Shown here: positions 1 to 64,000 of the stretch, piece after piece
Position numbering within the stretch: the first letter of the stretch is position 1
How the letters are laid out: each line of letters starts with the position of its first letter
Sequence record: PX418213.1
Direction: 5' to 3' (one strand)
Length of the DNA stretch: 64,000 bases
DNA from: a phage
Notes under the pieces: model-generated
What the model was told of the DNA's origin: nothing
Seen by the model: the letters and a program-made list of their open reading frames with translations, nothing else
Databases searched by the model: none
Made by a program: the position numbers and the translations under genes

Positions 1-2
1 AT

Positions 3-176
3 GAAGTAAAATGTAATCTTGAATTTGTGTATAATAGAGTGTTAAAAGTATACCAACGTAGCCCCAATGGGTACGAAGATATTACTTGGAGCATTAAACA
101 GTATCTTAAAGATATATACTCTAGTTTTTCTGACGAAGACCTAGAAACAGTTGCAGTGGAGTTTAATAATGACTAA
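3..176 (+). CDS. hypothetical protein, 3' fragment (gene starts upstream of the window)
   Basis: Frame is open from the window edge to TAA at 174-176; its stop overlaps the next start (ATGACTAA). Confidence 0.3.
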   Translation, partial: EVKCNLEFVYNRVLKVYQRSPNGYEDITWSIKQYLKDIYSSFSDEDLETVAVEFNND

Positions 177-375
177 GAATGTGAAACACCTTAAATATCG
201 CTTAATTTACAATGGACGTATGGAAACAGAAGACCTAGCCCAATTAGCTATTAATTCTAATGAGGTTACAGTGCGTGCGCTGGCAATTGAAAAGTTGCGT
301 GCCTCTTATGAAAATCGTGTTATGGAACTAGAGGAGAAACTTTATGGCATTCTCGAAGCCGATGCTACCAGATAA
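169..375 (+). CDS. hypothetical small protein (about 68 aa)
   Basis: ORF track 151..375; ATG at 169 preceded by GGAG about 8 nt upstream, so the start is refined from TTG 151. Confidence 0.4.
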   Translation: MTKNVKHLKYRLIYNGRMETEDLAQLAINSNEVTVRALAIEKLRASYENRVMELEEKLYGILEADATR

Positions 376-565
376 TGGTTTAAATGCCGCTTTGGAAAAT
401 GCATTAATGCAGCAGTGGGAAACTGGCTATAAGGATGGTGTTGAATCCTGTGCTACTATGCTAGAAGTTATTGCTAATACCTTAATGGAGAAAGGCAATA
501 AAGAATTAGCTGAGCTATTAGACAGTATTGGGCAAAACTTCAGAGAACAGGTGAAAAATGCGTAG
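344..565 (+). CDS. hypothetical protein (73 aa)
   Basis: ORF track; short overlaps with both neighbours, typical of phage gene packing. Confidence 0.35.
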   Translation: MAFSKPMLPDNGLNAALENALMQQWETGYKDGVESCATMLEVIANTLMEKGNKELAELLDSIGQNFREQVKNA

Positions 566-1376
566 ATTAATTATTATTAGCGGTGCAGGTTTGAGTGTTG
601 AAAGTGGTGTACGAGCTTTTCGTACTGATACTACTAGTGGTAAAGCACTGTGGGATGACTATGATCTAGAAGAAGTATGTAATATTCATGCCTTTCGTGG
701 TAATTTTTATCATAAAACCCATATGTTTTACAACAAGCGTCGTGAAGAGCTAAAAACTGTTGAACCCAATCTTGCGCATTTGCGTATTGGTGAATGGTAT
801 AAACAATATCCAGGTCAAGTAGTAAACTTGACTACCAACGTTGATGACCTTATTGAGCGTGCTGGAGTTCCACATAGTGACATTCTGCACATTCACGGAT
901 ATTTAAAAGAGGTTGTTGTAGCTGATAGCTACAATAGTAGCAATAAACGGATTATTGATGTAGGATACAATTCTGTTGATCCAGATGATTATAAATGGGT
1001 TAAACCTAATGTAATCTTCTTTGGAGAGCATGCTCCTGCATACGCAGAAATGTATAATGTTTTTGATGGTATTACCAGTCAAGATATGATCATTGTGGTT
1101 GGTTGCTCTAACCAAGTAATTAACTTCTACTGGGAATTATTTCCTGTTCTTAATTTGACTGCTGCGAAACTTATGGTTGTTAACTATTATGATAGTGCCC
1201 TAGCGGCGGAACCGGGCTATCAAGGTATGACTCGTAGTGAGATGTACCAGCTGGAAGAACGTGGTATCCCTTACTGGAGTAAAGGTGCAGTAGATGCTTT
1301 CAGTGATCCTGATTTTATTGCTCGTGTAGAAGCTCATTTAGAGGGTAGACCTTATGTGTCGAGAAGCAAGAAATAA
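558..1376 (+). CDS. SIR2-family (sirtuin-like) NAD-binding protein
   Basis: N-terminal IISGAGLSVESGVRAFR resembles the sirtuin GAGIS.ESGIP.FR Rossmann motif; NVIFFGEH (FGE motif), HIHG (catalytic His-Gly) and VVGCSN are present; no Zn-ribbon cysteine pairs, as in many prokaryotic SIR2 domains. Confidence 0.6.
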   Translation: MRRLIIISGAGLSVESGVRAFRTDTTSGKALWDDYDLEEVCNIHAFRGNFYHKTHMFYNKRREELKTVEPNLAHLRIGEWYKQYPGQVVNLTTNVDDLIERAGVPHSDILHIHGYLKEVVVADSYNSSNKRIIDVGYNSVDPDDYKWVKPNVIFFGEHAPAYAEMYNVFDGITSQDMIIVVGCSNQVINFYWELFPVLNLTAAKLMVVNYYDSALAAEPGYQGMTRSEMYQLEERGIPYWSKGAVDAFSDPDFIARVEAHLEGRPYVSRSKK

Positions 1377-1551
1377 TGAATGGGATATTTTTATAACTGA
1401 GTCTGGCACTTGGTGTTATAGGTTTGCCTACAGGTTTGCCTACAGGTTTCCTAGTGTAAGAAAACGGTTGGGATACGCATATAAAATTATCTATACTATG
1501 GATAATATATGGTTATCCTCTGGAGATGAGGAGAAACAGGTATGTCCATAG
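1354..1551 (+). CDS. doubtful small ORF overlapping a 12-bp tandem repeat
   Basis: ORF track only; the YRFAYRFAYRF stretch is encoded by the direct repeat aggtttgcctac at 1421-1452; start lies inside the SIR2-like gene. Confidence 0.2.
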   Translation: MCREARNNEWDIFITESGTWCYRFAYRFAYRFPSVRKRLGYAYKIIYTMDNIWLSSGDEEKQVCP

Positions 1552-1724
1552 TTAAATCTGTGTATACACATCCAGATGATATATTTGTATGGGCGGATGG
1601 TAGTTGGTGCTATCGCTGTGAGCTGTGGGAAATGGATTATAAATCCGATGACTATGGTGTTATATATGTTGATACGGTTGAGTATGATACGTTCTTAGAA
1701 AGGAACAGAAATGGAAATAAGTAA
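1542..1724 (+). CDS. hypothetical small protein (60 aa)
   Basis: ATG preceded by GAGGAG; compact spacing with neighbours. Confidence 0.35.
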   Translation: MSIVKSVYTHPDDIFVWADGSWCYRCELWEMDYKSDDYGVIYVDTVEYDTFLERNRNGNK

Positions 1725-2217
1725 TACTCCAATTATTTTTCTAGACATTGATGGGGTGCTCAATTCGAGCATCTCCCACCATCATGCACCTGACGATGAG
1801 AAGATTTTCTTTGGAAGTGATTGGGTTTTCAAACCGCTTCTCAAGGCTTTTCAGGACTTTATTCGTCCTTCTCCAATAATGATTGTTGGAGTATCATCTT
1901 GGTTCTCTGTCAGAAATGAGATGGAGAACGTTCGGATTATGACCGGATTAGGTCTTATCGATCGTTTTCTTGGTACAACGGATTTTACTGGTGGTGGATT
2001 ATCTAGGGGTAATTCTGTTCTTCGTTTCGTCGAAAAGCATAAGCTCAAACATTGGTGTGTACTTGATGATGCGGGTGCTATGATGTATCAGTATCCAACG
2101 GTTATAGTCAACGGTAGAACTGGGATAAATCTTCAAGATTTAAAAGCTGTTAGCTATATGCTAGAATTTAGCCCAGATCTTGAAATGTGTAAATCCTTAC
2201 AACAATTTAAGGTGTAA
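1711..2217 (+). CDS. HAD-superfamily phosphatase or hydrolase
   Basis: N-terminal IIFLDIDGVLNSS matches HAD motif I (DxDG[TV]). Confidence 0.55.
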   Translation: MEISNTPIIFLDIDGVLNSSISHHHAPDDEKIFFGSDWVFKPLLKAFQDFIRPSPIMIVGVSSWFSVRNEMENVRIMTGLGLIDRFLGTTDFTGGGLSRGNSVLRFVEKHKLKHWCVLDDAGAMMYQYPTVIVNGRTGINLQDLKAVSYMLEFSPDLEMCKSLQQFKV

Positions 2218-2219
2218 AT

Positions 2220-2648
2220 ATGTTCAATAATGTATTCTCTAAAGAAGCTAACCCAATTTTGGTTAACTTTTGGCGTACTCTCCCGGCTAGCCTGTATAAT
2301 GAGGCTATTAACTCCTTGAAAATATGGTGTGAGAATAATGAAATCTCCTTTGCTTTTAAAGATGATATTGATGAGGGCCCCTGTATTGGTTTAACTGTGC
2401 AGGTAGAGGATGGTCTTGAAGAGATTGTCGGCTGGAAAGAGTTGGATGAAATGGGCTTAGTTTTTGCGTTAAACTATAAGCTGTTTATGCCTAACAAACA
2501 CCGTATTGCTATTAATTATAAAACCGGTGAATCTCCTGGTTTTCAGGTTAATGAACGTTATGGTTGGTCTTACTCACCAGAAGAAGTAAATGAGGGGATT
2601 CAGAAACTTCGACGTTTCGGGTATATAATCCCAGGTTTAACTGCTTAA
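2220..2648 (+). CDS. hypothetical protein, tandem paralog 1
   Basis: Shares with the next ORF the pattern D(D)PCIG...ELD(E/A)MGL(V/I)(F/V)ALN...GW/PGL. Confidence 0.45.
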   Translation: MFNNVFSKEANPILVNFWRTLPASLYNEAINSLKIWCENNEISFAFKDDIDEGPCIGLTVQVEDGLEEIVGWKELDEMGLVFALNYKLFMPNKHRIAINYKTGESPGFQVNERYGWSYSPEEVNEGIQKLRRFGYIIPGLTA

Positions 2649-2657
2649 GGAGGCAGA

Positions 2658-3050
2658 ATGGAACAAGTATATTGGCGTCAGATTGACCCTAGTTTGGTGA
2701 AACGTGCGGAGAAGCTGCTACAACGTTGGTTGGGGGTAAGACAAGCCTCCTTCACTTTTCCGGAACAGCAAATAGATGACCCCTGCATTGGTGTTTTCCT
2801 GTCTGGATATGCCGGGGAATGGGAATTGGATTGGAATGAATTGTCTGCTATGGGCTTGATTGTTGCCCTAAACTTCTCTATATTCCATCCACGTGGTTTG
2901 GCCATATGTCGTGTGCCTGATGACGGTTGTTCGCCCCATCTTTTACAGGTGGAAGATGATATTTGGGAGTACACTCCAGATATTCTCAAAGAGGCTAAAG
3001 AACAATTAAACCGTGTTGGGATATATGTTCCGGGATTAAATGATGAATAA
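2658..3050 (+). CDS. hypothetical protein, tandem paralog 2
   Basis: Paralogous to 2220..2648; preceded by AAGGAGG. Confidence 0.45.
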   Translation: MEQVYWRQIDPSLVKRAEKLLQRWLGVRQASFTFPEQQIDDPCIGVFLSGYAGEWELDWNELSAMGLIVALNFSIFHPRGLAICRVPDDGCSPHLLQVEDDIWEYTPDILKEAKEQLNRVGIYVPGLNDE

Positions 3051-3237
3051 GGAATTTTGGAAAATAAAAGGTAAGATTTCTAAGTGGAATACTACAGGGA
3101 AAATTAGTAAGTCTCTAGAGATAGAGATAGCTAGAATGTTTACTGATCCTGATTTTGATATAGGAAAGCTAAGTAAAGTAGATGCTAAAAAAGTAGATAA
3201 GTATATGGAAGAGATTAGAAGTATTTTAAGTGTCTAA
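3040..3237 (+). CDS. hypothetical small protein (65 aa)
   Basis: ORF track; followed by an intrinsic terminator. Confidence 0.35.
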   Translation: MMNKEFWKIKGKISKWNTTGKISKSLEIEIARMFTDPDFDIGKLSKVDAKKVDKYMEEIRSILSV

Positions 3238-3244
3238 TCCACAT

Positions 3245-3270
3245 AACCGAGTCATTTTGGCTCGGTTTTA
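3245..3270 (+). terminator. rho-independent terminator
   Basis: Stem aaccgag / ctcggtt with 9-nt loop, followed by a T-run. Confidence 0.55.
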
Positions 3271-3313
3271 CCCGTACTCAAGACCAATGATAGCACCATC
3301 CGGAAAATTTTAC

Positions 3314-3342
3314 TTGCAGGATGCCCAAAATCTTGATATAAT
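3314..3342 (+). promoter_or_regulatory. sigma70-type promoter
   Basis: TTGCAG, 17 nt, TATAAT, in an AT-rich context. Confidence 0.4.
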
Positions 3343-3841
3343 ATTTATATTGAATTGAGAGACATTAGTAAAAATTGATTTTGCTAATTTTTCTTGTTTA
3401 CAATCCGCGATACGGAACAGTTAGGCTGCCCCATTAAGGGTTGTTTTAACTGTTACGTGTTAGTTTTTAAACAAATAATTAATAGAATACTTAGCGATCT
3501 ACATCCCGTAGGAACCCTGGTAAGGCCTCGAAGCAACCTAGTGTGAGGTGGTTGTGAAGTGAGACGGGAAGAGTGAAAAACTCTGAGAAGTGATGACGTA
3601 AGGTATACTACATCTAGTATGAGCTAGTACATGAAGCATTAGGTGAGCAAATCTGGCTTAGCGGCCATCCTCAAGGATTTGTGCGGTATAGTGAAGCGGC
3701 AGTGTAGCGTGAAAGGGGAAGTTGCCACCCCCCTTCAGTATTTGCGATTAATTTGTTGAGAAATTGACAGTAACAGTTGTTCTATTCTTTCTGAATAGTC
3801 CTAAAGAAAACTTATTTCATTTCCAACACAGGAGTATTGTT

Positions 3842-6628
3842 GTGTTCTCAATCCTACAAGGTCATGCAGGATTTCATCGCGATTTAGCCACAGGCAATTG
3901 GCGAGAAGTTAAAGCAGAAGACTATCTTTTTGCTAAAAGATTTTCCTCAAAGCATCCTGAAGGTAAACCAGCTTCAATGCCCTTCAAGTTTGATGTAATT
4001 GATGAAGTTGATCCTCAAACCCTAGTAGAAATGCTTCCTCTTATGAGACGTTTAACGTCTGACCCTCATATCGTTGCGGTACGAGGTCGATGTCTTGCAC
4101 CTAAAAATAATGTGCGACGTAAGAAGGGCAACTTTAATATATCTAACCCAAGTCATATAATTGCAATGGACGTGGATGGTATTGTAGATACAGGTGGTTG
4201 TAACAAGTTTGATCTTGTTGGCATGGCTCGACATATTATTAGAATGTTAAATAGTATTAGTGAGGATATGTTTCCTCTTGATGCAGGGTTTATTGCTCAT
4301 GCATCGTCTTCGGCTGGACTAAAACCAGGTATCCGAATGCACTTAATACTAGAATCTAATGTTAAAGTAACTCAGGGTCAAATCAAATTCTTATTTACAT
4401 CTATCAACGAAAGTAGTAGACAAAAGTATGGCTTTGATATTGCCGACTTAGCCTATTACTCTTCCGTACAGCTCCATTACTTTGCAGATCCGTTATTTAT
4501 CGATGGTATAGTAGATCCGTTTAAAGCGGAGGGTGCTTCACGTCTGGTATTTGTTAAGGGTTCTAAAGTAAATTTACCCAATAATCTGGTTGACTATGAA
4601 ACAACTAGGGGTGAGTTTAAAGAGGAGTTTTACTCTTTACTCGATCAAATTAAAGGTAAAAAAGCTGCCTCTGATAAAGTAGAGGAAACTATCAGCGAAC
4701 TAGAAGAAGCTGAGGATGGAGTGTATCTACGTATCATACCTAAACTCTATCACAGAGCTTTAGAGGATGGTGTTGACTTTGCATGGCTAGAAAAAGAAAT
4801 CCGTCCAGCCTTATCAGAGTATATTGCAACTAAAGATAATAGTCGTAATATTCAAGATTACTTTAATAACGGTCGTAAACAGGCTCTGAAAGCATTTGTT
4901 AATAATTCTAAACGTGATATACCGGATGTTTTAAAAGGTATTCCACTTAAAAAACTAGAAACTAATTCTCTAGAAACTGATAACTTCTTGAAATTAAATA
5001 CTGTACCACCAGAAGGTTATATGACTTTTGTAAAAGCAAGTCTAGGTACAGGTAAAACTACAGCGGTTGTGCGTTGGTTAGACTCAGGAGTTATTAAAGG
5101 TAATTTCTTAGCAATTACCAATACTAGAGCGCTAGTATCTTCAAATGCTAAGAAATTTAGTGCAGGACAATATGATAAGTCTGTAGATATGCTTAATTTT
5201 AAGCGTGGTGCTATTGACCGTATGTCCACAACTATTCACTCTTTGCATAAGTTCAAGAGTTTTATTGGTCAAATTGATGCAATCTTTATCGATGAATGTG
5301 ATGCTGTAATGAATGACCTATTATTCGCCCCGGTTGTTAAACAACGTCGTGAATGTATTCAGGTTCTTCGAGACATTCTTGCAACTGCAAAAATCATTAT
5401 ATTATCTGATGGGGATATTAGTGCAGAAACAATTGAAGCATATGGTTCTTTGATTGAGTTTGATAAACCGGTTGCATTTTATAATCATCACCGTAAAATG
5501 CTATCAAAAGCTCATGCTTATGAGTTCCCGGATGAATCCAGTATTTGGGTTGCACTTCAGACTTCTCTAGAGATGGGTGAGAAATCTATCCTAGTATCTG
5601 ACTGTGGGCCGGATGAACTGAATGAGAAGGGCATGGCATTACGTCGTAATACGGGTGCGTTAGTTAAGGAAATCCACTCAAACTCTACGTCTGATGTAGA
5701 TATTCGACGTATTCTGGATTACACAACTAATGAGCTAATTGATCAACAAATTGATTGCTTATTATGTAGTCCATCGGTAACAAGTGGTGTTGACTTTAAC
5801 TACTTTGATAACGTATTCGTTATTACTAGAACCTCAAACCAAGCGCCAAACATGCGTTTCCAAGCAATCAGGCGCGACCGTGGTGCTCAGAACATTTATT
5901 ATTTTATTGATAAATCTACGAGTGGGTTCTCCGCAGGTTCTGAGCAATATAACATTGATGAAGGTTGGCTGGAGTTAGCACAGCAATTATACGCACGTCG
6001 CAGGGAGCTGGAATCTAGAAACTATACTAGTACTCTACGTTATTACTTGCTTGATCAGGGTGCAACTATTGATATTTTCAGTGAAAGCTGGGGAAATATC
6101 GAAGGTGCAGGAAAAGAGTATACGGAAGAGCGAATCAAAGCTATTTTGTATTCAACTCCTGATTATTGTGCTCCACGCCATGCAGATGCGTATGAAGCTA
6201 AACTACTTCTTGTTCGCTATTACCATCTTGAGTCTATTAAAGATGTAACAGTTGAGCATGTTGAACAATATATCAAAGATAAACCGAATGATCGAGCTGC
6301 ATTCTTCCATAAGATGCACGAGATGTTCTGGGAAGATATTAAGAAGTGTTCAAATGTCACTATCAAACCCTTTATAGAAGCTCTGAAAGGTAAGAAGAAA
6401 GATTTCTTCCTTAAAACAGGTCAGAGTGCTAACCCAAAATATGCGAGAATGTATCTTGGTATGATGGGTATTGGCAAGGATATGAACACGGAGAATATTG
6501 TAGACTGGTACAGAACCTATTGTAAAATCGAGTGTATGCCAATCCCCCTAAAATTCATGACAGAGGAAGAGAAGGCCATGGCAGAAGAAGTAATGTCCGA
6601 ACTTGGAGCAACCAATGAAGATACATAA
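3842..6628 (+). CDS. large helicase-domain protein (possible replication initiator or origin-binding helicase)
   Basis: Walker A ASLGTGKTT and DExD-like box IFIDECDAV; start refined to in-frame GTG 3842 preceded by AGGAG at 7-nt spacing (ORF track starts at 3764). Confidence 0.5.
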   Translation: MFSILQGHAGFHRDLATGNWREVKAEDYLFAKRFSSKHPEGKPASMPFKFDVIDEVDPQTLVEMLPLMRRLTSDPHIVAVRGRCLAPKNNVRRKKGNFNISNPSHIIAMDVDGIVDTGGCNKFDLVGMARHIIRMLNSISEDMFPLDAGFIAHASSSAGLKPGIRMHLILESNVKVTQGQIKFLFTSINESSRQKYGFDIADLAYYSSVQLHYFADPLFIDGIVDPFKAEGASRLVFVKGSKVNLPNNLVDYETTRGEFKEEFYSLLDQIKGKKAASDKVEETISELEEAEDGVYLRIIPKLYHRALEDGVDFAWLEKEIRPALSEYIATKDNSRNIQDYFNNGRKQALKAFVNNSKRDIPDVLKGIPLKKLETNSLETDNFLKLNTVPPEGYMTFVKASLGTGKTTAVVRWLDSGVIKGNFLAITNTRALVSSNAKKFSAGQYDKSVDMLNFKRGAIDRMSTTIHSLHKFKSFIGQIDAIFIDECDAVMNDLLFAPVVKQRRECIQVLRDILATAKIIILSDGDISAETIEAYGSLIEFDKPVAFYNHHRKMLSKAHAYEFPDESSIWVALQTSLEMGEKSILVSDCGPDELNEKGMALRRNTGALVKEIHSNSTSDVDIRRILDYTTNELIDQQIDCLLCSPSVTSGVDFNYFDNVFVITRTSNQAPNMRFQAIRRDRGAQNIYYFIDKSTSGFSAGSEQYNIDEGWLELAQQLYARRRELESRNYTSTLRYYLLDQGATIDIFSESWGNIEGAGKEYTEERIKAILYSTPDYCAPRHADAYEAKLLLVRYYHLESIKDVTVEHVEQYIKDKPNDRAAFFHKMHEMFWEDIKKCSNVTIKPFIEALKGKKKDFFLKTGQSANPKYARMYLGMMGIGKDMNTENIVDWYRTYCKIECMPIPLKFMTEEEKAMAEEVMSELGATNEDT

Positions 6629-7133
6629 ACCAATGCCTCCTATGGCATTTATCCTGAAAAAGCTTAAGTATGATGAAAGTACTGGGGACTTAATTTGGTT
6701 ATCTGGCCCAAGGAAGGGAAGGGTAGCGGGCTCCAAAATGAAAACTGGGAGACAGTTAGAGTTTACTATAAAGGGAGAGCGGACAGCTTACTTAGCCCAT
6801 AGAATAATCTGGTTTATAAAAACAGGCGAAGATCCTGGGGATAAAACTATCGACCACAAAGACGGGGATAACTTAAACAACTTGTGGGATAATTTACGTA
6901 AGGCTACCTACTCCGAAAATGGAAAGAATAAGAAGTGTTCTACTAATTCTACCGGATTCACTGGAGTTGTAAAACGAGGTAATAGGTATATGGCCTACGC
7001 TTACTGTGATGGAAAGCAGCATATTTTTGGTAGACGAGATACCCCGGAAGAAGCCCATCAGCTATACCTTATGGGAGTTAAAGAACTGTTTGGTGAATTT
7101 AATCCCTCGGAGAGATATGACAGTGAAGAATAA
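6615..7133 (+). CDS. HNH homing endonuclease with AP2-type DNA-binding domain
   Basis: IDHKDGDNLNNLWDNLR (HNH His-Asn-Asn core) followed by GFTGVVKRGNRYMAYAY (AP2-like); ATG 6615 preceded by GGAG. Confidence 0.6.
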   Translation: MKIHKPMPPMAFILKKLKYDESTGDLIWLSGPRKGRVAGSKMKTGRQLEFTIKGERTAYLAHRIIWFIKTGEDPGDKTIDHKDGDNLNNLWDNLRKATYSENGKNKKCSTNSTGFTGVVKRGNRYMAYAYCDGKQHIFGRRDTPEEAHQLYLMGVKELFGEFNPSERYDSEE

Positions 7134-7350
7134 AAAATGGGAAACAAGGAAGTTCCCAGTAAAAGAACGTAAAGTTCCTGCTTACAACACTTCGGAAAAG
7201 CTATGTAGGGTGGTTCCTGCTAGACTAGCTGGCATCCCTAACATATCCGAGTGGTTACTTAAACAACGGAAAACAAACGTGTCTCTTCGCATCGGCTTTG
7301 AGTTAGATAAAGTCTATGCTGAACTTGCTTCTTTGCTCAAGGAATCGTAA
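7117..7350 (+). CDS. hypothetical small protein (about 77 aa)
   Basis: In-frame ATG 7117 preceded by GGAGAG; the ORF track version starts at 7006 inside the HNH gene. Confidence 0.35.
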   Translation: MTVKNKKWETRKFPVKERKVPAYNTSEKLCRVVPARLAGIPNISEWLLKQRKTNVSLRIGFELDKVYAELASLLKES

Positions 7351-7358
7351 AAATTTAT

Positions 7359-7387
7359 TTGCTTTCAGGAAAATTTTTCTGTATAAT
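7359..7387 (+). promoter_or_regulatory. strong sigma70 promoter, N25 type
   Basis: TTGCTT, 17 nt, TATAAT, AT-rich upstream, leader cataaatttgagagaggag then ATG 7419; the block 7350-7418 matches the canonical T5 N25 promoter as I recall it. Confidence 0.75.
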
Positions 7388-7418
7388 AGATTCATAAATT
7401 TGAGAGAGGAGTTTAAAT

Positions 7419-8123
7419 ATGGCTGGTTCTCGCAGAAAGAAACATATCCATGAAATCCCTGATGAAGTCTTTAAAAAGGTTATAGAGCATCTGGAGAACG
7501 GTGGTACTAAGAAAGCAGCATGTGAAATGCTCGGCGTATCATCCAATCCAACTATGGAAAGGATGATTGAGGAGTGGCAAGACCGCCAGATCCAAGTTGC
7601 CGAAATGAAGAAAAAGAAACGCGGCACACTTATTGAAGGCATTGAGTTAGCTAACGTTATTGAGCAGTATTTATCTGGTGATTCTTTCGAAGAAATTGCC
7701 GATCGTAATTACCGCTCTGTAGCAATGGTTAAATCTGTTCTGGAACGATATGGTGCTCTACTTCGTTTGAACGATATTGTAGATCCATTGAATCCTCCAA
7801 TTATTCCTGATGATGCTGTAGCAGAAGAATTTGCAGTTGGTGAGCTTGTTTGGGTTCCTGGATACCAGTGTATTGGTGAAATCAAAAAAGCAATGGATAA
7901 TCCTGTTGGTTGCTATCGTGTATGGCTTCTATCAGAAGGCAAACAACAGAACGTCCATTATATGAATTACGAGCTGGCTTCTGTTAAACATCTGGAAAAA
8001 TTAGGGGTTGACGTAAAATCTCTAGGGTACAAGTGGACTCGTGAAGAAGTAATTTCATTAATTAATGAAGCTGTTAAGGCTGCCTTGAAACTTGATAAAG
8101 AAAAAGGAAAACGCCGTGAGTAA
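7419..8123 (+). CDS. putative helix-turn-helix DNA-binding protein (234 aa)
   Basis: First gene downstream of the N25-type promoter; HTH-like segment TKKAACEMLGVSSNPTMERMI. Confidence 0.4.
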   Translation: MAGSRRKKHIHEIPDEVFKKVIEHLENGGTKKAACEMLGVSSNPTMERMIEEWQDRQIQVAEMKKKKRGTLIEGIELANVIEQYLSGDSFEEIADRNYRSVAMVKSVLERYGALLRLNDIVDPLNPPIIPDDAVAEEFAVGELVWVPGYQCIGEIKKAMDNPVGCYRVWLLSEGKQQNVHYMNYELASVKHLEKLGVDVKSLGYKWTREEVISLINEAVKAALKLDKEKGKRRE

Positions 8124-8367
8124 GCTAACAGATTTGCTTAAAGATGGGGAAGTAAAAACTCTGTATCGTAGAAGCTGGGATAATGATAATAATGGCTTAG
8201 TATTACTAACTCTAGATGCTGACTCAGATGTAGTTACCCAACATACCTGGGTAGCTGGTAATTATCCCTATAGTGAGGTTGTTACGTTAACAGTATGCGA
8301 AGCTATTGCCGACGATTGGGAGGTTGCCAGCATCGATGATATGCTCGCTGTTGGCCTGGTGGAGTAA
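8116..8367 (+). CDS. hypothetical protein (about 83 aa)
   Basis: In-frame GTG 8116 preceded by AAGGAA; ORF track starts at 8092. Confidence 0.35.
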   Translation: MSKLTDLLKDGEVKTLYRRSWDNDNNGLVLLTLDADSDVVTQHTWVAGNYPYSEVVTLTVCEAIADDWEVASIDDMLAVGLVE

Positions 8368-8384
8368 CTACAGAAAAATTTCAG

Positions 8385-8412
8385 TTGCTTAATCCTATAA
8401 TTCTTGATATAA
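8385..8412 (+). promoter_or_regulatory. sigma70 promoter
   Basis: TTGCTT, 16 nt, TATAAT, upstream of 8471. Confidence 0.5.
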
Positions 8413-8470
8413 TATTCTCATAGTTTGAAAGAACTATTCTGTTTAATTCTTAATTAAGGAAATATAAAAT

Positions 8471-8881
8471 ATGACTACTCCAACTCAGTGGACTGATGAA
8501 CTGTTCGAAAAAATGTCTTCCGAATACGTTGCTCGTATGGAGCAATTCCCAGAGGATGAACGTCCGGGTGTTAGCATGGAAATTGTTAGCGAAATTGCCC
8601 AGGAAAATGGTGTAACTCCGAACGGTTTTCGTATGAAGCTGACTAAAGCAGGTTTGTATATCAAGAAAGCTGCTGGCTCCGCTTCTAAATCTAGCGCATC
8701 TACTGGAGAAAAAGCTTCTGGTGGTTCTCGTACTTCCAAAGCCCAAGCTCATGCCGATCTTCGTTCAGCATTCTCTGATGCTGGCTTAGCACCAGATTTT
8801 CTGGATGATGCAATTATCGACAAACTGACCGGTAAAGCGGCTGCTCATCTGGCAGAAGCAATCCGAGCTATCACTAAGTAA
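8471..8881 (+). CDS. hypothetical early protein (136 aa)
   Basis: Own promoter and AAGGAA site; codon usage resembles highly expressed host genes (ctg, cgt, gct rich). Confidence 0.45.
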   Translation: MTTPTQWTDELFEKMSSEYVARMEQFPEDERPGVSMEIVSEIAQENGVTPNGFRMKLTKAGLYIKKAAGSASKSSASTGEKASGGSRTSKAQAHADLRSAFSDAGLAPDFLDDAIIDKLTGKAAAHLAEAIRAITK

Positions 8882-8917
8882 TTTTTAGATAAATCCACCA
8901 ACAAAAGGAACACAGTT

Positions 8918-9214
8918 ATGACCAAAGCTGAAATTATCGCACAATGTGAAAAATTTGGTGAGTTTTATCTTCATTACGAGAAACTTCGTCAGAAAGGAAC
9001 CACGTACCTTCAGGGTACGATGGAATTTGATCCAGCCCAAGATAAATATCTGGCTGAGCGTATTAAACGTGAACGTATTCGTAAAGCGAAAGATGATGAG
9101 ATCCTTGTCTTCTCTCGTACTAATGATAGCTTCCGTTTTATTCCTGTCGAGAAAGTCCGTCGTGTGACTAGCCTCCAATCAGAGTTAGATCGTGCTTCTC
9201 CAGTAGGCCGATAA
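8918..9214 (+). CDS. hypothetical protein (98 aa)
   Basis: ORF track; AAGGAA upstream; terminator downstream. Confidence 0.45.
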   Translation: MTKAEIIAQCEKFGEFYLHYEKLRQKGTTYLQGTMEFDPAQDKYLAERIKRERIRKAKDDEILVFSRTNDSFRFIPVEKVRRVTSLQSELDRASPVGR

Positions 9215-9224
9215 GAAACCAATT

Positions 9225-9246
9225 AGCCCCTATATGGGGCTTTTTG
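9225..9246 (+). terminator. rho-independent terminator
   Basis: Stem agcccc / ggggct, loop tatat, then TTTTT. Confidence 0.6.
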
Positions 9247-9264
9247 TGTATTTGGGATAAGTAA

Positions 9265-9573
9265 ATGAGCGAACAGGTAAATCAAAACTATGAAGGACAC
9301 GTTGATGACCAGTCCATCATACTCTGGGAGAAGGAGGGAGAACAAATAAGATTAACAGTATCTGAATTTCGTGGGAATCTATACATGGGTATTCGTTACT
9401 GGCTTCTTGATATTAATGATGAATGGTTTCCAACGAAATCTGGCTTCTCTTTTCCTTACACCCTAGAAACAACATCACAGCTTTTCTATGCGTTTACACA
9501 GATTCTTAGCGAATCTGAGGTTTTACATGAAGTACAGAAACGAGCTGAAGAACTCAAAGCCAAGAATGCCTAG
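9265..9573 (+). CDS. hypothetical protein (102 aa)
   Basis: ORF track; flanked by terminators. Confidence 0.45.
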   Translation: MSEQVNQNYEGHVDDQSIILWEKEGEQIRLTVSEFRGNLYMGIRYWLLDINDEWFPTKSGFSFPYTLETTSQLFYAFTQILSESEVLHEVQKRAEELKAKNA

Positions 9574-9590
9574 TTCTTGGCTTTTTCTTT
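9559..9590 (+). terminator. rho-independent terminator
   Basis: Stem gccaaga / tcttggc followed by tttttcttt. Confidence 0.6.
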
Positions 9591-9600
9591 ATAAATGTAT

Positions 9601-9629
9601 TTGCTTTCAACTCAGTTTTGTTATATAAT
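9601..9629 (+). promoter_or_regulatory. sigma70 promoter, N25 type
   Basis: TTGCTT, 17 nt, TATAAT; downstream leader gagagggttgcaaaGTG. Confidence 0.55.
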
Positions 9630-9659
9630 ATTTATATAAATTAATGAGAGGGTTGCAAA

Positions 9660-9932
9660 GTGAAAAAGATAAATATAAGTACACTTAAACCTTTCCCATA
9701 TATCGGACAGCCTCTTATACTTATGTGGGAGGAGAAGATTAATGGAGAAAAGTATTCTAAAATTAGAAGTGGGTATAAGCTGATTTCACTTCATTACGAA
9801 AAAGAAATATTAACAGCTGAAATATACTCTCCATTGTCAGATAGGCTAGTAAAAACCACGTATTTGCATCTCTGCAAAAATTTTACATGGCACGGATCCA
9901 CTAGACAGCCCACGTACTATGAGGCAGAATAA
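9660..9932 (+). CDS. hypothetical protein (90 aa, GTG start)
   Basis: ORF track; stop overlaps the ligase start (TAAATG). Confidence 0.4.
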   Translation: MKKINISTLKPFPYIGQPLILMWEEKINGEKYSKIRSGYKLISLHYEKEILTAEIYSPLSDRLVKTTYLHLCKNFTWHGSTRQPTYYEAE

Positions 9933-10904
9933 ATGACTAATATAAAAGACTTTATTAAACGTTGTCAAGAAGCGTATTACCAGGGAATGTCTTTAATCTC
10001 TGACGAAGAATATGATCGTCTGATTAAAAGATTTCCGTTAGAAGAAGAGATTGGCCCTAAGGGCGATATTCCACATCTGTATCGTATGTATTCTTTACAG
10101 AAAGTTTATTATAATCGTGGAGATAAACCCCCATTTAACCCATTAGGTCAGGTAGAAACTGACAAGTTAGATGGTTGTGCGATTTCTCTATTATATATTA
10201 ATGGCGAATTTGTTCAAGCGCTAACTCGTGGTAATGGCATTTTAGGGAATGATGTCACAAGCAACGTAAGATTGCTGAATATCCCTGAAAAGATTTCCCA
10301 AAAAGTACCTACTCAAATCACTGGTGAAGTTCTAATTACAAAAGAAGTAGAAAATAAACGTAACTTTGCCTCTGGTGCTATTAACCTCAAAGATAGCGAT
10401 GATTTCGTACAACGTATCGGGGAAGGTGGTTTAATCTTCGTTGCATACGGTATCCAGTGTTCTGCTGAATCTGTAGGTATTACAGAATCGTATTTAAAAG
10501 ATATGCTCTGGCTAGAGAATGAAGATTTCTTAACAGTTGTTAATGTGCGTTCCTTCTTTAAATGGATTCCGACGGACGGTAAAGTTGTTCGTATTAATGA
10601 CAACAACAAATTCTTCCGAGAAGGCTGGACTAATAAATTCCCTCGTGGGGCATTCGCTATTAAAGAGGATGAAGAAGGCGAGATTACAACTCTTACTAAA
10701 GTTGAATGGCAGGTAGGGGCTTCTGGTAAAGTAACTCCAGTTGGTTATTTCGAACCGGTAATTATTGATGATGCTACAATTGTTAAAGCGACTCTTAATA
10801 ACGTTGATTATATTAACTCTCTTGATCTAGAGATCGGTTGCCAGATTCGAGTGATTCGTGCTGGTGGTGTAATCCCGTGCATAGTAGAGCGAGTATACGA
10901 TTAA
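9933..10904 (+). CDS. NAD-dependent DNA ligase, N-terminal adenylation-domain ORF
   Basis: Adenylation lysine motif DKLDGCAISL (KxDG); ends with a stop well before the Zn-finger/HhH/BRCT part. Confidence 0.7.
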   Translation: MTNIKDFIKRCQEAYYQGMSLISDEEYDRLIKRFPLEEEIGPKGDIPHLYRMYSLQKVYYNRGDKPPFNPLGQVETDKLDGCAISLLYINGEFVQALTRGNGILGNDVTSNVRLLNIPEKISQKVPTQITGEVLITKEVENKRNFASGAINLKDSDDFVQRIGEGGLIFVAYGIQCSAESVGITESYLKDMLWLENEDFLTVVNVRSFFKWIPTDGKVVRINDNNKFFREGWTNKFPRGAFAIKEDEEGEITTLTKVEWQVGASGKVTPVGYFEPVIIDDATIVKATLNNVDYINSLDLEIGCQIRVIRAGGVIPCIVERVYD

Positions 10905-11047
10905 TACATAACCCTTTGCTACCCATCTACCATATCGGAATTATAAAGTGGTTATTGACATTTTCGCCGCTTAGGTATATACTATTATCATTCAGTTGAG
11001 GGATAGAAAGTTATGGCGAGGGTAAGCAAAGTTAGTTAAAATTGTAG

Positions 11048-11076
11048 TTGCTAAATGCTTAAATACTTGCTATAAT
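11048..11076 (+). promoter_or_regulatory. sigma70 promoter inside the ligase intergenic gap
   Basis: TTGCTA, 17 nt, TATAAT; a second candidate with TTGACA lies at 10955-10983. Confidence 0.5.
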
Positions 11077-11106
11077 ATTTATATAAATTGATAAGGAAGA
11101 AATTTG

Positions 11107-11886
11107 ATGAAAATCGAAATTCCAACACAATGTCCCTCTTGTGGTTCTAAGCTAGATCTTGTCAACGGACAATTATTCTGTCGGAATAAGTCCAACTGTC
11201 CAGCGCAATCAAGTAAGTTAATTGAGAACTTCTGTTCAAAAATGAAGTTAAAGGGCTTTGGCCCAAAAACTATTGAGAAGCTGGAGCTGACGAAGATTTC
11301 AGAACTATTTTACCTAACCGAAGAAGATTTGGTTAGAGCCGTGGGTAGCAAGGTTGCCGCTAAGTTAATTAGCGAATTAAATACTAAAGTTCGCGGAGAC
11401 ATTGACTTTGGTTCAGTTCTCGGTTCTTTAGGAATCCCTCTAATTGGAGAGGTTGCAGCAAAGAAATTATCCCAAAATTGCACTAGCTTCCACGATGTGA
11501 AGGCTGACGGCAAGGCTGGAGAAAACTATAAAGCCTGGCTAAATTCCCCACAAGGCAAGGATGTTATCGAACTACCGTGGAAATTCTCAACTGGTATTAA
11601 GGGCACTAAAGCTAATATTATCATTACGGATGAATTAGTTGCCCGGCCAAATGGAATCACGGTATGTATTACCGGATCTTTGCAAGATTTTGCAAATAGA
11701 ACGGATGCAACAAACTATTTAGAAAGTCTAGGATATACGGTTAAGAAATCCGTTACCAAAGACGTTAAATACCTAATCTGTGAGGATGAATCAAAACGTT
11801 CTTCCTCATCTTATAAGAAAGCCGAAACGAATGGGATAGAAATCCTGTCGATTAAAGAACTATTGGAGAAAAATAATAATGTCTAA
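11107..11886 (+). CDS. NAD-dependent DNA ligase, C-terminal ORF (Zn finger, HhH, BRCT-like)
   Basis: CPSCGSKLD...CRNKSNC zinc-finger pattern; BRCT-like ITGSLQDF segment; ATG 11107 preceded by AAGGAAGA. Confidence 0.6.
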   Translation: MKIEIPTQCPSCGSKLDLVNGQLFCRNKSNCPAQSSKLIENFCSKMKLKGFGPKTIEKLELTKISELFYLTEEDLVRAVGSKVAAKLISELNTKVRGDIDFGSVLGSLGIPLIGEVAAKKLSQNCTSFHDVKADGKAGENYKAWLNSPQGKDVIELPWKFSTGIKGTKANIIITDELVARPNGITVCITGSLQDFANRTDATNYLESLGYTVKKSVTKDVKYLICEDESKRSSSSYKKAETNGIEILSIKELLEKNNNV

Positions 11887-12646
11887 ACTGAACTGGAACG
11901 TAGAAGGTGTAACCGAGTCTCTGAAAGCAAAAGCCACTGCTCTGGGTGTTGCTGTAATCTCTCAAGAACAAGTAGCTGCTATCGCTGCTGAACTGGCCGC
12001 TGAAACTGGCAAAGATGTTACTGCTCGCTCTGTTGGCTCTAAACTGCGTAAAGAAGGTTTTGAAGTACAGAAAGCTAACGAAGTACAGAAATCCCCGTGG
12101 ACTCCTGAGCAGGAAGCTGAACTGGTTGATTTCCTGAACGCTCATGCTGGTCAGTATACCTATGCTGAGATCGCTGCTGCTGTAGCTGGTGGTCAGTTCG
12201 GTGCTAAACAGGTACAGGGTAAGATTCTGAGTCTGGAAATGACCGCTTCTGTTAAACCAACCGAAAAAGCTGCTGCTGTTCGTTCCTTCACTCCGGATGA
12301 AGAAACTGATTTTGTTAATCAGGTTGTTGCTGGTGCTACTATTGAAGCTATCGCTGCTCACTTCGGTCGCAATATTAAGCAGATCCGCGGTAAAGCTCTG
12401 AGTCTGCTTCGTGAAGGTCGTATCGCTGCTATGCCAGTACAGGAAACTTCAAGTGCTAAAACTCGTGAAGATCTGTTAGAAGGTCTGGATCTGGTTAACA
12501 TGACTGTTGCTGAGATCGCTGAGAAAACTGGTAAGTCTGAGCGCGGTGTTAAATCTATGCTGTCTCGTCGTGGTCTGGTTGCTAAGGACTATGATGGTGC
12601 CGCTAAGCGTGCTAAACTGGATGCAAAAGCTGCGGCTGCTGAATAA
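11879..12646 (+). CDS. putative DNA-binding protein with four tandem HTH-like repeats
   Basis: Four internal repeats of the form (T/Y)xAEIAxxxGxxxxxVxxKxLSL..G; host-optimal codon usage suggests high expression. Confidence 0.4.
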   Translation: MSKLNWNVEGVTESLKAKATALGVAVISQEQVAAIAAELAAETGKDVTARSVGSKLRKEGFEVQKANEVQKSPWTPEQEAELVDFLNAHAGQYTYAEIAAAVAGGQFGAKQVQGKILSLEMTASVKPTEKAAAVRSFTPDEETDFVNQVVAGATIEAIAAHFGRNIKQIRGKALSLLREGRIAAMPVQETSSAKTREDLLEGLDLVNMTVAEIAEKTGKSERGVKSMLSRRGLVAKDYDGAAKRAKLDAKAAAAE

Positions 12647-12663
12647 TCTGGTAAATTAAACCT

Positions 12664-12697
12664 AAGGGGAGGGGGCTATGCTCCTTCCCCTTTTTGC
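12664..12697 (+). terminator. rho-independent terminator
   Basis: 12-bp stem (two G-U pairs) aaggggaggggg / ctccttcccctt followed by TTT. Confidence 0.55.
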
Positions 12698-12728
12698 ATT
12701 TAGAAGGCACGAAAGCGTGCAAAGGAGA

Positions 12729-14201
12729 ATGACCTTGTTTAACGTGCAAGCTGTAGTGTTGAAGATGCTTCTAGCTTCCGAACAGAAGCAAATAGCATTG
12801 GAAACATTCTCAAAACTGCATAAAGATCATTTTAATGACGCTTTCTCCTCAATTTACCAAGCCGTCCAGAATTATTATAAAAAATATAACACAATGCCGT
12901 CCATTGACGCACTTATGCTTGAAGCTAATAGGAACGCCCGCCTTTCTCAAGCTCTAGTCGTCTTAGCTAACACTCAAATTCCAGAAGTGAGCATGGAACA
13001 GGCACTTGAAGTCCTAGAAGCCGAATATACACAGGATTTATTCCTGAAGCTTCTAGAAACAGACGTGCTTCAAGATTTAACAATGCTGGATCAGGGAGAA
13101 ATTCTCAACCGAGTTGCCTCCCTTCACTTAAAATTAGAAGAGAAAGTAACGAATACTGGAAAAGTATTCAACGCAGATAACATGCGTATTTTCCAGAGAG
13201 AAGAAGATACCAAACTGAACTTAATCGCTCTTGGTATTTGTAATGAGTTCGACGCTCAAATTGGTTTAGCTCGCACAGAAACGTTACTGCTTGGTGGTTG
13301 GCGTGGTACTGGTAAATCCATTATCTGTTCAAACATACAGGTTCAGCAATATTTGAATGGGGATATTGCTCCATACTTCTCAATTGAGATGAAAGAACAT
13401 GAGGTATTTAGACGTAATCTAGCCATGTTAGCTGGTGTATCAGCATTAGCAATGCGTAATAATACTCTAGAAGGTGCAGCTCTGTTGAGATTAGCCAGAA
13501 CTAGAGCTAGAATGTTTAATGGTGGTGAAGAGCTTTTCGATAACTTCGTTAAACAGTACACAATGGCTAAGATGAGTGATTTCTACGATATGGAGAGTAA
13601 GCTAATAGAAGGATATGAGCTACATACTCCTATGATTATTGTTTATGACCCTGAGCTGTCTATTACAACAGTTGACGTAGAATTAAATAAATTAGTTGCT
13701 AGATATGGTGATAAAGTTACAGTAGCTTTACTGGACTATATTAACCAAACCCGACTTCCAGACTCTAAAACCATTGATATGTATGACTGGAAAGAACAGA
13801 TGGTTGTCAGCTCGTCTTTCAAATCTATCTGCCAGAAACATAACGTGGCTGGTGTAGCTCCTTACCAGATCGATCAAGATGGTAGAACACGTATGTCAAA
13901 GGGGATTCTTGATTCCGCAGACATGGCTGCTAATCTTAATGCTGCAAAAGCTGATAATGGTCAAGGTGCTATTATGTTTGACTTCGTTAAGACTCGTTCT
14001 TCTGATAGCGTGAAGTTTATGCCTAAAATGAACTGGGAAACTCTGCGAATGGATAACACTACCAACCTAGCAATGGAAGATATATCTCAAATGGAAGCTG
14101 AGTTCGTTATCCCTATTGAGAAGGATAAGCCGGCTCAACCTAAACGTGCTAAGAAAGACAAAACTGAAAATTCAACAGGTGAACAGGCCAGCGATATATG
14201 A
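12729..14201 (+). CDS. DnaB-like replicative helicase
   Basis: Walker A GGWRGTGKS in the C-terminal RecA-like domain; ORF track start 12678 lies inside the upstream terminator, so ATG 12729 (or in-frame TTG 12735 with better AAGGAG spacing) is more likely. Confidence 0.6.
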   Translation: MTLFNVQAVVLKMLLASEQKQIALETFSKLHKDHFNDAFSSIYQAVQNYYKKYNTMPSIDALMLEANRNARLSQALVVLANTQIPEVSMEQALEVLEAEYTQDLFLKLLETDVLQDLTMLDQGEILNRVASLHLKLEEKVTNTGKVFNADNMRIFQREEDTKLNLIALGICNEFDAQIGLARTETLLLGGWRGTGKSIICSNIQVQQYLNGDIAPYFSIEMKEHEVFRRNLAMLAGVSALAMRNNTLEGAALLRLARTRARMFNGGEELFDNFVKQYTMAKMSDFYDMESKLIEGYELHTPMIIVYDPELSITTVDVELNKLVARYGDKVTVALLDYINQTRLPDSKTIDMYDWKEQMVVSSSFKSICQKHNVAGVAPYQIDQDGRTRMSKGILDSADMAANLNAAKADNGQGAIMFDFVKTRSSDSVKFMPKMNWETLRMDNTTNLAMEDISQMEAEFVIPIEKDKPAQPKRAKKDKTENSTGEQASDI

Positions 14202-15088
14202 GTAGAATAACAGAACTACTTGATCTGAAAGGCATTGAATATAAAGACACAGGTGGGGACATCCTCATCTGTTGTCTCAATCCAGATCATGACGATAAAC
14301 ACCCAAGTTTGCGTATTGATCCTGAAACAGGTATTATGCACTGCTTGAGTTGTGGCTTCGGTAAAGGTATACCGAGCATTTACCATTATTTTAATGAGAC
14401 TCAGTACCGACAGTCCCCAAGACTATCGCAGGTACGCAAAAAGATTTCAGAGATTAGGAATGGATCAACGAATCTTGCAATTCCTGAATCTGCTTACCTT
14501 TTCGAAGGTGATTTCCGAGGTATAAGTTCTAAGACCTTGAAGAAATATTTTGCTTTCCAACACCAAGCAGACTGGGAAGGCAGAATTGTATTCCCAATCA
14601 CAGATGCTGTTGGACGCAATATCCTATTTTTGGGTCGTTCTATAAACAGTTCTGCCCCTCCTAAATACTTAGTAAAACCAAAACAAGTTTCACCACCTAT
14701 TTTCCCTGTACGATATAATACTCCAGTTCTTATTCTAGTTGAAGGTATCTTTGATATGCTGAACCTAGAGGATAATGGTATAGACTATGCTTCTTGCTGC
14801 TTTGGTACACATCAGTTTACTTCGGATAACATTGCAGATAAGTTCAGCCCTTATATTATTGCTGGTGTAAAAGTTGTTGTTATCTTACTAGATAATGATG
14901 CTTCTGGTAATAAGGCTGCACAAGCATTGGCCAAATTAATTCGCACAAAAACGCGTTTAACACCTGTAGTTGCTAACTTTCTCCTGCCTGAAGGCAAAGA
15001 TCCGGGTGATTTAAACAAAGATGAAATTGATATGTTAGCAAAACGTATTGAAATTTTAGTTGCTGAATCGCTTAAAGATTTGGTATAA
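14198..15088 (+). CDS. DnaG-like DNA primase (zinc-binding plus TOPRIM)
   Basis: CCLNPDHDDKHPSL...HCLSCGFG zinc-binding motif; TOPRIM residues LVEG and LDNDASG; ATG overlaps the helicase stop (ATGA). Confidence 0.65.
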   Translation: MSRITELLDLKGIEYKDTGGDILICCLNPDHDDKHPSLRIDPETGIMHCLSCGFGKGIPSIYHYFNETQYRQSPRLSQVRKKISEIRNGSTNLAIPESAYLFEGDFRGISSKTLKKYFAFQHQADWEGRIVFPITDAVGRNILFLGRSINSSAPPKYLVKPKQVSPPIFPVRYNTPVLILVEGIFDMLNLEDNGIDYASCCFGTHQFTSDNIADKFSPYIIAGVKVVVILLDNDASGNKAAQALAKLIRTKTRLTPVVANFLLPEGKDPGDLNKDEIDMLAKRIEILVAESLKDLV

Positions 15089-15150
15089 TATATTGGTAAG
15101 TTAGAGAAGAAACACTGAAGTTATACTTACTTACCAAGAGGAGATTAAAT

Positions 15151-17718
15151 TTGAAAATCGCAGTAGTTGATAAAGCTCTAAATAACACTCGTTACGATAA
15201 ACATTTCCAGCTATACGGCGAGGAAGTTGATGTATTCCATATGTGTAACGAGAAGTTATCTGGTCGTTTGCTTAAAAAGCACATTACTATTGGAACACCA
15301 GAAAACCCATTTGATCCGAATGATTATGATTTTGTTATACTAGTAGGTGCTGAACCTTTCCTGTATTTCGCAGGTAAGAAAGGTATTGGTGACTATACTG
15401 GTAAACGTGTAGAGTATAATGGATATGCTAACTGGATTGCGAGTATCAGCCCAGCCCAGTTACACTTTAAGCCTGAAATGAAACCAGTTTTCGATGCAAC
15501 AGTAGAGAATATCCACGATATTATCAATGGTCGTGAGAAGATTGCAAAAGCTGGTGATTACCGTCCTATTACTGACCCTGACGAGGCAGAAGAATATATC
15601 AAGATGGTGTATAATATGGTTATCGGACCTGTCGCATTCGACTCCGAAACCTCAGCACTATACTGTCGAGATGGTTATCTGCTTGGTGTTTCTATGTCTC
15701 ACCAAGAATATCAGGGTGTATATATCGATTCTGATTGTCTCACAGAGGTTGCAGTATATTATCTCCAGAAAATTCTGGATAGTGAAAACCACACTATTGT
15801 TTTTCACAACTTGAAGTTTGATATGCACTTTTATAAGTACCATCTGGGACTTACTTTTGATAAAGCACATAAAGAACGTAGGCTCCATGATACCATGTTG
15901 CAGCATTATGTTCTGGATGAACGTCGTGGTACTCATGGCTTGAAATCTCTAGCAATGAAGTATACCGATATGGGTGACTATGACTTTGAACTAGATAAGT
16001 TCAAGGAGGATTACTGCAAAGCACATAAAATCAAGAAAGAAGATTTCACCTATGATTTAATTCCGTTTGATATTATGTGGCCTTACGCTGCAAAAGATAC
16101 CGATGCCACCATACGTTTGCATAACTTCTTCTTACCAAAAATTGAGAAGAATGAAAAACTTTGCAGTCTGTATTATGACGTTCTAATGCCTGGTTGCGTA
16201 TTTCTCCAGCGTGTTGAGGATCGTGGTGTACCTATTTCTATTGATCGTTTAAAAGAAGCTCAGTACCAGTTAACACATAATCTGAATAAAGCTCGTGAAA
16301 AGCTGTATACTTATCCAGAAGTCGTTCAGCTAGAGAAAGATCAGAACGAAGCGTTTAACCCAAACTCTGTTAAACAACTCCGTGTTCTTCTGTTTGATTA
16401 TGTTGGCTTAACTCCAACAGGTAAATTGACGGATACTGGAGCAGACTCTACAGATGCAGAAGCTCTGAACGAACTGTCTACGCAGCATCCAATTGCTAAA
16501 ACTCTGCTAGAGATTCGTAAGCTAACTAAGCTGATCTCTACTTACGTTGAGAAGATTCTTCTGAGCATTGATGCTGATGGTTGCATTCGTACTGGCTTCC
16601 ACGAACACATGACTACTTCTGGTCGTCTGAGTTCTTCTGGTAAACTGAACCTGCAACAGCTACCTCGTGATGAATCTATTATCAAGGGTTGTGTAGTAGC
16701 TCCTCCCGGGTATCGTGTAATCGCGTGGGACTTAACAACTGCGGAAGTTTATTATGCTGCTGTTCTATCTGGTGATAGAAATATGCAACAAGTATTTATC
16801 AACATGAGAAATGAACCAGATAAATACCCTGACTTCCACTCTAACATCGCACACATGGTATTTAAGCTCCAATGCGAACCTCGTGATGTTAAAAAGTTAT
16901 TCCCAGCTCTGCGTCAGGCTGCTAAGGCAATTACCTTCGGTATTTTGTATGGTTCTGGCCCGGCTAAAGTAGCTCATTCTGTTAATGAAGCTCTTCTGGA
17001 ACAAGCTGCTAAGACAGGTGAACCGTTTGTAGAGTGTACTGTTGCAGATGCTAAAGAGTACATTGAAACTTACTTCGGTCAGTTCCCGCAGCTTAAGCGT
17101 TGGATTGATAAATGTCATGACCAGATCAAGAATCATGGATTTATCTATAGTCACTTTGGTCGTAAACGTCGTCTGCATAATATCCATTCCGAAGACCGTG
17201 GTGTTCAGGGTGAAGAAATCCGTTCTGGATTTAACGCAATCATTCAGTCTGCTTCTTCTGATAGTCTCCTTTTAGGTGCTGTAGATGCAGATAATGAGAT
17301 CATTTCTCTTGGCCTAGAACAAGAGATGAAGATTGTTATGCTGGTTCATGACTCCGTAGTTGCTATTGTTCGTGAGGATTTGATCGACCAATACAATGAA
17401 ATCCTGATTCGTAATATTCAGAAAGACCGTGGTATCAGTATTCCTGGCTGTCCGATTGGTATTGATTCAGATTCTGAAACTGGAGGTTCTCGTGACTATT
17501 CTTGTGGTAAGATGAAGAAACAGCACCCATCAATCGCTTGTATTGATGATGATGAATATACTCGTTATGTCAAGGGTGTATTACTTGATGCAGAGTTCGA
17601 GTATAAGAAACTAGCTGCAATGGATAAAGAGCATCCAGATCATAGCAAATACAAGGATGATAAGTTTATTGCTGTATGTAAAGATTTGGATAACGTGAGA
17701 AGGATTCTCGGTGCTTGA
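15151..17718 (+). CDS. family-A DNA polymerase with 3'-5' exonuclease domain
   Basis: Exo motif FDSETSALY; Pol I motif A AWDLTTAEVYY, motif B RQAAKAITFGILYGSG, motif C LVHDS; 855 aa; TTG start after GAGGAG. Confidence 0.85.
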   Translation: MKIAVVDKALNNTRYDKHFQLYGEEVDVFHMCNEKLSGRLLKKHITIGTPENPFDPNDYDFVILVGAEPFLYFAGKKGIGDYTGKRVEYNGYANWIASISPAQLHFKPEMKPVFDATVENIHDIINGREKIAKAGDYRPITDPDEAEEYIKMVYNMVIGPVAFDSETSALYCRDGYLLGVSMSHQEYQGVYIDSDCLTEVAVYYLQKILDSENHTIVFHNLKFDMHFYKYHLGLTFDKAHKERRLHDTMLQHYVLDERRGTHGLKSLAMKYTDMGDYDFELDKFKEDYCKAHKIKKEDFTYDLIPFDIMWPYAAKDTDATIRLHNFFLPKIEKNEKLCSLYYDVLMPGCVFLQRVEDRGVPISIDRLKEAQYQLTHNLNKAREKLYTYPEVVQLEKDQNEAFNPNSVKQLRVLLFDYVGLTPTGKLTDTGADSTDAEALNELSTQHPIAKTLLEIRKLTKLISTYVEKILLSIDADGCIRTGFHEHMTTSGRLSSSGKLNLQQLPRDESIIKGCVVAPPGYRVIAWDLTTAEVYYAAVLSGDRNMQQVFINMRNEPDKYPDFHSNIAHMVFKLQCEPRDVKKLFPALRQAAKAITFGILYGSGPAKVAHSVNEALLEQAAKTGEPFVECTVADAKEYIETYFGQFPQLKRWIDKCHDQIKNHGFIYSHFGRKRRLHNIHSEDRGVQGEEIRSGFNAIIQSASSDSLLLGAVDADNEIISLGLEQEMKIVMLVHDSVVAIVREDLIDQYNEILIRNIQKDRGISIPGCPIGIDSDSETGGSRDYSCGKMKKQHPSIACIDDDEYTRYVKGVLLDAEFEYKKLAAMDKEHPDHSKYKDDKFIAVCKDLDNVRRILGA

Positions 17719-17726
17719 TTTCAAAT

Positions 17727-17747
17727 TGCCCGTATATGCTTTACGGG
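17727..17747 (+). other. hairpin immediately after the polymerase stop
   Basis: gcccgta / tacgggc stem with 7-nt loop; no strong T-run. Confidence 0.3.
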
Positions 17748-17758
17748 CGTTTGTATCA

Positions 17759-18208
17759 ATGGAGCAAGAAGGTGATTATTCCGTAATTACAACAAGATAT
17801 AATAAATATGTGCTAGATAACAGGAAGTTGCCTGGCACTTTTTCTCAACGTAGGCTTATTCTATTTGAGAAACGGAAAGAATTACCATACAAGCTCTACC
17901 CTATTAGAGGTAGAATATCAATGTTGTCTCAATTAGTTGGGTCAAAGCGTAACCAATTCATAGATTCTGATGGAAATCTTATTAATTGGAAGAAAACTAC
18001 GTTCTATGATGTTGTCACCTCTAAAGTTTTGCATTCAGCTAGAATTTATAACGGAAAATACCAATGCTATGTAGCTAAAGTTCCATATCCATTTGTATTA
18101 TCCTATGTTCCAGCTTATATAAGCTATATTCTGGTAAATAATAGCCCTGTTATTTATCAAGTCCATCAAGAGGAGCCTGAAATTCCTAGACTTAGAATAA
18201 AATTATGA
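17759..18208 (+). CDS. hypothetical protein
   Basis: ORF track 17711..18208; first ATG downstream of the hairpin is 17759; start uncertain. Confidence 0.3.
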   Translation: MEQEGDYSVITTRYNKYVLDNRKLPGTFSQRRLILFEKRKELPYKLYPIRGRISMLSQLVGSKRNQFIDSDGNLINWKKTTFYDVVTSKVLHSARIYNGKYQCYVAKVPYPFVLSYVPAYISYILVNNSPVIYQVHQEEPEIPRLRIKL

Positions 18209-19557
18209 AGGTTGTTATATCTAATAAAGCCTATTTCAAGCCCGATGATGAACTTTGGGATTATTGTAGTAAGCAAACCACTTATCACATAGAGACAATG
18301 ACTAGTAAATACCCTATTATGTATAAGAATAGTGGTGTTGTTGCTAAAGAGATTAAGTGGATTCCTATCACGCGTCTGGATTTACTAGATGCTAAAGGAG
18401 TAAAATACGAATTAGTAGATAAACGTACATTAGCTCCGGTAGATATACCAAAACCTAAGTTCAAGCTGCGTGAAGAAGACCAGCTCCCAATATATGAAGA
18501 GTGCGATGATACTTGTATTATTAATGGTAAGCCTGGATTTGGTAAAACTATCCTAGCCCTTGCACTTGCGTATAAATTTGGCCAGAAAACTCTGGTAATA
18601 TGTACGAATACATCCATTCGTGAGATGTGGGCAGCAGAAGTTCGTAAATGGTTTGGGTTTGAGCCTGGTATCATAGGTTCTGGGAAATATAACATTGATC
18701 CACCAATTGTGGTCAGTAATATTCAAACAGTGAATAAACATGCGAATAATCTTTCTAAAGTATTCGGTACTGTTATAGTTGATGAAGTTCATCATTGTGT
18801 GGCTACAACTTTCACTAACTTCCTAGAAATATCATGTGCTCGCTATAAGATTGGACTATCCGGTACATTAAAACGAAAAGATGGTCTACAAGTTATGTTC
18901 AAAGATTTCTTTGGATATAAGATCTTTAGCCCACCGGTTAATAATACTGTTGCACCTACAATCCATAGGTACTCCGTGCCTGTTGAGTTATCAGGAAACC
19001 AAAACGTACCATGGGCATTACGTGCTAATGATGTGTACAATCATCCTGAGTATCGAGAGACTATTATAAACCTGGCACACTTATACGTGAATATGGGGCA
19101 TAAAGTACTCATTGTAAGTGACAGAACAGAGTTAATCCAAACAGTACTAGAAGCTCTTGCACAGCGTGGTGTTACAACATATGAAATTATAGGGGCAACC
19201 CACTTAGATGACCGATTAAAAATCCAGGAAGATATAGCAAAAGGTGGACCTTGTGTACTTGCAGCAGCTCAAAGTATCTTCTCTGAAGGTATTTCTCTTA
19301 ATGAGTTGTCTTGTTTAATAATGGGAAGTCTTATTAATAATGAGTCTCTCATTGAACAGCTTGCAGGACGTGTTCAACGTATTGTCGATGGTAAACTCGA
19401 CCCTATTGTTGTAGATCTAATCATGAAAGGTGGCACTGGACTAAGACAGGCTTCTGGACGTATGGCAGTATATCGTAACAATGGGTGGAAAACTATTACC
19501 ATGACTCCGGAGAAAGCAGTTCAATTAGCTAAAATTGCATTTGGCAACAGCTCATAA
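18205..19557 (+). CDS. SF2 DNA helicase
   Basis: Walker A GKPGFGKT, DEVH box VDEVHHC, C-terminal helicase motifs QLAGRVQR. Confidence 0.7.
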   Translation: MKVVISNKAYFKPDDELWDYCSKQTTYHIETMTSKYPIMYKNSGVVAKEIKWIPITRLDLLDAKGVKYELVDKRTLAPVDIPKPKFKLREEDQLPIYEECDDTCIINGKPGFGKTILALALAYKFGQKTLVICTNTSIREMWAAEVRKWFGFEPGIIGSGKYNIDPPIVVSNIQTVNKHANNLSKVFGTVIVDEVHHCVATTFTNFLEISCARYKIGLSGTLKRKDGLQVMFKDFFGYKIFSPPVNNTVAPTIHRYSVPVELSGNQNVPWALRANDVYNHPEYRETIINLAHLYVNMGHKVLIVSDRTELIQTVLEALAQRGVTTYEIIGATHLDDRLKIQEDIAKGGPCVLAAAQSIFSEGISLNELSCLIMGSLINNESLIEQLAGRVQRIVDGKLDPIVVDLIMKGGTGLRQASGRMAVYRNNGWKTITMTPEKAVQLAKIAFGNSS

Positions 19558-19569
19558 ATGATGTATAAT
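19541..19569 (+). promoter_or_regulatory. sigma70 promoter
   Basis: TTGGCA, 17 nt, TATAAT. Confidence 0.45.
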
Positions 19570-19640
19570 ATATACATAAATTTGAGAGAGAAAGTTTCGG
19601 ATTGATAAGAAAGTCCGAAGCAGAAAAATAAAAATTTTAG

Positions 19641-19670
19641 TTGCTAAATTCTCTCGAAATCTAGTATAAT
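19641..19670 (+). promoter_or_regulatory. sigma70 promoter
   Basis: TTGCTA, 18 nt, TATAAT; leader cataaattcgaggag. Confidence 0.5.
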
Positions 19671-19777
19671 ATATACATAAATTCGAGGAGAAAACAAAAA
19701 TTAAATTCTTCGATTATGAAAAGCTATACTTACTAGCTAGAGGAAATTCCGACCTAATTATTAAGTTATTCAAAAGA

Positions 19778-20062
19778 ATGCTTACAGAGCCTGATGCTCA
19801 CCAATTATTGGTCGGTTCCTCATTCATTTTGAATGAATCAACAATAGTTGATAATCCAAATAAATTGTCTAATAGACAACTGGCAGAATATCTAGGAATT
19901 TTAAGTCTACGAAATTATGCCGAATACAAGTTTACAAACGATCCTAGTTTGGACATACAATATGTTCCAGTATGGATACCACGTTTAGTAATCGACATTA
20001 ACCCACTAATCGCAATTAACAAATCGAAATTAATCTTTAAAGAGGAAATAAAATATGGCTAA
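19778..20062 (+). CDS. hypothetical protein (94 aa)
   Basis: ORF track; weak ribosome-binding site. Confidence 0.3.
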   Translation: MLTEPDAHQLLVGSSFILNESTIVDNPNKLSNRQLAEYLGILSLRNYAEYKFTNDPSLDIQYVPVWIPRLVIDINPLIAINKSKLIFKEEIKYG

Positions 20063-20828
20063 GTCTTGGGGCGAAACTACTGGCGGTTCTAACGATAAAA
20101 TCGAATTCCTGAAGTTCAACAACGGTATCACTCGTGTTCGTATCGTTTCTGGTGTTCTTCCACGTTATGTTTATTGGCTGACTAATAAAGACGGTAACGC
20201 AGCTCCTTTCGAGTGTCTCCGTTTTAACCGTGACAAAGAGAGCTTTGTTCGTGGTAAAGCTGATCCGGTTCATGAGATGGGCTTCTTCGAGAAAGAGCTG
20301 GATAAAGATGGTAATCGTGTTCCGCTGAAACCGAAGAAAAACTATATCGCTTTTGTTATCGACCGTTCTGATAACAAACTGAAAGTAATGGAAGTCAAGG
20401 CTACTATTCTGAAAGGCATCCAGTCTATCATGAAGCAGTTGAGCCTGGCAACTCCATTTGATATTGATATTTCTATCGAGAAAAAAGGTAAAGGTTTCGA
20501 TACTGAGTATGATGTACAGCAGATTGCTGCTATGCAGTTCCAGATTAAGCTGCAAGATCCTAACAGTGCGGAATCCAAGCAATATGCTGCGGATGTAGAT
20601 CTGATCGGTGAAGCTATGTGTGATGAAGATGGCGACATCATTAAGTTCGAAAAAGTTCCTTCTCTGGAACAAACCTATCCGGTTCCTACCTATGAAGAGC
20701 AGAAAGAAGCAATTCTAGCCTTCATGGAGGGTCGTGAGAATAAAGATGATGATGCCAAATCTGGTAATAGCAATGCAGGCTCCCAGAAAGGTATTGACTC
20801 AGAAGCTGCAAGCGATCTGGACGACTAA
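20055..20828 (+). CDS. putative ssDNA-binding protein
   Basis: Strong AAAGAGGAAA site; highly-expressed-type codon usage; acidic C-terminal tail EAASDLDD as in SSB-type proteins; no diagnostic motif, so tentative. Confidence 0.35.
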   Translation: MAKSWGETTGGSNDKIEFLKFNNGITRVRIVSGVLPRYVYWLTNKDGNAAPFECLRFNRDKESFVRGKADPVHEMGFFEKELDKDGNRVPLKPKKNYIAFVIDRSDNKLKVMEVKATILKGIQSIMKQLSLATPFDIDISIEKKGKGFDTEYDVQQIAAMQFQIKLQDPNSAESKQYAADVDLIGEAMCDEDGDIIKFEKVPSLEQTYPVPTYEEQKEAILAFMEGRENKDDDAKSGNSNAGSQKGIDSEAASDLDD

Positions 20829-20834
20829 TAAATA

Positions 20835-20859
20835 GAGGGGCTTCGGCCCCTTTCTTTTT
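20835..20859 (+). terminator. rho-independent terminator
   Basis: gaggggc-ttcg-gcccct followed by TTTCTTTTT. Confidence 0.65.
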
Positions 20860-20864
20860 AACCA

Positions 20865-21842
20865 ATGAGAATATTATTTAGTGCTGATCATCATATCAAA
20901 CTAGGACAAGATAAAGTTCCAAAGGAATGGCAGAAGCGTCGCTTCCTGATGCTAGGAGAACGGTTAAATGATATATTCCATAATCATAACTGTGATCTTC
21001 ATATTGCTGGTGGTGATATACTTGATGTTGCCGACCCGTCGTCAGAAGAAATAGAACTGCTTGAACAGTTCATGTCAAGACTCGACCATCCAGGTAAAAT
21101 CTTTACTGGAAATCATGAAATGTTAACTAAAACCATTTCATGTCTATATCATTATGCAGGAGTTATTAATAAAGTAACGAGTGGGAAGTGGGAAGTAGTT
21201 ACCAAACCATATCGTTCCCCTGAATTTGATATTGTTCCGTATGATGAAATCCATAAGTCTAAGTGGAAACCATCTGAATCAAAACTATGTTTCACGCATG
21301 TTCGTGGTGAAATCCCTCCACATGTAAAACCAGAAATTGATCTAACTAAGTATAACTGTTATGATACTGTAATTGCTGGCGATTTACATTCTTATACTAA
21401 TAGCCAGACTATCGGGTCTACTAGACTCCTCTACCCAGGATCCCCATTAACTACATCGTTTCATAGAGAACGCACAAAAGGTACAAATGGTTGTTTTATC
21501 ATTGATACCGACACATTAAAAGTAGAATGGATTGAACTCGGTGATTTACCACAACTGATTCGTAAAACAATCGGAGCTGGTGAAGAGATGGAACCTAGTG
21601 ATTATGATCGTGTAGTCTATGAAGTTACTGGTGACGTTGTTCAATTAAAGTCTATTAAAGACTCTGATTTATTAGATAAGAAGATTAACCATCGAGTTAC
21701 TAAAGATGCTAAGTTAAATCTTGTTGATCTTGATATGTTAGGTGAACTTGAACTTTACTTCCGTGAAGTCGAGAAGCTATCTCAAGGCGACATTGATAGA
21801 ATCTTGGCTAGAGCTGCGAAATATGTCAAAGATTACAATTAA
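20865..21842 (+). CDS. SbcD/Mre11-like metallophosphoesterase nuclease
   Basis: Calcineurin-like motifs ADHH, GGDILD, GNHE. Confidence 0.65.
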   Translation: MRILFSADHHIKLGQDKVPKEWQKRRFLMLGERLNDIFHNHNCDLHIAGGDILDVADPSSEEIELLEQFMSRLDHPGKIFTGNHEMLTKTISCLYHYAGVINKVTSGKWEVVTKPYRSPEFDIVPYDEIHKSKWKPSESKLCFTHVRGEIPPHVKPEIDLTKYNCYDTVIAGDLHSYTNSQTIGSTRLLYPGSPLTTSFHRERTKGTNGCFIIDTDTLKVEWIELGDLPQLIRKTIGAGEEMEPSDYDRVVYEVTGDVVQLKSIKDSDLLDKKINHRVTKDAKLNLVDLDMLGELELYFREVEKLSQGDIDRILARAAKYVKDYN

Positions 21843-23661
21843 GACACTAAAATTTAGTAACGTTATGTCTTACGGTAAAGACATCGTAATTCATTTCGAT
21901 AAGAATCCAGTTACTCAACTAATTGGTGGCAATGGGCTAGGGAAATCCACTATTGCTACTGTTATTGAAGAACTATTTTATAATAAGAACTCACGTGGTA
22001 TTAAGAAGGATGCTCTGTTCTCTTGGTCTTCTCCGAAAAAAGAGTATGATATGCACGCTTACTTCTCGAAAGATGAAGATGAGTATGAATTGCATAAAGT
22101 AGTTAAATCAACTGCTAAAGTAACTCTTATTAAGAATGGGGAAGATATTAGTGGGCACACGGCAACTCAAACATACAAGATGATTGAAGAGATTATGGGT
22201 GGTGACTTCCAAACATTCACCAAACTAATTTATCAATCAGTGGGTTCCAATCTAGACTTTCTAAAAGCAACAGACGCAACACGTAAGGCTTTTCTTGTTA
22301 ACTTGTTCAATCAAGAACAGTACAAAGAAATGTCAGAAACTATTAAGGCTGACCGTAAAGAAATAGCAAATACTCTAAATAATTTGCAAGGCCAAATGGC
22401 TGTAATTACGAAAATCCTTAATGGAAAGAATAATCTGGGAACTTTGCAGGAACCTGTAGAAGTACCAGAGTTTGATGAAGAGCCATTAGCACAAGAACTT
22501 ACTGAATCGAAAATTAAGGCGGCATTAGCCAAGTCTCAAGAGGCTAATATTACTAAATTGCGTAATTTGGACAAAGCTGTACAAGTTGCCGAACAATCTT
22601 TCGAGCCTTTCAAAAATTTACCTGCGCCCACTGACCAAAATGAAGAGATCTCGAGTGTTACGCGTGACCTAACGATTGTGACCTCACGTGCGTGCGAAGT
22701 CAAGAAACGTTATCAGAGGTTCAAGCAGGAAGCTTCAAATACTGAATGTCCTACTTGTGGTACTCATCTGGATACAACTGCTGCTCAAAAAGCAATGGAT
22801 ATGGCTAGAACAGAATACGATCCTCTGTTCAAAGAAAAGCAATCTCTTGAAGCTAAGCTAGAACAGCTGAAGAAAGAACAACTTGAGTACGTTGCGTATA
22901 CTAGAGCAAAAGATGCTTTGGATAAGGCAGTAGCAGCTAGAGACGAGTTCAAAAACTCAATGAGTGATGCTTCTTTTGAAGAACTCAATGTGCAAATCCT
23001 ACAGGTGCAAATCCGACAATTAGAACAGGAAATCGCTGATGGCCGTTCTAAGGTTGCAATTGCCAAAGAGCATAACGCAAATGTAGAATTAGCCAATGCA
23101 AAATATAAAGCGAAACTAGAACAGATTGAGAAAGCTGAGGCAGAAATGTCTGAGATTACTTCCAAACTGGATGAAGTATCAGAAGCTGTTGCTGATCTCG
23201 ATATTCTGATCGCCGCATTGAAAAATCTGGTAGGGTATAAGCTAGAGCATAGTGTGAAAGTATTTGAAGAACTAATTAATAAATACCTTTCCATTATGAC
23301 TGGCGGTAAGTTCGCACTTGGATTTGAACTTGATGAAACAAAATTACAAGTAGTAATTTTCAATGATGGAAACCGTACCAGTATGGAGAACTGCTCTACT
23401 GGTCAGCAAAGTCGAATCAACCTAGCAACTCTGTTAGCTATTCGAATGCTGCTAACATCTATTAGTAAAGTTAATATTAATCTTCTATTCCTTGATGAAG
23501 TAATTAGCTTTATTGATACTAAAGGACTTGATACCCTTGTTGAATTGTTAAATGAGGAAGAAAGCCTAAATTCTATCATTGTTTCTCATGGGCATACGCA
23601 TCCATTAGCCCATAAGATTACTGTCAAAAAAGATGCAGAAGGATTTTCCTACTTAGAATAA
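21823..23661 (+). CDS. SbcC/Rad50-like ATPase
   Basis: Walker A GGNGLGKST, long coiled-coil middle, C-terminal LLFLDE Walker B region; ATG 21823 chosen over ORF track 21742, which overlaps the nuclease gene by 100 nt. Confidence 0.65.
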   Translation: MSKITIKTLKFSNVMSYGKDIVIHFDKNPVTQLIGGNGLGKSTIATVIEELFYNKNSRGIKKDALFSWSSPKKEYDMHAYFSKDEDEYELHKVVKSTAKVTLIKNGEDISGHTATQTYKMIEEIMGGDFQTFTKLIYQSVGSNLDFLKATDATRKAFLVNLFNQEQYKEMSETIKADRKEIANTLNNLQGQMAVITKILNGKNNLGTLQEPVEVPEFDEEPLAQELTESKIKAALAKSQEANITKLRNLDKAVQVAEQSFEPFKNLPAPTDQNEEISSVTRDLTIVTSRACEVKKRYQRFKQEASNTECPTCGTHLDTTAAQKAMDMARTEYDPLFKEKQSLEAKLEQLKKEQLEYVAYTRAKDALDKAVAARDEFKNSMSDASFEELNVQILQVQIRQLEQEIADGRSKVAIAKEHNANVELANAKYKAKLEQIEKAEAEMSEITSKLDEVSEAVADLDILIAALKNLVGYKLEHSVKVFEELINKYLSIMTGGKFALGFELDETKLQVVIFNDGNRTSMENCSTGQQSRINLATLLAIRMLLTSISKVNINLLFLDEVISFIDTKGLDTLVELLNEEESLNSIIVSHGHTHPLAHKITVKKDAEGFSYLE

Positions 23662-23664
23662 AAC

Positions 23665-24147
23665 ATGGCTGTAGATAGTAGAGAGAAAGGTAAACGTGGT
23701 GAATATCAGGTAAGAGATATTTTACGTGAACGTACAGGTCTTGAGTGGGAACGTGTTCCTGGCTCTGGTGCTTTTGGCCAGAGCCACGGATTGAAGGGTG
23801 ACATCTACCTTCCACCACAAAGCGGACACATTAGTAAATACTGCTTCGAAGTTAAGTGGTATAAAGATGATAATATATCAAGTAATTTATTTAATGTTGG
23901 TGAATCCACTCTAGAGAAGTGGTGGCAGCAGTGCTCACGTGAAGGTGAGCAGATGAACTCCAAACCTGCATTAATATTCAAAAAAGACAGAGGACAGTGG
24001 TTAATAGCTTTGGATAGCTCAGACCCGATGGTTGACAACTTAATGAGTCGTACCCATATGGTATTAAATAAGAAAGACATGGAAATCGTAATTGGTTTAT
24101 TTGAGCCGTGGCTACATCATGCATCTGTTGAGGACTTAATTAAATAA
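23665..24147 (+). CDS. putative PD-(D/E)XK nuclease
   Basis: GDIY ... FEVK arrangement resembles the PD-(D/E)XK core; tentative. Confidence 0.35.
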   Translation: MAVDSREKGKRGEYQVRDILRERTGLEWERVPGSGAFGQSHGLKGDIYLPPQSGHISKYCFEVKWYKDDNISSNLFNVGESTLEKWWQQCSREGEQMNSKPALIFKKDRGQWLIALDSSDPMVDNLMSRTHMVLNKKDMEIVIGLFEPWLHHASVEDLIK

Positions 24148-25022
24148 TGAGTAAATCCTGGGGAAAATTTATTGAAGAAGAGGAAGCTGAAATGGCTTCC
24201 CGTCGTAACCTAATGATTGTCGATGGAACTAACTTAGGCTTTCGCTTCAAGCATAACAATAGTAAAAAACCATTTGCCTCAAGTTATGTTTCCACTATTC
24301 AATCTCTTGCAAAATCTTATTCTGCTAGAACTACAATAGTTTTAGGAGATAAAGGGAAGTCTGCATTCCGCTTAGAGCATCTCCCAGAGTATAAAGGGAA
24401 TCGAGATGAGAAATACTCGCAGCGTACGGAAGAGGAGAAAGCGTTAGATGAGCAGTTCTTCGAGTATTTGAAAGATGCTTTCGAATTATGTGAAACTACA
24501 TTCCCAACTTTCACTATTCGTGGTGTAGAAGCAGATGATATGGCAGCTTATATTGTTAAGCTGATAGGGCATCTATATGCTCATGTTTGGCTAATTTCTA
24601 CCGATGGTGACTGGGATACTTTATTAACTGATAAAGTTTCTCGCTTCTCTTTCACAACACGTCGTGAATATCATCTTCGTGATATGTATGAACATCATAA
24701 TGTTGACGATGTAGAGCAGTTTATCTCCCTGAAAGCAATTATGGGTGATTTAGGGGATAATATCCGAGGTGTTGAGGGTATTGGGGCAAAGCGTGGGTAT
24801 AATATTATTCGTGAATTTGGTAACGTTCTGGATATTATTGATCAGCTTCCACTGCCTGGAAAACAGAAATATATACAGAATTTAAATGCTTCGGAAGAAT
24901 TGCTTTATCGAAACCTAATTCTGGTTGATTTACCTACCTACTGTGTGGATGCTATTGCTGCTGTAGGTCAAGATGTATTAGATAAATTTACAAAAGATAT
25001 TTTGGAGATTGCAGAACAATGA
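24147..25022 (+). CDS. flap endonuclease / 5'-3' exonuclease
   Basis: N-terminal MIVDGTNLGFRF and FEN-family acidic clusters; 291 aa. Confidence 0.75.
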   Translation: MSKSWGKFIEEEEAEMASRRNLMIVDGTNLGFRFKHNNSKKPFASSYVSTIQSLAKSYSARTTIVLGDKGKSAFRLEHLPEYKGNRDEKYSQRTEEEKALDEQFFEYLKDAFELCETTFPTFTIRGVEADDMAAYIVKLIGHLYAHVWLISTDGDWDTLLTDKVSRFSFTTRREYHLRDMYEHHNVDDVEQFISLKAIMGDLGDNIRGVEGIGAKRGYNIIREFGNVLDIIDQLPLPGKQKYIQNLNASEELLYRNLILVDLPTYCVDAIAAVGQDVLDKFTKDILEIAEQ

Positions 25023-25465
25023 TTAAAATTAAATTAACTCATCCAGATTGTATGCCTAAGATTGGCTCTGAAGATGCCGCAGGTATGGATCTGCGAGCGT
25101 TCTTTGGTACTAACCCTGCTGCAGATTTACGTGCTATTGCACCAGGCAAATCTCTTATGATTGACACCGGTGTCGCGGTAGAAATTCCGCGAGGTTGGTT
25201 CGGTTTGGTAGTTCCTCGTAGCTCCTTAGGTAAGCGTCATCTGATGATTGCAAACACCGCAGGAGTGATTGACTCAGACTATCGTGGAACTATTAAGATG
25301 AACCTTTATAACTATGGTTCTGAAATTCAAACTCTGGAAAATTTTGAAAGACTTTGTCAGCTAGTAGTAGTACCACACTACTCAACTCATAATTTTGAAA
25401 TCGTTGACGAACTAGGGGAGACTAATCGTGGAGAAGGCGGATTTGGAAGTTCAGGAAGCAAATAA
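25019..25465 (+). CDS. dut: dUTP diphosphatase (dUTPase)
   Basis: dUTPase motifs AAGMDLRA, RSSLGKR, GVIDSDYRG. Confidence 0.8.
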   Translation: MIKIKLTHPDCMPKIGSEDAAGMDLRAFFGTNPAADLRAIAPGKSLMIDTGVAVEIPRGWFGLVVPRSSLGKRHLMIANTAGVIDSDYRGTIKMNLYNYGSEIQTLENFERLCQLVVVPHYSTHNFEIVDELGETNRGEGGFGSSGSK

Positions 25466-25691
25466 TTTTACTGATCCTAATATGGTAGGTGTTGATACTA
25501 ATACATCAACTTATCAGATTAAAACTACTGAACCAGAAACGTTTGTGCTAAAAACAGATAAAGAGGGTAATGTTACCTTCTGGGATCCTGAAGGTTTTGT
25601 AGAGCTTTGTACTAATACAGATAATGAGCAGTTAAAATTACTACTAACTATTTATAATCTTGGTATTATAGAAGGTTGTAGAAGCGAATAA
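25428..25691 (+). CDS. hypothetical protein (87 aa)
   Basis: ORF track; overlaps the dUTPase 3' end in another frame. Confidence 0.3.
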   Translation: MEKADLEVQEANNFTDPNMVGVDTNTSTYQIKTTEPETFVLKTDKEGNVTFWDPEGFVELCTNTDNEQLKLLLTIYNLGIIEGCRSE

Positions 25692-25697
25692 TAGAAA

Positions 25698-25734
25698 AAC
25701 CCCAGTGGATTTTGTCCACTGGGGTTTCTTTTTT
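25698..25734. terminator. bidirectional intrinsic terminator between convergent early and late transcription units
   Basis: Perfect 12-bp stem aaccccagtgga / tccactggggtt, A-run upstream and T-run downstream. Confidence 0.7.
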
Positions 25735-28700
25735 ACTGTGCCCTATTTGCTAACAAAGAGTTAACTACTAGAGTTAGGTCTGCAATTTGCTTTTTAAGAT
25801 CAGATACTTCTGATTCTAGAGCTGTGATCCTGCTATCAGATTCTCTGCCTGCTTGTACTAGTAGACCTGTTACAGCAGCATAGTCAACAGAATAGAAACG
25901 TTCCTCGCCAACTAGTTGCTCACCAGTAAGTGTAGGCCCTTCAAGATCTGTATATTTTGTAAATCCACTTACAGCCTCCGGTAGCGCTTCCATCACTTCC
26001 TGAGCTATAACACCAGCGTAAGGCAGCCCATTTTCCTTAAGGGTATAAGTATAACCTTTCATTTTGCGCAATGATTCAGTGGCGTTTTGGATTTCCTCAA
26101 TATTATCCTTCAGATCTCTATCGGATGACTGAGTAATGTTTGTTGCTTCAACTTTTCCATTAACATTAAAAACACGGGATCCATCAGAACTTTGCTGAGC
26201 ATAAAACAAATAACCATCTGGTAGCTTACATTCAACAACAGATGGCCTTCCAGTAGTATTACCCCATAGTAGGATAGTAGCACTTTTTGCTGACGTCTGG
26301 TTATTTTCGTATTTGAATTCACGACCATTACTTCTTCTAACAGAAATACCACTACCATCAGCAAATATTCCGCCGCTATAGTTAGGAGTTCTTAATGTGA
26401 TATTATCACTTACAGTTAGAGTACTGCCGTTCATATCGTTATGTAGGATAACATCCTTAGCAGCCCCACCTTTTCCCACGTACCACAGTCTAGCAGAATC
26501 TGTTCTACATGCTAAATAACCAACTTGAGACGTATCGGTTCCGGTAAGTCTTATTGATAAGGCCTCACCAGCTTTAGCTATCGAAACAGGAACACCAAAA
26601 TCAGCAAATTTATCTGTGATTAATCTGTTCCATGTTCCAATAGTACCACCCTCAATACTTCTAGCCCAGAATTTAGATCCACGACCTACAAACTGGGTAG
26701 CATAATTACCGCTAAACCCTACATGGATACCACCATATACAACATTATTTTCCGGAGTATTAACTTGACCCGCAACACCATAAAATTTATTGATAGTATT
26801 ATGTTGGGTATTCCAGTCTATACCAGTAGAAGATAAAATACCAGAAGGAGCTGAAAAGGTTCCATCCTTATTGAAGTTAAAGAATTTATGGCTAGCAGAA
26901 CTACTCATATCTCTAACAATAATTTGTCCTGCTTCTTCGGTTGCCCTAAACTCACTCTGCCCTACTATGTTATCGTCACTATTTACCAGTTGAGATGTAT
27001 ACGTATTTTTTGTTACAGCATCACCTCTAGCAGAATAACTATTAGCACCGACAACACTACCATTAAAAGTAAAAGAAGGTGCAGTAGCAGAAAAAGCATC
27101 TCCAGTACTAAGGTTATTAGTTAGGGCAAAATTATTAGATAATCCCTGGCGGAAAGGATGGGTAGAGTAGTAACCAGAACCACCACCAGTAAAGTTCAGA
27201 ATATTCTTCACATTACCTTCTGTGTTCCCATCACCCGCATCTGTTACCCCAAACTTAAATTTAACACCGTTAGTACCTAATACATAATCCTCAGTTGGAA
27301 CAATTATCTCAACCTTAGGGTCTGTCATAATATTTACAGGGAATGCCTTATAGTGTACATACACTGCTATATGCTGGGCGTAGTCTTTGTTACTACCCTT
27401 TATACATAAGATCCCTAGTTCATTAGGGTCGTATGTTGTAAACATGCCGTGTGCCATAGTGGGACTATCACTCCAACCCCCACAAGTTACATATCCAGAG
27501 AAAACATTATTGTTCATCTCATGGGACGCAGATCTACCAGGAGTACGCACAAATATAGGTACAGGCGTAATACCATAACCATTGGTACCCCCAGTGTAGA
27601 TTATAACTGGGTAATATTTTCCATCTACAGCACCTGCGGGTGCATTGATAGTCTGGTAATCACCCATAAATCCAGTAGTAGGTATACCTAAATTTCGTTG
27701 GGTTACAGTAAGATCCCTAACAGCTATAGTCTCCGTATTTATCTCATTTGGTACGTATAATTGGCCATTGTGTTTAAAATGGAATGTTTTATAAGATGGA
27801 CCAGTATCTTCCCCCATAACCTGTAGAGTTGCAGCCGCAACCCCATCAGCAAGTTTCTCTGGGTATAGGCGCATACGTACCCTTTGAGTACCATCTGTAG
27901 CTCTTAGATAGCTATTAATAATACCGCCGGCAGCTACAGTACTATCACTATATCCAGTTAAAGCCAAACCAGCAAATAAAGGAGCATGTTGAGAACCTAG
28001 TTCTATAAGCTGTCTACAATAACTAGGATCGTAGCTATTAAGAATAGACCCCCAAGGAGACCACGTTGAAGTACCTGGGTTATAGCTACGTTCATATATT
28101 CTATTAGAACTAAAGGTAATGTATATCTGACAACATCCTGGGGTTCCATTAGCACTATTTTGTAGTACCATTAAGTTTCCAGCTTCTTGAATAGGGTAAT
28201 TACGGGCTGTAGTTGCATTAGCTGATAGGCTCTGGTAGTAGAAACCTGCGTAATCACCATTAAGGTCATTCAAGTTCTGCCCTGTTAAGGTAGAAAATCT
28301 ACGATACATTACTTCTAGATTTCTACGCGCATCAGAAGTATTATTACCGCCAGTACCGCCATGGGATACGTCTAGTGGAATCCACCTTTTTTCTGTGTCA
28401 CTATATGCTCCCCAAGAGTTGTCAGTAAGTCCTAGACGCATAGTCTTAGAAGCATTGTAGACCCAGGTTTCGCTTCCCCACTGATCTAACCTATCAATCT
28501 TCAAGTTTACTTTAGAAGTAGCTACATCTGACAAGCTTATGGCATTACCTATAAAATTTCCATTAATCTGAAAGTTTCCATCAATACTTAATCCTGCGTA
28601 CTTATTAGTATTAGTATCTGATTGTAGGTGTATAGTAACCCATTCTTTGTTATCGCCACGTACTTCGGAGTACAACCTATAGCGTGCCCTCTGTGCACCG

Positions 28701-29812
28701 GAATTATTGTTTAAATATCCACTTATAATACCAGAGGCTGCCCGGGCCTTATCGGACACATTTACTAAATTAACATTCGCAAATTGAGGGTTATTGAGCG
28801 CCCCTAGACCAATTCTAGTTCTGTATGCATCAGAGGATTCAGGTGCATAAAAGGCAGACCATGTAGACCATACAGATTTGGCAGAATCATACCACCTAGA
28901 AAAATAGAAGTCTTGTGTATTATATGGTCTATATATTTGGTGACAACCATCTACTGTATTAGCAGCATTTTTTATTACCTCCAGTGATCCTGCTGCTCTA
29001 ACTGGATAACCTTTTTCTGTGGTAGCAAGGGCATTAGCGGACTGATAATAAAAACCGGCCTGACCCCCTTTAAGAGTATCTAAGTTAGTATCATCTAGGT
29101 TTACTCTTGATTGATGGAATACTTCTAGATTAAGGCGAGCGGCAGATTTATTAGGTATATCATCTAAATTTTGAGATTTAGAAAGAAAATTACTAGGAGC
29201 AACTATATCCGCATATTCCTTAGCCTTTAACTCGCTAGCTTTTGCATTAGTCTCAGAAGTTTTAGCAGCTGTCTCACTAGCCTTTGCCTTAGTTTCTGAA
29301 GTTTTAGCAGCAGATGCAGACGCAGCAGCATTAGTTTCTGAGGTTTTTGCTGCTGAAGCAGAAGCAGCCGCAGCAGTTTTACTACTATTAGCATTAGTCT
29401 CAGAAGTTTTAGCTGCGGTTTCACTAGCTTTTGCGTTAGTCTCTGAAGTTTTTGCAGCTGTCTCGCTAGCTTTTGCATTGGTCTCAGAAGTCTTAGCAGC
29501 TTTAGCACTATTAGCAGAAGCAGTAGCAGAAGAAGCAGACTGAGTTGCAGACTGCTGGGAAGATGCAGCAGAAATTTCTGCTTCATTCTCAGAATCTTTG
29601 GCATTTAGCTCCGACTGTTTAGCATTAATCTCTGATTGTTTAGCTGCTGCAGCAGAAGCTTTGGAGGATTCTATTGCAGTAGTTAGCTCACCAGCAGTGA
29701 TAGAACTAATAGAATTAGAAAGCACAACTGTATACTTAGGATATTTACTTGCAGTTATACTATTCTGGTCCATAGTGACCATTTGCTGTAGAATTATTTT
29801 AGTTATAGCCAT
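25733..29812 (-). CDS. L-shaped tail fibre protein with C-terminal intramolecular chaperone domain
   Basis: 1359 aa; C-terminal SDRDLKDNIEEIQ...GYTYTLKENG segment resembles the self-cleaving chaperone domain of fibre and tailspike proteins; position is last in the tail operon. Confidence 0.7.
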   Translation of the reverse strand: MAITKIILQQMVTMDQNSITASKYPKYTVVLSNSISSITAGELTTAIESSKASAAAAKQSEINAKQSELNAKDSENEAEISAASSQQSATQSASSATASANSAKAAKTSETNAKASETAAKTSETNAKASETAAKTSETNANSSKTAAAASASAAKTSETNAAASASAAKTSETKAKASETAAKTSETNAKASELKAKEYADIVAPSNFLSKSQNLDDIPNKSAARLNLEVFHQSRVNLDDTNLDTLKGGQAGFYYQSANALATTEKGYPVRAAGSLEVIKNAANTVDGCHQIYRPYNTQDFYFSRWYDSAKSVWSTWSAFYAPESSDAYRTRIGLGALNNPQFANVNLVNVSDKARAASGIISGYLNNNSGAQRARYRLYSEVRGDNKEWVTIHLQSDTNTNKYAGLSIDGNFQINGNFIGNAISLSDVATSKVNLKIDRLDQWGSETWVYNASKTMRLGLTDNSWGAYSDTEKRWIPLDVSHGGTGGNNTSDARRNLEVMYRRFSTLTGQNLNDLNGDYAGFYYQSLSANATTARNYPIQEAGNLMVLQNSANGTPGCCQIYITFSSNRIYERSYNPGTSTWSPWGSILNSYDPSYCRQLIELGSQHAPLFAGLALTGYSDSTVAAGGIINSYLRATDGTQRVRMRLYPEKLADGVAAATLQVMGEDTGPSYKTFHFKHNGQLYVPNEINTETIAVRDLTVTQRNLGIPTTGFMGDYQTINAPAGAVDGKYYPVIIYTGGTNGYGITPVPIFVRTPGRSASHEMNNNVFSGYVTCGGWSDSPTMAHGMFTTYDPNELGILCIKGSNKDYAQHIAVYVHYKAFPVNIMTDPKVEIIVPTEDYVLGTNGVKFKFGVTDAGDGNTEGNVKNILNFTGGGSGYYSTHPFRQGLSNNFALTNNLSTGDAFSATAPSFTFNGSVVGANSYSARGDAVTKNTYTSQLVNSDDNIVGQSEFRATEEAGQIIVRDMSSSASHKFFNFNKDGTFSAPSGILSSTGIDWNTQHNTINKFYGVAGQVNTPENNVVYGGIHVGFSGNYATQFVGRGSKFWARSIEGGTIGTWNRLITDKFADFGVPVSIAKAGEALSIRLTGTDTSQVGYLACRTDSARLWYVGKGGAAKDVILHNDMNGSTLTVSDNITLRTPNYSGGIFADGSGISVRRSNGREFKYENNQTSAKSATILLWGNTTGRPSVVECKLPDGYLFYAQQSSDGSRVFNVNGKVEATNITQSSDRDLKDNIEEIQNATESLRKMKGYTYTLKENGLPYAGVIAQEVMEALPEAVSGFTKYTDLEGPTLTGEQLVGEERFYSVDYAAVTGLLVQAGRESDSRITALESEVSDLKKQIADLTLVVNSLLANRAQ
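29226..29520 (-). repeat. in-frame tandem DNA repeats inside the fibre gene
   Basis: Imperfect repeat units (for example gcattagtctcagaagttttagcagc) encoding AAKTSETNAKASET-type repeats. Confidence 0.6.
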
Positions 29813-30234
29813 TATTGAGTTACTCCATCACTAATATAAACCTTGCCTTCCATAATACGGAAAGAACTAGCAGCACTACCAACAGCTGTTCTAGTAATAA
29901 TTACATCATAGTATCCAGCCAATCTCTGTCTAGGGTTATATCTATCTCTTTCTTTGGATGCTTTGGAAGCAATAGTAGTTACAGCACTAACAGGTAGACT
30001 TATAGAGGCTACTCCTTGCGCAGCATCAACAATAGATGTAGTAAAAGATGCTAAAGTTTCAGCCCCATCTTCTAAGCTACTTTTAATACTTCCTCTAAGA
30101 GAAAAGCCAGTAAGATCTACTGGCTTAGATGTAGCAGGATAAACACTATCATCTACATCCATAAATTGCATAAGTAAACCATAAGGTACGTTCTCATCTA
30201 CTACTAAATCAATAACTCTATTTTCTGTACTCAT
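29812..30234 (-). CDS. tail collar protein (p132-like, 140 aa)
   Basis: Position and length within the T5-type tail gene order. Confidence 0.45.
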
Positions 30235-30238
30235 TATT

Positions 30239-32341
30239 TTACCTTATATGGATATACCCGTTTTGCAGGTCTATCTTCATTTTGTAAGATCCCTCTGGGT
30301 TAGAGGATAGTGCTGCTGCACGATCATATATAATATTTACACCAATTTGTGATAAGAAAGCATTGTTAGCAACAATTTTACTAGCAGTTACCGTACCATT
30401 AACTATCATATCACCGTGTAAAACCATTGCAGGGCTAGTCCATGCTGAACCATTCCACTGCCTAGTAAACGCTGTTCCCGGTGCCCCACTTTTATACTCA
30501 GTTAATACATCATATTTAACAGGGCCAGTACCAAAGTTAGATGTAAAGAATGAATTAGCCTGAGAATCATTCCATGCTGTTAAATTAGCGATAGCAAGAG
30601 AATACATTCCAGGACCACGTTGTCCTGTATCTCCTGGTCTACCATCAGCTCCTGGTTTACCATCCGCTCCGGGCCTACCATCAACACCTTCAGTACCACT
30701 CCATTGAACTACATCTGACCAACTGGTTCCTGATACTAATTGGTTAGTAACAGGGTCTAGAGTACCAGTAGAGCAGTAAATATTCTGAGTATTAGATGTT
30801 CTATTCGGTGGAGTTTTAGACCAACCAGAAGGTGGATATGCAGGGCTTGTTGGTTTAGCAGGTAATGAAGTATCTAGAATATAAATAAATACTGTTTGTT
30901 TACCCTGTATACCCGTTGCTATATCAATGTCACCATTAGGTGTACCAATCACAACTCCACTAGAAATTCTTAAGGTATCACCATCATAACGAATGTATTG
31001 TGTAGCATTACCAATATCTAGTTTTGGCTTCGCAGTGGCATTATCCATCCCCATCCAAATACCAGATTTTGTATCTCCCCAAGCTTTACCTTGAGTATAA
31101 ATTGCTGGGTTGTCTTGACCAGTTAGGTTAGTCATGACAAAATTCGCAGCATTAATAGTTTTAGTGATTACGCTACCATCAACGTTAACAATCTTTTTAA
31201 TCGGGTCAAAAGAGATAGGTGCTTTTCCTTCAGCATCTAGAAGCCCTATGTTAATAGCACCGGTGGCAGCATCTATTAGGAAGGTTTGTTTCCAGGTAGA
31301 TCCATCTTTGATCTTACCTTTGATATATGCGTAGTTTACTTCGATACCAGTTTCATTAACAAAACTATTGTCTAACGGTGTGCTCTCATTTAATATAAAT
31401 GTCTGTACCGCGGAATCAGTAACATCTTGGGCATCTGGTCCCCAGGCAATAGATGACACTTTAAATTTATGTTCTACTTTCCATGGGAAGGATATAATCG
31501 TTGCAGCTTGTGCAGCACCTACGTTAATTTTTTGTGCTTTAGTCCATCCAGTTCTTGCAAATTCTGCTGAATCTATATAAGAGACAACGAATTCACGAAC
31601 GTTGGCACCTGCACCCCTATTCCAGTCCCATTGCACACGTAAATCATAGCGTTCTTTACCGTCTGCTATACGCGCAGCTTTAAACGCAATATTAACAGGA
31701 GCTGTAGGAGGTACAAAGTTATATCTAACTTCAAAGACAGTAGGATACTCATAGTATCCAGATGAATCAATAGTTACCCCATCTGGTAGGGATATTTGTC
31801 CAGAAATTCTTACCTTATAGGATCCGATTGGCACACCACCAAACATAATAGTTGGCATCAACGCACCAACGTAATATTTAACCCACGGATTATTAGCATT
31901 AGAATTATTTTTTAATTCTATAGTACAATAATCAGCTTCTCCTGTAGTATCTATATAAACTATTGGCGCTCCAACACCTACGTCTACAGGCTCTGATTCA
32001 CATCTAGCACCTGTAATTCTAGGTGCTGACTTCATTTTAAAAGTTTGTTTGTCAGATAGATTAATACCTATCTGAGCATTAAGTAGTTCAGAGTCTATTA
32101 TAGAATCATAAAATGCACCCTGAACTTCATAAGTTGTTGTAGGTTTTAGATTATTAATAGTTACAGAGAAGGTATCAACCCCAGTAAAATCTCTACGAGT
32201 AACGTTGCTACCTTCTTTAAGCCAAAAAGACCTGCCTATAACGTCATAATCAGAGTAGATAGAATGCTGGATATACGCCAACGTATATCCAGTTAAGACG
32301 CTATTTAGGACCATTTTAGCTGGTGCATTATTTGAAATCAT
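30239..32341 (-). CDS. baseplate / central fibre protein (pb4-like) with collagen-like G-X-Y stretch
   Basis: 700 aa; [24 protein letters not shown]; position downstream of the hub protein. Confidence 0.5.
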
Positions 32342-35191
32342 TTAAATAGTAGCCCAACCAACAGATTGCTCACCATTTTCCCCCTCTGCTCTAATCCTAA
32401 ATCGTAGTTTACGATTAATTCCTAAAGCACCTGAGTTTAATAGTGCAAAATCCGCCTTATTATATGTTAATAGATAGTCATAGGTATAGGCATCCTCTAT
32501 CCTAATACTACGAAGCATTCTATCCTGAGAATCATGTATTTCTAGAGTGTAATAGATTTCTGGGATTATTTCTTCCTCAGGTATCTTATCCCAAGCAAGT
32601 TTCACGTCTGGACCAACAAATTCAGTCACATCTCCAGAAGCTGTATTAGTTACTCTGAAGTTACTAACTACACTCAAGTTTCTAGCAGAGTTAAGATCCA
32701 CGGAAAGAGTAACAGGAGAACTACGTCTACCGTTAATATCAACAGCACGTAACTCAAAAATAGCTAAACCAGCAGGCTCACCTATAATCTCCTGAATCAT
32801 CCTTTCATTAGGATTATTCTCTAATTGCTGAATTATGTAAGGATCTACATGTCCTGAATGAGCTATAGAATAATATACTACGTTATTAGTAAGACTAGGT
32901 AGCCAAGATAGTTCCCCATTTTTACCTATAGCACCTATCATACCACCAGGAGTTGGTGTATATTTAAAGTCTCTAGGAGGAAGAACATTATTACTAATAT
33001 CTGGAATATCATTGCCACTATTATCCACTTGATCAGAATTGATGAATACATCTTCACCATATTCTTGTAGTGTTAAGTTAATCTTACCATCACGAGTATT
33101 TTCTACCTCATCTACTAAGAAGAACTTGTCTTTCCATCCATAACGCTCATAAGTAAAAGCAATCGGATCATTTGGCTCTATACCAATGAACTTATAGGGT
33201 ACTGAGAAGCTAAGTGTACGTGAGTACCTGGACTTTTTAAGCTCTCTATCAGCGTAACTACGAGCGGTGTAGTAGTTAGTAATATTTGCAAAAGATAGCT
33301 GAAGTTTTTTATCCAAACCCTTATCTTGTTCTTTAAACTTAGAGTTATAGAATGTAATAGAGTTTGTTTTCCAGCTTAGTGCAGGATCCACTAAAGATGC
33401 TTGTACTGAGTTAAACTTATTCCTACCAGTAGTATCAGATAAGTCTAAGTCCCCATAAGTATCTAGAAAACCTATTTTCAAAGGAGTTGTAGAGTGCTTC
33501 TCTACAGTTATTCTATACTCACCAGATAAGTTATTTATAGCACCACCAAAAGAGTCCAGTACTCCCTGAACGTTTTTAAATACTGATTCGGAGGTGTCTA
33601 ATATAGTATTTAACTGGACTACTTGGCGGTGTTCAGAAATAGAATCACTCCAACCAATATATCTCCAATAGGGTTGCCAGCTAACCTGATAAGATTCATC
33701 AATTATATCTAGAATTTTTGCTTCTGATATAATTTTTTGTAGTGGAAACTGGTCTAGAGTTATATTAGCTCCATAACGTTCAGAGGTTAGATAGTCCATG
33801 AGCTGCCAGATACCGTTAAGGCTAGTTTTATCAGCTTTAACAGACCCATCAGAGCTATATACTTTGACTTTCTTACCTTGTACTTCAGCACTAATTTCTG
33901 GAATTTCAGTTCTATTCTCATTAATAGTAAATCTAACTACAGCGTAGGCTGTGTCTAATAGCTTATAACGAGAATCCCAGTATTCTGGGCCATTGCCATT
34001 TTGATTCTGTAAATAGAAACCTTTTCTTTTAGCAATATCCACTAATACTTGAGCTGCTGTCTGGTCTGGTTTGCCATGAAAGGTCCATATTCTTATGTCA
34101 CCATTACCATCATTATACTTATACTCCTGACCATGAACAGAAGGTTGAGAAGTACTTGTACCAGCAGCTAGTCTATGCATTGTATCACCTACTAGTTTTT
34201 TACGACCGAAGCAGGTTCTAGTATTGGAATCTGTTTCATCGAAACAGATCATTGGGCTGTCACCAATATAGAAATCTAGGAATCCATCAATTTCTCCTTC
34301 CGAGAAAGCGTAGACTACGTACACTATATTAGGATTATTTAGCTCAGTATCTGCAAAAATAGGTATACCAGGAATTTTCTGGACACCGTATACTACAGGT
34401 ATAAATTTAGCTGCTAAGTTAAAGTCTAGGTCAACTTCTTTAGTTACAGTCTCATAGTATTTTTTAAGGCTATAGCTTCTAGACAAACCAAATAACTTTT
34501 TCTTAGACTGAAGTTTATAACGTTCTTCTTTTACTTGATATTTAGCTAATATAGTGGTACTTTTATTAGAGTGGAAGAATCCATAGTCTTCTTGATACTC
34601 GGGACGTTTAGCACCATTTGATGGCTGAAGAGTTCCATTAACAACTTCAAGTCCTCGGTGAGAAGCATCATCGGTATAGCGACCGTTTACCCTATCAAAA
34701 TCATAGAACTGGTTAGAACAGTTCCATGTTATAACAGAAGTTCCTATACCGGAAGTACTAACATTATCCTTTATTCCGCCGCCAGTAATTTTACCACGAA
34801 AGAATAGTAAAGGTCCATTAGTATCAGGATCTACAGGAAGAATATTACCTTCTTCATCAATTATAGCTTGATGTATAGTGATAGTTCTATCTAAGAAAGA
34901 TACTCCATTTTGAACTAGTTTTAATACTTCATCTTCTGCTGTACCAGTTATGGTAAAAGATAGACTACCAATAGATAGTTCACGGTTTTGTTTGTGGGAG
35001 CCGATACTTTTTACTTTACCGGATCTATATAATATTCCGTTATAAGTAACATCTCTAAAGTAGTCAGTTAAATAAATATAAGTAGCAGCAGAGCCTGATG
35101 AACTAGGAAGCTCTAAAGCTATAAGACAAGCTGTTTTTAGCTTGTCATGAGTATTAAGATATGTTTTAGCACTATCGAGTATCTGCTTCAT
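32342..35191 (-). CDS. baseplate hub protein (pb3-like)
   Basis: 949 aa large tail protein immediately downstream of the distal tail protein. Confidence 0.55.
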   Translation of the reverse strand: MKQILDSAKTYLNTHDKLKTACLIALELPSSSGSAATYIYLTDYFRDVTYNGILYRSGKVKSIGSHKQNRELSIGSLSFTITGTAEDEVLKLVQNGVSFLDRTITIHQAIIDEEGNILPVDPDTNGPLLFFRGKITGGGIKDNVSTSGIGTSVITWNCSNQFYDFDRVNGRYTDDASHRGLEVVNGTLQPSNGAKRPEYQEDYGFFHSNKSTTILAKYQVKEERYKLQSKKKLFGLSRSYSLKKYYETVTKEVDLDFNLAAKFIPVVYGVQKIPGIPIFADTELNNPNIVYVVYAFSEGEIDGFLDFYIGDSPMICFDETDSNTRTCFGRKKLVGDTMHRLAAGTSTSQPSVHGQEYKYNDGNGDIRIWTFHGKPDQTAAQVLVDIAKRKGFYLQNQNGNGPEYWDSRYKLLDTAYAVVRFTINENRTEIPEISAEVQGKKVKVYSSDGSVKADKTSLNGIWQLMDYLTSERYGANITLDQFPLQKIISEAKILDIIDESYQVSWQPYWRYIGWSDSISEHRQVVQLNTILDTSESVFKNVQGVLDSFGGAINNLSGEYRITVEKHSTTPLKIGFLDTYGDLDLSDTTGRNKFNSVQASLVDPALSWKTNSITFYNSKFKEQDKGLDKKLQLSFANITNYYTARSYADRELKKSRYSRTLSFSVPYKFIGIEPNDPIAFTYERYGWKDKFFLVDEVENTRDGKINLTLQEYGEDVFINSDQVDNSGNDIPDISNNVLPPRDFKYTPTPGGMIGAIGKNGELSWLPSLTNNVVYYSIAHSGHVDPYIIQQLENNPNERMIQEIIGEPAGLAIFELRAVDINGRRSSPVTLSVDLNSARNLSVVSNFRVTNTASGDVTEFVGPDVKLAWDKIPEEEIIPEIYYTLEIHDSQDRMLRSIRIEDAYTYDYLLTYNKADFALLNSGALGINRKLRFRIRAEGENGEQSVGWATI

Positions 35192-35802
35192 AGACTTTCC
35201 CTCAAGGAAAGTGAAATACCAGAGTAAGTACCATTGTTATTTAATGTAGAACCAAAAGAATCAGCATTCATTAGCTTAGTTCTAAATAAGATACCATTAA
35301 AAACTGGTTTTTCACTACCCGTAGTAGTAATAAATAGGTCAGGGTATAAGGATAAGTTCCATACATTTCCTGAGCTAGTAAAATTTGTTATTTTATAGAC
35401 TTTTGGGTGATTTGATAATTTAAATAGATCTCCAGCTTTTGGTAGTCCTGTCAAGGTTCCATTAGTATTTAGTATAATCTGAGAACCTTTCTGTCCTGCT
35501 GGTATAGTAACATTTTTAGTATCACCACGTACTCTAAATGCTTCATACTGAGGTAGAAGTACTTCTAGATAATCTCCAGTTCTTTTATATTCTAAAATTT
35601 TAGAATCTAGGAACGCATATTCATCTGGGAAAAGTTCCGGGTATGAGATATTAATTCCCCAGTATTGAGCAGATATTTTAACCTCTTTGACTTTACCATT
35701 AGGTAATTCATCACGAATCATAGGGTCATTATCTACTACGTTGACGCTTTCAAAACCTAACCCTGGGTATTCTGGGTTCGTGTATGGATCTGGTAGTCTC
35801 AT
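35188..35802 (-). CDS. distal tail protein (pb9-like)
   Basis: 204 aa; directly downstream of the tape measure gene; stop overlaps the hub start. Confidence 0.5.
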   Translation of the reverse strand: MRLPDPYTNPEYPGLGFESVNVVDNDPMIRDELPNGKVKEVKISAQYWGINISYPELFPDEYAFLDSKILEYKRTGDYLEVLLPQYEAFRVRGDTKNVTIPAGQKGSQIILNTNGTLTGLPKAGDLFKLSNHPKVYKITNFTSSGNVWNLSLYPDLFITTTGSEKPVFNGILFRTKLMNADSFGSTLNNNGTYSGISLSLRESL

Positions 35803-35870
35803 AGTTAATTTCTCCTCTTTAATAACAATATTATAATAGTATTGGAAAATTTTATCAAGAAATTTTTATT

Positions 35871-35904
35871 TTTCCATAAAGAAAAGGAGGACATAAAGTC
35901 CTCC
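35871..35904 (-). terminator. intrinsic terminator after the tape measure gene
   Basis: Stem ggaggac / gtcctcc followed on the minus strand by a T-run. Confidence 0.5.
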
Positions 35905-35911
35905 TCCAATA

Positions 35912-38900
35912 TTACATATTACCAAGAGATTTAAGGGTGGATCCATTCTCATTAAGAGCCAGTTCCACGGCATCTCTTAAAGCAGTGCTGTTATTCGATG
36001 CAAAATCTCTAAAGCTAGCAGCATCCATTGTGCTAATATTCAGAATGATTGGTCTTCCAGAGGTAGTCTTTGATCCATCGGAAAGCTGATCATTAGGTGT
36101 GGCTTTCATAGGAACCATAGGAGTTACTACTTCGGTACCGTGCTCACCCATTTGATAGCTAACTCCAGGGTACATCATACCACCCTCAGCACGCGGAACA
36201 AATGAGTTGGCATTACCAATACCCTTATCACCACGTAAGTAGGATAATTCTCCTGAACTAGCTTGCATAGATACATCAATGTTCTTCTGTCGCTCACCTA
36301 AAGTTAGGTACTGAGTAGTATCTGCTCCAGAATCTGCAATAGAAGACATACCAGATGCAGAAGATGCTTGAGCAAGAGCTAAGGCACCTGCCAAACCTGC
36401 CGCCACCATCAAAGGAATAGAGAACGGGTATGGTACAGCTGTTGCCGCTTGCATTACTGCTACTGCTGTCTGGATAATAATTTGTTTCTTAGCTGCATCT
36501 TGCTGAATTTTTAACTTTTCAGCTTCTAACTTTTTCAGTTTAGCTTTAGATGCTTCAGATTTACCATCTCGTTTCTGTTCTGCTGCAATAGCCTGGTCAA
36601 TCGCACTAACCTGCTGACTAGCACTATACTGAATCACAGAAGATACAGCTTGCATACCTGCTGCGATCGTAGAAGTAGTATCTAAAGACCCCATGGAGAA
36701 CTGAATCATAGCATTGGTTAAATTACCCATGCTTTGAGCCACAGCAGTTGCTTCGGAGTTTAGCTCAGATAACTTAGAGATTGCCTGATCATAAGAAGCC
36801 ATTCTATTTCCCATATCAGCAAAATCTTTGTCTTTTCCAGATAGTCCAGTTGTAGGGGTATACACAGCACCTAAAGAAGACCCAACAGAAGCTTGCATTT
36901 GAGCATTGCGTTGTGCTGTTAAAGCTGACATCTGAGCCCTTGTCTTAGCTATTTCAGCATTCCAGCGCATTTGCTCGTTAGCATTACCTTTGGTAAGTTC
37001 TTTCATCTGAGTATAAAAATCTAACTGCATTTCCATTTTTTGCATTTCCCCTGCCAGAGGGAACATGGAAGTTAGAGTATTTTCAAAGGCTTCTTGCCTT
37101 TTACTGGTCATTTCAGCTTGCTGGTCCTGACGGAATTTCCATATTTCACGCTCAATTTGGGCTTGAGAACGTCTAGACTGTTCGGCCTCTTTCTGTTTAT
37201 CAGCTTGTTTTGTATACCATTCGTACTTCTCTTTTTCAATGGTCAATTCAAGATTTAACTGTGCTAGACGATACTGAGTATCTGTCATAGTACGGTTATT
37301 TAAGAGAGCTATCTCACGATCTACACCCAGAATTTTATCAGTATAATCCTTAACCTTCTTCTGAGCTTCCATACCCTGATTAGTAAGTTTAAGTTTCTCC
37401 AGCTGAATTTTTTCAATTTCTTTCTCAACAGCTTTATTTCCCTGGTTTGTTTGAAGTACACGGCGTAGGGCAGCTTCTTGCTCTTCTAACTGTTGTAACT
37501 CTAAACGTCTACCTGCTTCTTGTGCTTTTTCTTTATCCTTAGTTTGGTTGTATACATCAGCTATCTTCTGTTGAACTGCTAACTGATTTTTAGTTTCATT
37601 ACCAGTTAGTTTAACATACTCAGATAAGGCCTGAGACGCAGTTTTCATTTCAGACAGAGTGTTATAGCCTAGGTTAAGATTTTTAACATACTCATCTGCA
37701 CTTTTACCAGTACCTAGAGATAGAGATTCTATGTTTTTTATAGCATCTGCTAAAGTAGCACTAGTCTTAGCAGCAGTATCTGTATTCTGAGCAACGTTCT
37801 GTATATCATTAGCTAAGTCACTAGCAGTTTTCTTAGTCTGATTATATGCTTTTTGTTGTTCAGTTAGTCCTTTTAATACAGTAGAGTTAAAATCGTATAC
37901 AGCATCAGGATCAGTAGTATCTCTCTGTAGATTAATCTGTTTCTGAAACTCTGGATTAGCCTTTGCAGCAGCAGCCCCAGCAGCTTGATACGCTGATTTC
38001 CAAGCAGTAAGATTCTCTGTAGAATCATTAACTTCTTTATCCAAGCGTGCTACTTGTAGTCCCATAGCGGCAGTTTCTGCTACAAATTGTTTATTAGCTT
38101 CCGAAGCACCTGCTGCTGCAAGACCAACAGGAATACCTTCACCAACTTGACGTATAGCTAGTTTTGTGTAGAAATCTGCTTGTTCCATTCGTTTATCGAA
38201 CTCAGATTTTAGCTTATTACGCTTATCAAGAGATTCCTTATACATATCTAGAGCTTTATTATAGCCTTCTTCAGAAGCGGCCAAACTTAAAGCAACAGCA
38301 CCAACGTTGGTAGGATCTATCTGTCTATTAGTTTTTTCTTGAGCCCTAGCTGCTTCAGCAGATACAGAAGCCTGAGAAGTATAAAATACTGTGTTGATAG
38401 CATCAATTACTGGTCCTAAGTACTTAGCAGCAGCTTGTTGTACTGTTCTTAGTGCAGCATCTGCGTTAGCAGCAAACTGCTCCCACGGAGTAGCACGTAA
38501 AACTTCATCTAAGTAACCAAAACGTTTAGTAGATTCTGCTATAACAGCATTAGCATATGCTTGCTGTTTCTGGAAAGTGGTAAGACTATTAATGTTATAA
38601 GTTATGCCTGTGTTTGCAGCATTTAACTGTTTAACGTAATCAGCATAAGCATCGTTAAGACGAATAGTAACACCAAGTTCATCCAGAAGTTCGATTTCTT
38701 GTTTAGATACACCCTTAATTACACGGTTAAGTGCATCAGTCATATCAACACCAAGAACAGCGGCAGCACGACGAGCTACTAAACCAAATTTATTAAGTTG
38801 TTCAGCATCAAATCCATAAGCGGATGCTGAGGATGCTTGCCTCATAGCTTCTTCAAAAGAGATTGCATAGCCAGCTGCCTCTTGTAGTGATCTAGCAAGA

Positions 38901-39595
38901 GACTGAACAGGAGTACCTGTCTGAGTACCAACTATAACACCAAATTTTTCTAGACGATTTAACTGATCACCTAGTTTAAGCTGTTCGAATGCAGATTGCA
39001 AAACGAAGATGTTAGAAGCAATAGCAGCGTATAATAAAGGTAAACCACCACCAACTTTAGCCATTGCCGCAAAATCACGAGTTGCACCACGTGCTGAGCC
39101 AGAAGTATTACCAATAGCTCTAGAAGCTCTACCAGCGGCACCAGCAGTATCATTAAAACCTCTAGCTGTACCGCCTAAGACTCTATTGGTGTCATACAAT
39201 CTATCTTGAACTTTCTCTGTTGCAGCTGCAACATCATTACCCATTGCTTTAACAGATCTAGAAACTCCATCGAATCCAATCTCTAGTTTATCTGTTACTT
39301 CAATAAGTTGGATAGCAAGGTCATCTAACTTAGCCCCTATATCATTTATAGATTTAGTAACACTAAGCATACCTCGGCTTGCTTGCATTTTAGTAAGACT
39401 TTTCGCTGCTCTATCCGCTGCCCTCTCAATGGAGTAAAGGGTTTTGGGCATTTTACCTAACTGTTCATTTGTCAGTTCGGAAGCAGCAGCAGCGTTTTCC
39501 AACGCATCAGATACGTTTTCAATAGACTTTGCAGTACGAGTTGCCCCCTTCTGCTTAACGTCTATTAGTAATTCTCGTATTAGCTTATCAGTCAT
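35912..39595 (-). CDS. tail tape measure protein
   Basis: 1227 aa, largely alpha-helical and Ala/Gln-rich; follows the chaperone pair. Confidence 0.8.
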   Translation of the reverse strand: MTDKLIRELLIDVKQKGATRTAKSIENVSDALENAAAASELTNEQLGKMPKTLYSIERAADRAAKSLTKMQASRGMLSVTKSINDIGAKLDDLAIQLIEVTDKLEIGFDGVSRSVKAMGNDVAAATEKVQDRLYDTNRVLGGTARGFNDTAGAAGRASRAIGNTSGSARGATRDFAAMAKVGGGLPLLYAAIASNIFVLQSAFEQLKLGDQLNRLEKFGVIVGTQTGTPVQSLARSLQEAAGYAISFEEAMRQASSASAYGFDAEQLNKFGLVARRAAAVLGVDMTDALNRVIKGVSKQEIELLDELGVTIRLNDAYADYVKQLNAANTGITYNINSLTTFQKQQAYANAVIAESTKRFGYLDEVLRATPWEQFAANADAALRTVQQAAAKYLGPVIDAINTVFYTSQASVSAEAARAQEKTNRQIDPTNVGAVALSLAASEEGYNKALDMYKESLDKRNKLKSEFDKRMEQADFYTKLAIRQVGEGIPVGLAAAGASEANKQFVAETAAMGLQVARLDKEVNDSTENLTAWKSAYQAAGAAAAKANPEFQKQINLQRDTTDPDAVYDFNSTVLKGLTEQQKAYNQTKKTASDLANDIQNVAQNTDTAAKTSATLADAIKNIESLSLGTGKSADEYVKNLNLGYNTLSEMKTASQALSEYVKLTGNETKNQLAVQQKIADVYNQTKDKEKAQEAGRRLELQQLEEQEAALRRVLQTNQGNKAVEKEIEKIQLEKLKLTNQGMEAQKKVKDYTDKILGVDREIALLNNRTMTDTQYRLAQLNLELTIEKEKYEWYTKQADKQKEAEQSRRSQAQIEREIWKFRQDQQAEMTSKRQEAFENTLTSMFPLAGEMQKMEMQLDFYTQMKELTKGNANEQMRWNAEIAKTRAQMSALTAQRNAQMQASVGSSLGAVYTPTTGLSGKDKDFADMGNRMASYDQAISKLSELNSEATAVAQSMGNLTNAMIQFSMGSLDTTSTIAAGMQAVSSVIQYSASQQVSAIDQAIAAEQKRDGKSEASKAKLKKLEAEKLKIQQDAAKKQIIIQTAVAVMQAATAVPYPFSIPLMVAAGLAGALALAQASSASGMSSIADSGADTTQYLTLGERQKNIDVSMQASSGELSYLRGDKGIGNANSFVPRAEGGMMYPGVSYQMGEHGTEVVTPMVPMKATPNDQLSDGSKTTSGRPIILNISTMDAASFRDFASNNSTALRDAVELALNENGSTLKSLGNM

Positions 39596-39604
39596 GTTTT
39601 ATTT

Positions 39605-39643
39605 TTCCCAATAAAAAAGGCTCTGGGCAAATCACCCAGAGCC
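39605..39643 (-). terminator. intrinsic terminator / attenuator between chaperone and tape measure genes
   Basis: Stem ggctctggg / cccagagcc followed on the minus strand by TTTTTTATTGGGAAAA. Confidence 0.5.
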
Positions 39644-39678
39644 AAGCCTCATCGTGGAACGCCCATTGGAGGAAACTT

Positions 39679-40134
39679 TTACCGTGCTCGAGATTTAGCA
39701 TGTGGCTTAACGTTAGGAATCCTTCCGTTTTGCGGTTTATGCTTCTCAGCACGTTTACGTGCAGCATCTACAGCTTTAGCATCAAATATATTGATAATGT
39801 GTAGAACAAATTCTTTTTCTATAGGATCAGTAATCCCATAAATATCAAATAAAACACCTAATGCAGCCTTATCCTTACCTATAAAAATAGGAAAGTCACC
39901 CGGTATGAAACAGTCAATTAGACTGTTATAAATATTCATACTAATAGCTACAATAGGTGGAAAATCCTCAAGTTCAACGGGCATAGCCTTAGGATCAGGC
40001 TCTATACCCATTGACTCACAAAGTATTAAATATTGTTGTTTGGTCATTTTAGATGCTGAGCTTTTAATACATTTATCTGCAAAATCAGCAACAGCATCTA
40101 GAAGTTCTTTACGCTTTTGCGCTACGAAAAGTAT
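39679..40134 (-). CDS. tail assembly chaperone, downstream (T-like) frame
   Basis: ORF track 39679..40047; this frame is open upstream to 40134 and overlaps the end of the upstream ORF by about 25 nt in the +1 frame. Confidence 0.35.
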   Translation of the reverse strand: MLFVAQKRKELLDAVADFADKCIKSSASKMTKQQYLILCESMGIEPDPKAMPVELEDFPPIVAISMNIYNSLIDCFIPGDFPIFIGKDKAALGVLFDIYGITDPIEKEFVLHIINIFDAKAVDAARKRAEKHKPQNGRIPNVKPHAKSRAR

Positions 40135-40513
40135 CTAAGTGGAACACTGTCTGGTTGATCCAAGAATCAAACGCAGCAGAGTTCTGCATAAGCATTACAG
40201 CATTATCGCGACTAAAAGGAACTTCAGTCTCAGGATCAGCATCTGTTTCAATCAGCATCAGTTTTTCAACGTCACCTACAGTCAAACCAGTCCAACCTTT
40301 AATAGCAGCATCAACGAAGGCTTCAATGAACTTATCATCATCCTGTACCTGAATCAAAGTACCATTAACCCACTCATCACGTTTAGCAGAAGTGATAACT
40401 CGTTTAGAAGTAGCACGAGACATATAATTAAGCTCTAGCTTAAAATTCGGCATGCCTGGGTATGAGAGAGTGACAGTACGAGTTTCTAGAGTAATATCTT
40501 TTAAGTTAATCAT
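40109..40513 (-). CDS. tail assembly chaperone, upstream (G-like) ORF
   Basis: 134 aa acidic protein between tail tube/collar genes and the tape measure gene. Confidence 0.4.
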   Translation of the reverse strand: MINLKDITLETRTVTLSYPGMPNFKLELNYMSRATSKRVITSAKRDEWVNGTLIQVQDDDKFIEAFVDAAIKGWTGLTVGDVEKLMLIETDADPETEVPFSRDNAVMLMQNSAAFDSWINQTVFHLDTFRSAKA

Positions 40514-41409
40514 TATTTTCTTTCTCCAAAGAAGTTTATTTCTACAGGATCTGAATCAGCAGTAGGTATTACATCATACTCTACCTGATACAAATCTGAG
40601 AAGTTTAGGCGTTTTGAAATACGTGCTAAAGGGAATGTTATAGAAACATATTTATTCTTAATAATTAGTGGAGTTCTTGTTTCAGGGTCTAGATTCAAGA
40701 ACTTATCTCCTACCAATCTCTTAACGTAATAGAAAGCTAGCGTTGCGGAAGCATTCATTTCATTGACATAAGCTCGTTTATTAGTATAAACTTTATTTAT
40801 ATCAAATATACTTCTATCTTCTCTCCAAGAACATTGTTGCTGGAAGGACATAGATGCTGAAACTAATGCAGGCAATGGTGCGCTATTAGTATACACAGCT
40901 GGAGGACTATACGGAAGTACTTCACCTTGTGTAATTGTATACCCATCACGGAAAGTAGATACTTCAGAGAATTTTCCAGACTCAATACCAACATTTAGAA
41001 TTGGTATACTCTTATCTAGAGAAAAATCAACTGTTGATACATAACAGTTTTCGAAATAAATACAGCTATTATTATAATTAATAATATACATATTGAACAT
41101 AATAGGTTCAATATTGGGAGTATTTCTTGGCAAAAATAAAGAATTTCCCTCACGCGTGAATCCCATCCAATCAAAGAAATTAGATTCAATAAGCGTAGTA
41201 CTGAAATTTATTGCCAATGAAATAGATGAAGGATCTTGAGCATTAATAATAGAGTCTGCATAGTTAGTACGATTATGGATAGTACGTCTAAGAGTCTTAA
41301 ACTCTTGAAAAGACGTACTAGCATCATAGTTAGAGAGGGCATCGAAATGATACCCCCTACCATCGTACTCAATAACTATTTTAGACTCTCGCATGAGAGA
41401 ATAAAACAT
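40513..41409 (-). CDS. tail protein (p140-like, 298 aa)
   Basis: Position and length. Confidence 0.4.
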   Translation of the reverse strand: MFYSLMRESKIVIEYDGRGYHFDALSNYDASTSFQEFKTLRRTIHNRTNYADSIINAQDPSSISLAINFSTTLIESNFFDWMGFTREGNSLFLPRNTPNIEPIMFNMYIINYNNSCIYFENCYVSTVDFSLDKSIPILNVGIESGKFSEVSTFRDGYTITQGEVLPYSPPAVYTNSAPLPALVSASMSFQQQCSWREDRSIFDINKVYTNKRAYVNEMNASATLAFYYVKRLVGDKFLNLDPETRTPLIIKNKYVSITFPLARISKRLNFSDLYQVEYDVIPTADSDPVEINFFGERK

Positions 41410-41413
41410 TTAA

Positions 41414-42805
41414 TTAACCACCTGTTACAGTAATCTGTTTAGTGCCTTTAACTCCGGAACCATCTTTAGCAGTAGCTTCCACAGTTACTGCACCAGTTTT
41501 ACTAGCATTTGCTGTTAGTAACCCTGTTGCATTGATAGTAGCTGCATCACCGGCAGTGATAGCCCAGGTAACATCCTTATTCCTTGCGGAAGAGGGAGTA
41601 ACTTCAACACTCATCTGAAGAGTTTGTCCAGTCCGAACAGAAGTAGCCTCACCGGCAGATTTAACAGTAATTGCAGTTACAGCATCAGTAGCACCATCAC
41701 CATTAACAATCAAGTTATTAATAGTTGTTTTAGTATATTTACTAGAGAAACCTAAGTAACCTTCATCACCAGCATCCAGCTCTGACGGAATAGCCTTAAA
41801 CTCTACTGATGTACCAAGTACATCATCAGTCTCAATCGTAGGGATGTTAACGTGCGCTTGTTTAGCTACCAGAATAGCTGCAGGACGTTCATCCTCATAC
41901 TCGCCACCAAGTACTAGAGCTATTTCGAAGCGGTTAACTACCTTCAGAGTTTTAATAAGATCTTTATACAGTTCCATAGAACCAAGAGATTTATCATTCA
42001 GGTAAGCAGTTAATGAACCAGTTAATTCAAAAGCACCGGTAAAGGAACCAATTGGAATAGTAACACGGGACATTACATTAGGTGTTAAATAAGTAATGTT
42101 GTTGTTAATAGTAAAAGTACCACCGGTAATCGGTATGTCATAAGACTTATTGGTATCCATGTCCTTGATCTTCAAGATCGTTAGTTTGTTCTTAATATAA
42201 GAACCCTGGATAGTCATATAAGTTTCATCATCAATACCTAGCTGATCTGGGTCAAATGGGGCGGAATCCAGAGGAATAAGCTGATTACCATTACCAGACC
42301 AAGTTACACGGCCGATATCTTCGATATCAACGTTAACTTCTGCCTGATTAATCTGACAGGAATCAATATAACTCCATGCTTTATCAGTCAGAATATAAAT
42401 ATGTAACATTGCTAACTCATGATAGGAGTTATCTTTGAAGTTAACCATGAAGTTAGTTGCATTATTGTGCGCCCCTGTATTACCTTCTAAGTTAATAGCT
42501 TTACCACTAGAAAGTGCATGCCATAACATATAGTCAGGAACAATTTGTTTGCTAGTAGTTTTATCTTTATACGGTAGGATGTAAGTAGAGAAACTCCACT
42601 CAGCTGCGTTTAAAGAGTCGTTAAAACGTTTAGAACCACGAGTTGGACGCGGACCAGCTTCATTAACAGTAATATCTGTTGAGTTACTGTCCTGACCCCA
42701 AGAAATATCATCCTGAACTAGAATCTCTTGCGTGTTGGTCTTATTATGACCAGTCTTAACCGTAGACACGAAGATTCGAGTATTACGTAATAGTTGTAAA
42801 GACAT
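41414..42805 (-). CDS. major tail tube protein with C-terminal Ig-like domain
   Basis: 463 aa; C-terminal region TVKSAGEATSVRTGQTLQMSVEVTPSSARNKDVTWAITAGDAATINATGLLTA is typical of Big_2-like Ig domains. Confidence 0.7.
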   Translation of the reverse strand: MSLQLLRNTRIFVSTVKTGHNKTNTQEILVQDDISWGQDSNSTDITVNEAGPRPTRGSKRFNDSLNAAEWSFSTYILPYKDKTTSKQIVPDYMLWHALSSGKAINLEGNTGAHNNATNFMVNFKDNSYHELAMLHIYILTDKAWSYIDSCQINQAEVNVDIEDIGRVTWSGNGNQLIPLDSAPFDPDQLGIDDETYMTIQGSYIKNKLTILKIKDMDTNKSYDIPITGGTFTINNNITYLTPNVMSRVTIPIGSFTGAFELTGSLTAYLNDKSLGSMELYKDLIKTLKVVNRFEIALVLGGEYEDERPAAILVAKQAHVNIPTIETDDVLGTSVEFKAIPSELDAGDEGYLGFSSKYTKTTINNLIVNGDGATDAVTAITVKSAGEATSVRTGQTLQMSVEVTPSSARNKDVTWAITAGDAATINATGLLTANASKTGAVTVEATAKDGSGVKGTKQITVTGG

Positions 42806-42831
42806 TTAATTATTTTCTCCTAATCTGTAAC

Positions 42832-43317
42832 TTATCTGCGAAGTGACCTACGTGGAGGCTGATACCTCACTGTTACATTTATTTCTGCTAAACCATATGG
42901 GGCCAGTAGACCCTCATCTGTACTAACTGATGTAATGATCATATCAGTTGCCTCACATGGGAAGGTCGATCCATTAGGTTTACTAACAGTATATTCTAAA
43001 TTTCCACCTGTGTCAATAACGGTTTTTATATCCGCTACGAGTTTTTCAAGTTGCTCTTGAATGTCTGTTTTCTCTTTATCGTACACTAGGATTGGAAGTT
43101 CTAAAAACATCCACTGTTGGCCTGAAGGAAGATACTGCCCAGTTTCAGTTCCGATATGAACTGCCACATAAGGAAACTCTCGTATTTCCTCAAATTTATA
43201 AGTTTGACGAGAAACGTTTCCATATAGGTTATTAAAATATTCGTCAGGTTGAGAGCCATCCAGCTGTTTAGATATACGGTCAACCAGAGCTTGTGCAATA
43301 CTTGTTCTATGATCCAT
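42832..43317 (-). CDS. tail terminator protein (161 aa)
   Basis: Position immediately upstream of the tail tube gene; length. Confidence 0.45.
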   Translation of the reverse strand: MDHRTSIAQALVDRISKQLDGSQPDEYFNNLYGNVSRQTYKFEEIREFPYVAVHIGTETGQYLPSGQQWMFLELPILVYDKEKTDIQEQLEKLVADIKTVIDTGGNLEYTVSKPNGSTFPCEATDMIITSVSTDEGLLAPYGLAEINVTVRYQPPRRSLRR

Positions 43318-43320
43318 TTA

Positions 43321-44088
43321 TTATGTTCCTTGATTAACCTTGATTTTATATCTAGAGTGAATCAGGTCTCTTGCAGCTTTTGCTATAGCCTCACCAATAA
43401 GTTTTTGGGGGTTTCTAGCACCAGGATAAGGTCGTAGAGATAGTCTCCTGTAGGTAGATACTGCAGGGTTGAACACAGAATATGGACGAGTCATATAATT
43501 ATATGTTACGTTCAATTCAGGAGAGCCTTTACTAGTCTCTGCATCTCTAAGCATAACATCCTTAATTTTCAGAGAATTTGCAAAGCGACCGGTTCTAAAT
43601 TTTAATGGCGCTCCTGTCTTTTTCATATCCTTTATTAAGTACTCTTTAGCAACTATCTCTAATATAACCTTCATATTGCTATTAGACACAAAACGTCCAG
43701 AAGCACCTGTTACTGCACCAGAGTATCCATCTTCAACATCACTAGGATCACCAAAGTTTACCTCTACTCTGCCTGTAGAACGTTTTTTACCTACTGAGGA
43801 TTTTTTACCAGCAGTTGCTTGTATTAGATTCTCCAGAGCACCTAAATCTCCAGAAAGATCTAAACTAGAGGATACAGCTTTTAGTATAGAGGCTGTTCTA
43901 ACATCAAGAAGATTTTGGGATACAGGTTTTGAAAACTTAAAAGATACTTGAGCAACAGTACCATCTCTGGTAGGATCTTTTAGCCCTGTTTCAACAGAGT
44001 ACACAACAGTATTCTTATTATTTTCAGATCGTCCTGCAGTATCTAGCTGCTCTTTAATAATTTGTTTAGCTAGATCGGAAAGAGACAT
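43321..44088 (-). CDS. head-tail connector / tail completion protein (255 aa)
   Basis: Position only. Confidence 0.35.
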   Translation of the reverse strand: MSLSDLAKQIIKEQLDTAGRSENNKNTVVYSVETGLKDPTRDGTVAQVSFKFSKPVSQNLLDVRTASILKAVSSSLDLSGDLGALENLIQATAGKKSSVGKKRSTGRVEVNFGDPSDVEDGYSGAVTGASGRFVSNSNMKVILEIVAKEYLIKDMKKTGAPLKFRTGRFANSLKIKDVMLRDAETSKGSPELNVTYNYMTRPYSVFNPAVSTYRRLSLRPYPGARNPQKLIGEAIAKAARDLIHSRYKIKVNQGT

Positions 44089-44600
44089 TATACTCTCCTA
44101 TATACTTCAATAATAGTACGAATATGCTCTGGGATACCAGACTTAGTGCTATTGAAGGTTACTGTTTCACCACCAATTGTTTTAGCTTGGCGGTAATCTT
44201 GTTTGTGCCAATGATCTACTAGCATACACGCTGCAAGTTTGAGATCTTCAGGTATTGGATTAAACCCACCTTGTGTATATGCTACATCCATATAACCTTC
44301 TGGAGGATTAAATTTGAGAAGGATAATACCGTCAGAGTATAGCTTATACTGCTCTGGGTCAATCTCATTATCGTTAATCGTCACTTTAGTTACGGAGGTA
44401 GCAGATGGTGAACTCAGAAAATATTTCCTACGTGTAGGTTTTGTATTGATTAACTGGTCTACCGCATCAGCATCATCCATGCCTAGAAGGCTCGTAATCA
44501 GCGCATTGGCAGCAGTAATCATCATTTCTACACCAGATTCTAATTCAGGTCGTTTTAACCCACCATATAATCTATAATCTTCGGCTGTGATGATTTGCAT
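44088..44600 (-). CDS. head completion (connector) protein (170 aa)
   Basis: Position directly after the capsid gene and its terminator. Confidence 0.4.
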   Translation of the reverse strand: MQIITAEDYRLYGGLKRPELESGVEMMITAANALITSLLGMDDADAVDQLINTKPTRRKYFLSSPSATSVTKVTINDNEIDPEQYKLYSDGIILLKFNPPEGYMDVAYTQGGFNPIPEDLKLAACMLVDHWHKQDYRQAKTIGGETVTFNSTKSGIPEHIRTIIEVYRRV

Positions 44601-44610
44601 TTATTTTCCC

Positions 44611-44638
44611 AATAAAAAAGGAGAGCCGAAGCTCTCCT
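44611..44638 (-). terminator. intrinsic terminator after the major capsid gene
   Basis: Stem aggagagc / gctctcct, loop cgaa, followed on the minus strand by TTTTTTATTGGGAAAA. Confidence 0.6.
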
Positions 44639-44658
44639 TATCGGCTGAAAAGCCTGTA

Positions 44659-45351
44659 TTAAACGGCAGCGTAAGCACCAGATACAACGCCATTATTAAA
44701 GTAACGTTGCAGGTTAACACGCTGAGTAACGTAGTATGCATCACGCTGTTTACCAGCTTGGCGCTCACGTTCAACAGTAACAGCACGCTGACGTGGCATT
44801 ACGAAGTTATCTTTATAAACAATAACTGCGAACTCTTTATCAGCCGCTTTAGCTGGGAAGTACTCAGAAACTACAACCGGCAGACCGTAAATACGACCAA
44901 CTTGACCTTGCAGTTTAACAGCATCATTACCAACCTGGGAAACATCCTGCCATTCTTCATCTTCCAGCAGATCGTAGTAAGCATCCATAGATACAATCAG
45001 TACCAGTTTGCTCAGCTTCAGGCCATGACGGCCCAGTTTACGACGCAGTTTAGAGATAGTTTTAGCAGTTACCATAACAGAACCATCAGCTTTAGCTTCG
45101 GTAGTAACTTTAGCACTATCTTCACTAGCAAGAGTCAGCAGACCTTTCGGTTTACCAGAACCATCACCAGTCATGAAAGCTTCTTCGATAGAAACAGCAT
45201 GTGCTTCAATCAGACGCTTACGCAGCAGCGGCAGCAGGGAGAAGATTGCATCTTCTTCAGTTTCATCAGTAATAAAGGACTTAGCAGCCAGTTTGTAGGT
45301 CTTAAACGTCACGAATGATACGCTGAGAGAAGATAGTTTCATAGCTTTCAC
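44659..45351 (-). CDS. major capsid protein (HK97 fold), downstream reading-frame segment
   Basis: MCP-like C-terminal sequence GLPVVVSEYF; begins in a different frame from the upstream delta-domain ORF. Confidence 0.55.
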   Translation of the reverse strand: MKAMKLSSLSVSFVTFKTYKLAAKSFITDETEEDAIFSLLPLLRKRLIEAHAVSIEEAFMTGDGSGKPKGLLTLASEDSAKVTTEAKADGSVMVTAKTISKLRRKLGRHGLKLSKLVLIVSMDAYYDLLEDEEWQDVSQVGNDAVKLQGQVGRIYGLPVVVSEYFPAKAADKEFAVIVYKDNFVMPRQRAVTVERERQAGKQRDAYYVTQRVNLQRYFNNGVVSGAYAAV

Positions 45352-45862
45352 TAGAAACTTCTACAGAAGAAGACTGATTCACTGCTTTAAGGTGATTCTG
45401 ACCATGTTCAGTTTCGAATACGCCTTTTTCCATTACATAGGACAACAGAACCAGTTTTTCTACTTCGTCTTCAAAGTTTTCCTGAGTACCGTACAGTGCT
45501 TTAGCAACACTATCACCAACGAAGGAACGACCTTCACGAGCTGTTAGCAGAGATTTGATTTCGTCCTGAAGACCAACAATAGTTTCCTGCTGTTTTTCTA
45601 CGGTTTGTGCAAACAGTTCTGCACTCTTCTTAGATTTCTCATCCAGCGACTTAACCAGTTCCAGAGCCTCTTCCAGACGCTTACGATCTTCGCCAACTGC
45701 TTTAGAAACCAGGTCATTCATACGAGCCAGTTCTTTTTCTTCCTGCTCTTTACGCATACGTTCAGCTTCCTGAGCTTTCTGAGCAGCGGTCAGACCTTCC
45801 AGAGATTTAGCCAGATCACCCAGACCAAGTTCTTCTTTCAGCTTATTAATATCAATAGTCAT
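45302..45862 (-). CDS. major capsid protein precursor, N-terminal scaffolding (delta) domain segment
   Basis: Coiled-coil-rich 186 aa ORF directly after the protease gene; ends at TAA 45302 in a frame offset by one from the downstream MCP segment. Confidence 0.5.
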   Translation of the reverse strand: MTIDINKLKEELGLGDLAKSLEGLTAAQKAQEAERMRKEQEEKELARMNDLVSKAVGEDRKRLEEALELVKSLDEKSKKSAELFAQTVEKQQETIVGLQDEIKSLLTAREGRSFVGDSVAKALYGTQENFEDEVEKLVLLSYVMEKGVFETEHGQNHLKAVNQSSSVEVSSESYETIFSQRIIRDV

Positions 45863-45879
45863 TTTTAAATAATTCTCCG

Positions 45880-46512
45880 TTATTCTTTAACGTAGCCTAA
45901 AGCTATCGCAAGTTTTTCTAGTTCAGAAAGATTACGTTCTTGAGCTGGGACAGCCTTAGAACTTATTGCAGTAAAAGATTTACGCCATTCAGTATAATCA
46001 TGACCATTCATGCTCTTAGCGAGATTGAACGTTGAGTCCTGATTACAAGGTACAGAAACTACCGAAACTTCGTATAGTTCTAAATCTTTAATAATAAATA
46101 TATCAGTAGCTTCATCCCACTCTGCATCTAGGCAGCGGAATCCGATACTAAAAGTTTTCAGTACACCGTTTTTAATTAGTGAAAAGATAGCAGGATCAGA
46201 ACTTTCATAGATCTCGCATTCGATTTCGAGACCCATTTCAGTAGGGTTAAGATCAATACACTTGCCGATTGGACGACGATGGTCGTGTCCGAAAAGAATA
46301 ATAGGGTTTTTCATGTAGTTAGCGAGTGCATTAGATGTTTTCCATGCGGAGGCAGGAATTACATCACCAGCGCGATCTTTACTAATTGTATTAGCGAATC
46401 CGCGGATTTTTACAACACCTTCTTTGGATTCGCTATCAATAGATTTAATATAAGCATCTAAATGAACCGGTGCTGATTTTAACTTGTTATAGTCAATAGC
46501 AGCTTGTGTCAT
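45880..46512 (-). CDS. prohead maturation protease
   Basis: 210 aa; between decoration and capsid genes; GFANTISKDRAGDVI region is protease-like. Confidence 0.65.
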   Translation of the reverse strand: MTQAAIDYNKLKSAPVHLDAYIKSIDSESKEGVVKIRGFANTISKDRAGDVIPASAWKTSNALANYMKNPIILFGHDHRRPIGKCIDLNPTEMGLEIECEIYESSDPAIFSLIKNGVLKTFSIGFRCLDAEWDEATDIFIIKDLELYEVSVVSVPCNQDSTFNLAKSMNGHDYTEWRKSFTAISSKAVPAQERNLSELEKLAIALGYVKE

Positions 46513-46515
46513 TTA

Positions 46516-47007
46516 TTAGCCTCCAACACCTGGATTAACCGTTACTGTACATGCAGTAGAAGGTTTACTAACTTTCTTGCTATCTGTAACCGTTACTTTA
46601 TAGACTCCAGAATCATCAGTAGCTGCTGCAGGCTTAGTATAGGTAGCTCCTGAAGCCTCTGGAATAGGAGAACCATCTTTAGTCCATGCATAAGTATATG
46701 GACCAGTACCACCGGTTGCAGTAACAGAAAGTGTTAATGCTGCTCCCTCTTCAACTGACATGCTAGCAGTTAAATCTTTAGAAAGAGTTAATGGTGGGGC
46801 CGGTGGAGCAGAAGGAACTGCTTTACCATATGCCTCTACAAATTTCTTCCATACTTTGCGGTTAGTATGCGCAGATGAAAGTCCTAGTTCTCTACGCAGA
46901 AAAGCATAGCTAGGAACATATTTATGCGCAGCAACCGTAGCAAAGAAGATATGAGATTCTGGTAGTTTTTCACCAAAAATGGTCTTTAGACCACTATAAT
47001 CAATCAT
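46516..47007 (-). CDS. capsid decoration protein with C-terminal Ig-like domain
   Basis: 163 aa; C-terminal LTLSVTATGGTGPYTYAWTKDGSPIPEASGATYTK is Ig-like. Confidence 0.6.
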   Translation of the reverse strand: MIDYSGLKTIFGEKLPESHIFFATVAAHKYVPSYAFLRRELGLSSAHTNRKVWKKFVEAYGKAVPSAPPAPPLTLSKDLTASMSVEEGAALTLSVTATGGTGPYTYAWTKDGSPIPEASGATYTKPAAATDDSGVYKVTVTDSKKVSKPSTACTVTVNPGVGG

Positions 47008-48104
47008 TCTTTATCTCCCTCGGTGGAACCTTGAGGTCTACCACCTTCTTGACCGGATACGCCTGTTGCAGAACCAGCGACGTTAGCAGGAATACGAATC
47101 TTATTCATCTGCTCATCATCTAAAGGCTCAAGGTTCAGCTCTAAACGAGCTTCGTTACCAGTTATAATACCATTATTAACCAATGAGGTTAAATGTTTAG
47201 CCTCAGATTCTTTATCTGGTGTTAATGCAGCTACTTCCTTAGTATTAGGAGTAATCTTATAACCAAAAAAGAAAGTAAGAGAACTAGTCAGCTTGTTCAG
47301 CATAGGAATGATAGTCATGTAATAGAACAGTTCGATATTTGGTCGAATGTTCGCATTATTACCACCATCAAGTAGCACTTGCGGAACACCAAAGGCTAGA
47401 CAGATGGATTTATTAAATCCTTCAATGTCTTCCTTAAAGTCTATCAGGACAGAAGACTGACCCGTACTAGGATTATAATCGAGTTGTAATTCTTCTTGTT
47501 TACGCTCACGCAATTTCTTGTTCAGGATTTCATCCGTCTCAAGAATAAGACCAATCACGGTTCCGTTATCGAGGAATTTCTCTTTAAAGTTGAGCATCTT
47601 GGAACGCTTCTCAAGAGAATCAATAACAGTAGCAACACGAGATTGTCCAGAAATTTGAGAATTTGTGCCACACACGTAACTGTTATCCTTTATAAAGATA
47701 ATCTCATCTACGCGATAGTCTATCTGATTATTAAATATAAATTTTTTGATAAACTTATTGGCATCTGCCTCTACTTGCATTAGTGCAGCAGGGACATGGT
47801 AAAGTGCTGTGCCATCCCAATAGATGTATGCACAACCTTCAAAAAGTAGGTCAGTGACTACAAGTCTACGGAATGTGCTTATATCCATGAATGGATTAGG
47901 TCGTACATTTAAGAGAGTAGTATAAGAACACTCCGCCGCACTATCTATAACCATATTAGCAGTTCTATTGAGAATCTCAATTTTACTGTAGGCTTGTCCA
48001 GTGGTAAAAGGCTTACGGTTAGTGCGATGACTAACTGGTTCCATGTCTCTTATAATACGTTGACCCGGATTTAGCTTTTCAGTAATCCAGCTTTTAAAAC
48101 CCAT
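47004..48104 (-). CDS. portal protein
   Basis: Position upstream of the protease; ICLAFGVPQVLLDGG resembles the conserved portal core. Confidence 0.55.
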   Translation of the reverse strand: MGFKSWITEKLNPGQRIIRDMEPVSHRTNRKPFTTGQAYSKIEILNRTANMVIDSAAECSYTTLLNVRPNPFMDISTFRRLVVTDLLFEGCAYIYWDGTALYHVPAALMQVEADANKFIKKFIFNNQIDYRVDEIIFIKDNSYVCGTNSQISGQSRVATVIDSLEKRSKMLNFKEKFLDNGTVIGLILETDEILNKKLRERKQEELQLDYNPSTGQSSVLIDFKEDIEGFNKSICLAFGVPQVLLDGGNNANIRPNIELFYYMTIIPMLNKLTSSLTFFFGYKITPNTKEVAALTPDKESEAKHLTSLVNNGIITGNEARLELNLEPLDDEQMNKIRIPANVAGSATGVSGQEGGRPQGSTEGDKE

Positions 48105-48556
48105 TATAAGAACCTTGCGAATCCTGATTTTGTTTCAGTCTTGACTTGTGTCTTTTCTTGAGGATTCTGTAATTTGTCTTTCTGCTTTTGAACCCACACT
48201 TTTTGCTTATTAGCAGAAAATAAAGGAGGTTCTTTTGTATAAACCTTATGTAATAATTGGTGGTGATGCTGGCAGAGTGTTACTACTTCTTCAATTAGCT
48301 CTCGCTCATATTGCTTATAGAATGCTTCCCTATTAGATAGGGTAATCTCCTCATCAGTGAAATCTAATTGATTTTCTTTAGCGAATTTTTTAACTAATTG
48401 AGAAATAGTAAAATAATGATGTAACTCTAGGTCATCATTACTACCACAGATTGCACAGCAATCACCCCTCCTATACCTAGATTTAATGCCGTCACGCATA
48501 ATCGATATGGCGTCACGTTTGAATTTTACATTGGTGGCCATGTTCCTCCAATCCAA
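48104..48556 (-). CDS. HNH endonuclease
   Basis: CCAICGS...LELHH...LCQHHHQLLH zinc-binding HNH signature. Confidence 0.65.
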   Translation of the reverse strand: MDWRNMATNVKFKRDAISIMRDGIKSRYRRGDCCAICGSNDDLELHHYFTISQLVKKFAKENQLDFTDEEITLSNREAFYKQYERELIEEVVTLCQHHHQLLHKVYTKEPPLFSANKQKVWVQKQKDKLQNPQEKTQVKTETKSGFARFL

Positions 48557-49205
48557 AGTTACTTAGAAAGACTACTATATCCTCTGGAGCAACATTAAAA
48601 AATTCTGTGCTTCCTGTAAATTTTGAAAACCCACAGTTTTTATTATAGTACTCTCTATGGACTTCTTTTTCTAAATCTAGAGCAGTTTCTCTATCAGGTA
48701 GATGATATGTGGTAAACAAGTATAAATCTGAAAATCCAGACTCTCTTTTAACCTCGTTCAACCGCTTCTCGGGGTATAAACTTATACCTACTTTAGTACC
48801 CATAGAGGAGGACATGATATAGAGAAACCCGCCATTATCCCATTTAAGGGAGCAATAAGGACATCTTCTACCCTGCGTCAACCCATCTAAGGCAATATAG
48901 CATTCATGACCATTGTTACAGCGTAGATGCAGTTTTGTTTTTGCATTAGTATAGTTATTTAATAGTGTATACCCTATACTGGATACCCTATTATTAACTT
49001 CATCTAGCGATATATTATTAGGAGCGCAATGTGGGCAACTCCTTCCCATATGAAGTATAGAATGCGGCGTTGCTTCCCAAACGTGTGCTCTTTGGCACAT
49101 AAATAATGTTTTTGTACGTTGGTTTACATATTCACCGACAATTCGGATTCCACGATCAGCTAATCTAGTATTTATATCTTTTATTGTTAGCTTTTGTCGA
49201 CCCAT
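48513..49205 (-). CDS. GIY-YIG-like nuclease (possibly T5orf172 family) with duplicated N-terminal zinc-ribbon motifs
   Basis: Two repeats of the (I/Y)xLxxxYxNxxTKxxxxC...H...CPxC(A/S) pattern, then GFLYIMSS...KVGIS resembling GIY...YIG. Confidence 0.4.
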   Translation of the reverse strand: MGRQKLTIKDINTRLADRGIRIVGEYVNQRTKTLFMCQRAHVWEATPHSILHMGRSCPHCAPNNISLDEVNNRVSSIGYTLLNNYTNAKTKLHLRCNNGHECYIALDGLTQGRRCPYCSLKWDNGGFLYIMSSSMGTKVGISLYPEKRLNEVKRESGFSDLYLFTTYHLPDRETALDLEKEVHREYYNKNCGFSKFTGSTEFFNVAPEDIVVFLSNFGLEEHGHQCKIQT

Positions 49206-49376
49206 AGAATCTCCTACACCCCATGTAGAGCACTAATTTTTCTTGTTTACGTTCTATTATGGGAGAAGTTCTCCCGATCAATGAATATAGTATACATAAT
49301 CGTATCGAATTTGTAAAGGGGATTTTAAAATGCAGGAATGGGATACCAACTGAGTAGTATCCCATCCTATACTTAT

Positions 49377-50693
49377 TTATTTACCACGGGAAATAGAGTA
49401 AATTCCATAGCGCAGCGCATCACAAAGGTGAGAGTTAGCATCATGACGTGGTTTTTCACGTGATAATTTTTCCTCACCTTCTTGGAAATCCCACTTATAG
49501 TTCTGCAATGCATGGATTAATGAGGAACATGAAGCATCTACAATAATCTTACCCTGCTGGAATAGTGCTTGTAAACATGCTAGACCATCTAGGACAGATT
49601 TCTTAGCAGGAGCTGATGCAATTTCATGTTCATACGCTAAATCCTGACGGAACTGGGCAGCCGCGGAGTCAACGAAGATACGATCTACGTTATAACGATC
49701 TATACAGTGCTGAATATACGCAGCATGCTGAGCTGTGGTTTTCTCCGCCTGCTGATACTCTTCTAATACATAGTAAGTATCCGTATCGTAATGATATTTA
49801 ATAGTAAGAACTGCTGTAGGATCACGATAACCAACGTCAATACCGAGCAACGTTTCGAAGGCTTCATCATCTTTAAAGAAGTGACGCATACCTTTAAGGT
49901 CTTTAACATGATCGATAGCATTAAAGGTGTCAAAGATCTGACCTTCGAATACAGAGAAGTCAGCCTCGTATTCTTGGCGGAAGTAGTTTTTACTAACAGT
50001 ACGACGTGCTTCCTCAATGTCATTCAGGTCAGCACGTGGATTATCACGATATGTACCATGAATAGACACCCAGTTAGGCAACGTATCATCAAACCCATAG
50101 GCATAAAACTCTTTAAACCAGTTACCACCACGAGGAGTAGAGATAAACAGAGCCTTAGAATTAGGTTTATCTAGAGTAGGACGCAACTGAACCCTGAAGG
50201 CATCACCACCTACATCAGAAATTGCAGCCTCATCAAAGATGATAAAATCATATGAACGTCCAACTGCGGAGTCAGCCTGAGCCGCAGAAGCTAGTTTAAA
50301 TAAAGAACCATTAGCTAACTCAATCTCCTTATCTTTAGCGTTCTCACGTTCGGTTTGTAGGCCGTACTTTTTAATAAGACCACGAATCTGAGACCATCCG
50401 ATATTGGCCAGTGAGTAGTTAGGGGCAACTACTAGCACTTTCACATTAGGTTCAAGCAACTTTAGGAACCCAAGTGTATATGCGATGAAGGACTTGCCCA
50501 CACGGCGTGATACACACGCCGTTACAAAACGATGTCTAGGATCTTCTAGCGCATTGATAATTGCTATTTGAGGACCATTAGGTGTAATACCTTCTTGCGC
50601 CAATATTCCAGAAACAGGTAGACGAAAGAAACGTTTATCTATCCCGAAATCAATAACATCTACCGTATTAACGTAGGGTCTTGATACTTCCAT
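49377..50693 (-). CDS. terminase large subunit
   Basis: Walker A CVSRRVGKS, Walker B-like FIIFDEAA, C-terminal nuclease region; 438 aa. Confidence 0.8.
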   Translation of the reverse strand: MEVSRPYVNTVDVIDFGIDKRFFRLPVSGILAQEGITPNGPQIAIINALEDPRHRFVTACVSRRVGKSFIAYTLGFLKLLEPNVKVLVVAPNYSLANIGWSQIRGLIKKYGLQTERENAKDKEIELANGSLFKLASAAQADSAVGRSYDFIIFDEAAISDVGGDAFRVQLRPTLDKPNSKALFISTPRGGNWFKEFYAYGFDDTLPNWVSIHGTYRDNPRADLNDIEEARRTVSKNYFRQEYEADFSVFEGQIFDTFNAIDHVKDLKGMRHFFKDDEAFETLLGIDVGYRDPTAVLTIKYHYDTDTYYVLEEYQQAEKTTAQHAAYIQHCIDRYNVDRIFVDSAAAQFRQDLAYEHEIASAPAKKSVLDGLACLQALFQQGKIIVDASCSSLIHALQNYKWDFQEGEEKLSREKPRHDANSHLCDALRYGIYSISRGK

Positions 50694-51175
50694 TACTTCT
50701 TACCTCCAGTAGCTAGGGAAGTAATTAAGTCCATGTAGTTTTGATCCCCAGCTCCAGCAATAATATTATTCTGGATGTTGGTCTGGTTAGCTGGAGTACG
50801 GGCTGCTGCCTTCACTTTCTCCAACTCTACCATCATTTTCATCTCTTCCATCTTCATCTTGTGTGCCTTCCAGAGGATATCCATAATATCTTGGTCAGAA
50901 CCCATTCCAGTTTCTTCCAGTTCCTCCAGCTTACGTTTAATAACTTCATCTAGAACACCGAACAAACGATCTCTGTTACGGAAACCACTCTCCATAAAAA
51001 TATCGTTTAAGTAGTTCTTAACTTCACTACGATTCATAATATCTCGGAAAGCAATCTCGGACATTCCAAGACTACGTGCGGCAGAAGGCACATCGCTGCC
51101 ACACTGTAAATAAGCTTCAATCACATCCATCCCTTCAGGGGACATAAGATCTGGTACTAATACATCATTTGCCAT
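50693..51175 (-). CDS. putative terminase small subunit / DNA-binding protein
   Basis: Immediately upstream of the large subunit with overlapping stop/start; HTH-like [17 protein letters not shown]. Confidence 0.35.
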
Positions 51176-51185
51176 ATTTCCTCCT

Positions 51186-52973
51186 TTAGGTAAGGCGTTG
51201 AACTGTTACTCGTAATCTCGGTAAGAAAACTGCGGCGGATTCATTTGCATGTATAACTACACCTAACTCAGCTTTACCGTTACCCAAATTTTTAATAGTA
51301 TAAATAAATCCACTTCTAGTAAATGTTAAATCATCAGGTCGACTAGCCCACTGCTGTGTATAGCTATAAGAAGCTGTAGTATGGAAGGGCACCAAATGAT
51401 TAGGTGGTAAAGTTAATATTTGATGGAATACCCCGTCACCACCGGTATAACTTTGTTGTCTTCTACCTTGCACCTGCCACGCAGTACCACCGTATGTTCG
51501 TATAGGACCTCCTGCTGTATTAAGATTTCCGGCAACTACTTCAGTAGTTAGGATTACTGTAGAGTTTGCATTAGGTAATCCAAGACCCACTGTAGATAGA
51601 GCTACGTACTTATTCCCAGTACCTGGGTAAGAAGGATTTATGTCATCACCTATGTACGTACTAGCTACGTTATTTGGTAGTAATCGTAAAGGTACTGAAG
51701 AAGGCCCCCAAACAACTCCGTGCTCATTACCTATAGTATTATTATTGGAATTAACATACCATTGTTTACCAGCAGAGAATTTGTAAATACTTATCTGAGA
51801 CTTAGAACCACCATAATTTACAGGTGACCACAAAGAACCTTTGTTAGAGCCTACAATTTCACATCTTGCTGTAGTATCCCCAAAGACTCCGGTATAAGCA
51901 ACGTTATTACCAATGTACTCCATATCAGGTCTAGATGATAAGTTACCAAAAGCATTCTGATTAATGAATTTGTAACTAGTGTTTGGAAGACTAACACCTT
52001 TTATAGTAAAGTTAGAAGGACTTATACGAATGTCGGATCCAGTAAAAGGATTACTAGCAACGCTCATACTACCATTAGAGTATCTAAGATTCAGCACATA
52101 CCAAATAACCCTAGTCGGAGTAATATTATAGCTATCTTGAACATACTTCTTCTTTGCTGCCTGTGATGCTAAATTAGATGTCGAGCCTCTGCATACATAA
52201 ACCTTATTCGGATAGGTAGAAGAATTATATAGTACACTCACATTACTTGGCGTAGTGCCTTTTTTACCCGCGTATCCACGTATATTAGAGTTACAAACAT
52301 AAAACCAATTATGACCTCTTTTTCCCGCCCCTATAGGAGCTTGCCAATTAGGGTGCCAGAAGTCAACATTACCACTATTTATCGATACTTTAGATGCTCC
52401 AGCTGGAAATCCTGCTAAAGTCCATGCCCTACCTATAGCTTCACCGGCGTATGCCCCACCAGGTCTATATAAATTAAACCCAGAAGCCTGTGATATAGTA
52501 CCACCAGTACCTTGTCTAGCTATTGACTCTTCATGTCCCAGACTAGAGTTATAAGTATAAGTACCATGTGCTAAACTATTACCAGATGCAAAAGCTGACG
52601 TAAGACCTAATTCAGCACCAGCCCTGCCAATAGGGGGATCTTCAAAAAATGCAAGAAATTGTCCAACCTGGGATTGAGTACCATTAAGAAAAGCTCTATG
52701 TGTACCATTTATCTCAACAGCGGTTAGTATAACTCTACCAGGATCATTACTCTTTAGGTTAGCTATCACAGAAGGCATCTGGCATACGTAGAAACCATTC
52801 CCAGCGCTACTTAATGCACTTTCATAAGTACTCTCAACTAGAACAAATGGCATATCAGAGTGAAATATAGTATTGGCATTAGGAGTTTTGTGAGCATTAA
52901 TATCCCCACCATTCACTTTGTTTAGTGATAATACAGTTTTACCATCACTATATTTTCCAGCGAAAAAACCCAT
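51186..52973 (-). CDS. receptor-binding tail protein (pb5-like)
   Basis: 595 aa, Gly/Asn/Ser/Thr-rich; divergent from an adjacent lipoprotein gene, as in the T5 oad/llp arrangement. Confidence 0.5.
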
Positions 52974-52998
52974 ATAATCTCCTATTATAAAAATGTAT

Positions 52999-53027
52999 TT
53001 GCTTTCATCCCTCTATTTTGCTATAAT
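52999..53027 (+). promoter_or_regulatory. sigma70 promoter, N25 type, for the lipoprotein gene
   Basis: TTGCTT, 17 nt, TATAAT, then tagattcataaatt leader nearly identical to the 7359-7400 promoter. Confidence 0.6.
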
Positions 53028-53058
53028 AGATTCATAAATTAGAAATGGAGAGATAAAT

Positions 53059-53325
53059 ATGAAAAAGTTTGTGATTGCACTAGTTGCCGCAGTTATGTTA
53101 TCTGGTTGTGCACCTGCTCCCAAACCATTTTGTACGGGATTTGTAAAATCTTTTGGTGGTGCGGGAGAAGAACATTACGGTCTCAAGGTTCAAAAAGTTC
53201 GTATTAAGGGAGACCGCTTTCCAGTAGTACAGCTCCGTACTAAGTTTGGATGGTGGGATCTCAGTCAGTTTGACCTTAAATATGGTGATTGTAAATTTAA
53301 ACTAGAACAATCTAATTACTTGTAA
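53059..53325 (+). CDS. llp: lipoprotein, lytic-conversion (receptor-blocking) type
   Basis: Signal peptide with lipobox MLSGC; small size; divergent from the receptor-binding protein gene. Confidence 0.55.
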   Translation: MKKFVIALVAAVMLSGCAPAPKPFCTGFVKSFGGAGEEHYGLKVQKVRIKGDRFPVVQLRTKFGWWDLSQFDLKYGDCKFKLEQSNYL

Positions 53326-53501
53326 TTAGTATAAAACAAAAAGACATCCAAGTAAACTAAATTTTTTATTTCTTGGATGGTGTACTGGCAGAAAACACTA
53401 TGCAAGAAAAGTAGAAGTCCTTCTAGGAAGTCACAAGCATGGTTGGTTATGCACAAATTTTAAAATATTTCAAAATACCACATTTACGGGGCACGAAAGA
53501 T

Positions 53502-53630
53502 ATGTCAAACAAAAGAAAGAACAGACGCGGAGAAGTGTATGAAGCGTGGATTAATATTTACGGATTTGGTTTTGTATTATTCCTAATCTTCGTGGGTTTT
53601 TGGTTAGCAGCTATGGCGGGGTGGATTTAA
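53502..53630 (+). CDS. small single-pass membrane protein (array member 1)
   Basis: MSNKRKNRRGEVYEAWINIYGFGFVLFLIFVGFWLAAMAGWI; ORF track version starts at 53439. Confidence 0.35.
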   Translation: MSNKRKNRRGEVYEAWINIYGFGFVLFLIFVGFWLAAMAGWI

Positions 53631-53785
53631 TGGAATGGGTAACTATTGGCATATTCGTCTTATTGATACTTCTCTTCGTAGGCTTACGTGTAATAGATAC
53701 CTCTGTAACCCAAACAGAAATTAAATTAATGCAGTTGAGTAATAGATTATCTAGAATTGAAACTTTATTAGAGGAGCGTAAATAA
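53630..53785 (+). CDS. small single-pass membrane protein (array member 2)
   Basis: MEWVTIGIFVLLILLFVGL...RIETLLEERK; ATG overlaps the previous stop (TAATG); GGGTGGA upstream. Confidence 0.4.
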   Translation: MEWVTIGIFVLLILLFVGLRVIDTSVTQTEIKLMQLSNRLSRIETLLEERK

Positions 53786-53892
53786 TGGAATGGGTAATTA
53801 TTGCACTACTGGGGATTGTGATTATTGGGCAATGTATTTTAGATAATCACCTAGCTAGAATTGAAACCTTATTATTGGAGAAACGTAAATGA
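53785..53892 (+). CDS. small single-pass membrane protein (array member 3, 35 aa, absent from the ORF track)
   Basis: MEWVIIALLGIVIIGQCILDNHLARIETLLLEKRK, a clear paralog of member 2; TAATG overlap; GAGGAG upstream. Confidence 0.4.
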   Translation: MEWVIIALLGIVIIGQCILDNHLARIETLLLEKRK

Positions 53893-54083
53893 TGGAAGTG
53901 ACAGTTACACTAATAGTAATATTAGTCTGGGTAATCCTCATTGTCTCTCGTATCGTGTACCTCCGCCTAAAAACTCTAGAAGCTCAGGTGAAACAACAAC
54001 AAGTTATTCTAGAAAAGCTAGTACTACTGCAACGTTGTGATAGCACCCGTATTCTGCAAATTGAGAGGGAATTAGATGTTTAG
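53889..54083 (+). CDS. small single-pass membrane protein (array member 4)
   Basis: MMEVTVTLIVILVWVILIVSRIVYLRLKTLEAQ...; ATGA overlap with member 3. Confidence 0.4.
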   Translation: MMEVTVTLIVILVWVILIVSRIVYLRLKTLEAQVKQQQVILEKLVLLQRCDSTRILQIERELDV

Positions 54084-54321
54084 TATTATAATTGCTTTTA
54101 TTATCGGGATACTCGCGGGGGTTTTCGGAACGACTGCGGCAATCAACAAGCATCGTAAATATATTGCGGGAGTGACGCGGGAAATTGCGGAAAGGGAGCG
54201 GAAGTTTGACGAGAAACGTGCGGAGTTTGAGCGGGAGTGGTCGGATGGATCTCGGGCGTCGCGGAAGAGATTCCGTGAGTTCAGACCAGAACACAGGTTT
54301 GATGACCCTTCTATGCGCTAA
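54076..54321 (+). CDS. small membrane-anchored protein with charged C-terminal tail (array member 5)
   Basis: MFSIIIAFIIGILAGVFGTTAAI then Arg/Glu-rich tail; overlaps member 4. Confidence 0.4.
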   Translation: MFSIIIAFIIGILAGVFGTTAAINKHRKYIAGVTREIAERERKFDEKRAEFEREWSDGSRASRKRFREFRPEHRFDDPSMR

Positions 54322-54432
54322 TTTGACTTTTGCCAAATTTCATAAGATTACACATGGAGGTGTGTCCAGTGGGTTGGGAGAGAATACTTAGTCTGCTAAC
54401 CGCCACCCCCGTTACTATTACCATGCTAAATG

Positions 54433-54471
54433 TTTCACCCTGCAACCATTTTAATTGCAAGGTGAAACAAT
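54433..54471. other. hairpin between convergent genes
   Basis: 14-bp stem with one mismatch, gtttcaccctgcaa / ttgcaaggtgaaac. Confidence 0.3.
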
Positions 54472-54485
54472 TTCAACTTTAATTA

Positions 54486-55262
54486 TTACGCGACTTTTAG
54501 TTTCTCAATATATTGTTGCGGGCTGCAACTATATTCTGCGCGTTCTTCTTCTGTCATACTTTCCCAACATAGTTTTAAGCGATCGGCTAGGAACTGATAA
54601 TCATTATCATCCTCGAGCGATTCATCAATAAAGGTTCCGCCTATCAATGCCACGCCGATTGATAGAATATCATTAACGGCTTGCGCGTCCAACGTTTTAA
54701 ATCCGTATGATGCCGCCGCTGATAATACACCTTTATGATCATCAATCATTGTAAAATCAGCGTTCGGGTATAGCTGTTTAAATAATCCAAAGTAGTAACT
54801 TTTATATACTGCGTCCTTGCTGTGGTATATTTCGCTAACCTTATCAGCTTCAAAATATTTGTGCAGTGTATCGCGGGAAAATACACGGATATTACTATCC
54901 CCACGCCCGCGCAAGCCTTGCTTGCGTAGGAAGTAATAATCTGATTTGCTCATCAGGCGAGCGGTACAAATAAGGTTTAAGGTATTTGCGTCATTCATGC
55001 ATTGGCGCATATATTCAACTAATGGTAATAAGGTGTCTTGCATTATTAAATGATGCTTGCAAGCCTCGTTTTTGTATTTATTTAAATCTAAATTCCCGTC
55101 GCTATCAAAGCAAGGCGCTACGCGATGGAATGAGTTAACGATAGTGCCATCAAGATCCCAAATCATGACGCGGGAAACATGAGGAAAGCTACGGGTAATA
55201 TTCGTTTTAACTTGATTCATTTTGTTACGTTCTCCATTAAAGGGATGTAGTTTATCCAGCAT
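54486..55262 (-). CDS. dmp: HAD-family phosphatase, likely deoxynucleoside 5'-monophosphatase (dmp-like)
   Basis: HAD motif I VMIWDLDGTIV; sits in a pre-early-like block next to an A1-like gene. Confidence 0.5.
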   Translation of the reverse strand: MLDKLHPFNGERNKMNQVKTNITRSFPHVSRVMIWDLDGTIVNSFHRVAPCFDSDGNLDLNKYKNEACKHHLIMQDTLLPLVEYMRQCMNDANTLNLICTARLMSKSDYYFLRKQGLRGRGDSNIRVFSRDTLHKYFEADKVSEIYHSKDAVYKSYYFGLFKQLYPNADFTMIDDHKGVLSAAASYGFKTLDAQAVNDILSIGVALIGGTFIDESLEDDNDYQFLADRLKLCWESMTEEERAEYSCSPQQYIEKLKVA

Positions 55263-55300
55263 TGCCCGCTATCTATCAGCGGGCAATAATAAATCAACTA

Positions 55301-55693
55301 TTAAAGACCAAAGGCCAGCGCATCAGCGATAAAACTAATATCTTCTCCTGATACGTGGGAACGAATGCCCGCGCATGTAAATACCTTCGCGCTCATTAGT
55401 TGATCATCAAGACAAGCCGGACAAGGCGCGACAACTGCAAACGCTAGGCCGGATTTCACGGCGTCGATGATAATCGTTTCCTGCTTCACCGTATCAACAT
55501 AAACGCCTGCGGCCTTGATGTGACTACTTGCGCGGCCTTGCGTATAGGCGAAAGTCGTGATCTGCAGCGCCTCGTTAAACTCGAGTAAATCATCAACAAC
55601 GTGACCGGCCTCAACGTGATACCGCTCCCCATTAGAATAAACCAGAACGATTGAGGATTGAGCGCGATCGAATGGAATATTTTGCTTTTTCAT
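55301..55693 (-). CDS. hypothetical protein (130 aa)
   Basis: ORF track; contains HVE and PCPAC motifs but with spacing atypical for cytidine deaminases. Confidence 0.35.
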   Translation of the reverse strand: MKKQNIPFDRAQSSIVLVYSNGERYHVEAGHVVDDLLEFNEALQITTFAYTQGRASSHIKAAGVYVDTVKQETIIIDAVKSGLAFAVVAPCPACLDDQLMSAKVFTCAGIRSHVSGEDISFIADALAFGL

Positions 55694-55760
55694 AGTTATA
55701 AAACTCCAATTAATTTAATAAGGGAAATAAGCGAGGTATATACCCCGCTTATAAATTTAA

Positions 55761-57446
55761 TTATGCGAAAAACTTACCGTTTTTAAAGTCAATCAAAGTG
55801 CGCTGGCCGTTCGCATAGGTAATTAAATGCGTTTGCGTCCAGCTTGACGCGCCAACGTTATAGCCCATATCTAGGGAACCAGCAACGCCCGCCGTATATA
55901 CGCCGCCGTAAATGCTGGCGGTGTGAGTGTGCCCCGTGTTTAACTTGCCCAATTTCTTAAACTGCTTAGGATTGCCACGGCTGCCGTTTATGCCGTTGTG
56001 ACCGTGTACGCCGCATTCAATGCCTGCAATCTTGAAAGATTGATCAGTCGTTAGGAAAATCGCGTTAAACTCGCAACCTGCGACGGTACGCAGCGCATAA
56101 TCTAGCACGTTGAAAGTATCATCCTGCCTTGCAATAGCTGCATAGATAGCGGCATTCAGGCGGTGATATAATTCCGCGTTTGCTGGATCGTCTTTAATGT
56201 TAGCATTGCGATCATCAAGCCAACGGGATAGCGCCAGATCGTGGTTTGATTCCACAATGATTGTTTGACTAAAATCACGTTCCATTGATTCCAGCACGCG
56301 CCCGGTATCGATGAGATCATCCAGAACCTTATCACGTCCGGCTGCATACTGTTTCGCTAGAAATACACCAGAAGCGCGGTTATGGTGGTTGCGCGATGTA
56401 AAATCATGCACGTCATGCACAAATTGATATTTTGGCTTGAGAATATCCACTAGCCCATAAGTATCACCGTGCCCCCATGACGCTGCGGCGCACTCCTCAT
56501 CAAGTTTTTCGGCGTGTATGTCGCCATATTGCAAGCCTAAAACATGCCCCGACGTTTCAAAGCATCCGGTGGGAGTAGCGCAAACGTTCAGATCGTAAAA
56601 CATGCCGCTTTCGTCCATCGTTTCAAGCTGGCGCACAAAAAACTCACCGTCTTCGTCGAACTCAACAATCAGCGCACCGAAATTATGCAATGCTTCCGCT
56701 TTCTGTCCTGCTTTCTGCTGAATGTAGTTTTTAAGCGTTGCCGTTCCGGTGGAATACATGCGGCGCACTACTTCACCTTTGAGAGCTGGCACGCTTTCGG
56801 CGGTGATTTTAGCGTGACCAATTGCCAGACCTTCCAGATTAAGCGCGGTTGCAGTTTCTGCGAATCCAGACAGCGGATAGTCTGCGGTGGGCAAAACATT
56901 AATTTCAGCCATGAAAGCGAAACGGCGGTTATTTAAAAACACGTTTTTACTGCAAATATATTTATCAAACGCGGAATCATATTTGATTCCGTCTGCGCCT
57001 TCCCCATTCTGGAATCCGTTTTTATTATAAATATACTTGCTAACCAGCAAATCAGCGCCGATAAATTGGGCGTATTGCTCCAACGCGGCTAAAAAGTTTT
57101 TATGCGGGAAAGTATTATTTTGAATCGACGTTAGAATAAAGCGTTTACCTTGTTTTACTTCCCACTGTTCCACCGTGCTAGAAATAATTCCAGCCGCTTC
57201 GGGGCGCTCGTCGTTTTTAATGGCTTTTGCTACTTTCGCCGCTTTTGGTTTCGCTGGTTTATTTGCTTCCAGCCAATCACAAATCGCGGTGGAGTGTTTT
57301 GCAGTATCGTAAACCGCTTTCGAAATATCGTCACAAACTTCCAGCTTGGTGGCGCGCAGACGTTTACCATAGAAATTAAAGTCAGCGGCCAGCTTCAGGA
57401 TAACGGTTTGCTTTTCTGCGGAAATAATCATAGTAATAAGCTCCAT
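55761..57446 (-). CDS. A1: A1-like pre-early protein with metallophosphoesterase domain
   Basis: 561 aa; calcineurin-like motifs YGDIH, ESNHD, GHxH-like GHTH; adjacent to an A2-like gene. Confidence 0.55.
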   Translation of the reverse strand: MELITMIISAEKQTVILKLAADFNFYGKRLRATKLEVCDDISKAVYDTAKHSTAICDWLEANKPAKPKAAKVAKAIKNDERPEAAGIISSTVEQWEVKQGKRFILTSIQNNTFPHKNFLAALEQYAQFIGADLLVSKYIYNKNGFQNGEGADGIKYDSAFDKYICSKNVFLNNRRFAFMAEINVLPTADYPLSGFAETATALNLEGLAIGHAKITAESVPALKGEVVRRMYSTGTATLKNYIQQKAGQKAEALHNFGALIVEFDEDGEFFVRQLETMDESGMFYDLNVCATPTGCFETSGHVLGLQYGDIHAEKLDEECAAASWGHGDTYGLVDILKPKYQFVHDVHDFTSRNHHNRASGVFLAKQYAAGRDKVLDDLIDTGRVLESMERDFSQTIIVESNHDLALSRWLDDRNANIKDDPANAELYHRLNAAIYAAIARQDDTFNVLDYALRTVAGCEFNAIFLTTDQSFKIAGIECGVHGHNGINGSRGNPKQFKKLGKLNTGHTHTASIYGGVYTAGVAGSLDMGYNVGASSWTQTHLITYANGQRTLIDFKNGKFFA

Positions 57447-57527
57447 TAAAGGGATAAAAAACGTTTGTTATTGGCAAATGTTGCCAAATATAACGCCTCC
57501 AATAATAGGCGTTATAATTTGCAATAT

Positions 57528-57725
57528 TTAACTAATAGGCATCAGGCTAGAACTAACACCGCAAACAACGGCGGCAATAAAACAAATCAGGCCCAAACGC
57601 TTCGCTAACTTAGATTTGCGTTTAAAATAATACGAATCTAAATCATTTTGAAAATATGCGAACAATAACGAGGCCGCCACAATAAATAGGCCTAAAATTA
57701 AGGATTCAGTAGGAAAGAAAATCAT
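57528..57725 (-). CDS. small membrane protein (two predicted TM segments)
   Basis: MIFFPTESLILGLFIVAASLLFAYF...LICFIAAVVCGV; ORF track version 57528..57773. Confidence 0.3.
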   Translation of the reverse strand: MIFFPTESLILGLFIVAASLLFAYFQNDLDSYYFKRKSKLAKRLGLICFIAAVVCGVSSSLMPIS

Positions 57726-57782
57726 TTTAATAACTCCAATTAAAGGGAAATTATAGTGGGGAATAATCCCCACTAATTAAAT

Positions 57783-58190
57783 TTATTCACCTGCGGCTTG
57801 TTTTACCTCATCGGCAACGCCTAACAACTGCGCCACGGCGTCCAGCGTTTCCAGCTTCGCGCTTTCAAGGCTTGCCAGATCATCGGCGTCCTTGATAATG
57901 CCGGAATCGATAGCGTGTTTTGCAATTACTCGCACATAGTGAGCTTTACGGATTGAGCTGCCGCCGCCAACCTTGCGCGGCTTGTCGCTTTTTTGGTAGG
58001 CTTTCGCGCTGGTCAATTTCGAACGAACTGACACGGGAGAAGCCGCACCAACTGCTTTCGCGATCTCTTTCAAGCCGTCGCTATTTGCGAATTCTAGCCC
58101 GTTTTCATTGATTAACTGCTGATACATGGAAACAGCCTGCTGGGTGTTTTCTTCGTTCCAGGAAAATTTTGCGGCTTTAACGTTAGTCAT
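57783..58190 (-). CDS. A2: A2-like pre-early DNA-binding protein (135 aa)
   Basis: Size and position immediately upstream of the A1-like gene; basic C-terminal half. Confidence 0.45.
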   Translation of the reverse strand: MTNVKAAKFSWNEENTQQAVSMYQQLINENGLEFANSDGLKEIAKAVGAASPVSVRSKLTSAKAYQKSDKPRKVGGGSSIRKAHYVRVIAKHAIDSGIIKDADDLASLESAKLETLDAVAQLLGVADEVKQAAGE

Positions 58191-58290
58191 GGTAAAAACT
58201 CCAATTAATTTAATTTAAGGGATTAAATGATTAACTAATGTTAATCGTTATATGCCCCGAACTACTGGGGCATATAAAGTTAACACTAAT

Positions 58291-58542
58291 TTATAAAACG
58301 GCTTCCCATTTTTCGTTGCGTTGAACAACCTTTACAACGTCGCCGGATTTAACGCGAACGTTATAAATCGGCTTGCCGTTGTTACTGCGCTCATTTTCAG
58401 CGTATACCGCGTCGATTGTATCGAACGGCATGAGCGCCGCGCCTTTAATACGTTCGGCTTTTCCGGTCAATTCATCCGTTTTAGTAACGAAAGGAATAAA
58501 AACGGATTGACCAACTTTCGGCGCATTAATAACGTTTTTCAT
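58291..58542 (-). CDS. hypothetical small protein (83 aa)
   Basis: ORF track; first gene of the minus-strand pre-early-like unit. Confidence 0.4.
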   Translation of the reverse strand: MKNVINAPKVGQSVFIPFVTKTDELTGKAERIKGAALMPFDTIDAVYAENERSNNGKPIYNVRVKSGDVVKVVQRNEKWEAVL

Positions 58543-58774
58543 GGTATAAACTCCAAGTTATTTGTGGATTGTTCCGCATTATCTGCTACTTTCTAGCAGA
58601 CAATAAGAAAAAATCCGCTAGCCATTATAAAATCAATTTAAGGAACTCCACGCGGGCCGCTATATCCCAGTTAGGGGGCGGGATGCATTATGGTAAGCAC
58701 CGACCGTCAGATTTTATCAAGTTATCGCTCTTATCGAACTGGGTACATCTTAAAGCCTATCGGCTAGGGTGTCA

Positions 58775-58948
58775 AATAGTTTTTTCGTTTTCTTTTAAGT
58801 TAGGATCTTCCCAACTGAATAGCATTTCGCAAAATATTTTCCCATCTTTATGATGGTAAGCTATTTCACTTCCGTGGTTAGCACAAAAATTAATCACCGC
58901 TTCAGCTTGTTCTACCGTGATATTGTTAGCCGTTTCTTTGATTTTCAT
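58775..58948 (-). CDS. hypothetical small protein (57 aa, absent from the ORF track)
   Basis: ATG at 58948 preceded by AAGGAA at 8-nt spacing; translation MKIKETANNITVEQAEAVINFCANHGSEIAYHHKDGKIFCEMLFSWEDPNLKENEKTI. Confidence 0.3.
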
Positions 58949-59373
58949 ATCGTCGATTCCTTATAATGTAATAAGTTTACCGCCGATAGGCTTTAAGATA
59001 TACCCAATTTTTAAAGAGCGCGGCGGTAAACTTCCCGCCGTGTAGTTCGTCATTGCCGCCCTACGAGATAAATAATAACAAACAACGAAAAAGGCGCAAC
59101 CTTATATTTGTAAAGAAATGTAAAGACAAACGCCACCGGACACCGTGCGGCGACCTGGGCGCAGCGCATTAAAATTAAAAGAAACGGGCGCGCGAATAAC
59201 ACAAAACATAGCAGATAGGCAAGTAATTTTTTCACTTATATTTGCTTTGGGGGTATTGACAAAATCTAAAAAGCTCGTGGCAGCGATAAACGACGTGGCC
59301 CCTTATGATTGGATGGCCAAAAACTTTATTGCGTTCTGGGGCGTTTTAGGCGCATTCTAGCCTTGTTGATAAC

Positions 59374-59834
59374 TTATCCACAGAAGCAAAAATGAAATTT
59401 TCCTAGTTATCCACTTGACTTTTATTTTCCAGTGGATAACTACTTATTTTATGAAATAAATTAATTGACTTTTATTTGCTAGTATGCATCGGAAAGATAG
59501 CAGACTAATAATTGCTAGGATGATGATCATGCTGGTGGATTGTAACGGCCTGAATTATTAGCAGACTGTTAATCAGGGAAAATCTCATTAGCCAACTAAC
59601 TATTTCATGATATATAATATACTTATAAATTAATGAGAAATAATAACTATAAGAAATCATCATCATTATAATAATAACTATAAGAAATCATCATCATTAT
59701 AATAATAACTATAAGAAACTATCGGCATAAGTGAGAACCACTATCATTTAAGTTATCCACAACGTTATCCACAGCACAAAATAATTTGACACGATAGGCG
59801 GCGATATGAGGGCTTTTACACAGACTTATCCACA
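59374..59834. promoter_or_regulatory. cluster of DnaA-box-like 9-mers in an AT-rich intergenic region
   Basis: TTATCCACA at 59374, 59744, 59755, 59826; TTATCCACT / AGTGGATAA inverted pair at 59407 and 59431. Confidence 0.55.
59640..59727. repeat. tandem direct repeat, 31-bp unit, about 2.6 copies
   Basis: ataataactataagaaatcatcatcattata repeated with period 31. Confidence 0.7.
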
Positions 59835-59860
59835 GGTTATCCTACTGTATAAATATACAG
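59821..59860. repeat. left arm of a 40-bp inverted repeat containing a DnaA box
   Basis: cagacttatccacaggttatcctactgtataaatatacag; reverse complement of 63118-63157 with one mismatch. Confidence 0.7.
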
Positions 59861-59956
59861 GGTAAAAAGGCAGTGTTAACGACTGCAATCAATTTTAGGC
59901 GGCCTAAAACGCTTTCTAACGAGCTAAACGCTGCGGGGTAATATTAAAGTAAAGAC

Positions 59957-60003
59957 CCAACACGTCGCCCTGATGGCTTCAGTGCGTCGCCCTGGTGGCT
60001 TCG
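59957..60003. repeat. tandem direct repeat, about 22-bp unit, two copies
   Basis: cgtcgccctgatggcttc / cgtcgccctggtggcttc. Confidence 0.5.
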
Positions 60004-60149
60004 CCGTGTTTTGCTCGTTACTACACCGCTGCGCGGTTAGCATAAAATTAGGCGTTAGGCAAGAAAAATAAAAAAGTAAAATAATCTTTGCCTATGCTAG
60101 AAAATTACCTTTATCATTCACTCACCGATTAACGAGAGGGGCCGAACAA

Positions 60150-61136
60150 ATGAGGCTATATAAACCAGATAACGCAACCGTCTTAAAAGGTGCGCTGCGT
60201 AACCTGCTGGACGGTAGCAGAACAACCAGCATTAAGCATTTTGTTTTCAATATTGAAACTATTCATCAAAACTTTTTTGATGATTATGATGCTTATAATA
60301 TGAATAGTTTTCTACCGTTATATAAGCAAGGGGCAACGCTTGTTTTATATAATCAGGATTATCAATTACTTACTAGTCGGGGGCCGGATACTGATTTCAT
60401 AATAGTAAAAGGCAACACAGTAAAAGCCTATGATACTGGGGCGGGCCTAGAAGTTTTTTCAATAGAAAACTATGAGGCCAATGATAATGATCTTTATGAC
60501 GTAGAAAATTTTCTCGATTCATTTTGGCGTTATTTATCAGTTGGCTGGAATCGGTCGGATTCTGATGGGTATCGTTTTGCGGCTATAATGGCCTTTGATG
60601 ATAACGGTAATTTTTTGCTACCGTCGGAGTTATATAATCGGGTATATGAAGGCGATATTGTTGACGCCGGATTTTCTTTCGAAAGGGAAGAAAGTATTGG
60701 CAATATAGAAAAACATGTTGTAAATTCTAACACTAAAAACGTTCACACTCAAACTACTGAAAACAAAGGAAAAAATACCATGACCAAGATTGCTAACATC
60801 GTTGCCGCTAATAAATCCGCCGTTGTAAACGCTGCAAAACTGGAAGCGGGTAAAATTGCACTAACTCAAATCACGAAAGTAGCGGCTAAAAAAGCACCGT
60901 TCATGATCAGAGGCTATATTGATACGCCGATTGGTCGCGTAGTGATCGCTAACCTGCTGAGTGTAGCGGTTGACCAGTACGCCCCGAGTAACCAGAAAGC
61001 GAAAGCGGTAGCAAGCGCGGCAATGGAAGCGGCTATGTTAGAAATGGTGCAATCTTTTAACATCGCTGAGATGATCGATGAAATGGTAAAAGGTATCGAT
61101 ATTTCTACTTTTACCAATAACACCGAAAACGAGTAA
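60150..61136 (+). CDS. hypothetical protein (328 aa; possibly two fused domains or genes)
   Basis: ORF track; internal ATG at about 60780 preceded by AAGGAAAA starts an Ala/Val-rich C-terminal part. Confidence 0.4.
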   Translation: MRLYKPDNATVLKGALRNLLDGSRTTSIKHFVFNIETIHQNFFDDYDAYNMNSFLPLYKQGATLVLYNQDYQLLTSRGPDTDFIIVKGNTVKAYDTGAGLEVFSIENYEANDNDLYDVENFLDSFWRYLSVGWNRSDSDGYRFAAIMAFDDNGNFLLPSELYNRVYEGDIVDAGFSFEREESIGNIEKHVVNSNTKNVHTQTTENKGKNTMTKIANIVAANKSAVVNAAKLEAGKIALTQITKVAAKKAPFMIRGYIDTPIGRVVIANLLSVAVDQYAPSNQKAKAVASAAMEAAMLEMVQSFNIAEMIDEMVKGIDISTFTNNTENE

Positions 61137-61253
61137 TAAATAATCTAATGTAAAGTTTTGTAAAGGTCGCCTTTTATGGTGGCCTTTTTTGTTATAATGC
61201 CTTTACACCGTTCGAGGACGGTTGAAATTTTCCCAAAATTTTGGAGGCTTAAA

Positions 61254-61484
61254 ATGGTTGCTTTTTCTTCTGCTAGTCATCTTTTCACTGGAAAAGGCTG
61301 GGTATCAAATCGCTGGATCATTCAAGAAATGGTGCAAGAGTACGGCATCGCTAAAACTTATACTACCATACAGGCGCTTTATGATAATGATCAGATTGAT
61401 CAGCAAACGGCGGGCTTTTTACTGGATACCCTGAAGGCGGAGCACTGTACCAAAAAACAAGCGGCCAAAATTATTTTAATGTAA
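61254..61484 (+). CDS. hypothetical small protein (76 aa)
   Basis: ATG 61254 preceded by GGAGG; ORF track start 61176 overlaps the upstream intergenic region. Confidence 0.35.
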   Translation: MVAFSSASHLFTGKGWVSNRWIIQEMVQEYGIAKTYTTIQALYDNDQIDQQTAGFLLDTLKAEHCTKKQAAKIILM

Positions 61485-61492
61485 TCAATAAC

Positions 61493-61511
61493 GGGGGATA
61501 TAATATCCCCC
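61493..61511. other. perfect palindromic hairpin
   Basis: gggggatataatatccccc. Confidence 0.4.
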
Positions 61512-61533
61512 ACTAACTAGGGGAGTATTACAA

Positions 61534-61713
61534 ATGGTTATTTTTCGAGCTTTTTTAGCGGGTATCTTGGGCGCTATTCTTACTCTTTTTGCTACCGCTT
61601 ACGGTATCCAAGATTATTGCGGCTTAGTAGTCACAAAACCTATGGTTACTATTGGCGCGGGTATCGCTGTATTTTCTTATCTGCTGGGCTGCATGACTAG
61701 TAAAGGAGAATAA
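61534..61713 (+). CDS. small membrane protein (59 aa, absent from the ORF track)
   Basis: ATG preceded by GGGGAG; two hydrophobic segments (FLAGILGAILTLFATAY and VTIGAGIAVFSYLLG). Confidence 0.3.
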   Translation: MVIFRAFLAGILGAILTLFATAYGIQDYCGLVVTKPMVTIGAGIAVFSYLLGCMTSKGE

Positions 61714-61715
61714 AA

Positions 61716-61928
61716 ATGATCCGCAACGTTTCTCTTGCACGTTCGAAAGGCTTTGCGCTGGTGGATGCTAACACGTTCGAGCGTCCTGATTGTAAAATTG
61801 AATATGTAGCACGTAATAAAAATGCCTTTCGTGTTACTGAAAAGAAATTCGACAAGCGCGGCAACGTGATCCTTGAAACGGTCAGGCACTTTGCCACCTT
61901 TTACGCTGCGTTTCGTGGGGTACTATGA
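61716..61928 (+). CDS. hypothetical small protein (70 aa)
   Basis: ATG preceded by AAAGGAG. Confidence 0.45.
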   Translation: MIRNVSLARSKGFALVDANTFERPDCKIEYVARNKNAFRVTEKKFDKRGNVILETVRHFATFYAAFRGVL

Positions 61929-62056
61929 AAAGCGTTATTGTTGTTCTCCTTGCAATGGCTGGCGGTTTTATCGCCACCTTATTTAGGAATGACCCCGTTT
62001 CGCTGGGGATCTTTATGCTTTTATCTGGATACCTGATCGGGAGGTTATGCAAATGA
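61925..62056 (+). CDS. small membrane protein (43 aa, absent from the ORF track)
   Basis: ATGA overlap with the previous stop; hydrophobic MKSVIVVLLAMAGGFIATLF. Confidence 0.3.
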   Translation: MKSVIVVLLAMAGGFIATLFRNDPVSLGIFMLLSGYLIGRLCK

Positions 62057-62397
62057 TCATTTACGAGGGCAATCGTTTTGTTGCTAACTGCCGCCCGGCA
62101 TTGTTAGCAAACTATTTAAACCAGCTTTCGCCAGCTTATAAGGGCGTTATTAATATTTATGAGGGCAAGGCGCATTATAAAATCAATGCGGTCGTTGCCC
62201 GTGAACTAGCGTTTCAATTTTTAACCTTCGCATCTTGCGACGTTCAGGTAATGGGTGAGGCATTAATCGCAGAAAATGAGGATGATTTTATTAATATTTT
62301 TCGCAAGATATGCACCGAGCGCCTGATAATGAAAGGCGCGTATATTCAATCCACGGCTGATAGTATTGAAACAGCGTTTCGAAAGGTGGCGCAATGA
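62047..62397 (+). CDS. hypothetical protein (116 aa)
   Basis: ORF track; overlapping start and stop with neighbours. Confidence 0.4.
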   Translation: MQMIIYEGNRFVANCRPALLANYLNQLSPAYKGVINIYEGKAHYKINAVVARELAFQFLTFASCDVQVMGEALIAENEDDFINIFRKICTERLIMKGAYIQSTADSIETAFRKVAQ

Positions 62398-62609
62398 GTG
62401 AAATTACTTGGAATATGTTGCTGAAGGTTAAACGGGTAAAATTAACGCAGGATTTATGGGGAGTAGGTAAAACTGGGGATGTATTCACTGTGTTTAAAGA
62501 CGCCCATCATAGGTTTATAAGAAGGAATAACAATACCGGTACAGCGTTTTATTTAATTGATTTAATCAAATTACATGGTGAGGATATTTTCAAACTAGAA
62601 TATGAGTAA
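62394..62609 (+). CDS. hypothetical protein (71 aa)
   Basis: ORF track; ATGA overlap with the previous gene. Confidence 0.4.
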   Translation: MSEITWNMLLKVKRVKLTQDLWGVGKTGDVFTVFKDAHHRFIRRNNNTGTAFYLIDLIKLHGEDIFKLEYE

Positions 62610-62664
62610 CTATATAATTTTGGCGTATTGCAATGAGATAGCCAACTAATAACGGAGCGTTATT

Positions 62665-62859
62665 ATGAGCAATAAAATTGTTGTAACCAAAACTACTACG
62701 ATGGTAGACGTTTTTTACGTGCCCAATACGCCGGAGAATCGACAAGCGGTTGAGCGTGGGGAATATGATAAAGTGATCTATGATCACGATGGTTATTATC
62801 AGTATTTGGTGGATTCATACGGGGAGGAGGAAAAGATCACGCATCAACTACCTGACTAA
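62665..62859 (+). CDS. hypothetical protein (64 aa)
   Basis: ORF track; last gene of the plus-strand cassette. Confidence 0.4.
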   Translation: MSNKIVVTKTTTMVDVFYVPNTPENRQAVERGEYDKVIYDHDGYYQYLVDSYGEEEKITHQLPD

Positions 62860-63117
62860 TAATCACGGGGCGCAACTATCCGGGAGTGCCCCCAATTTTC
62901 AAACGATAATCATTCTCATTTGACCGCGCTCGCGATGGTTAGCCTGCTAATGGTTCGGGTGTTACGTGTCGCCTTGTGTGATCGTTAGCGTGCTAACTAA
63001 TTTTCAAGCCTCCTCCAATTTTGCCCTTGTTTTAGTATCTCCACCAAAATAAAACGCGTTAGAATGCGTTTGAGAGCGTTTTAGCGGTATATTAGAATTA
63101 TTCACTACATAGGAATA

Positions 63118-63157
63118 CTGTATATTTATACAGTAGGATAAGCTGTGGATAAGTCTG
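63118..63157. repeat. right arm of the 40-bp inverted repeat, with DnaA-box-like sites
   Basis: ctgtatatttatacagtaggataagctgtggataagtctg; further TGTGGATAA at 63207-63215. Confidence 0.7.
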
Positions 63158-63250
63158 TTAATAACGCCTCAAAATGGCTAGGATTCTGTCAAGTCAAATC
63201 GTGCTGTTAATAAGTCTGTGGATAACTTAAATAACAGTGTTTCTCACTTC

Positions 63251-63500
63251 CGTTCTTAAATGAGAATCATTATCATTTGCATTTCACTATCTAACTAATA
63301 ATCATTCCACTTTTTAAATGAGAATCGTTCCACTTCCTGAATAATTTTCGTTCCACTTTCTAAATGATAATCGTTATCATTTGCATTCCTCTTTCTAAAT
63401 GCGAATCATTCCACTTCTTAAATGAGAATCGTTTCACTTTTTAAATGAGAATTATTATCATTCTCATTCCGCTTTTTAAATGAGAATGATTCTTATTATC
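63251..63500. repeat. array of about seven direct repeats with a Fur-box-like palindromic core
   Basis: TTAAATGAGAATC(A/G)TT(A/C/T) units, for example 63256-63274 and 63360-63378; each matches the Fur consensus GATAATGATAATCATTATC at about 15 of 19 positions; an isolated copy at 62905-62920. Confidence 0.6.
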
Positions 63501-63510
63501 ATTCGTATTT

Positions 63511-63534
63511 AGCGCAGGGCAATTGCCCTGCGCT
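63511..63534. other. perfect 24-bp palindrome
   Basis: agcgcagggcaattgccctgcgct followed by TTTT; possible terminator or dimeric protein site. Confidence 0.5.
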
Positions 63535-63537
63535 TTT

Positions 63538-63760
63538 GTGCAAATCCGACATTGCTCCACGGGTGTTACGTGCGGGCGTGTATGTGCGAATCCGACAATT
63601 TTTGGTAGTGTGCAAATCCGACTCGAAAAATTTTTATAGTGTGCAAATCCGACAATGAATTTTTCTAGAAACTCCAGCAATCTCGAACTGCGCATCAATC
63701 CTGTGGAGTATGTGCAAATCCGACATGGTTTTTCTAGGATTAAGATGTGCGAATCCGACA
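63538..63760. repeat. six dispersed direct repeats of a 14-bp motif GTGC(A/G)AATCCGAC(A/T)
   Basis: Copies at 63538, 63584, 63609, 63641, 63712, 63747, spaced 25-71 bp, all in the same orientation. Confidence 0.7.
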
Positions 63761-64000
63761 AGATTTTTGTGACTTCGATGAGAGGGTGTGTGATTGTGTG
63801 AGTTTGAGGAGAAGTTGAGAGAGCGAGTGAAACTTGGGGGAACTGCGAGAGGGGCGCATGTTTGGTGCAGGGCACCTGATTTGCGGGGATTTTGGGGAAG
63901 AGTTGAGAAGATTTGGGTTAATTTGAGATTAGGGGAGATAAAGTAAAATTTTATTAGCAAAATGGGGCAAAATAGCTTGACAAGTGAAAATTTCTGTGGC

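Follow-up and report, generated by a model that had tools for sequence, protein, structure and literature searches.

Since the 1970s, gene D5 of phage T5 has been known to encode a DNA-binding protein that acts in replication and late transcription. The coating mode of T5 D5 and its cooperativity were reportedly described by Rice et al. 1979 (J Biol Chem) and Fujimura & Roop 1983 (J Virol). In the T5 reference record, D5 (T5.118, YP_006946.1; 255 aa) is annotated as a DNA-binding protein that is needed for both replication and late transcription and that also has a part in shutoff of expression; PMC12630848, which cites McCorquodale 1979, gives the same roles. The HTH structure of D5 was predicted, and its role as a retron trigger identified, earlier in a 2026 preprint (10.64898/2026.07.11.737809), which reports that the 255-residue T5 protein triggers retron-Kva2, predicts that it binds the msDNA stem-loop of the retron, and finds that its expression by itself is toxic to E. 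coli. A retron escape phage described in the same preprint carries W74* in D5, which is hard to reconcile with strict D5 essentiality. Protein p6 of the Bacillus phage phi29 provides a functional analogy only: p6 and D5 are both early phage dsDNA-binding proteins tied to replication and to the early-to-late switch, but they have no kinship in sequence or fold, p6 has no HTH repeats, and its mode of DNA binding is a different one. Phi29 p6 is abundant and is needed for replication. Synergistic DNA binding by p4 and p6 switches transcription in phi29, according to PMC3100819.

The window analyzed here is a 64,000-nucleotide stretch of DNA (sequence record PX418213.1) from a T5-like phage (Demerecviridae), which at the DNA level is most similar (98-99% identity) to T5-like phages of Salmonella and Escherichia. 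One ORF, from ATG to TAA and encoding 255 aa, spans positions 11879 to 12646 exactly, as the first-pass annotation had read it, and is the ortholog of T5 early gene D5. T5.118 has the same length and position; 24 of the 768 nt differ, third codon positions accounting for 22 of these, and protein identity rounds to 100%. Both genes lie between ligB and the gene for the DnaB-like helicase D6, overlap the end of ligB, and share upstream promoter positions, and we see no difference of substance between them, although T5 carries the homing-endonuclease gene hegJ between D6 and the primase gene, which is absent from the window. Homology to T5.118 extends over the full length, and PHROG 323 ('transcriptional regulator, D5-like') matches residues 1-253 (E = 1.5e-71); together with the T5 annotation, this match bears out the earlier suggestion of an abundant DNA-coating or transcription-switch protein. 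DNA matches to D5 are present in 437 phage records at 90-99% identity, all 437 of them T5-like, and several carry the labels 'D5', 'DNA-binding protein', or 'putative transcription factor'. The coordinates of the locus are collected in Table 1.

Table 1. Features of the D5 locus and of two further genes with host-like codon usage (window coordinates; aa numbering is that of D5)
Feature	Coordinates	Strand	Remarks
D3 (T5.113)	8471..8881	+	DNA-binding protein by T5 annotation; PHROG 1725, E = 4.7e-50
Sigma-70 promoter-like TTGACA-17-TATACT	10955..10983	+	11/12 matches; T5 P-K28b position
Sigma-70 promoter-like TTGCTA-17-TATAAT	11048..11076	+	Extended TG; T5 P-K28a position
ligB	11104..11886	+	NAD-dependent DNA ligase subunit B; upstream gene, same transcription unit as D5
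Shine-Dalgarno-like GGAG	11865..11868	+	Followed by 10-nt A-rich spacer and D5 ATG
D5 (T5.118 ortholog)	11879..12646	+	255-aa, 27.0-kDa dsDNA-binding protein
Repeat 1	11894..12064	+	aa 6-62, three-helix HTH module, helices 11-22, 29-43, 49-58; third helix ARSVGSKLRK (net charge +4); family-invariant W6, R50, K55, L56, R57
Repeat 2	12098..12241	+	aa 74-121, Myb/homeodomain-like three-helix, helices 76-88, 95-101, 109-118; third helix AKQVQGKILS; family-invariant Q113, G114, K115, L117
Repeat 3	12287..12421	+	aa 137-181, Myb/homeodomain-like three-helix, helices 139-150, 155-162, 166-178; third helix IKQIRGKALSLLR; family-invariant G171, K172, L174
Repeat 4	12464..12640	+	aa 196-254, divergent HTH, helices 210-217, 221-231; family-invariant G223, L228, R231
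Intrinsic-terminator-like hairpin	12664..12692	+	13 pairs, 8 G-C, then T-rich tail
D11 (T5.126)	20055..20828	+	Single-strand DNA-binding protein; PHROG 1607, E = 2.7e-106
Terminator-like hairpin	20834-20853		After D11

The start of D5 overlaps the end of ligB by 8 nt (ATGTCTAA), and ligB and D5 likewise overlap in T5 and in a marine relative (contig L004; ~53% protein identity). The gene order ligA-ligB-D5-DnaB-like helicase-primase-polymerase is common to all three, and the position of D5, overlapping ligB and ahead of the DnaB-like helicase gene in the replication module, is that of the PHROG 323 family. Upstream of ligB, the two promoter-like sequences fall within the equivalents of annotated T5 features: P-K28b at 8367-8441 of the T5 record (L003) corresponds to window positions 10935-11009 (offset 2568), and P-K28a at 8460-8534 corresponds to 11028-11102. 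Downstream, the terminator-like hairpin begins 18 nt past the D5 stop codon. The marine relative has a 12/12 consensus promoter before ligB and an equivalent hairpin (6748-6771) after its D5 homolog, and the layout of strong promoter(s), ligB, D5, and terminator is conserved in it.

Codon usage sets D5 apart from this context. Using 30 E. coli K-12 ribosomal-protein, EF-Tu, and EF-G genes as the reference for CAI (Sharp-Li), D5 has a CAI of 0.767, the highest among the 76 ORFs of the window (mean 0.336, sd 0.11) and above the mean of the reference genes themselves (0.679, range 0.558-0.836), placing it within the highly expressed class of the host and well above its neighbors. Synonymous resampling from window-wide usage gives a CAI of 0.376 +/- 0.027 (D5 z = 14.5), with none of 2000 simulations as high. 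Its Nc of 31.4 is the lowest among window ORFs of at least 100 codons (median 45.2), and host-preferred codons dominate, with fractions of 0.89 for CTG (window 0.13), 0.87 for GCT (0.45), 0.89 for GGT (0.53), and 0.67 for CGT (0.41). The upstream gene ligB is poorly adapted, its CAI of 0.29 being nearly threefold below that of D5 (0.77). The other genes with top CAI values are D3 (0.628, z = 6.7), D11 SSB (0.653, z = 10.6), and the gene for the major capsid protein. The first-pass annotation had described the D5 codon choice as different from that of the surrounding genes and similar to that of the D3 and D11 reading frames, and had proposed a CAI for each gene as the check; the values bear this out on all points. 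High expression, which it had read from the codons, agrees also with the particle proteome of Yersinia phage phiR2-01, in which the D5 homolog has >100 spectral counts (PMC8624392). We found no T5 time-course transcriptome or proteome in the literature that lists D5. An antisense ORF of 169 aa (11852..12361) is taken to be a shadow of the codon-biased D5 gene and is not counted as a gene; no tRNA genes were found in the window.

We regard it as very likely that D5 is a host-codon-adapted four-HTH protein that accumulates, coats phage dsDNA, and thereby aids replication and the early-to-late switch. Its DNA binding and its involvement in replication and late transcription come from the T5 annotation and literature; the path from gene to function would be as follows. 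The ligB and D5 genes would be cotranscribed from two strong early promoters at the P-K28b and P-K28a positions, with most transcripts stopping at the hairpin just after D5. The ribosomal-protein-level codons would then give D5 a far higher translation efficiency than ligB on one mRNA, from which stoichiometric accumulation would follow. We infer that the basic third helix of every module touches DNA, so that one D5 molecule would span several successive grooves and many would coat dsDNA, and that coating is both the mode of action and the means by which transcription is switched: the D5 coat would support replication and would alter the template such that early transcription is turned off and late transcription is turned on. 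D5 has no net charge, with 34 K+R and 34 D+E residues (pI 6.8), which is unusual for a nonspecific DNA coat and counts against coating.

An alternative is that D5 is mainly a transcription factor with sequence specificity, or a sigma-like adaptor, that works at promoters in a catalytic manner instead of coating DNA; through a C-terminal module resembling sigma-70 region 4, it would either recognize late promoters or dock onto the RNA polymerase of the host. Residues 204-230, which form an HTH whose second helix is basic, match Pfam PF08281 (Sigma70_r4_2) with 28.7 bits against a cut-off of 25.7 (E = 1.1e-6), and this above-threshold match leaves room for D5 to engage RNA polymerase or promoters more specifically. 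However, the match takes in only the HTH half of the profile (positions 23-49 of 54), and regions 2 and 3 are absent: Sigma70_r2 has no match in D5 at E <= 1, and Sigma70_r3 gives only a sub-threshold match that falls on the region-4-like HTH. D5 is not a sigma factor. The ribosomal-level codon adaptation that D5 has in common with the SSB and capsid protein genes points instead to stoichiometric amounts, as does the phiR2-01 homolog, which is found in particle preparations alongside major structural proteins and at their level, and T5 requires D5 for replication too. We therefore consider the adaptor reading unlikely.

Coating and action as a transcription factor are not mutually exclusive, and both can hold. 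In the combined form, D5 would be a dual-role phage 'chromatin' protein whose three Myb-like modules coat replicated T5 DNA and whose region-4-like module contacts host RNA polymerase or replaces -35 recognition, with only coated, replicated DNA being competent for late transcription. This is distinctly improbable in our estimation. That late transcription in T5 is coupled to replication has long been known, and a dual-role protein of this kind, if true, would be a physical explanation for it. The phiR2-01 particle proteome also hints that some of the D5 might remain bound to DNA and be packaged with it.

Host-like codon usage is expected for D5 because the protein is needed in bulk. It could alternatively reflect recent horizontal acquisition from the host or another genome rather than selection for expression, and the GC content of D5 (47%) does lie above that of its neighbors (~38-40%). 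This is very improbable, for several reasons. First, the higher GC content derives largely from the 45 alanines and 19 glycines of the protein, and the GC3 of D5 is only 0.315, equal to that of its neighbors. Second, the bias is one of synonym choice, including the T-ending host-optimal codons GCT, GGT, CGT, ACT, and TCT, and the same bias is present in three further bulk-protein genes of the window. Third, the D5 family is conserved and syntenic in T5-like phages down to ~50% identity. Finally, a blastn search of 5,426 complete E. coli genomes gave no match down to ~65-70% identity, and we reject a host origin of D5. Nc says little in the AT-rich marine relative, where mutational AT bias dominates; the D5 homolog there has a mid-range value of 41.5. 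As a hint only, we note that this homolog avoids TTA, ATA, and AGT relative to its neighbors.

The protein is predicted to be a single chain on which three three-helix bundles of the Myb/homeodomain-like kind are followed by a divergent HTH at the C terminus. The AlphaFold2 model, for which the T5 sequence row was left out of the input alignment, has a mean pLDDT of 94.6 and resolves four separate HTH units at pLDDT > 90, three of them three-helix units (residues 11-58, 76-118, and 139-178) and the last a two-helix HTH (210-231), beyond which repeat 4 continues into a small beta hairpin and ends in a basic helix. The pTM is only 0.57, and the arrangement of the modules, and hence the DNA footprint, is therefore not fixed by the model. 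Homology is clear between repeats 2 and 3, both as single sequences (Smith-Waterman z = 7.3, with 0 of 300 shuffles as high) and by profile-profile comparison (hhalign probability 96%, E = 2e-9). Repeats 1 and 4 have diverged further, but their HTH register matches that of the others, the remaining pairs aligning at E = 8e-5 to 5e-4 save for repeats 2 and 4 (1e-2). In the DNA, segments coding A-E/A-I-A-A and KQ-x-x-GK-x-LSL recur every ~164-189 nt (~55-63 codons). Pfam HTH_23 matches residues 151-184 in repeat 3 (E = 1.6e-4), and 14 of the 19 family-invariant residues fall in the four basic third helices. Repeat detection and structure prediction, both proposed with the initial claim of four tandem HTH-like repeats, thus uphold the four HTH units, whereas the equality of the repeats is only approximate because the fourth is structurally divergent, a two-helix HTH after three three-helix units. 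That the repeats are a chance impression from alanine-rich, low-complexity sequence and D5 is a single nonrepetitive domain is hardly credible: the protein is 18% alanine, and repeats 1 and 2 and repeats 1 and 3 align as single sequences no better than shuffled controls, but the homology of repeats 2 and 3, the common register of the remaining pairs, the four separately modeled units, the five such units that can be read in the sequences of two distant family members (P0194 and P0225), and the 6-10 separate stretches in which other proteins match the D5 profile all argue against it.

Among known domains, the modules come closest to the Myb/SANT/homeodomain-like three-helix type, to which c-Myb R1-R3, the DNA-binding repeats of Timeless, the bipartite domains of Tc3/paired, and the DNA-binding domain of GcrA belong, and they have the three-helix bundle with an HTH from helices 2 and 3 that characterizes the Myb/SANT fold. 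Myb repeats have three regularly spaced tryptophans, which D5 lacks, and Pfam PF00249 (Myb_DNA-binding) scores 17.6 bits over residues 71-100 (E = 0.0043), below its gathering cut-off of 24.4. The PDB contains no full-length structural match to the four-unit protein (best Foldseek E = 0.12), and whole-length matches in the viral structure library are to D5 homologs only. A profile search of PDB sequences found no relative of D5 with a solved structure and gave only a marginal match to a designed engrailed homeodomain (E = 0.0036).

The four-module map shows conservation clustering in the basic third helix of each of the four units, which offers immediate targets for mutagenesis. In this stretch of the phage genome, the genes best adapted to the host are exactly those for the bulk DNA-binding proteins D5, D3, and D11, together with the capsid protein, and D5 is first among them. 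The conserved arrangement of promoter(s), ligB, D5, and terminator puts two genes with such different codon adaptation on what would be one mRNA.

The open reading frame (ORF) under study is the well-known T5 gene D5, a feature that is already known. It runs from ATG to TAA as a single frame of 255 codons that fits its interval exactly, with its start overlapped by the last codons of ligB (ATGTCTAA) and a GGAG motif 10 nt 5′ of the ATG. All 437 phage records matched by megablast (90-99% identity) are T5-like (Demerecviridae), with Salmonella, Escherichia, and relatives as hosts; the matched feature adjoins 'NAD-dependent DNA ligase subunit B', and is labeled variously 'D5: putative transcription factor D5', 'DNA-binding protein', or 'hypothetical protein'. 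Its equivalent in the T5 reference genome is D5 (T5.118, 768 nt), noted in the T5 record as DNA-binding, needed in DNA replication and late transcription, and having a part in expression shutoff. Between the two genes there are 24 differences over 768 positions, 22 at third codon positions, so the protein is essentially identical to that of T5 and under strong purifying selection. The ORF also matches PHROG 323 ('transcriptional regulator, D5-like'; E = 1.5e-71), and gene order is as in T5: origin-binding protein, HNH endonuclease, D2, D3, ligA, ligB, D5, DnaB-like D6, primase, DNA polymerase, D10, D11, D12, and D13. With this identity, and the DNA-binding and late-transcription annotation that accompanies it, we consider the first-pass annotation correct in proposing an abundant DNA-coating or transcription-switch protein.

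Coordinates, codon adaptation, and sequence signals of D5 and other features of the window; CAI z is relative to window-wide codon usage
Feature	Position	Strand	CAI	CAI z	Description
D5	11879..12646	+	0.767	14.5
Major capsid gene, C part	44659..45351	-	0.716	13.8
Major capsid gene, N part	45302..45862	-	0.697	11.9
D11 SSB	20055..20828	+	0.653	10.6
D3	8471..8881	+	0.628	6.7
DNA polymerase	15151..17718	+	0.468	9.1
Major tail tube protein	41414..42805	-	0.448	5.7
ligB	11104..11886	+	0.293	-1.6
Promoter-like site	10955-10983	+			TTGACA-17-TATACT, 5′ of ligB
Promoter-like site	11048-11076	+			TTGCTA-17-TATAAT with TG extension, 5′ of ligB
Terminator-like hairpin	12664-12692	+			13 bp, G+C-rich, then T-rich tail; 18 bases past D5 stop
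ORF antisense to D5	11852..12361	-			169 aa
ORF antisense to capsid gene	44587..45318	+			243 aa

The two promoter-like sites coincide exactly with the T5-annotated promoters P-K28b and P-K28a, respectively, and the layout of this unit is conserved. In a marine metagenomic relative (contig L004, ∼53% protein identity), a 12/12 consensus promoter with a TG extension lies between ligA and ligB, ligB overlaps the D5 homolog, and a hairpin lies directly 3′ of the homolog, beyond which are DnaB-like helicase, primase, and polymerase genes. This contig also carries genes for a PC4-domain protein (3810-4118), just 5′ of ligA, where T5 has T5.115 (9265..9573 in the window), and for a SET-domain protein (8144-8509), between the helicase and primase genes. 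We note that T5 has an HNH homing-endonuclease gene, hegJ (T5.120; 11615-12148 of T5 reference record L003), between D6 and the primase gene, which is absent from the window, where D6 (to 14201) and the primase gene (from 14198) directly adjoin. The window does have a hegI-like HNH gene (6603..7133). Translation of the DnaB-like helicase ORF from its first ATG (12678, the annotated T5 D6 start) would begin inside the loop of the hairpin following D5, and because the PHROG match to this ORF begins only at residue 15, the true start may be Met18 at 12729.

Codon adaptation was scored with weights from 30 E. coli K-12 genes (ribosomal-protein, EF-Tu, and EF-G). Among 76 non-overlapping ORFs of the window, whose codon adaptation index (CAI) averages 0.336 (sd 0.11), D5 ranks first, and it also exceeds the average that the reference genes reach when scored with their own weights (0.679, range 0.558-0.836). 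When synonymous codons are redrawn from window-wide usage with the protein fixed, the CAI is 0.376 ± 0.027, short of the D5 value in all 2000 simulations. Its effective number of codons (31.4) is the lowest for any ORF with 100 codons or more (median 45.2), and the codons picked out by the first-pass annotation as unlike those of the neighbors are indeed enriched over window background: CTG 0.89 (background 0.13), GCT 0.87 (0.45), GGT 0.89 (0.53), and CGT 0.67 (0.41). The similar usage it had seen in two further genes also holds; these are T5 D3 ('DNA binding protein') and D11 ('single strand DNA binding protein'). Besides these three, the only ORFs at such a level are the two major capsid gene pieces, and the best-adapted genes of the window are thus precisely those with products required in bulk. 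ligB has a CAI of only 0.29, though it is in the D5 transcription unit and overlaps the D5 start. The intermediate host-codon adaptation of the DNA polymerase and major tail tube protein genes suggests that CAI is graded with the amount of protein needed across the genome. Horizontal acquisition from the host as the source of the D5 bias is ruled out: blastn against 5,426 complete E. coli genomes gave no match, D5 GC3 (0.315) is similar to that of neighboring genes, and the family is syntenic in T5-like phages down to ∼50% identity.

The major capsid gene is interrupted (44659..45862, minus strand; junction near 45307/45308). The corresponding gene of Escherichia phage VAH1 is intact (458 aa); relative to it, the window is without 173 nt, leaving capsid ORFs of 186 aa and 230 aa in different frames, and the missing piece was not found elsewhere in the window. 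The interruption is probably due to misassembly or to a defective genome. D5 and the capsid gene are the two most codon-biased genes, and the ORFs antisense to them are rich in Ser, Phe, and Asn; they resemble shadows of the biased sense strand more than genes. When genes were called greedily by longest ORF, the one opposite the capsid gene displaced the real capsid C-terminal ORF.

Aligned as single sequences, D5 repeats 2 and 3 score far over shuffled controls (z = 7.3) and the remaining pairs are weak. Using hhalign with repeat profiles cut from a family alignment of 64 sequences, repeats 2 and 3 match with a probability of 96% (E = 2e-9) and the remaining pairs at E = 8e-5 to 1e-2, in one common register centered on A-E-I-A...G...V..K..L, the same helix-turn-helix (HTH)-like core that had been read from the sequence; short DNA stretches coding for the cores reappear at 164-189 nt intervals. 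An AlphaFold2 model (63 sequences; mean pLDDT 94.6, pTM 0.57) has three three-helix units (11-22/29-43/49-58, 76-88/95-101/109-118, and 139-150/155-162/166-178) and a C-terminal unit with HTH helices 210-217 and 221-231, a small beta hairpin, and a long basic helix, 240-254. D5 is therefore predicted to consist of four HTH units, three alike and the fourth divergent, in keeping with the number of tandem repeats first described. A search of the wider family matched 592 representative clusters at E <= 1e-3, 77 of them at E <= 1e-30, and most full-length matches are ∼230-262 aa. Two distant members, P0194 (289 aa) and P0225 (292 aa), appear by eye to have five such units each, and the D5 profile matches unrelated longer proteins in 6-10 separate stretches, patterns that confirm the unit as a real, duplicating module.

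The D5 modules can be likened to c-Myb repeats 1 and 2, the Timeless DNA-binding repeat, SANT and LUX domains, and the bipartite Tc3 transposase DNA-binding domain. No relative with a solved structure was found in a profile search against PDB sequences, and Foldseek with the whole chain gave no significant PDB match; in a viral structure library, full-length matches were D5 homologs only (TM 0.75-0.78), and other multi-HTH phage proteins matched weakly. Pfam matches of the other repeats (HTH_23, Myb, and winged-helix) are all sub-threshold, and residues 204-230 match Sigma70_r4_2 above the curated cut-off (28.7 vs 25.7 bits). This sigma-region-4-like module raises the main alternative, a specific role for D5 at RNA polymerase or late promoters, which is compatible with DNA coating. 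As to DNA contact, the four third helices make up 17% of the chain and hold 14 of the 19 family-invariant positions (hypergeometric p = 2e-8); they have net charges of +2 to +4, with helices 1 and 2 at -1 to -4, save repeat 1 helix 1 (+1). Such a pattern would be expected of third helices that contact DNA in every module. Overall, the protein is neutral (34 K+R, 34 D+E; pI 6.8; 27.0 kDa).

Gene identity, architecture, conservation pattern, codon adaptation, and the conserved unit layout come from the present analysis; for DNA binding and for the phenotypes in replication and late transcription we draw on annotation and earlier papers. In classical biochemical work (Rice et al. 1979; Fujimura and Roop 1983; Ficht and Moyer 1980), the D5 product, given as ∼29 kDa, reportedly binds double-stranded DNA cooperatively, inhibits strand-displacement synthesis by T5 polymerase when it saturates the DNA, and co-purifies with a transcription-replication complex. 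A passage citing McCorquodale et al. 1979 implicates D5 in replication and early gene expression suppression (PMC12630848). In particle preparations of Yersinia phage phiR2-01, the D5 homolog is among seven proteins with >100 spectral counts and, unlike the other six, has not been known from the T5 virion (PMC8624392). This argues independently for very high abundance, tight DNA association, or both. A 2026 preprint (10.64898/2026.07.11.737809) reports that D5 (255 residues, HTH) is toxic alone and triggers retron-Kva2; the authors also predict binding to the msDNA stem-loop through mimicry of the winged-helix protein of the retron. T5 escapers of this retron have mutations in D5, D2, and D3, one combining a W74* premature stop with three D5 missense changes and one D2 missense change (10.64898/2026.07.11.737809); the preprint residue numbers G53, W74, and V149 agree with the window ORF. 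The W74* escaper is viable, whereas D5 is described elsewhere as needed in replication and late transcription.

We propose the following as the most likely mechanism, in which the surface that meets DNA, the coated state as the active one, and the way transcription is switched are inferred. D5 and ligB would be co-transcribed from strong early promoters, with most transcripts ending at the hairpin, and the extreme codon adaptation of D5 would make its translation highly productive. Each molecule may then engage successive stretches of double-stranded DNA with its four basic third helices, such that many molecules coat the phage DNA. A template coated in this way would support replication, shut off early promoters, and allow late transcription.

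Follow-up and report, generated by a model that had tools for sequence, protein, structure and literature searches.

Two small ORFs lie just upstream of the tape measure gene in T5-like phages, and the second is in the +1 frame relative to the first. How, then, could these phages make the fusion protein expected of a tail assembly chaperone pair? The arrangement resembles lambda G/GT, a member of the conserved -1 frameshift class of long-tailed phages (Levin 1993; Xu, Hendrix & Duda 2004, 2013, 2014, as reported in PMC5009743), in that the second ORF overlaps the first and apparently lacks initiation signals of its own. A genome announcement, citing Zivanovic 2014 on T5 morphogenesis, reports no predicted frameshift signal for either T5 or Sugarland (PMC6256483), and our literature searches found no description of a T5 chaperone frameshift. 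In the public GenBank and RefSeq records examined, the pair is always annotated as two separate CDS. The original prediction for this locus offered either a +1 shift near the upstream stop codon or two separate genes. Comparison with relatives argues for a +1 fusion, and against both the stop-proximal site and separate genes.

The window, which is the whole 64,000-nucleotide stretch of phage DNA analyzed here (PX418213.1), derives from a Tequintavirus that matches phage HK6 at 99.7%, and 446 deposited records of T5-like genomes contain near-identical DNA. The locus has the following features, taken from the ORF list and, for the tape measure, p140-like and tube protein genes, also from annotations.

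41414-42805: tube protein pb6 homologue
40513..41409, minus strand: p140-like baseplate tube protein gene, immediately preceding the chaperone pair
40109..40513, minus strand: upstream chaperone ORF, G-like, T5.143 homologue, 134 aa, TAA at 40111-40109
40047..39679, minus strand: downstream ORF, T5.142 homologue, 122 aa from the first ATG, stop TAA at 39681-39679
39619..39643, minus strand: terminator-like hairpin with T-run, separating the chaperone pair from the tape measure gene
35912..39595, minus strand: tape measure protein gene, pb2 homologue, 1227 aa (ORF list and annotations of relatives)

This gene order (pb6-like, p140-like, 134-aa ORF, +1 ORF, terminator, tape measure gene) is identical in nine further annotated loci of relatives, and the record of Akh-2 is too fragmentary to show order. 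A terminator is annotated at the equivalent place in T5, KEY, and PR1. Unlike the lambda layout, that of the window has the p140 gene between the tube gene and the chaperones.

Both ORFs match profiles of tail assembly chaperones. The upstream ORF, labeled a tail assembly chaperone in the HK6, SE11, and T5 records, matches PHROG 313 ("tail assembly chaperone") with E = 4e-34 at profile positions 12-141 of 258. The downstream ORF matches PHROG 3914, of the same description, with E = 1.7e-56, and also matches PHROG 313 at positions 170-258. Thus, the 258-position PHROG 313 profile extends over both ORFs. Sequence searches of Pfam, NCBIfam, and PDB returned no match, and thus none to a chaperone family of Pfam; a weak precomputed match to PF27119 (Phage_YdaY) is listed for proteins of relatives. 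An AlphaFold single-sequence model of the upstream ORF (pLDDT 41) was too poor for use. When the predicted 277-aa fusion was used in a word-indexed protein search, there were zero matches, which is odd for a T5 protein and therefore uninformative. The best explanation of the pair is that it encodes T5-like tail assembly chaperones, which by analogy would be functional counterparts of lambda G and GT. Their client is presumably the tape measure protein, the pb2 homologue.

The minus-strand reading and the ORF list bear out the claim that the downstream frame is open from 40134, is offset by +1, and overlaps the end of the upstream ORF. This frame opens just after a TAG at 40137-40135, and the overlap is 26 nt in the window and 14-122 nt in relatives. 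Because (40513-40047) mod 3 = 1, the downstream frame is +1 (equivalently, -2) with respect to the upstream frame. The -1 frame, in contrast to that of lambda, is closed: a TAG at 40124-40122 leaves only seven codons open. The open stretch of ~37 codons is not in itself beyond chance, which could account for such a length. Comparison of the overlap in related phages, a check suggested at the outset, revealed the +1 relation in all 15 of the diverged lineages examined that share this layout, and the comparison shows that the arrangement is selected. The lineages are the window, Erwinia KEY, Klebsiella Sugarlandvirus, Vibrio PG07, Vibrio Gary, Vibrio D232, Proteus Stubb, Providencia PR1, Aeromonas Akh-2, and the metagenomic members L042, L043, L044, L051, L052, and L053.

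Read on the sense strand, the overlap does end in GCA AAA GCG TAA AGA A, as first described. A shift at AAA GCG TAA, near the stop, was not borne out by the comparison; the conserved element is instead TTT_CGN, at 40129-40124 in the window.

40124..40132, minus strand: proposed +1 shift site ACU_UUU_CGU; all 30 unique close relatives have TTT_CGT here
39679..40128, minus strand: +1-frame coding region (T part), from the re-paired TTC through TAA 39681-39679

The proposed site would place ACT (40132-40130) in the E site, TTT (40129-40127) in the P site, and the zero-frame CGT (40126-40124) in the A site, four sense codons upstream of the stop. TTT_CGN is found in-frame in 15 of 15 diverged +1 lineages, where its TTT encodes the invariant Phe at the end of the upstream domain. 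The conserved upstream domain stops exactly at this invariant F-R, after which 0-17 unconserved residues follow; accordingly, the distance from motif to stop is 0-17 codons, depending on the lineage. In Vibrio phage D232, the entire overlap is ACAACTTTCGTTAA, 14 nt, which confines the site to this sequence.

Conservation of the F-R dipeptide could also have protein-level reasons, which would leave the choice of codons unexplained. The junction Phe codon is TTT in all 12 lineages scored, whereas the other Phe codons of the same genes are nearly evenly divided (34 TTT versus 36 TTC), and in each of PG07 and D232 all six non-junction Phe codons are TTC. Likewise, the junction Arg codon is CGT or CGA in 12 of 12 lineages, compared with 23 of 53 elsewhere. 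Over the 15 lineages the A-site codon is CGT (nine), CGA (five), or CGC (one), and never AGR. The E-site codon varies (ACU, ACC, AAC, UCU, ACG, CGA, CAG), and UCC is not conserved there. CGU is the commonest Arg codon of the window (333 of 763), and E. coli, too, uses it frequently (PMC3498833, Table 1). Thus, there is no obvious hungry A-site codon, and CGA, a rare codon, occupies the A site in 5 of the 15 lineages. Other genes of the window contain eight in-frame TTT_CGN, compared with 11.9 expected. Because the motif is not clearly avoided, it may be weak by itself or tolerated by other genes.

Constraint on the +1 frame begins at the same place. Conservation in this frame starts at the junction Phe, and tblastn alignments to distant genera begin at residues 1-4 of the open +1 frame; the T domain has a match in 909 phage records. 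Among the 30 unique close relatives, the sole variable position between motif and stop is 40120 (G, C, or T). These changes exchange Ala, Pro, and Ser in frame 0 and leave the Ala (GCN) of the +1 frame unaltered, so selection already acts on the +1 frame two codons past TTT. The pattern of substitutions points to purifying selection on the +1 ORF from the shift site onward.

40048..40108, minus strand: pre-ATG stretch, annotated as intergenic, which evolves like +1-frame coding sequence
40045..40047, minus strand: first ATG in the downstream frame, at which annotations start the T5.142 homologue

In the same 30 relatives, 10 of the 14 variable sites in the 61-nt pre-ATG stretch fall at third positions of the +1 frame, and the downstream ORF proper has matching periodicity (66 of 88). 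The stretch is also conserved at the protein level out to genera that are 33-52% identical. The ATG is kept within Tequintavirus, among the 30 close relatives. In four of eight genera, the residue aligned to its Met is a different one (V in Erwinia KEY, I in Klebsiella, L in Vibrio PG07, F in Vibrio Gary), and the annotated starts in these genera are TTG, GTG, or far-internal codons. No Shine-Dalgarno-like sequence precedes ATG 40047 in the window. Independent initiation at this ATG, which had been named as an outcome that would refute a fusion, is consequently not the conserved mode of expression, given the coding character of the upstream 61 nt and the loss of Met in half of the genera. The codon is probably an internal Met codon of the fusion, judging from these alignments. 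T5.142 expressed alone from its ATG is an active trigger of the Schlafen defense RorSlfn5 (PMC13056530), and an additional short product may be made by initiation at ATG 40047.

Taken together, these sequence patterns make it very probable that the two chaperone ORFs are joined by a +1 slip at UUU_CGU to yield a 277-aa fusion. We infer four points: the occurrence of the slip, its +1 (not -2) direction, how efficient it is, and what the two domains do. Both products would arise from a single initiation site at 40513. Reading ...ACU UUU CGU AGC GCA AAA GCG UAA, the majority of ribosomes would terminate there and yield the 134-aa G-like protein. A smaller fraction would pause with peptidyl-tRNA-Phe (anticodon GAA) on UUU at 40129-40127 while CGU is not yet decoded. 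The base after UUU is C (40126), which allows tRNA-Phe to re-pair on UUC; the tRNA would move one base forward onto 40128-40126, so that a third-position G:U is replaced by G:C, and +1-frame reading would restart at GUA (40125-40123). By frame arithmetic, the predicted fusion CDS is complement(join(39679..40125,40127..40513)), which encodes 129 + 148 = 277 aa. This minor product would carry the T domain, with the predicted junction ...HLDTF/VAQKRKELL... (slash at the junction). If the lambda model carries over, both proteins would coat the tape measure protein pb2 through their G part, and the T part, present only in the rare fusion, would bring in the tube protein pb6. The G:GT ratio would be set by the low intrinsic efficiency of UUU_C slippage. 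Among 146 representative homologue clusters, of which two long multi-repeat proteins (P0006 and P0142) were set aside, no natural in-frame G-T fusion with the expected length and match layout was found.

Stimulatory elements were also sought. One hairpin stands out near the site.

40050..40100, minus strand: lineage-specific RNA hairpin with a 9-bp stem, UAGAUGCUG/CAGCAUCUA; MFE -26.3 kcal/mol, z = -3.4

Its arms are nearly invariant in close relatives, and its 3' arm ends 2 nt ahead of ATG 40047. It was rejected as a frameshift stimulator because it begins 29 nt past UUU, too far to influence the ribosome during the slip, and because other genera do not conserve it. A small hairpin just past the motif (GCGC-AAAA-GCGU) was likewise discarded, as the pairing G is C or T in most close relatives. 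Inspection by eye of 13 lineages revealed no Shine-Dalgarno-like stimulator upstream of the shift site, no conserved downstream RNA structure was found in the lineages compared, and Rfam has no match in 39500-40600.

Five more distant homologues (L041, L046, L048, L049, and L050) have the downstream ORF in the -1 frame. They carry classical -1 slippery motifs, namely A_AAT_TTT in three, T_TTC in one, and the lambda-type G_GGA_AAG in one, placed at, or immediately before, the same aligned Phe. In this respect, distant homologues of the T5-type pair resemble lambda G/GT itself.

Several other explanations were considered. It is improbable that the 122-aa downstream protein is made from ATG 40047 as a separate gene and that no fusion exists. 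The uniform two-CDS annotation, the announcement's report for T5 and Sugarland, the conservation of the ATG in the 30 close relatives, and the ability of T5.142 from this ATG alone to trigger RorSlfn5 all agree with separate genes. However, this explanation does not account for the invariant TTT_CGN, the +1 relation fixed in 15 lineages, or the -1 motifs by the same Phe. It is also at odds with the +1 periodicity and distant protein conservation of the 61 nt before the ATG, and with the replacement of Met by V, I, L, or F. Moreover, the ATG has no Shine-Dalgarno-like sequence, and positions -11 to -3 form the 3' arm of the 9-bp stem. A start elsewhere in the long +1 frame, either at a non-canonical codon in the overlap or by termination-reinitiation past the upstream stop, appears very unlikely. 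Gene callers have taken a GTG in Klebsiella (read from the sequence) and other in-overlap starts in Erwinia KEY and Vibrio Gary, but such candidates vary in position and identity across lineages. Between 40134 and 40048, the +1 frame of the window lacks ATG, GTG, and TTG, and the 14-nt overlap of D232 has no start codon. Reinitiation is suggested by the proximity of the upstream stop and the +1 frame, yet it would miss the conserved F-V/E... residues upstream of the stop.

The same frame could in principle be reached at another site or by another route, although we regard this as unlikely. At 40117-40114, tRNA-Lys could re-pair from AAA to AAG, with a stop codon one codon further. Against a slip there, AAA_GCG_TAA is missing outside Tequintavirus, the conserved motif is followed by the stop at distances that vary between 0 and 17 codons, and +1-frame constraint is present already at 40120, upstream of AAA. 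A -2 shift, documented for the phage Mu chaperone pair (PMC3498833), could involve partial re-pairing (CUU) on the ACU_UUU of the window. This alternative, which the original prediction had allowed, is disfavored because most lineages have AAC_UUU or ACC_UUU, on which tRNA-Phe cannot re-pair two bases back. A Shine-Dalgarno-like stimulator of the prfB kind was not found for any such site or route. The predicted junction peptides are DTFVAQK for +1 at UUU_C, DTFRVAQK for -2, and DTFRSAKRKELL for a shift at AAA_G. Least plausible, to the point of being hardly credible, is transcriptional slippage, in which RNA polymerase would slip on a T-run to give a minority mRNA with an altered frame. The CTTTTC of the window does contain four consecutive T, but most lineages have only three (AACTTTCG), and productive transcriptional slippage takes homopolymer runs far longer than three T. 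A one-base deletion would be needed, and this reading has no other support.

The +1 slip at UUU_CGU can be compared with known recoding systems. As for lambda G/GT, an abundant short product and a rare C-terminally extended fusion would be expected here, by analogy and from the sequence. In pairs of the G/GT type, tail assembly requires both products, and the virion contains neither. Unlike lambda, the T5-type shift would be +1, and the overlap in the window has no X_XXY_YYZ heptamer, so that only a single-tRNA P-site slip would be available. A closer parallel is influenza A PA-X, in which a +1 shift at UCC_UUU_CGU, demonstrated with mass spectrometry, occurs with ~1% efficiency through P-site re-pairing from UUU to UUC (PMC3498833). 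A UUU_CGN +1 site is also known in amalgaviruses (PMC5052127), and "PA-X-like" UUU_CGN sites are described in fijiviruses and chronic bee paralysis virus (PMC3498833, PMC5052127). As in PA-X, a zero-frame UUU is followed by CGN and the +1 ORF extends from the site; UUU_CGU in the window is identical to the PA-X core. The proposed slip of peptidyl-tRNA-Phe from UUU to UUC is the same and needs no RNA structure, and a low efficiency would suit the needs of a tail chaperone. The T5-type site differs in belonging to a DNA phage and a bacterial ribosome, in being known from comparison of genomes, in having a variable E-site codon instead of UCC, and in having a common rather than rare A-site codon, CGU, in the window.

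Shift-prone +1 sites of the form UUU_Ynn are known in bacteria, from E. coli argI (Fu & Parker 1994; Schwartz & Curran 1997) and Yersinia YopN-TyeA, according to the account in PMC5009743. The T5-type site shares with these the UUU_C tetranucleotide, enterobacterial translation, and independence from an adjacent stop codon. The E. coli examples have been regarded as errors of translation, whereas the T5-type site is maintained across a phage family and leads into an ORF that is itself conserved. A +1 P-site slip is also used by prfB (RF2) and antizyme. In that type, a stop codon is the slow A-site codon, and prfB has an upstream Shine-Dalgarno-like stimulator. Unlike in prfB, the stop is four codons past CGT in the window (0-17 in relatives), and a Shine-Dalgarno-like element was not found. 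Tail modules evidently tolerate directions besides -1, because, in addition to the -2 shift of Mu, the chaperone of HSTV-2 (a haloarchaeal myovirus) is probably +1, and SPP1 gp17.1* and Listeria phage Tsh are +1 (PMC3498833, PMC5009743, PMC9022992). These four differ from the T5-type pair in genes or motifs, and the sources consulted on them neither describe UUU_CGN for these phages nor deal with T5-like ones.

It is likely that all members of the T5 family (Demerecviridae), together with related uncultured phages, make a GT-type fusion by a PA-X-like +1 slip at UUU_CGN. If this is true, it would be the first conserved functional use of UUU_CGN on bacterial ribosomes, and a signal established in eukaryotic RNA viruses would also be a programmed signal in bacteria, with E. 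coli and T5 as a simple genetic system for its study. A ribosomal-slippage join would have to be added to the annotations of the many deposited T5-like genomes, and UUU_CGN would become a signal for gene finders to search for. Tail structure and assembly are studied intensively in T5, which serves as a model siphophage. The published view of T5 as lacking a chaperone frameshift would be overturned, and an apparent exception to the near-universal G/GT rule would disappear. Furthermore, T5.142 as sensed by the Schlafen defense would, in infected cells, be largely the C-terminal domain of a 277-aa fusion. Finally, one chaperone family would have switched between -1 and +1 frameshifting at, or next to, the same homologous Phe codon, while its protein output was preserved.

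The region is, by sequence, from a T5-like phage of the genus Tequintavirus. Over the 1051 bases around the chaperone junction, identity to Escherichia phage HK6 is 99.7%; at a level of 80% or more, the region has matches in 446 phage records. Every gene of the locus lies on the minus strand.

Features of the tail locus (window coordinates)
42805..41414, minus strand, pb6-like tube protein
41409..40513, minus strand, p140-like protein
40513..40109, minus strand, upstream ORF, 134 aa
40047 (first ATG) to 39679 (end), minus strand, downstream ORF
39643..39619, minus strand, terminator-like hairpin
39595..35912, minus strand, tape measure gene, 1227 aa

The upstream ORF (G) and downstream ORF (T) are homologues of T5.143 and T5.142, each annotated 'tail assembly chaperone' in the T5 record as separate CDS; the HK6, SE11 and ESCO30 records annotate the pair likewise. 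PHROG 313 ('tail assembly chaperone', 258 profile positions) covers G with positions 12-141 and T with 170-258, and PHROG 3914 matches T with E = 1.7e-56. Searches of Pfam, NCBIfam and PDB with the chaperone ORFs gave no match.

The hairpin between the T stop and the tape measure start (39619-39643, minus strand) has an 11-bp, GC-rich stem followed by TTTTTTATTG, and a terminator is annotated at the same position in T5, Erwinia phage KEY and Providencia phage PR1. It is curious that a terminator resides within the tail operon, immediately ahead of the operon's largest gene. In T5 (L012, NC_005859.1 95777-96529) the endonuclease gene T5.141 separates T5.142 from the tape measure gene. This gene is absent from the window (39595-39679 compared) and from HK6, where the terminator is followed directly by the tape measure gene.

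Re-reading the sequence and ORF list confirmed the coordinates and frames of the original prediction. G stops at TAA 40111-40109, and the frame of T, open from 40134 after TAG 40137-40135, overlaps G by 26 nt at an offset of +1. The -1 frame is closed by TAG 40124-40122. From this arrangement a +1 (or -2) shift near the G stop, where the overlap reads AAA GCG TAA, had been proposed, or else two independent genes, with comparison of related phages suggested as a check.

For this comparison, DNA from annotated records of ten phages of different genera was used, and six metagenomic relatives came from an exhaustive profile search, in which the 151-aa open frame of T was the query, followed by retrieval of the encoding contigs. 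Every one of the 15 lineages so arranged has T in +1 relative to G and carries an in-frame NNN_TTT_CGN at the same position (CGT 9, CGA 5, CGC 1). Conservation of the G protein ends at this Phe-Arg, in which F129 and R130 are invariant, and 0 to 17 unconserved residues separate it from the G stop. The +1 frame, x-F-(V/E/A)-..., is conserved from the junction Phe on, and tblastn alignments to genera 33-52% identical begin at open-frame residues 1-4, far ahead of the ATG. The overlap of Vibrio phage D232 spans just 14 nt (ACAACTTTCGTTAA), which leaves no alternative place for a shift.

Two relatives have peculiarities of their own. In the metagenomic locus L042 (ERZ10646672:contig_25402), the G-like ORF switches frame mid-domain at about 1430-1460 (...ELEYSH / FTRDNAE...), so the gene caller cut it short at 111 aa. 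This frame change is probably an assembly indel; downstream, the TTT_CGT site and +1 relation are intact. In Aeromonas phage Akh-2 (L011, MK318083.1 98126-100189), whose record is annotated as tiny CDS, tblastn alignments of G, T and the tape measure protein (locus 450-2064) cross 10 in-frame stops; the four within the G ORF and the pair separating the motif from the T domain are all TAG. Either this phage treats TAG as a sense codon, through amber reassignment or suppression, or the record contains systematic sequence errors. Akh-2 also has a TTT_CGA motif and the +1 arrangement.

The junction Phe is encoded by TTT in 12 of 12 lineages scored, compared with 34 TTT and 36 TTC among the Phe codons elsewhere in these genes; PG07 and D232 use TTC for all six remaining Phe codons. 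As a control, another invariant Phe (xFDxW) was scored: 7 lineages encode it by TTT and 5 by TTC. For the junction Arg, CGT or CGA is used in 12 of 12, codons that account for 23 of 53 other Arg codons. Synonymous sites are effectively independent at these divergences; the estimated chance of the Phe result is ~0.49^12 = 2e-4, and of the Arg result ~4e-5. Protein conservation of Phe-Arg leaves this codon choice unexplained; a requirement for UUU_C can explain it. Counting against a shift, Arg is encoded most often by CGT in the window. A further weak point is that in-frame TTT_CGN shows no clear avoidance there (8 in about 17,000 codons, versus 11.9 expected).

The position of the shift is narrowed by 30 unique close relatives, drawn from 28 IMG/VR loci and from GenBank, in which TTT CGT is invariant. 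The 15 nt from motif to stop contain a single variable site, 40120 (G/C/T), whose variants encode Ala/Pro/Ser in frame 0 and are silent (GCN) in +1. Thus, the +1 frame is under selection from two codons past TTT, locating the shift no later than 40122 rather than at AAA GCG TAA. The original prediction is supported in part, for the +1 fusion but not for a near-stop site or two independent genes. Among 14 variable sites in the 61 nt from the upstream stop to ATG 40047, 10 are +1-frame third positions (binomial estimate ~0.004 against an expectation of 1/3), a periodicity like that of the downstream ORF proper (66 of 88). Moreover, the ATG lacks conservation: V/I/L/F stands at the aligned position in phages Erwinia KEY, Klebsiella, Vibrio PG07 and Vibrio Gary, whose annotated starts are GTG, other starts in the overlap or a far-internal Met. 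No Shine-Dalgarno-like sequence was found before ATG 40047, and in the Tequintavirus lineage the 3' arm of a 9-bp stem occupies bases -11 to -3. An additional product initiated at this ATG is possible.

The hairpin containing this stem (40050-40100, minus strand; UAGAUGCUG/CAGCAUCUA; MFE -26.3 kcal/mol, z = -3.4) ends 2 nt before the ATG. Its arms are invariant in the 30 relatives save a single A to G substitution, which preserves pairing as G-U, and third positions in the loop vary; other genera do not conserve the hairpin. It might mask internal initiation or serve as an RNA processing site.

We consider a +1 fusion at UUU_CGU likely, with P-site slippage the best-supported reading. Peptidyl-tRNA-Phe (single isoacceptor, anticodon GAA) would slip from UUU (40129-40127) to UUC with CGU still undecoded in the A site, and GUA would be the next codon read. 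The predicted product has 129 + 148 = 277 aa, with the junction ...HLDTF/VAQKRKELL.... This mechanism was demonstrated for influenza A PA-X at UCC_UUU_CGU, including the junction peptide by mass spectrometry, with an efficiency near 1%, and the authors remarked that CGN is favoured as the A-site codon (PMC3498833). UUU_CGN is also the site proposed for amalgaviruses (PMC5052127). In bacteria, UUU_Ynn, the apparent YopN-TyeA site, is described as especially +1-prone, and lambda requires about 30 G per GT (PMC5009743); inefficient slippage would be appropriate for two such chaperones. In most lineages the site reads AAC_UUU or ACC_UUU, where the tRNA could not re-pair two bases back, so a -2 shift is unlikely. 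No conserved Shine-Dalgarno-like stimulator was found at the shift site among the lineages compared, nor a conserved 3' structure (z-scores -2.6 to +1.3 outside Tequintavirus), nor an Rfam family at the locus.

Five remoter metagenomic homologues (L041, L046, L048, L049, L050) have both domains, lack p140 and carry the downstream ORF in -1. Three have A_AAT_TTT with the homologous Phe as A-site codon, one has T_TTC on this Phe, and one has the lambda heptamer G_GGA_AAG directly before it. Thus, the end of the G domain appears to be a recoding site throughout the chaperone family, a recoding problem that the T5 branch seems to have solved in the +1 direction. No natural in-frame G-T fusion, judged by length and match layout, was found among 146 representative clusters, which is consistent with a need for both a short and a long product. 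Two large proteins from the profile search, P0006 (1455 aa) and P0142 (554 aa), have 8 and 4 separate matches to the T-domain region (query residues about 36-130); these may be a repeated T-like module or low-complexity matches.

Position, PHROG assignment and the analogy to lambda (PMC5009743) suggest that binding of the tape measure protein would fall to the G part, and recruitment of the tube protein to the T part of the fusion. Tail chaperone genes are well known to undergo programmed frameshifting. The Mu chaperones use -2 (PMC3498833). The shift in HSTV-2 is probably +1. The proposed T5 shift shares with both a direction other than -1, known in a few phages. Our literature search, which covered the T5 morphogenesis study (Zivanovic 2014) through a genome announcement citing it, found no description of a T5-type chaperone frameshift. 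According to that announcement, neither T5 nor Sugarland has a predicted frameshift signal (PMC6256483). The motif is of the same UUU_CGN type as that of PA-X, and its use on bacterial ribosomes would be one unusual point; a second is that the direction switches at, or adjacent to, a single homologous codon. T5.142 triggers the Schlafen defence RorSlfn5, in a study that treats it as a free-standing 122-aa protein (PMC13056530). If the fusion is real, the domain sensed by RorSlfn5 would be, at least partly, the C-terminus of a 277-aa protein.

Follow-up and report, generated by a model that had tools for sequence, protein, structure and literature searches.

Comparison with related phages shows, at the level of sequence, that the split major capsid gene in the window (the whole 64,000-nt stretch of phage DNA analysed here, from record PX418213.1) is an ordinary pb8-type gene in the form of a deletion allele, not a device for recoding. 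A single 173-nt block is absent from the capsid gene, and two further blocks are absent from the nearby portal gene. The most economical origin of all three gaps is probably the loss of segments during construction of the sequence.

The window belongs to the genome of a T5-like (Tequintavirus) phage, whose head module, encoded on the minus strand, comprises in order a terminase, a T5orf172-type gene, a nicking endonuclease, the portal, the pb10 decoration protein, the prohead protease, the capsid gene, a terminator, and a head-completion protein. The preliminary description of this DNA had proposed that a scaffold-domain open reading frame (ORF) and an HK97-fold ORF are pieces of one precursor lying in different frames, a proposal borne out by alignment. 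The frame limits given there, with an upstream stop at 45302, a TAG closing the downstream frame before about 45360, and a downstream frame at +1 relative to the upstream one, were confirmed by direct translation; read directly and in translation, the upstream stop is the TAA at 45304-45302. In a profile search, the 230-aa downstream ORF matched Pfam PF05065 (Phage_capsid) over profile positions 67-272 of 280 (E=4.5e-18). A chance ORF pattern is excluded by the 98-100% identity of both pieces to an unbroken gene in relatives. The features of the locus are as follows, with the absent DNA given in the coordinates of L013, the contig closest to the window:

45302..45862, minus strand: scaffold-domain ORF of 186 aa, equivalent to residues 1-185 of the T5-type capsid precursor, then Val and a stop.
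44659..45351, minus strand: HK97-fold ORF of 230 aa, equivalent to precursor residues 244-458 from its residue 16 (FKTYKLAAK...).
45308..45862, minus strand: capsid precursor codons 1-185, encoding the scaffolding (delta) domain (1-159) and the first 26 mature residues (start of the N-arm).
45307..45308, minus strand: deletion junction, ...CGTGAC/GTTTAAG... (slash at the break), where 173 nt are absent (L013 7701-7873).
45302..45307, minus strand: GTT TAA (Val and stop), made by the junction; the upstream ORF ends two codons past the break.
44659..45306, minus strand: codons 244-458 and the stop, in the +1 frame, encoding the P-domain spine helix, the A-domain, and the C-terminus; this part gives the PF05065 match.
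45307..45351, minus strand: out-of-frame lead-in of the 230-aa ORF, VKAMKLSSLSVSFVT, a non-capsid sequence overlapping the upstream ORF.
45361..45363, minus strand: TAG shutting the downstream frame on its upstream side, from direct translation.
44614..44637, minus strand: intrinsic terminator hairpin (GGAGAGC-TTCG-GCTCTCC and a T run) 3' of the capsid gene, intact.

A terminator is annotated at the place corresponding to this hairpin in Escherichia phage VAH1. VAH1 and T5_ev219 each carry one 1377-nt capsid gene, and in an alignment of the window with these two phages and Salmonella phage SP3 the window showed one clean 173-nt gap, SP3 itself having a 71-nt gap nested within it. Multiple alignment with VAH1 and T5_ev219 revealed no other indel in the capsid gene. 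A deletion of 3n+2 nt had been among the causes named beforehand, and exactly 173 nt are missing relative to these genes. In the 458-codon gene, the absent block begins at the first base of codon 186 and extends to the second base of codon 243. Since 173 equals 3×57+2, the 3' part of the gene falls into the +1 frame; and as the junction itself creates GTT-TAA, the 5' ORF ends there. A repeat check at the flanks found no direct or inverted repeats bracketing the gap, which rules out repeat slippage and hairpin-mediated deletion as its cause.

We then related the missing codons to the solved structure of the T5 capsid protein. Cryo-EM places the pb8 N-arm at residues 164-191, the P-domain at 192-205, 245-306, and 407-451, and the E-loop at 206-244 (PMC11313276). 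By these limits, the absent residues 186-243 take in the last part of the N-arm, the first P-domain strand, and virtually the entire E-loop, in agreement with the earlier remark that too few residues separate the scaffold domain from the spine helix. Correspondingly, the intact protein matches Pfam profile positions 9-272 and the window fragment only 67-272, positions 9-66 being lost. The T5 precursor length, put at about 458 aa in the preliminary description, is indeed that of PDB entries 8zvi and 8ho3. The intact homolog from L013 matched 8zvi (E=2.8e-276), 8ho3, and also the mature T5 chain 5tjt/6okb, which corresponds to residues 160-458. An intact mature capsid protein would have 299 residues (~32 kDa) and include peptides from LQKELVVGALFEELPMSSK.

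Measured against T5 pb8 (an HK97 fold with an N-terminal delta domain; PDB 5TJT, 6OKB, 8ZVI; PF05065), the locus has the same gene order of protease, capsid, terminator, and head-completion gene, and its residues 1-185 and 244-458 are 98-100% identical to those of relatives. The delta domain of ~159 residues fused to the capsid domain is present (codons 1-185), as are the spine helix, the A-domain, and the C-terminus. It differs in that codons 186-243 are gone, the frame is broken, and no intact precursor is possible: a complete N-arm, first P-domain strand, and E-loop (164-244) are lacking, as is the single frame of ~458 codons that spans 1377 nt in relatives. As the preliminary description had estimated, about 400 aa can be encoded here (185+1+214), so a protein rejoined by any means would have ~400 residues and lack elements of the solved T5 capsid model. 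The capsid gene is a member of the T5 pb8 family by descent which, as written, has neither a complete N-arm and E-loop nor a single frame.

Next, we surveyed phage records and sequence collections for the gapped arrangement. A megablast search with a 1701-nt query against 50,697 phage records returned 546 matching records, in 434 of which one match spanned most of the query; among the matches listed, all needed at least two pieces and spanned 1875 nt, not 1701. For the capsid gene itself, 435 of 450 matching phage records covered at least 80% of its length, and each of the matches listed required two pieces, with a span of 1377 nt. A 200-nt query centred on the junction matched 427 phage records, none of them in one piece. 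Degenerate junction patterns gave no match in IMG/VR viral, JGI metagenome, or GTDB genome contigs; a positive control with the intact site found 14 viral contigs, and this control covered the viral contigs only. Likewise, a 300-nt junction query had no match in plasmids or complete E. coli genomes.

At the protein level, the exact 186-aa and 227/230-aa capsid fragments and the 366-aa portal protein encoded in the window were absent among ~15 billion proteins, a set in which the neighbouring protease, pb10, and head-completion proteins all had exact matches. Eighteen close-relative contigs, eight with the exact pb10 and ten with the exact head-completion protein, carry genes for a 458-aa capsid protein and a 405-aa portal protein. 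L013, L015, and L016 are 99.4% identical to the window and intact. Of ten large window proteins, seven lack an exact copy, and contigs bearing exact copies of window proteins are only ~95% mosaics. The preliminary description had allowed for related phages sharing the two-frame layout; none was found in the phage records or the contig collections.

The orphaned part of the gene bears no sign of decay. L013, which comes from an ENA metagenome assembly, showed 99.4% identity over 2136 nt without an indel. The out-of-frame downstream fragment is identical to the intact L013 gene at 645 of 645 nt, and the upstream part differs from it at 2 positions in 555 nt, located in two codons. Comparison of the capsid gene with more distant relatives revealed a predominance of synonymous changes; with L010, for instance, the counts are 17 synonymous and 3 non-synonymous. 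The identity of the downstream fragment to L013 and the dominance of synonymous changes rule out a decayed pseudogene. Given this absence of decay in an orphaned fragment, the capsid lesion either arose extremely recently or has no biological origin.

Across the 64 kb, no gene other than the capsid gene is split between frames, as judged by comparison with VAH1, SP3, and close-relative contigs, the other frame flags being VAH1's own frameshifts or antisense ORFs. A generally error-ridden assembly is thereby ruled out. Block lesions are nevertheless not confined to the capsid gene: together with the capsid gap, two gaps in the portal gene, which lies ~2 kb away, fall within 2.7 kb:

47004..48104, minus strand: portal gene, 366 codons versus 405 in relatives.
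47918..47919, minus strand: portal gap 1, 60 nt absent (L013 4973-5032), removing residues 63-82 in the wing domain (limits from PMC11313276).
47442..47444, minus strand: portal gap 2, 57 nt absent (L013 5509-5565), removing residues 242-260; its position is ambiguous by one T.

Outside these two in-frame gaps, the window portal protein is 100% identical to that of L013. Its score against portal profile PF04860 is 131.8 bits with the gaps, as opposed to 169.8 bits for the intact protein. The wing and clip assignments were made by transferring the domain limits of T5 pb7, in its 403-residue numbering, to the 405-codon portal; if that numbering suits the longer gene, residues 242-260 map to the clip domain (PMC11313276). 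Among phage records, 442 match the portal region, and in 24 of the 25 matches listed three pieces spanning 1368 nt are needed, the exception being SP3. The portal junctions were found in no viral contig besides SP3's own IMG/VR copy; for the 60-nt junction, the metagenome and genome contig collections likewise gave no match.

The exception deserves closer description. Salmonella phage SP3 (MG387042.1; NC_048001.1 in RefSeq, taxon Tequintavirus SP3) is represented by a record titled 'partial genome'. In its portal gene, 59 and 56 nt are missing at the two positions where the window lacks 60 and 57 nt; the boundaries are displaced by 1 nt, and the gene is accordingly annotated in fragments. The 71-nt capsid gap of SP3, again of the form 3n+2, is nested inside the 173-nt gap of the window, and what is annotated of the SP3 capsid gene is a 597-nt stump. 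SP3 differs from the window in a fourth gap of 38 nt, located in the nicking-endonuclease gene, and in many small frameshifts that the window lacks. All four SP3 block gaps (38, 59, 56, and 71 nt) fall within the head region (L006 40355-43500).

Several observations speak against common descent of the shared portal gaps. The window and SP3 are 91-98% identical depending on the segment, and six differences lie no more than 100 nt from the 57-nt gap, with VAH1-like alleles in the window and fp01-like ones in SP3. One contig, L041, is 99.5% identical to SP3 across the portal segments flanking the gaps and is intact, so the SP3 gaps are private too. With boundaries 1 nt apart, haplotypes that differ within 11-40 nt, and an intact near-identical relative for each phage, inheritance with SP3 from a common ancestor is unlikely. 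Purely reference-guided copying from SP3 is ruled out, because the window lacks both the 38-nt gap and the 650-nt insertion of SP3 and has the T5orf172 gene that SP3 does not. Gaps that recur at these loci on different haplotypes and whose ends are not identical fit an artefact of process better than inheritance. The portal gaps and their coincidence with the SP3 loci go beyond what the preliminary description had considered, and they shift the balance towards an artefact of sequence construction. That description had ranked a deletion or frameshift allele or an assembly error above a programmed frameshift, an ordering that the 173-nt gap and the absence of its junction from relatives support.

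On this reading, a stretch without coverage would have been dropped from the consensus, or contigs would have been joined over a gap, so that the 173-nt block was lost; the same process would have cost the portal gene its 60 and 57 nt. The sequenced phage itself would then probably have an intact capsid gene and no recoding, and the cause would have to be systematic enough to strike the same loci in SP3. Three features expected of such an artefact are present here: a private lesion with near-identical intact relatives, no secondary decay, and several lethal block lesions in one record. Three lethal lesions in two essential genes, the lack of decay, the near-identical intact assemblies, and the fact that the only other gapped record is self-declared partial with many errors thus favour loss in sequence construction. 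Counting against it, the window is clean outside its three gaps, and a poor assembly would not usually be so free of scattered frameshifts. Internal deletions are rarely made by de novo assemblers in the absence of repeats, and none flank the 173-nt gap. The lengths of both portal gaps are divisible by three (a 1/9 chance), as those of a tolerated real deletion would be.

In the rival reading that survives best, the deletions are real and the window represents a defective genome: non-viable, carried as a helper-dependent or defective-interfering form in a mixed lysate or as a remnant in a bacterial culture, and generated by site cleavage and end joining. We regard this as unlikely, yet deserving serious weight, given that the sequence is clean besides the three block gaps and that both portal gaps are in frame. 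The gap ends also bear on it. A PstI site (L013 7701, in intact relatives) marks the exact start of the 173-nt gap, the 57-nt gap starts at one XbaI site (L013 5509) and ends inside the next (5563), and the 60-nt gap ends 1 nt beyond an XbaI site (L013 5026). Three to four of the six gap boundaries adjoin XbaI (TCTAGA) or PstI (CTGCAG) palindromes, and the 71-nt gap of SP3 starts at the centre of a BstBI site. In a simulation, three of six boundaries touching any 6-bp palindrome had P=0.017, so gap ends at TCTAGA and CTGCAG exceed expectation; the P of 2e-5 for XbaI and PstI only is post hoc. Furthermore, the SP3 gaps lie at the same loci on another haplotype, as a cleavage hot spot predicts, and genes of homing-endonuclease type adjoin the head module in these phages (T5orf172 and CapR matches).

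Against a defective genome stands the severity of the lesions. With the E-loop lost, an essential protein truncated, and portal residues 63-82 and 242-260 gone, such a genome could not propagate alone, and yet it must dominate the consensus. The event would have to be extremely recent, since the orphaned fragment has gained no extra mutations over its 645 nt, and the junctions occur in none of the independent assemblies searched. Nor does the arithmetic agree: loss between XbaI sites or mediated by repeats is expected to remove 54 nt, whereas the gap measures 57 nt. For the same reason, loss of a TCTAGA repeat is ruled out for portal gap 2, as it predicts 54 nt and not 57 or 56.

The palindromes at the gap ends could reflect either linker-like trimming of reads or real site-specific cleavage. 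Two motifs at gap ends, GACCTGCAG and GACTCTAGA, also occur as 9-mers in the pUC polylinker; adapter- or polylinker-like motifs as the cause of the gap ends are a suggestive idea, but a post hoc one. It is very improbable that the recurrent head-gene gaps in the two T5-like phages are all real, with a restriction or homing endonuclease cutting at TCTAGA and CTGCAG, the ends being joined, and the defective genomes persisting beside viable phage.

Recoding fares far worse. In this scenario, a +1 ribosomal frameshift at GUU-UAA-G would rejoin the frames and yield a functional capsid protein of ~400 aa, containing the junction peptide ...SQRIIRDVKTYK... and giving a mature capsid protein of ~26 kDa. 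Its attraction is that a stop codon enters the A site right after the junction and that the +1 codon, AAG, continues the capsid frame (F/V-K-T-Y-K...). The prfB (RF2) site is laid out in this way, with a stop codon in the A site and a +1 frame that continues the protein, and the two sites share a stop after a U-ending codon. They differ in that the site here lacks an upstream Shine-Dalgarno stimulator and conservation, would probably allow only poor re-pairing in the +1 frame, and is a by-product of a deletion. No AGGAGG-like run is present in the 15 nt upstream, ATCATTCGTGAC; tRNA-Val would probably re-pair poorly on UUU after a +1 slip from GUU; and the site is found in no relative searched. 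The product would also be without residues 186-243, 58 residues to which the solved T5 capsid model assigns the E-loop and a P-domain strand. Of four features considered for such a site, three (conservation, an upstream stimulator, and a complete functional product) are lacking. As to the fourth, a shift-prone P-site codon ahead of a slow A-site codon, GUU-UAA-G supplies the stop, but GUU would probably re-pair poorly to UUU. A programmed +1 frameshift is therefore all but ruled out as an explanation of the locus, and we would give it hardly any credence.

More improbable still is that the two ORFs are genuine separate scaffolding and capsid genes, the second using its own start at GTG 45351 or ATG 45342: scaffold and capsid are encoded apart in many tailed phages, for example lambda and P22, and the first ORF does stop shortly past the scaffold domain, but it retains 26 mature capsid residues, the second ORF opens with 15 out-of-frame residues and has no N-arm, E-loop, or convincing ribosome-binding site, and all listed relatives, the 99.4%-identical ones included, have the two parts fused, so that alignment and the want of a proper start rule this arrangement out.

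The locus contains no new recoding signal. If segments were lost in sequence construction, as we favour, a normal pb8-type capsid is almost certainly what the phage makes, and the split carries little biological weight. If the DNA were really as written, the phage would be unable to build capsids; should the gaps prove real, such repeated occurrence at palindromic sites would indicate site-specific cleavage acting on the head genes of T5-like phages. The practical consequences concern databases. Annotated as it stands, this record would appear to encode a truncated scaffold protein and a headless capsid fragment, together with a short portal, and scans for recoding may take the junction for a +1 frameshift site. 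The SP3 record (NC_048001) carries the same class of lesion and merits re-examination.

Beyond the gapped genes, comparison with relatives yielded a number of separate observations. Between the large terminase and nicking-endonuclease genes, a 230-aa ORF (48513-49205, minus strand) corresponds to the T5orf172/MUG113-type gene of contigs L010 and L035. Since it is absent from VAH1, SP3, and L013, it looks like a mobile insertion of homing-endonuclease type. In the VAH1 record (MK373792.1), the helicase and large terminase are each annotated in two pieces (L004 19661-21015; L005 7866-9181). These splits stem from indels of 1-2 nt relative to the window, SP3, and others, and are probably sequencing errors; the corresponding window ORFs are intact, at 450 and 438 aa.

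Whole small genes, including annotated HNH endonucleases, are present or absent relative to VAH1 and SP3 at 1375-1713, 6618-7113, 7344-7348, 14198-14201, 15079-15090, and 20864-20868, which is typical T5-like mosaicism. Finally, the tape-measure gene (35912-39595) differs in length from those of VAH1 and L031 by 27 nt, in frame, within a divergent stretch at 38113-38174. As the protein ranges from 1226 to 1236 aa among relatives, this difference looks natural and not like a lesion.

Follow-up and report, generated by a model that had tools for sequence, protein, structure and literature searches.

The window is the whole stretch of DNA analyzed here, 64,000 nucleotides of a phage (record PX418213.1). 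It is Tequintavirus throughout and is approximately 95-96% identical to the Salmonella phages vB_Sen_I1, SE8, and SE11, compared with approximately 90% for BF23. Two divergent genes lie at 51186-53325, one encoding a 595-aa receptor-binding protein (RBP), the other a small lipoprotein (Llp), and both open reading frames were confirmed at the positions where the initial annotation had placed them as a pair. The elements of the locus, with the adjacent terminase genes, are as follows.

49377..50693, minus strand: terL, located after terS on the same strand as the RBP gene
50693..51175, minus strand: terS, matching PHROG 3802 (E 6.5e-91), with 100% amino-acid identity to T5 terS
51186..52973, minus strand: RBP gene hrs/oad (pb5 family, BF23 subtype), an ATG open reading frame of 595 aa; predicted receptor BtuB
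52974..53058, no strand assigned: divergent intergenic control region between the RBP gene and llp, 85 bp
52979..52983, minus strand: Shine-Dalgarno sequence of the RBP gene, AGGAG (reverse complement of ctcct), 5 nt before the ATG
52999..53027, plus strand: predicted llp promoter, with a −35 element TTGCTT at 52999-53004, a 17-nt spacer, and an extended −10 element TGcTATAAT at 53019-53027
53047..53052, plus strand: Shine-Dalgarno sequence of llp, GGAGAG, 6 nt before the ATG
53059..53325, plus strand: llp lipoprotein gene, an ATG open reading frame for an 88-aa precursor identical to BF23 Llp at 88 of 88 residues; predicted role in superinfection exclusion

The terS gene lies directly downstream of the RBP gene on the same strand, separated from it by a 10-nt gap. 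A position upstream of terS and terL and divergent from a small lipoprotein gene is the one expected of this RBP family. Two reports (PMC8594841; 10.64898/2026.04.02.716166) put the canonical locus of the RBP in T5-like phages 'upstream of the terminase genes', and the same arrangement of RBP, llp, and terminase genes is found in the T5, BF23, DT57C, SPC35, K16, and ESCO30 records. A tblastn search of 50,697 phage records found 541 with an RBP homologue and 441 with a homologue of the lipoprotein, almost all of them T5-like phages of Salmonella, Escherichia, and Klebsiella; with homologues in such numbers, both open reading frames are genes rather than chance occurrences.

The RBP matches PHROG 4815, 'receptor binding tail protein', over its entire length (E 1.3e-266, residues 1-595 on profile positions 1-650), and phmmer finds a distant match to the solved structure of T5 pb5 (8b14_B, E 2.5e-49). 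It is identical to BF23 Hrs/Oad, a protein of the same length that aligns to it without gaps, at 574 of 595 residues (96.5%). Identity reaches 99.0-99.5% with the RBPs of SP1a, Kenya-K16, SE11, ESCO30, and phiP4, which show just 3-6 amino-acid differences from the window; with Llp 98.9-100% and module DNA 96.3-97.2% identical, these phages carry effectively the same allele. The 50,697 phage records include none that is identical, either to the RBP/Llp module or to the window as a whole.

The receptor was typed by comparing the window RBP, through global alignment and tblastn, with those of phages for which experiments have established the terminal receptor. The identities to the window are listed below.

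BF23, receptor BtuB: RBP 96.5%, 595 aa; Llp 100%
HildyBeyeler (Bas33): RBP 86.9%, 595 aa; Llp 98.9%
SPC35, receptor BtuB: RBP 83.7%, 595 aa; Llp 98.9%
TrudiGerster (Bas27): RBP 73.9%, 590 aa; Llp 68.2%
DT57C, receptor BtuB: RBP 71.8%, 586 aa; Llp 98.9%
T5, receptor FhuA: RBP 35.0% by global alignment and 30.7% by tblastn, 640 aa; Llp 26-30%
H8, receptor FepA: RBP 34.2% by global alignment and 28.5% by tblastn, 637 aa

In this comparison the window RBP groups with the experimentally BtuB-dependent RBPs and apart from the FhuA and FepA classes. The RBP phylogeny of the Markadamsvirinae contains BtuB, FepA, and FhuA clusters (BASEL report, PMC8594841), and cluster membership is reported to predict the receptor (PMC8594841, 10.64898/2026.04.02.716166). 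A 2026 genome-wide screen found that 23 of 23 BtuB-binding Demerecviridae have an RBP approximately 30% identical to pb5 (10.64898/2026.04.02.716166). The BtuB dependence of BF23 and the blocking of the receptor by BF23 Llp have been established experimentally (PMC4728585, PMC10644984), and BtuB was shown genetically to be the receptor of SPC35 and DT57C (PMC4728585). Because the identity table matches both the BASEL clusters and the 2026 screen, the gene pair is very probably a BF23-type, BtuB-specific host-recognition cassette of Tequintavirus. The isolation hosts of phages with RBPs at least 99% identical to that of the window include both Salmonella (SP1a, SE11, and Kenya-K16) and E. coli DH5a (ESCO30). 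BF23 uses BtuB in both E. coli and Salmonella (PMC10644984), and the occurrence of near-identical RBPs in phages from both host genera fits this dual use.

The initial annotation had given T5 pb5 as roughly 640 aa and had taken the shorter RBP of the window as a sign of a specificity other than FhuA. T5 pb5 is indeed 640 aa, and a specificity other than FhuA is supported by the 96.5% identity to the BtuB-binder BF23 Hrs/Oad. The alignment to T5 pb5 that had been proposed as a check was run and gave a full-length identity of just 30.7% (tblastn) or 35% (global), far from high identity. The reasoning from length was weaker: protein length is a poor discriminator of receptors because the RBP of H8, which binds FepA, measures 637 aa and is thus close to the 640 aa of T5, with the BtuB-binders at 586-595 aa.

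Other assignments of the module were tried and set aside. A T5-type (FhuA) module was ruled out by the approximately 31-35% identity to pb5, the 26-30% identity between the lipoproteins, and the break in T5 DNA homology across 51200-53500. An H8-type (FepA) module was ruled out by the 28.5% identity of the 637-aa H8 RBP, which was located beside terS in the unannotated H8 genome. A link to FepA through 'S124', given as 'probably FepA' in the BASEL report, was dropped as two different phages go by that name. One, vB_SenS_S124 (OK108607.1, China), is an SPC35-like phage with an RBP 83.7% identical to that of the window and a BF23-type Llp; the FepA-type S124 is NC_048013 and groups with H8.

The DNA of the cassette records both strong constraint and a mosaic history. 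Relative to BF23, the RBP gene carries 176 nt differences (9.8%), mostly synonymous, which produce only 21 amino-acid changes; counted by codon, 147 differences are synonymous only and 21 are nonsynonymous, giving a dN of 0.019, a dS of 0.49, and a dN/dS of 0.038. A ratio of approximately 0.04 at a dS of 0.49 reflects strong purifying selection and therefore a conserved function. The llp gene differs from its BF23 counterpart at 7 positions, all 7 synonymous and none nonsynonymous, with a dS of 0.13. In a sliding identity profile, homology to T5 DNA ends at approximately 51200 and resumes at approximately 53500, and the span without T5 homology is exactly the RBP-llp cassette that differs between T5 and BF23. 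The same profile shows identity to BF23 rising from approximately 90% to approximately 98% at approximately 52900: it is 97.5-98% over llp, the intergenic region, and the first 70 or so nt of the RBP gene, and approximately 90% over the remainder of that gene. This jump indicates that llp, the intergenic region, and the RBP gene's 5' end share a history that is distinct from, and more recent than, that of the main part of the RBP gene, and the discontinuity in divergence therefore places a recombination breakpoint in the RBP gene, shortly within its 5' end.

The distribution of alleles points the same way. The BF23-type Llp allele (at least 95% identity) occurs in 181 records and the BF23-type RBP (at least 95%) in only 24, so one Llp allele has been combined with several RBP subtypes. 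Golomidova et al. described the same mixing of Llp alleles and RBP subtypes for DT57C (PMC4728585). The module is already known in each of these respects: earlier publications describe the cassette, its exchange with respect to T5, and the point of recombination close to the hrs-llp junction. The initial annotation proposed that the pair is a host-range determinant worth typing; the typing gives the known BF23 type, and the pair is not novel.

The positions at which the RBPs diverge can be compared with the receptor contacts of pb5. T5 pb5 pushes three loops, L1 (tip Gln115), L2 (tip Phe170), and L4 (570-590), into the FhuA lumen (PMC9586334). In an alignment of eight RBPs (six BtuB-cluster sequences, T5, and H8) divided into 25-residue bins, the bins aligned with T5 L1, L2, and L4, which hold window residues 101-125, 151-200, and 526-550, are the least conserved. 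Indels relative to T5 and H8 are frequent in them, and within the six BtuB-cluster RBPs they contain 5-9 invariant positions out of 25, compared with 15-22 out of 25 elsewhere. The divergence of the DT57C (72%, 586 aa) and SPC35 (84%) RBPs from the window is likewise concentrated in loop regions, and the HMMER alignment of the window RBP to T5 stops at residue 534, just before L4. This pattern fits a receptor specificity that would reside in the loop bins.

Approximately 7 of the 21 differences between BF23 and the window fall in or near the bins aligned with the pb5 contact loops, and the loop-region substitutions relative to BF23 include G170R, A177G, M180I, R541Q, and R552T. With about seven substitutions in or near contact-loop regions, a shift in fine specificity, such as a preference among BtuB alleles, becomes possible. 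These substitutions could tune recognition to the BtuB variants of Salmonella or other enterobacteria or, at the extreme, to another TonB-dependent transporter, with Llp still blocking BtuB. The chance of such tuning is slim; if it were real, the series of RBP alleles would be a natural map of specificity-determining residues in a BtuB-binding RBP.

A more radical reading is that substitutions have retargeted an RBP of the BF23 lineage to a different outer-membrane protein, whether FepA, FhuA, or another TonB-dependent transporter, leaving Llp behind as a mismatched remnant. Some of the 21 substitutions do lie in the hypervariable bins 101-125, 151-200, and 526-550 (pb5 L1, L2, and L4), and the different histories of the RBP gene and llp (dS 0.49 versus 0.13) mean that recombination can uncouple them. 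Yet the window matches the consensus of the BtuB group at most loop-region sites and BF23 is the outlier, as seen at positions 142, 170, 177, 180, and 222. The RBP dN/dS of 0.04 also speaks against a change of target, as does the identity of just 30% or so between the window RBP and the FepA and FhuA classes, and a mismatched Llp would be selected against, yet Llp is 100% conserved. What makes retargeting highly improbable is that the RBPs of SPC35 and DT57C, at 84% and 72% identity more divergent from the window than BF23, still use BtuB (PMC4728585). A BtuB-specific cassette remains the preferred reading.

The lipoprotein has the features of an exported, lipid-anchored protein. Its N-terminus, MKKFVIALVAAVMLSGC, contains the lipobox L-S-G-C ending in Cys17. 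The predicted signal peptide comprises aa 1-16 (MKKFVIALVAAVMLSG) and is followed directly by the predicted lipidation residue Cys17 (codon 53107-53109), so that the mature protein is predicted to be 72 aa long. In E. coli, the residue that follows the lipidated cysteine directs lipoprotein sorting (the +2 rule), and outer-membrane sorting of Llp is expected because residue +2 is Ala. Pfam detects the lipid-attachment motif LPAM_1 (23.9 bits, cutoff 20) and no Llp domain besides it. A PDB sequence search with Llp gave no meaningful match, and the searches with the RBP and Llp showed that neither protein has a solved structure of the BF23 type. Cys25 and Cys78 (mature positions +9 and +62) are a candidate disulphide pair, analogous in position to that of T5 Llp, in which an intramolecular Cys11-Cys58 disulphide ties the termini together (PMC9586334).

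These few hallmarks could also describe a generic phage lipoprotein (a spanin component for lysis, for example, or a membrane moron) whose gene is no more than a neighbour of the RBP gene, and the lack of a Pfam domain past the lipid-attachment site and of a solved homologue would suit such a protein. That reading is extremely unlikely in light of what the protein resembles and where its gene lies. Llp matches PHROG 1119, the 'Cor superinfection exclusion protein' profile (E 1.8e-26, residues 1-82), as T5 Llp does (E 1.1e-19), and its gene is divergent from the RBP gene in all relatives compared. Its identity to BF23 Llp is 100%, and the Llp of DT57C, just 1 aa different from that of BF23, lowered plating more than 100-fold for both BF23 and DT57C when cloned and left T5 unaffected (PMC4728585). 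Blocking of the receptor by BF23 Llp itself has also been shown (Mondigler 2006). A lipoprotein that masks the same receptor as the RBP, as had been expected at the outset, is thus supported by identity to a demonstrated blocker, and Llp is best regarded as the predicted superinfection-exclusion partner of the RBP.

The literature describes BF23-type Llp and T5 Llp as non-homologous. Direct BLASTP of the window Llp against T5 Llp gives a weak match (30% over 67 aa, E 1e-4), both proteins match the same Cor profile from end to end, and both combine a lipid-bearing cysteine with two further cysteines at similar positions. These shared features suggest that the two are probably distant homologues.

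The 85-bp intergenic region is identical to that of SPC35 and differs from that of BF23 at 3 positions. In the BF23 records, divergent promoters are marked between the two genes, and the −35 and −10 elements of llp were carried over by collinear offset from the annotation of record DQ097178.1, from which promoter function is inferred. The −10 hexamer TATAAT occupies 53022-53027, and the TG at 53019-53020 makes it an extended −10 element. A generic promoter and terminator scan gave no signal beyond what shuffled sequence would yield and did not pick up the llp promoter, because its −35 element is weak, with 3/6 matches. The same scan found no terminators between the RBP gene and terS/terL, which is consistent with a possible late unit in which the RBP gene and the packaging genes would be transcribed together. 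By analogy with T5 and BF23, llp would be expressed early and the RBP late.

These elements suggest how the cassette would work. RBPs of the pb5 type, monomeric proteins carried on the tip of the straight fibre, bind a TonB-dependent transporter irreversibly and thereby trigger ejection (PMC9586334). The 595-aa Hrs/Oad RBP would accordingly be placed as a monomer on the central straight tail fibre, at its tip, where it would bind irreversibly to BtuB, the TonB-dependent transporter for vitamin B12 in E. coli and Salmonella, and commit the virion to DNA ejection. In the infected cell, llp would be transcribed from its own sigma-70-type promoter and its product exported, lipidated at Cys17, and, with Ala at +2, delivered to the outer membrane. 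Llp would then bind BtuB and render it unusable by the RBP, which would exclude superinfecting BtuB-dependent phages and spare progeny from adsorbing to debris. T5 Llp acts from the periplasm by binding a non-native plug conformation of FhuA, which makes loops EL7 and EL8 turn inward and cover the site of pb5 (PMC9586334). By analogy, Llp may block BtuB in the same manner, through periplasmic plug binding and allosteric closure of extracellular loops; such plug jamming is a reasonable proposal for BtuB because the Llps of the window and T5 both match the Cor profile and share the cysteine pattern.

A comparison of the cassette with known systems places it closest to BF23 hrs (oad)/llp (Mondigler et al. 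2006; DQ097178.1, OR083247.1), with which it shares gene order, orientation, protein lengths of 595 and 88 aa, the 85-bp spacer, the llp promoter elements, and the receptor class, BtuB. In OR083247.1, oad (1788 nt) and llp (267 nt) have the lengths and arrangement found in the window. The differences lie in the 21 RBP substitutions and in the flanking genome, which is nearer to vB_Sen_I1, SE8, and SE11 than to BF23. DT57C and SPC35 share the Llp allele (98.9%), the locus architecture, and the BtuB receptor. T5 pb5 and Llp (PDB 8b14, 8a8c; van den Berg 2022) belong to the same families, PHROG 4815 and 1119, and occupy the same locus upstream of terS in the same divergent arrangement; the N-terminus of the RBP is conserved, T5 Llp is likewise of the Cor family with a lipid-bearing and two further cysteines, and the mode of action is presumed to be the same. 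In contrast, the 640-aa pb5 is only approximately 31-35% identical to the window RBP, with many indels and an L4 region that HMMER cannot align, T5 Llp has 77 aa and is 26-30% identical, and the receptor is FhuA, not BtuB. The H8 RBP is also a member of the pb5 family (PHROG 4815, E 1.6e-186) located upstream of terS, but it is 28.5-34% identical, 637 aa long, and specific for FepA.

From the sequence of the cassette, the window phage should require BtuB rather than FhuA or FepA. Such a requirement leads to an expectation of cross-resistance with BF23, SPC35, DT57C, and E-colicins, and the phage should exclude other BtuB-dependent phages by means of Llp. The typing adds no new biology; it is useful for phage cocktail design and for genome annotation.

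Several observations concern the flanks of the cassette. The portal gene (47004..48104, minus strand) encodes 366 aa instead of 403-405 aa. Relative to T5 and to its eight best-matching records, it has two gaps that are clean and in frame, one of 57 nt and one of 60 nt, with junctions after 47442 and 47918, which correspond to T5 portal residues 242-260 and 63-82, respectively. Those eight records (98.7-99.0% identical) all have the full-length gene, and the DNA around the gaps is approximately 99% identical to SE11, IME178, and fp01. The gaps may represent genuine variation, an artefact of assembly, or editing of the sequence. Between sciA and terL lies a T5.154-like endonuclease gene (48513..49365, minus strand) with a T5orf172 domain and zinc ribbons, split over two frames relative to T5 (aa 1-58 and aa 49-277). 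It is present in T5 and ESCO30 and absent from BF23, Kenya-K16, and SP1a, and is probably a decaying or mobile homing-endonuclease insertion.

On the other side of the cassette, four small open reading frames (63, 61, 64, and 81 aa) occupy 53439-54321 on the plus strand, between llp and the putative terminal repeat. Several have a hydrophobic segment, and they are the counterparts of BF23 Orf1-4 and T5.159-162, small membrane proteins; the last, of 81 aa, gives a sub-threshold match to LapA_dom (22.2 bits, cutoff 28). When the right terminal repeat of the BF23 and T5 annotations is mapped onto the window, its start falls at approximately 54363 (Kenya-K16: 54380; DT57C: 54486). The last 9.6 kb or so of the window (approximately 54363-64000) is probably the terminal repeat with the pre-early genes, which would mean that the window ends near the right end of the genome. 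Within this putative repeat, dmp (54486..55262) is followed by an A1-like gene and others.

Public records name this RBP inconsistently. The SE11 (MK972715) and ESCO30 records misname it 'receptor-blocking protein', and that of SLAM_phiST45 calls it 'terminase small subunit'. T5-like RBPs also appear in records named as Campylobacter, Listeria, or Corynebacterium phages, which likely reflect mislabelled hosts or contaminants. For phage Cit2, FhuA was inferred as the receptor from 96.9% identity to a 'T5' RBP, with 67-73% identity to BtuB-binders and a BF23-type Llp reported as well (PMC12980165); these figures are mutually inconsistent, given the approximately 30% identity between T5 pb5 and the BtuB-binders.
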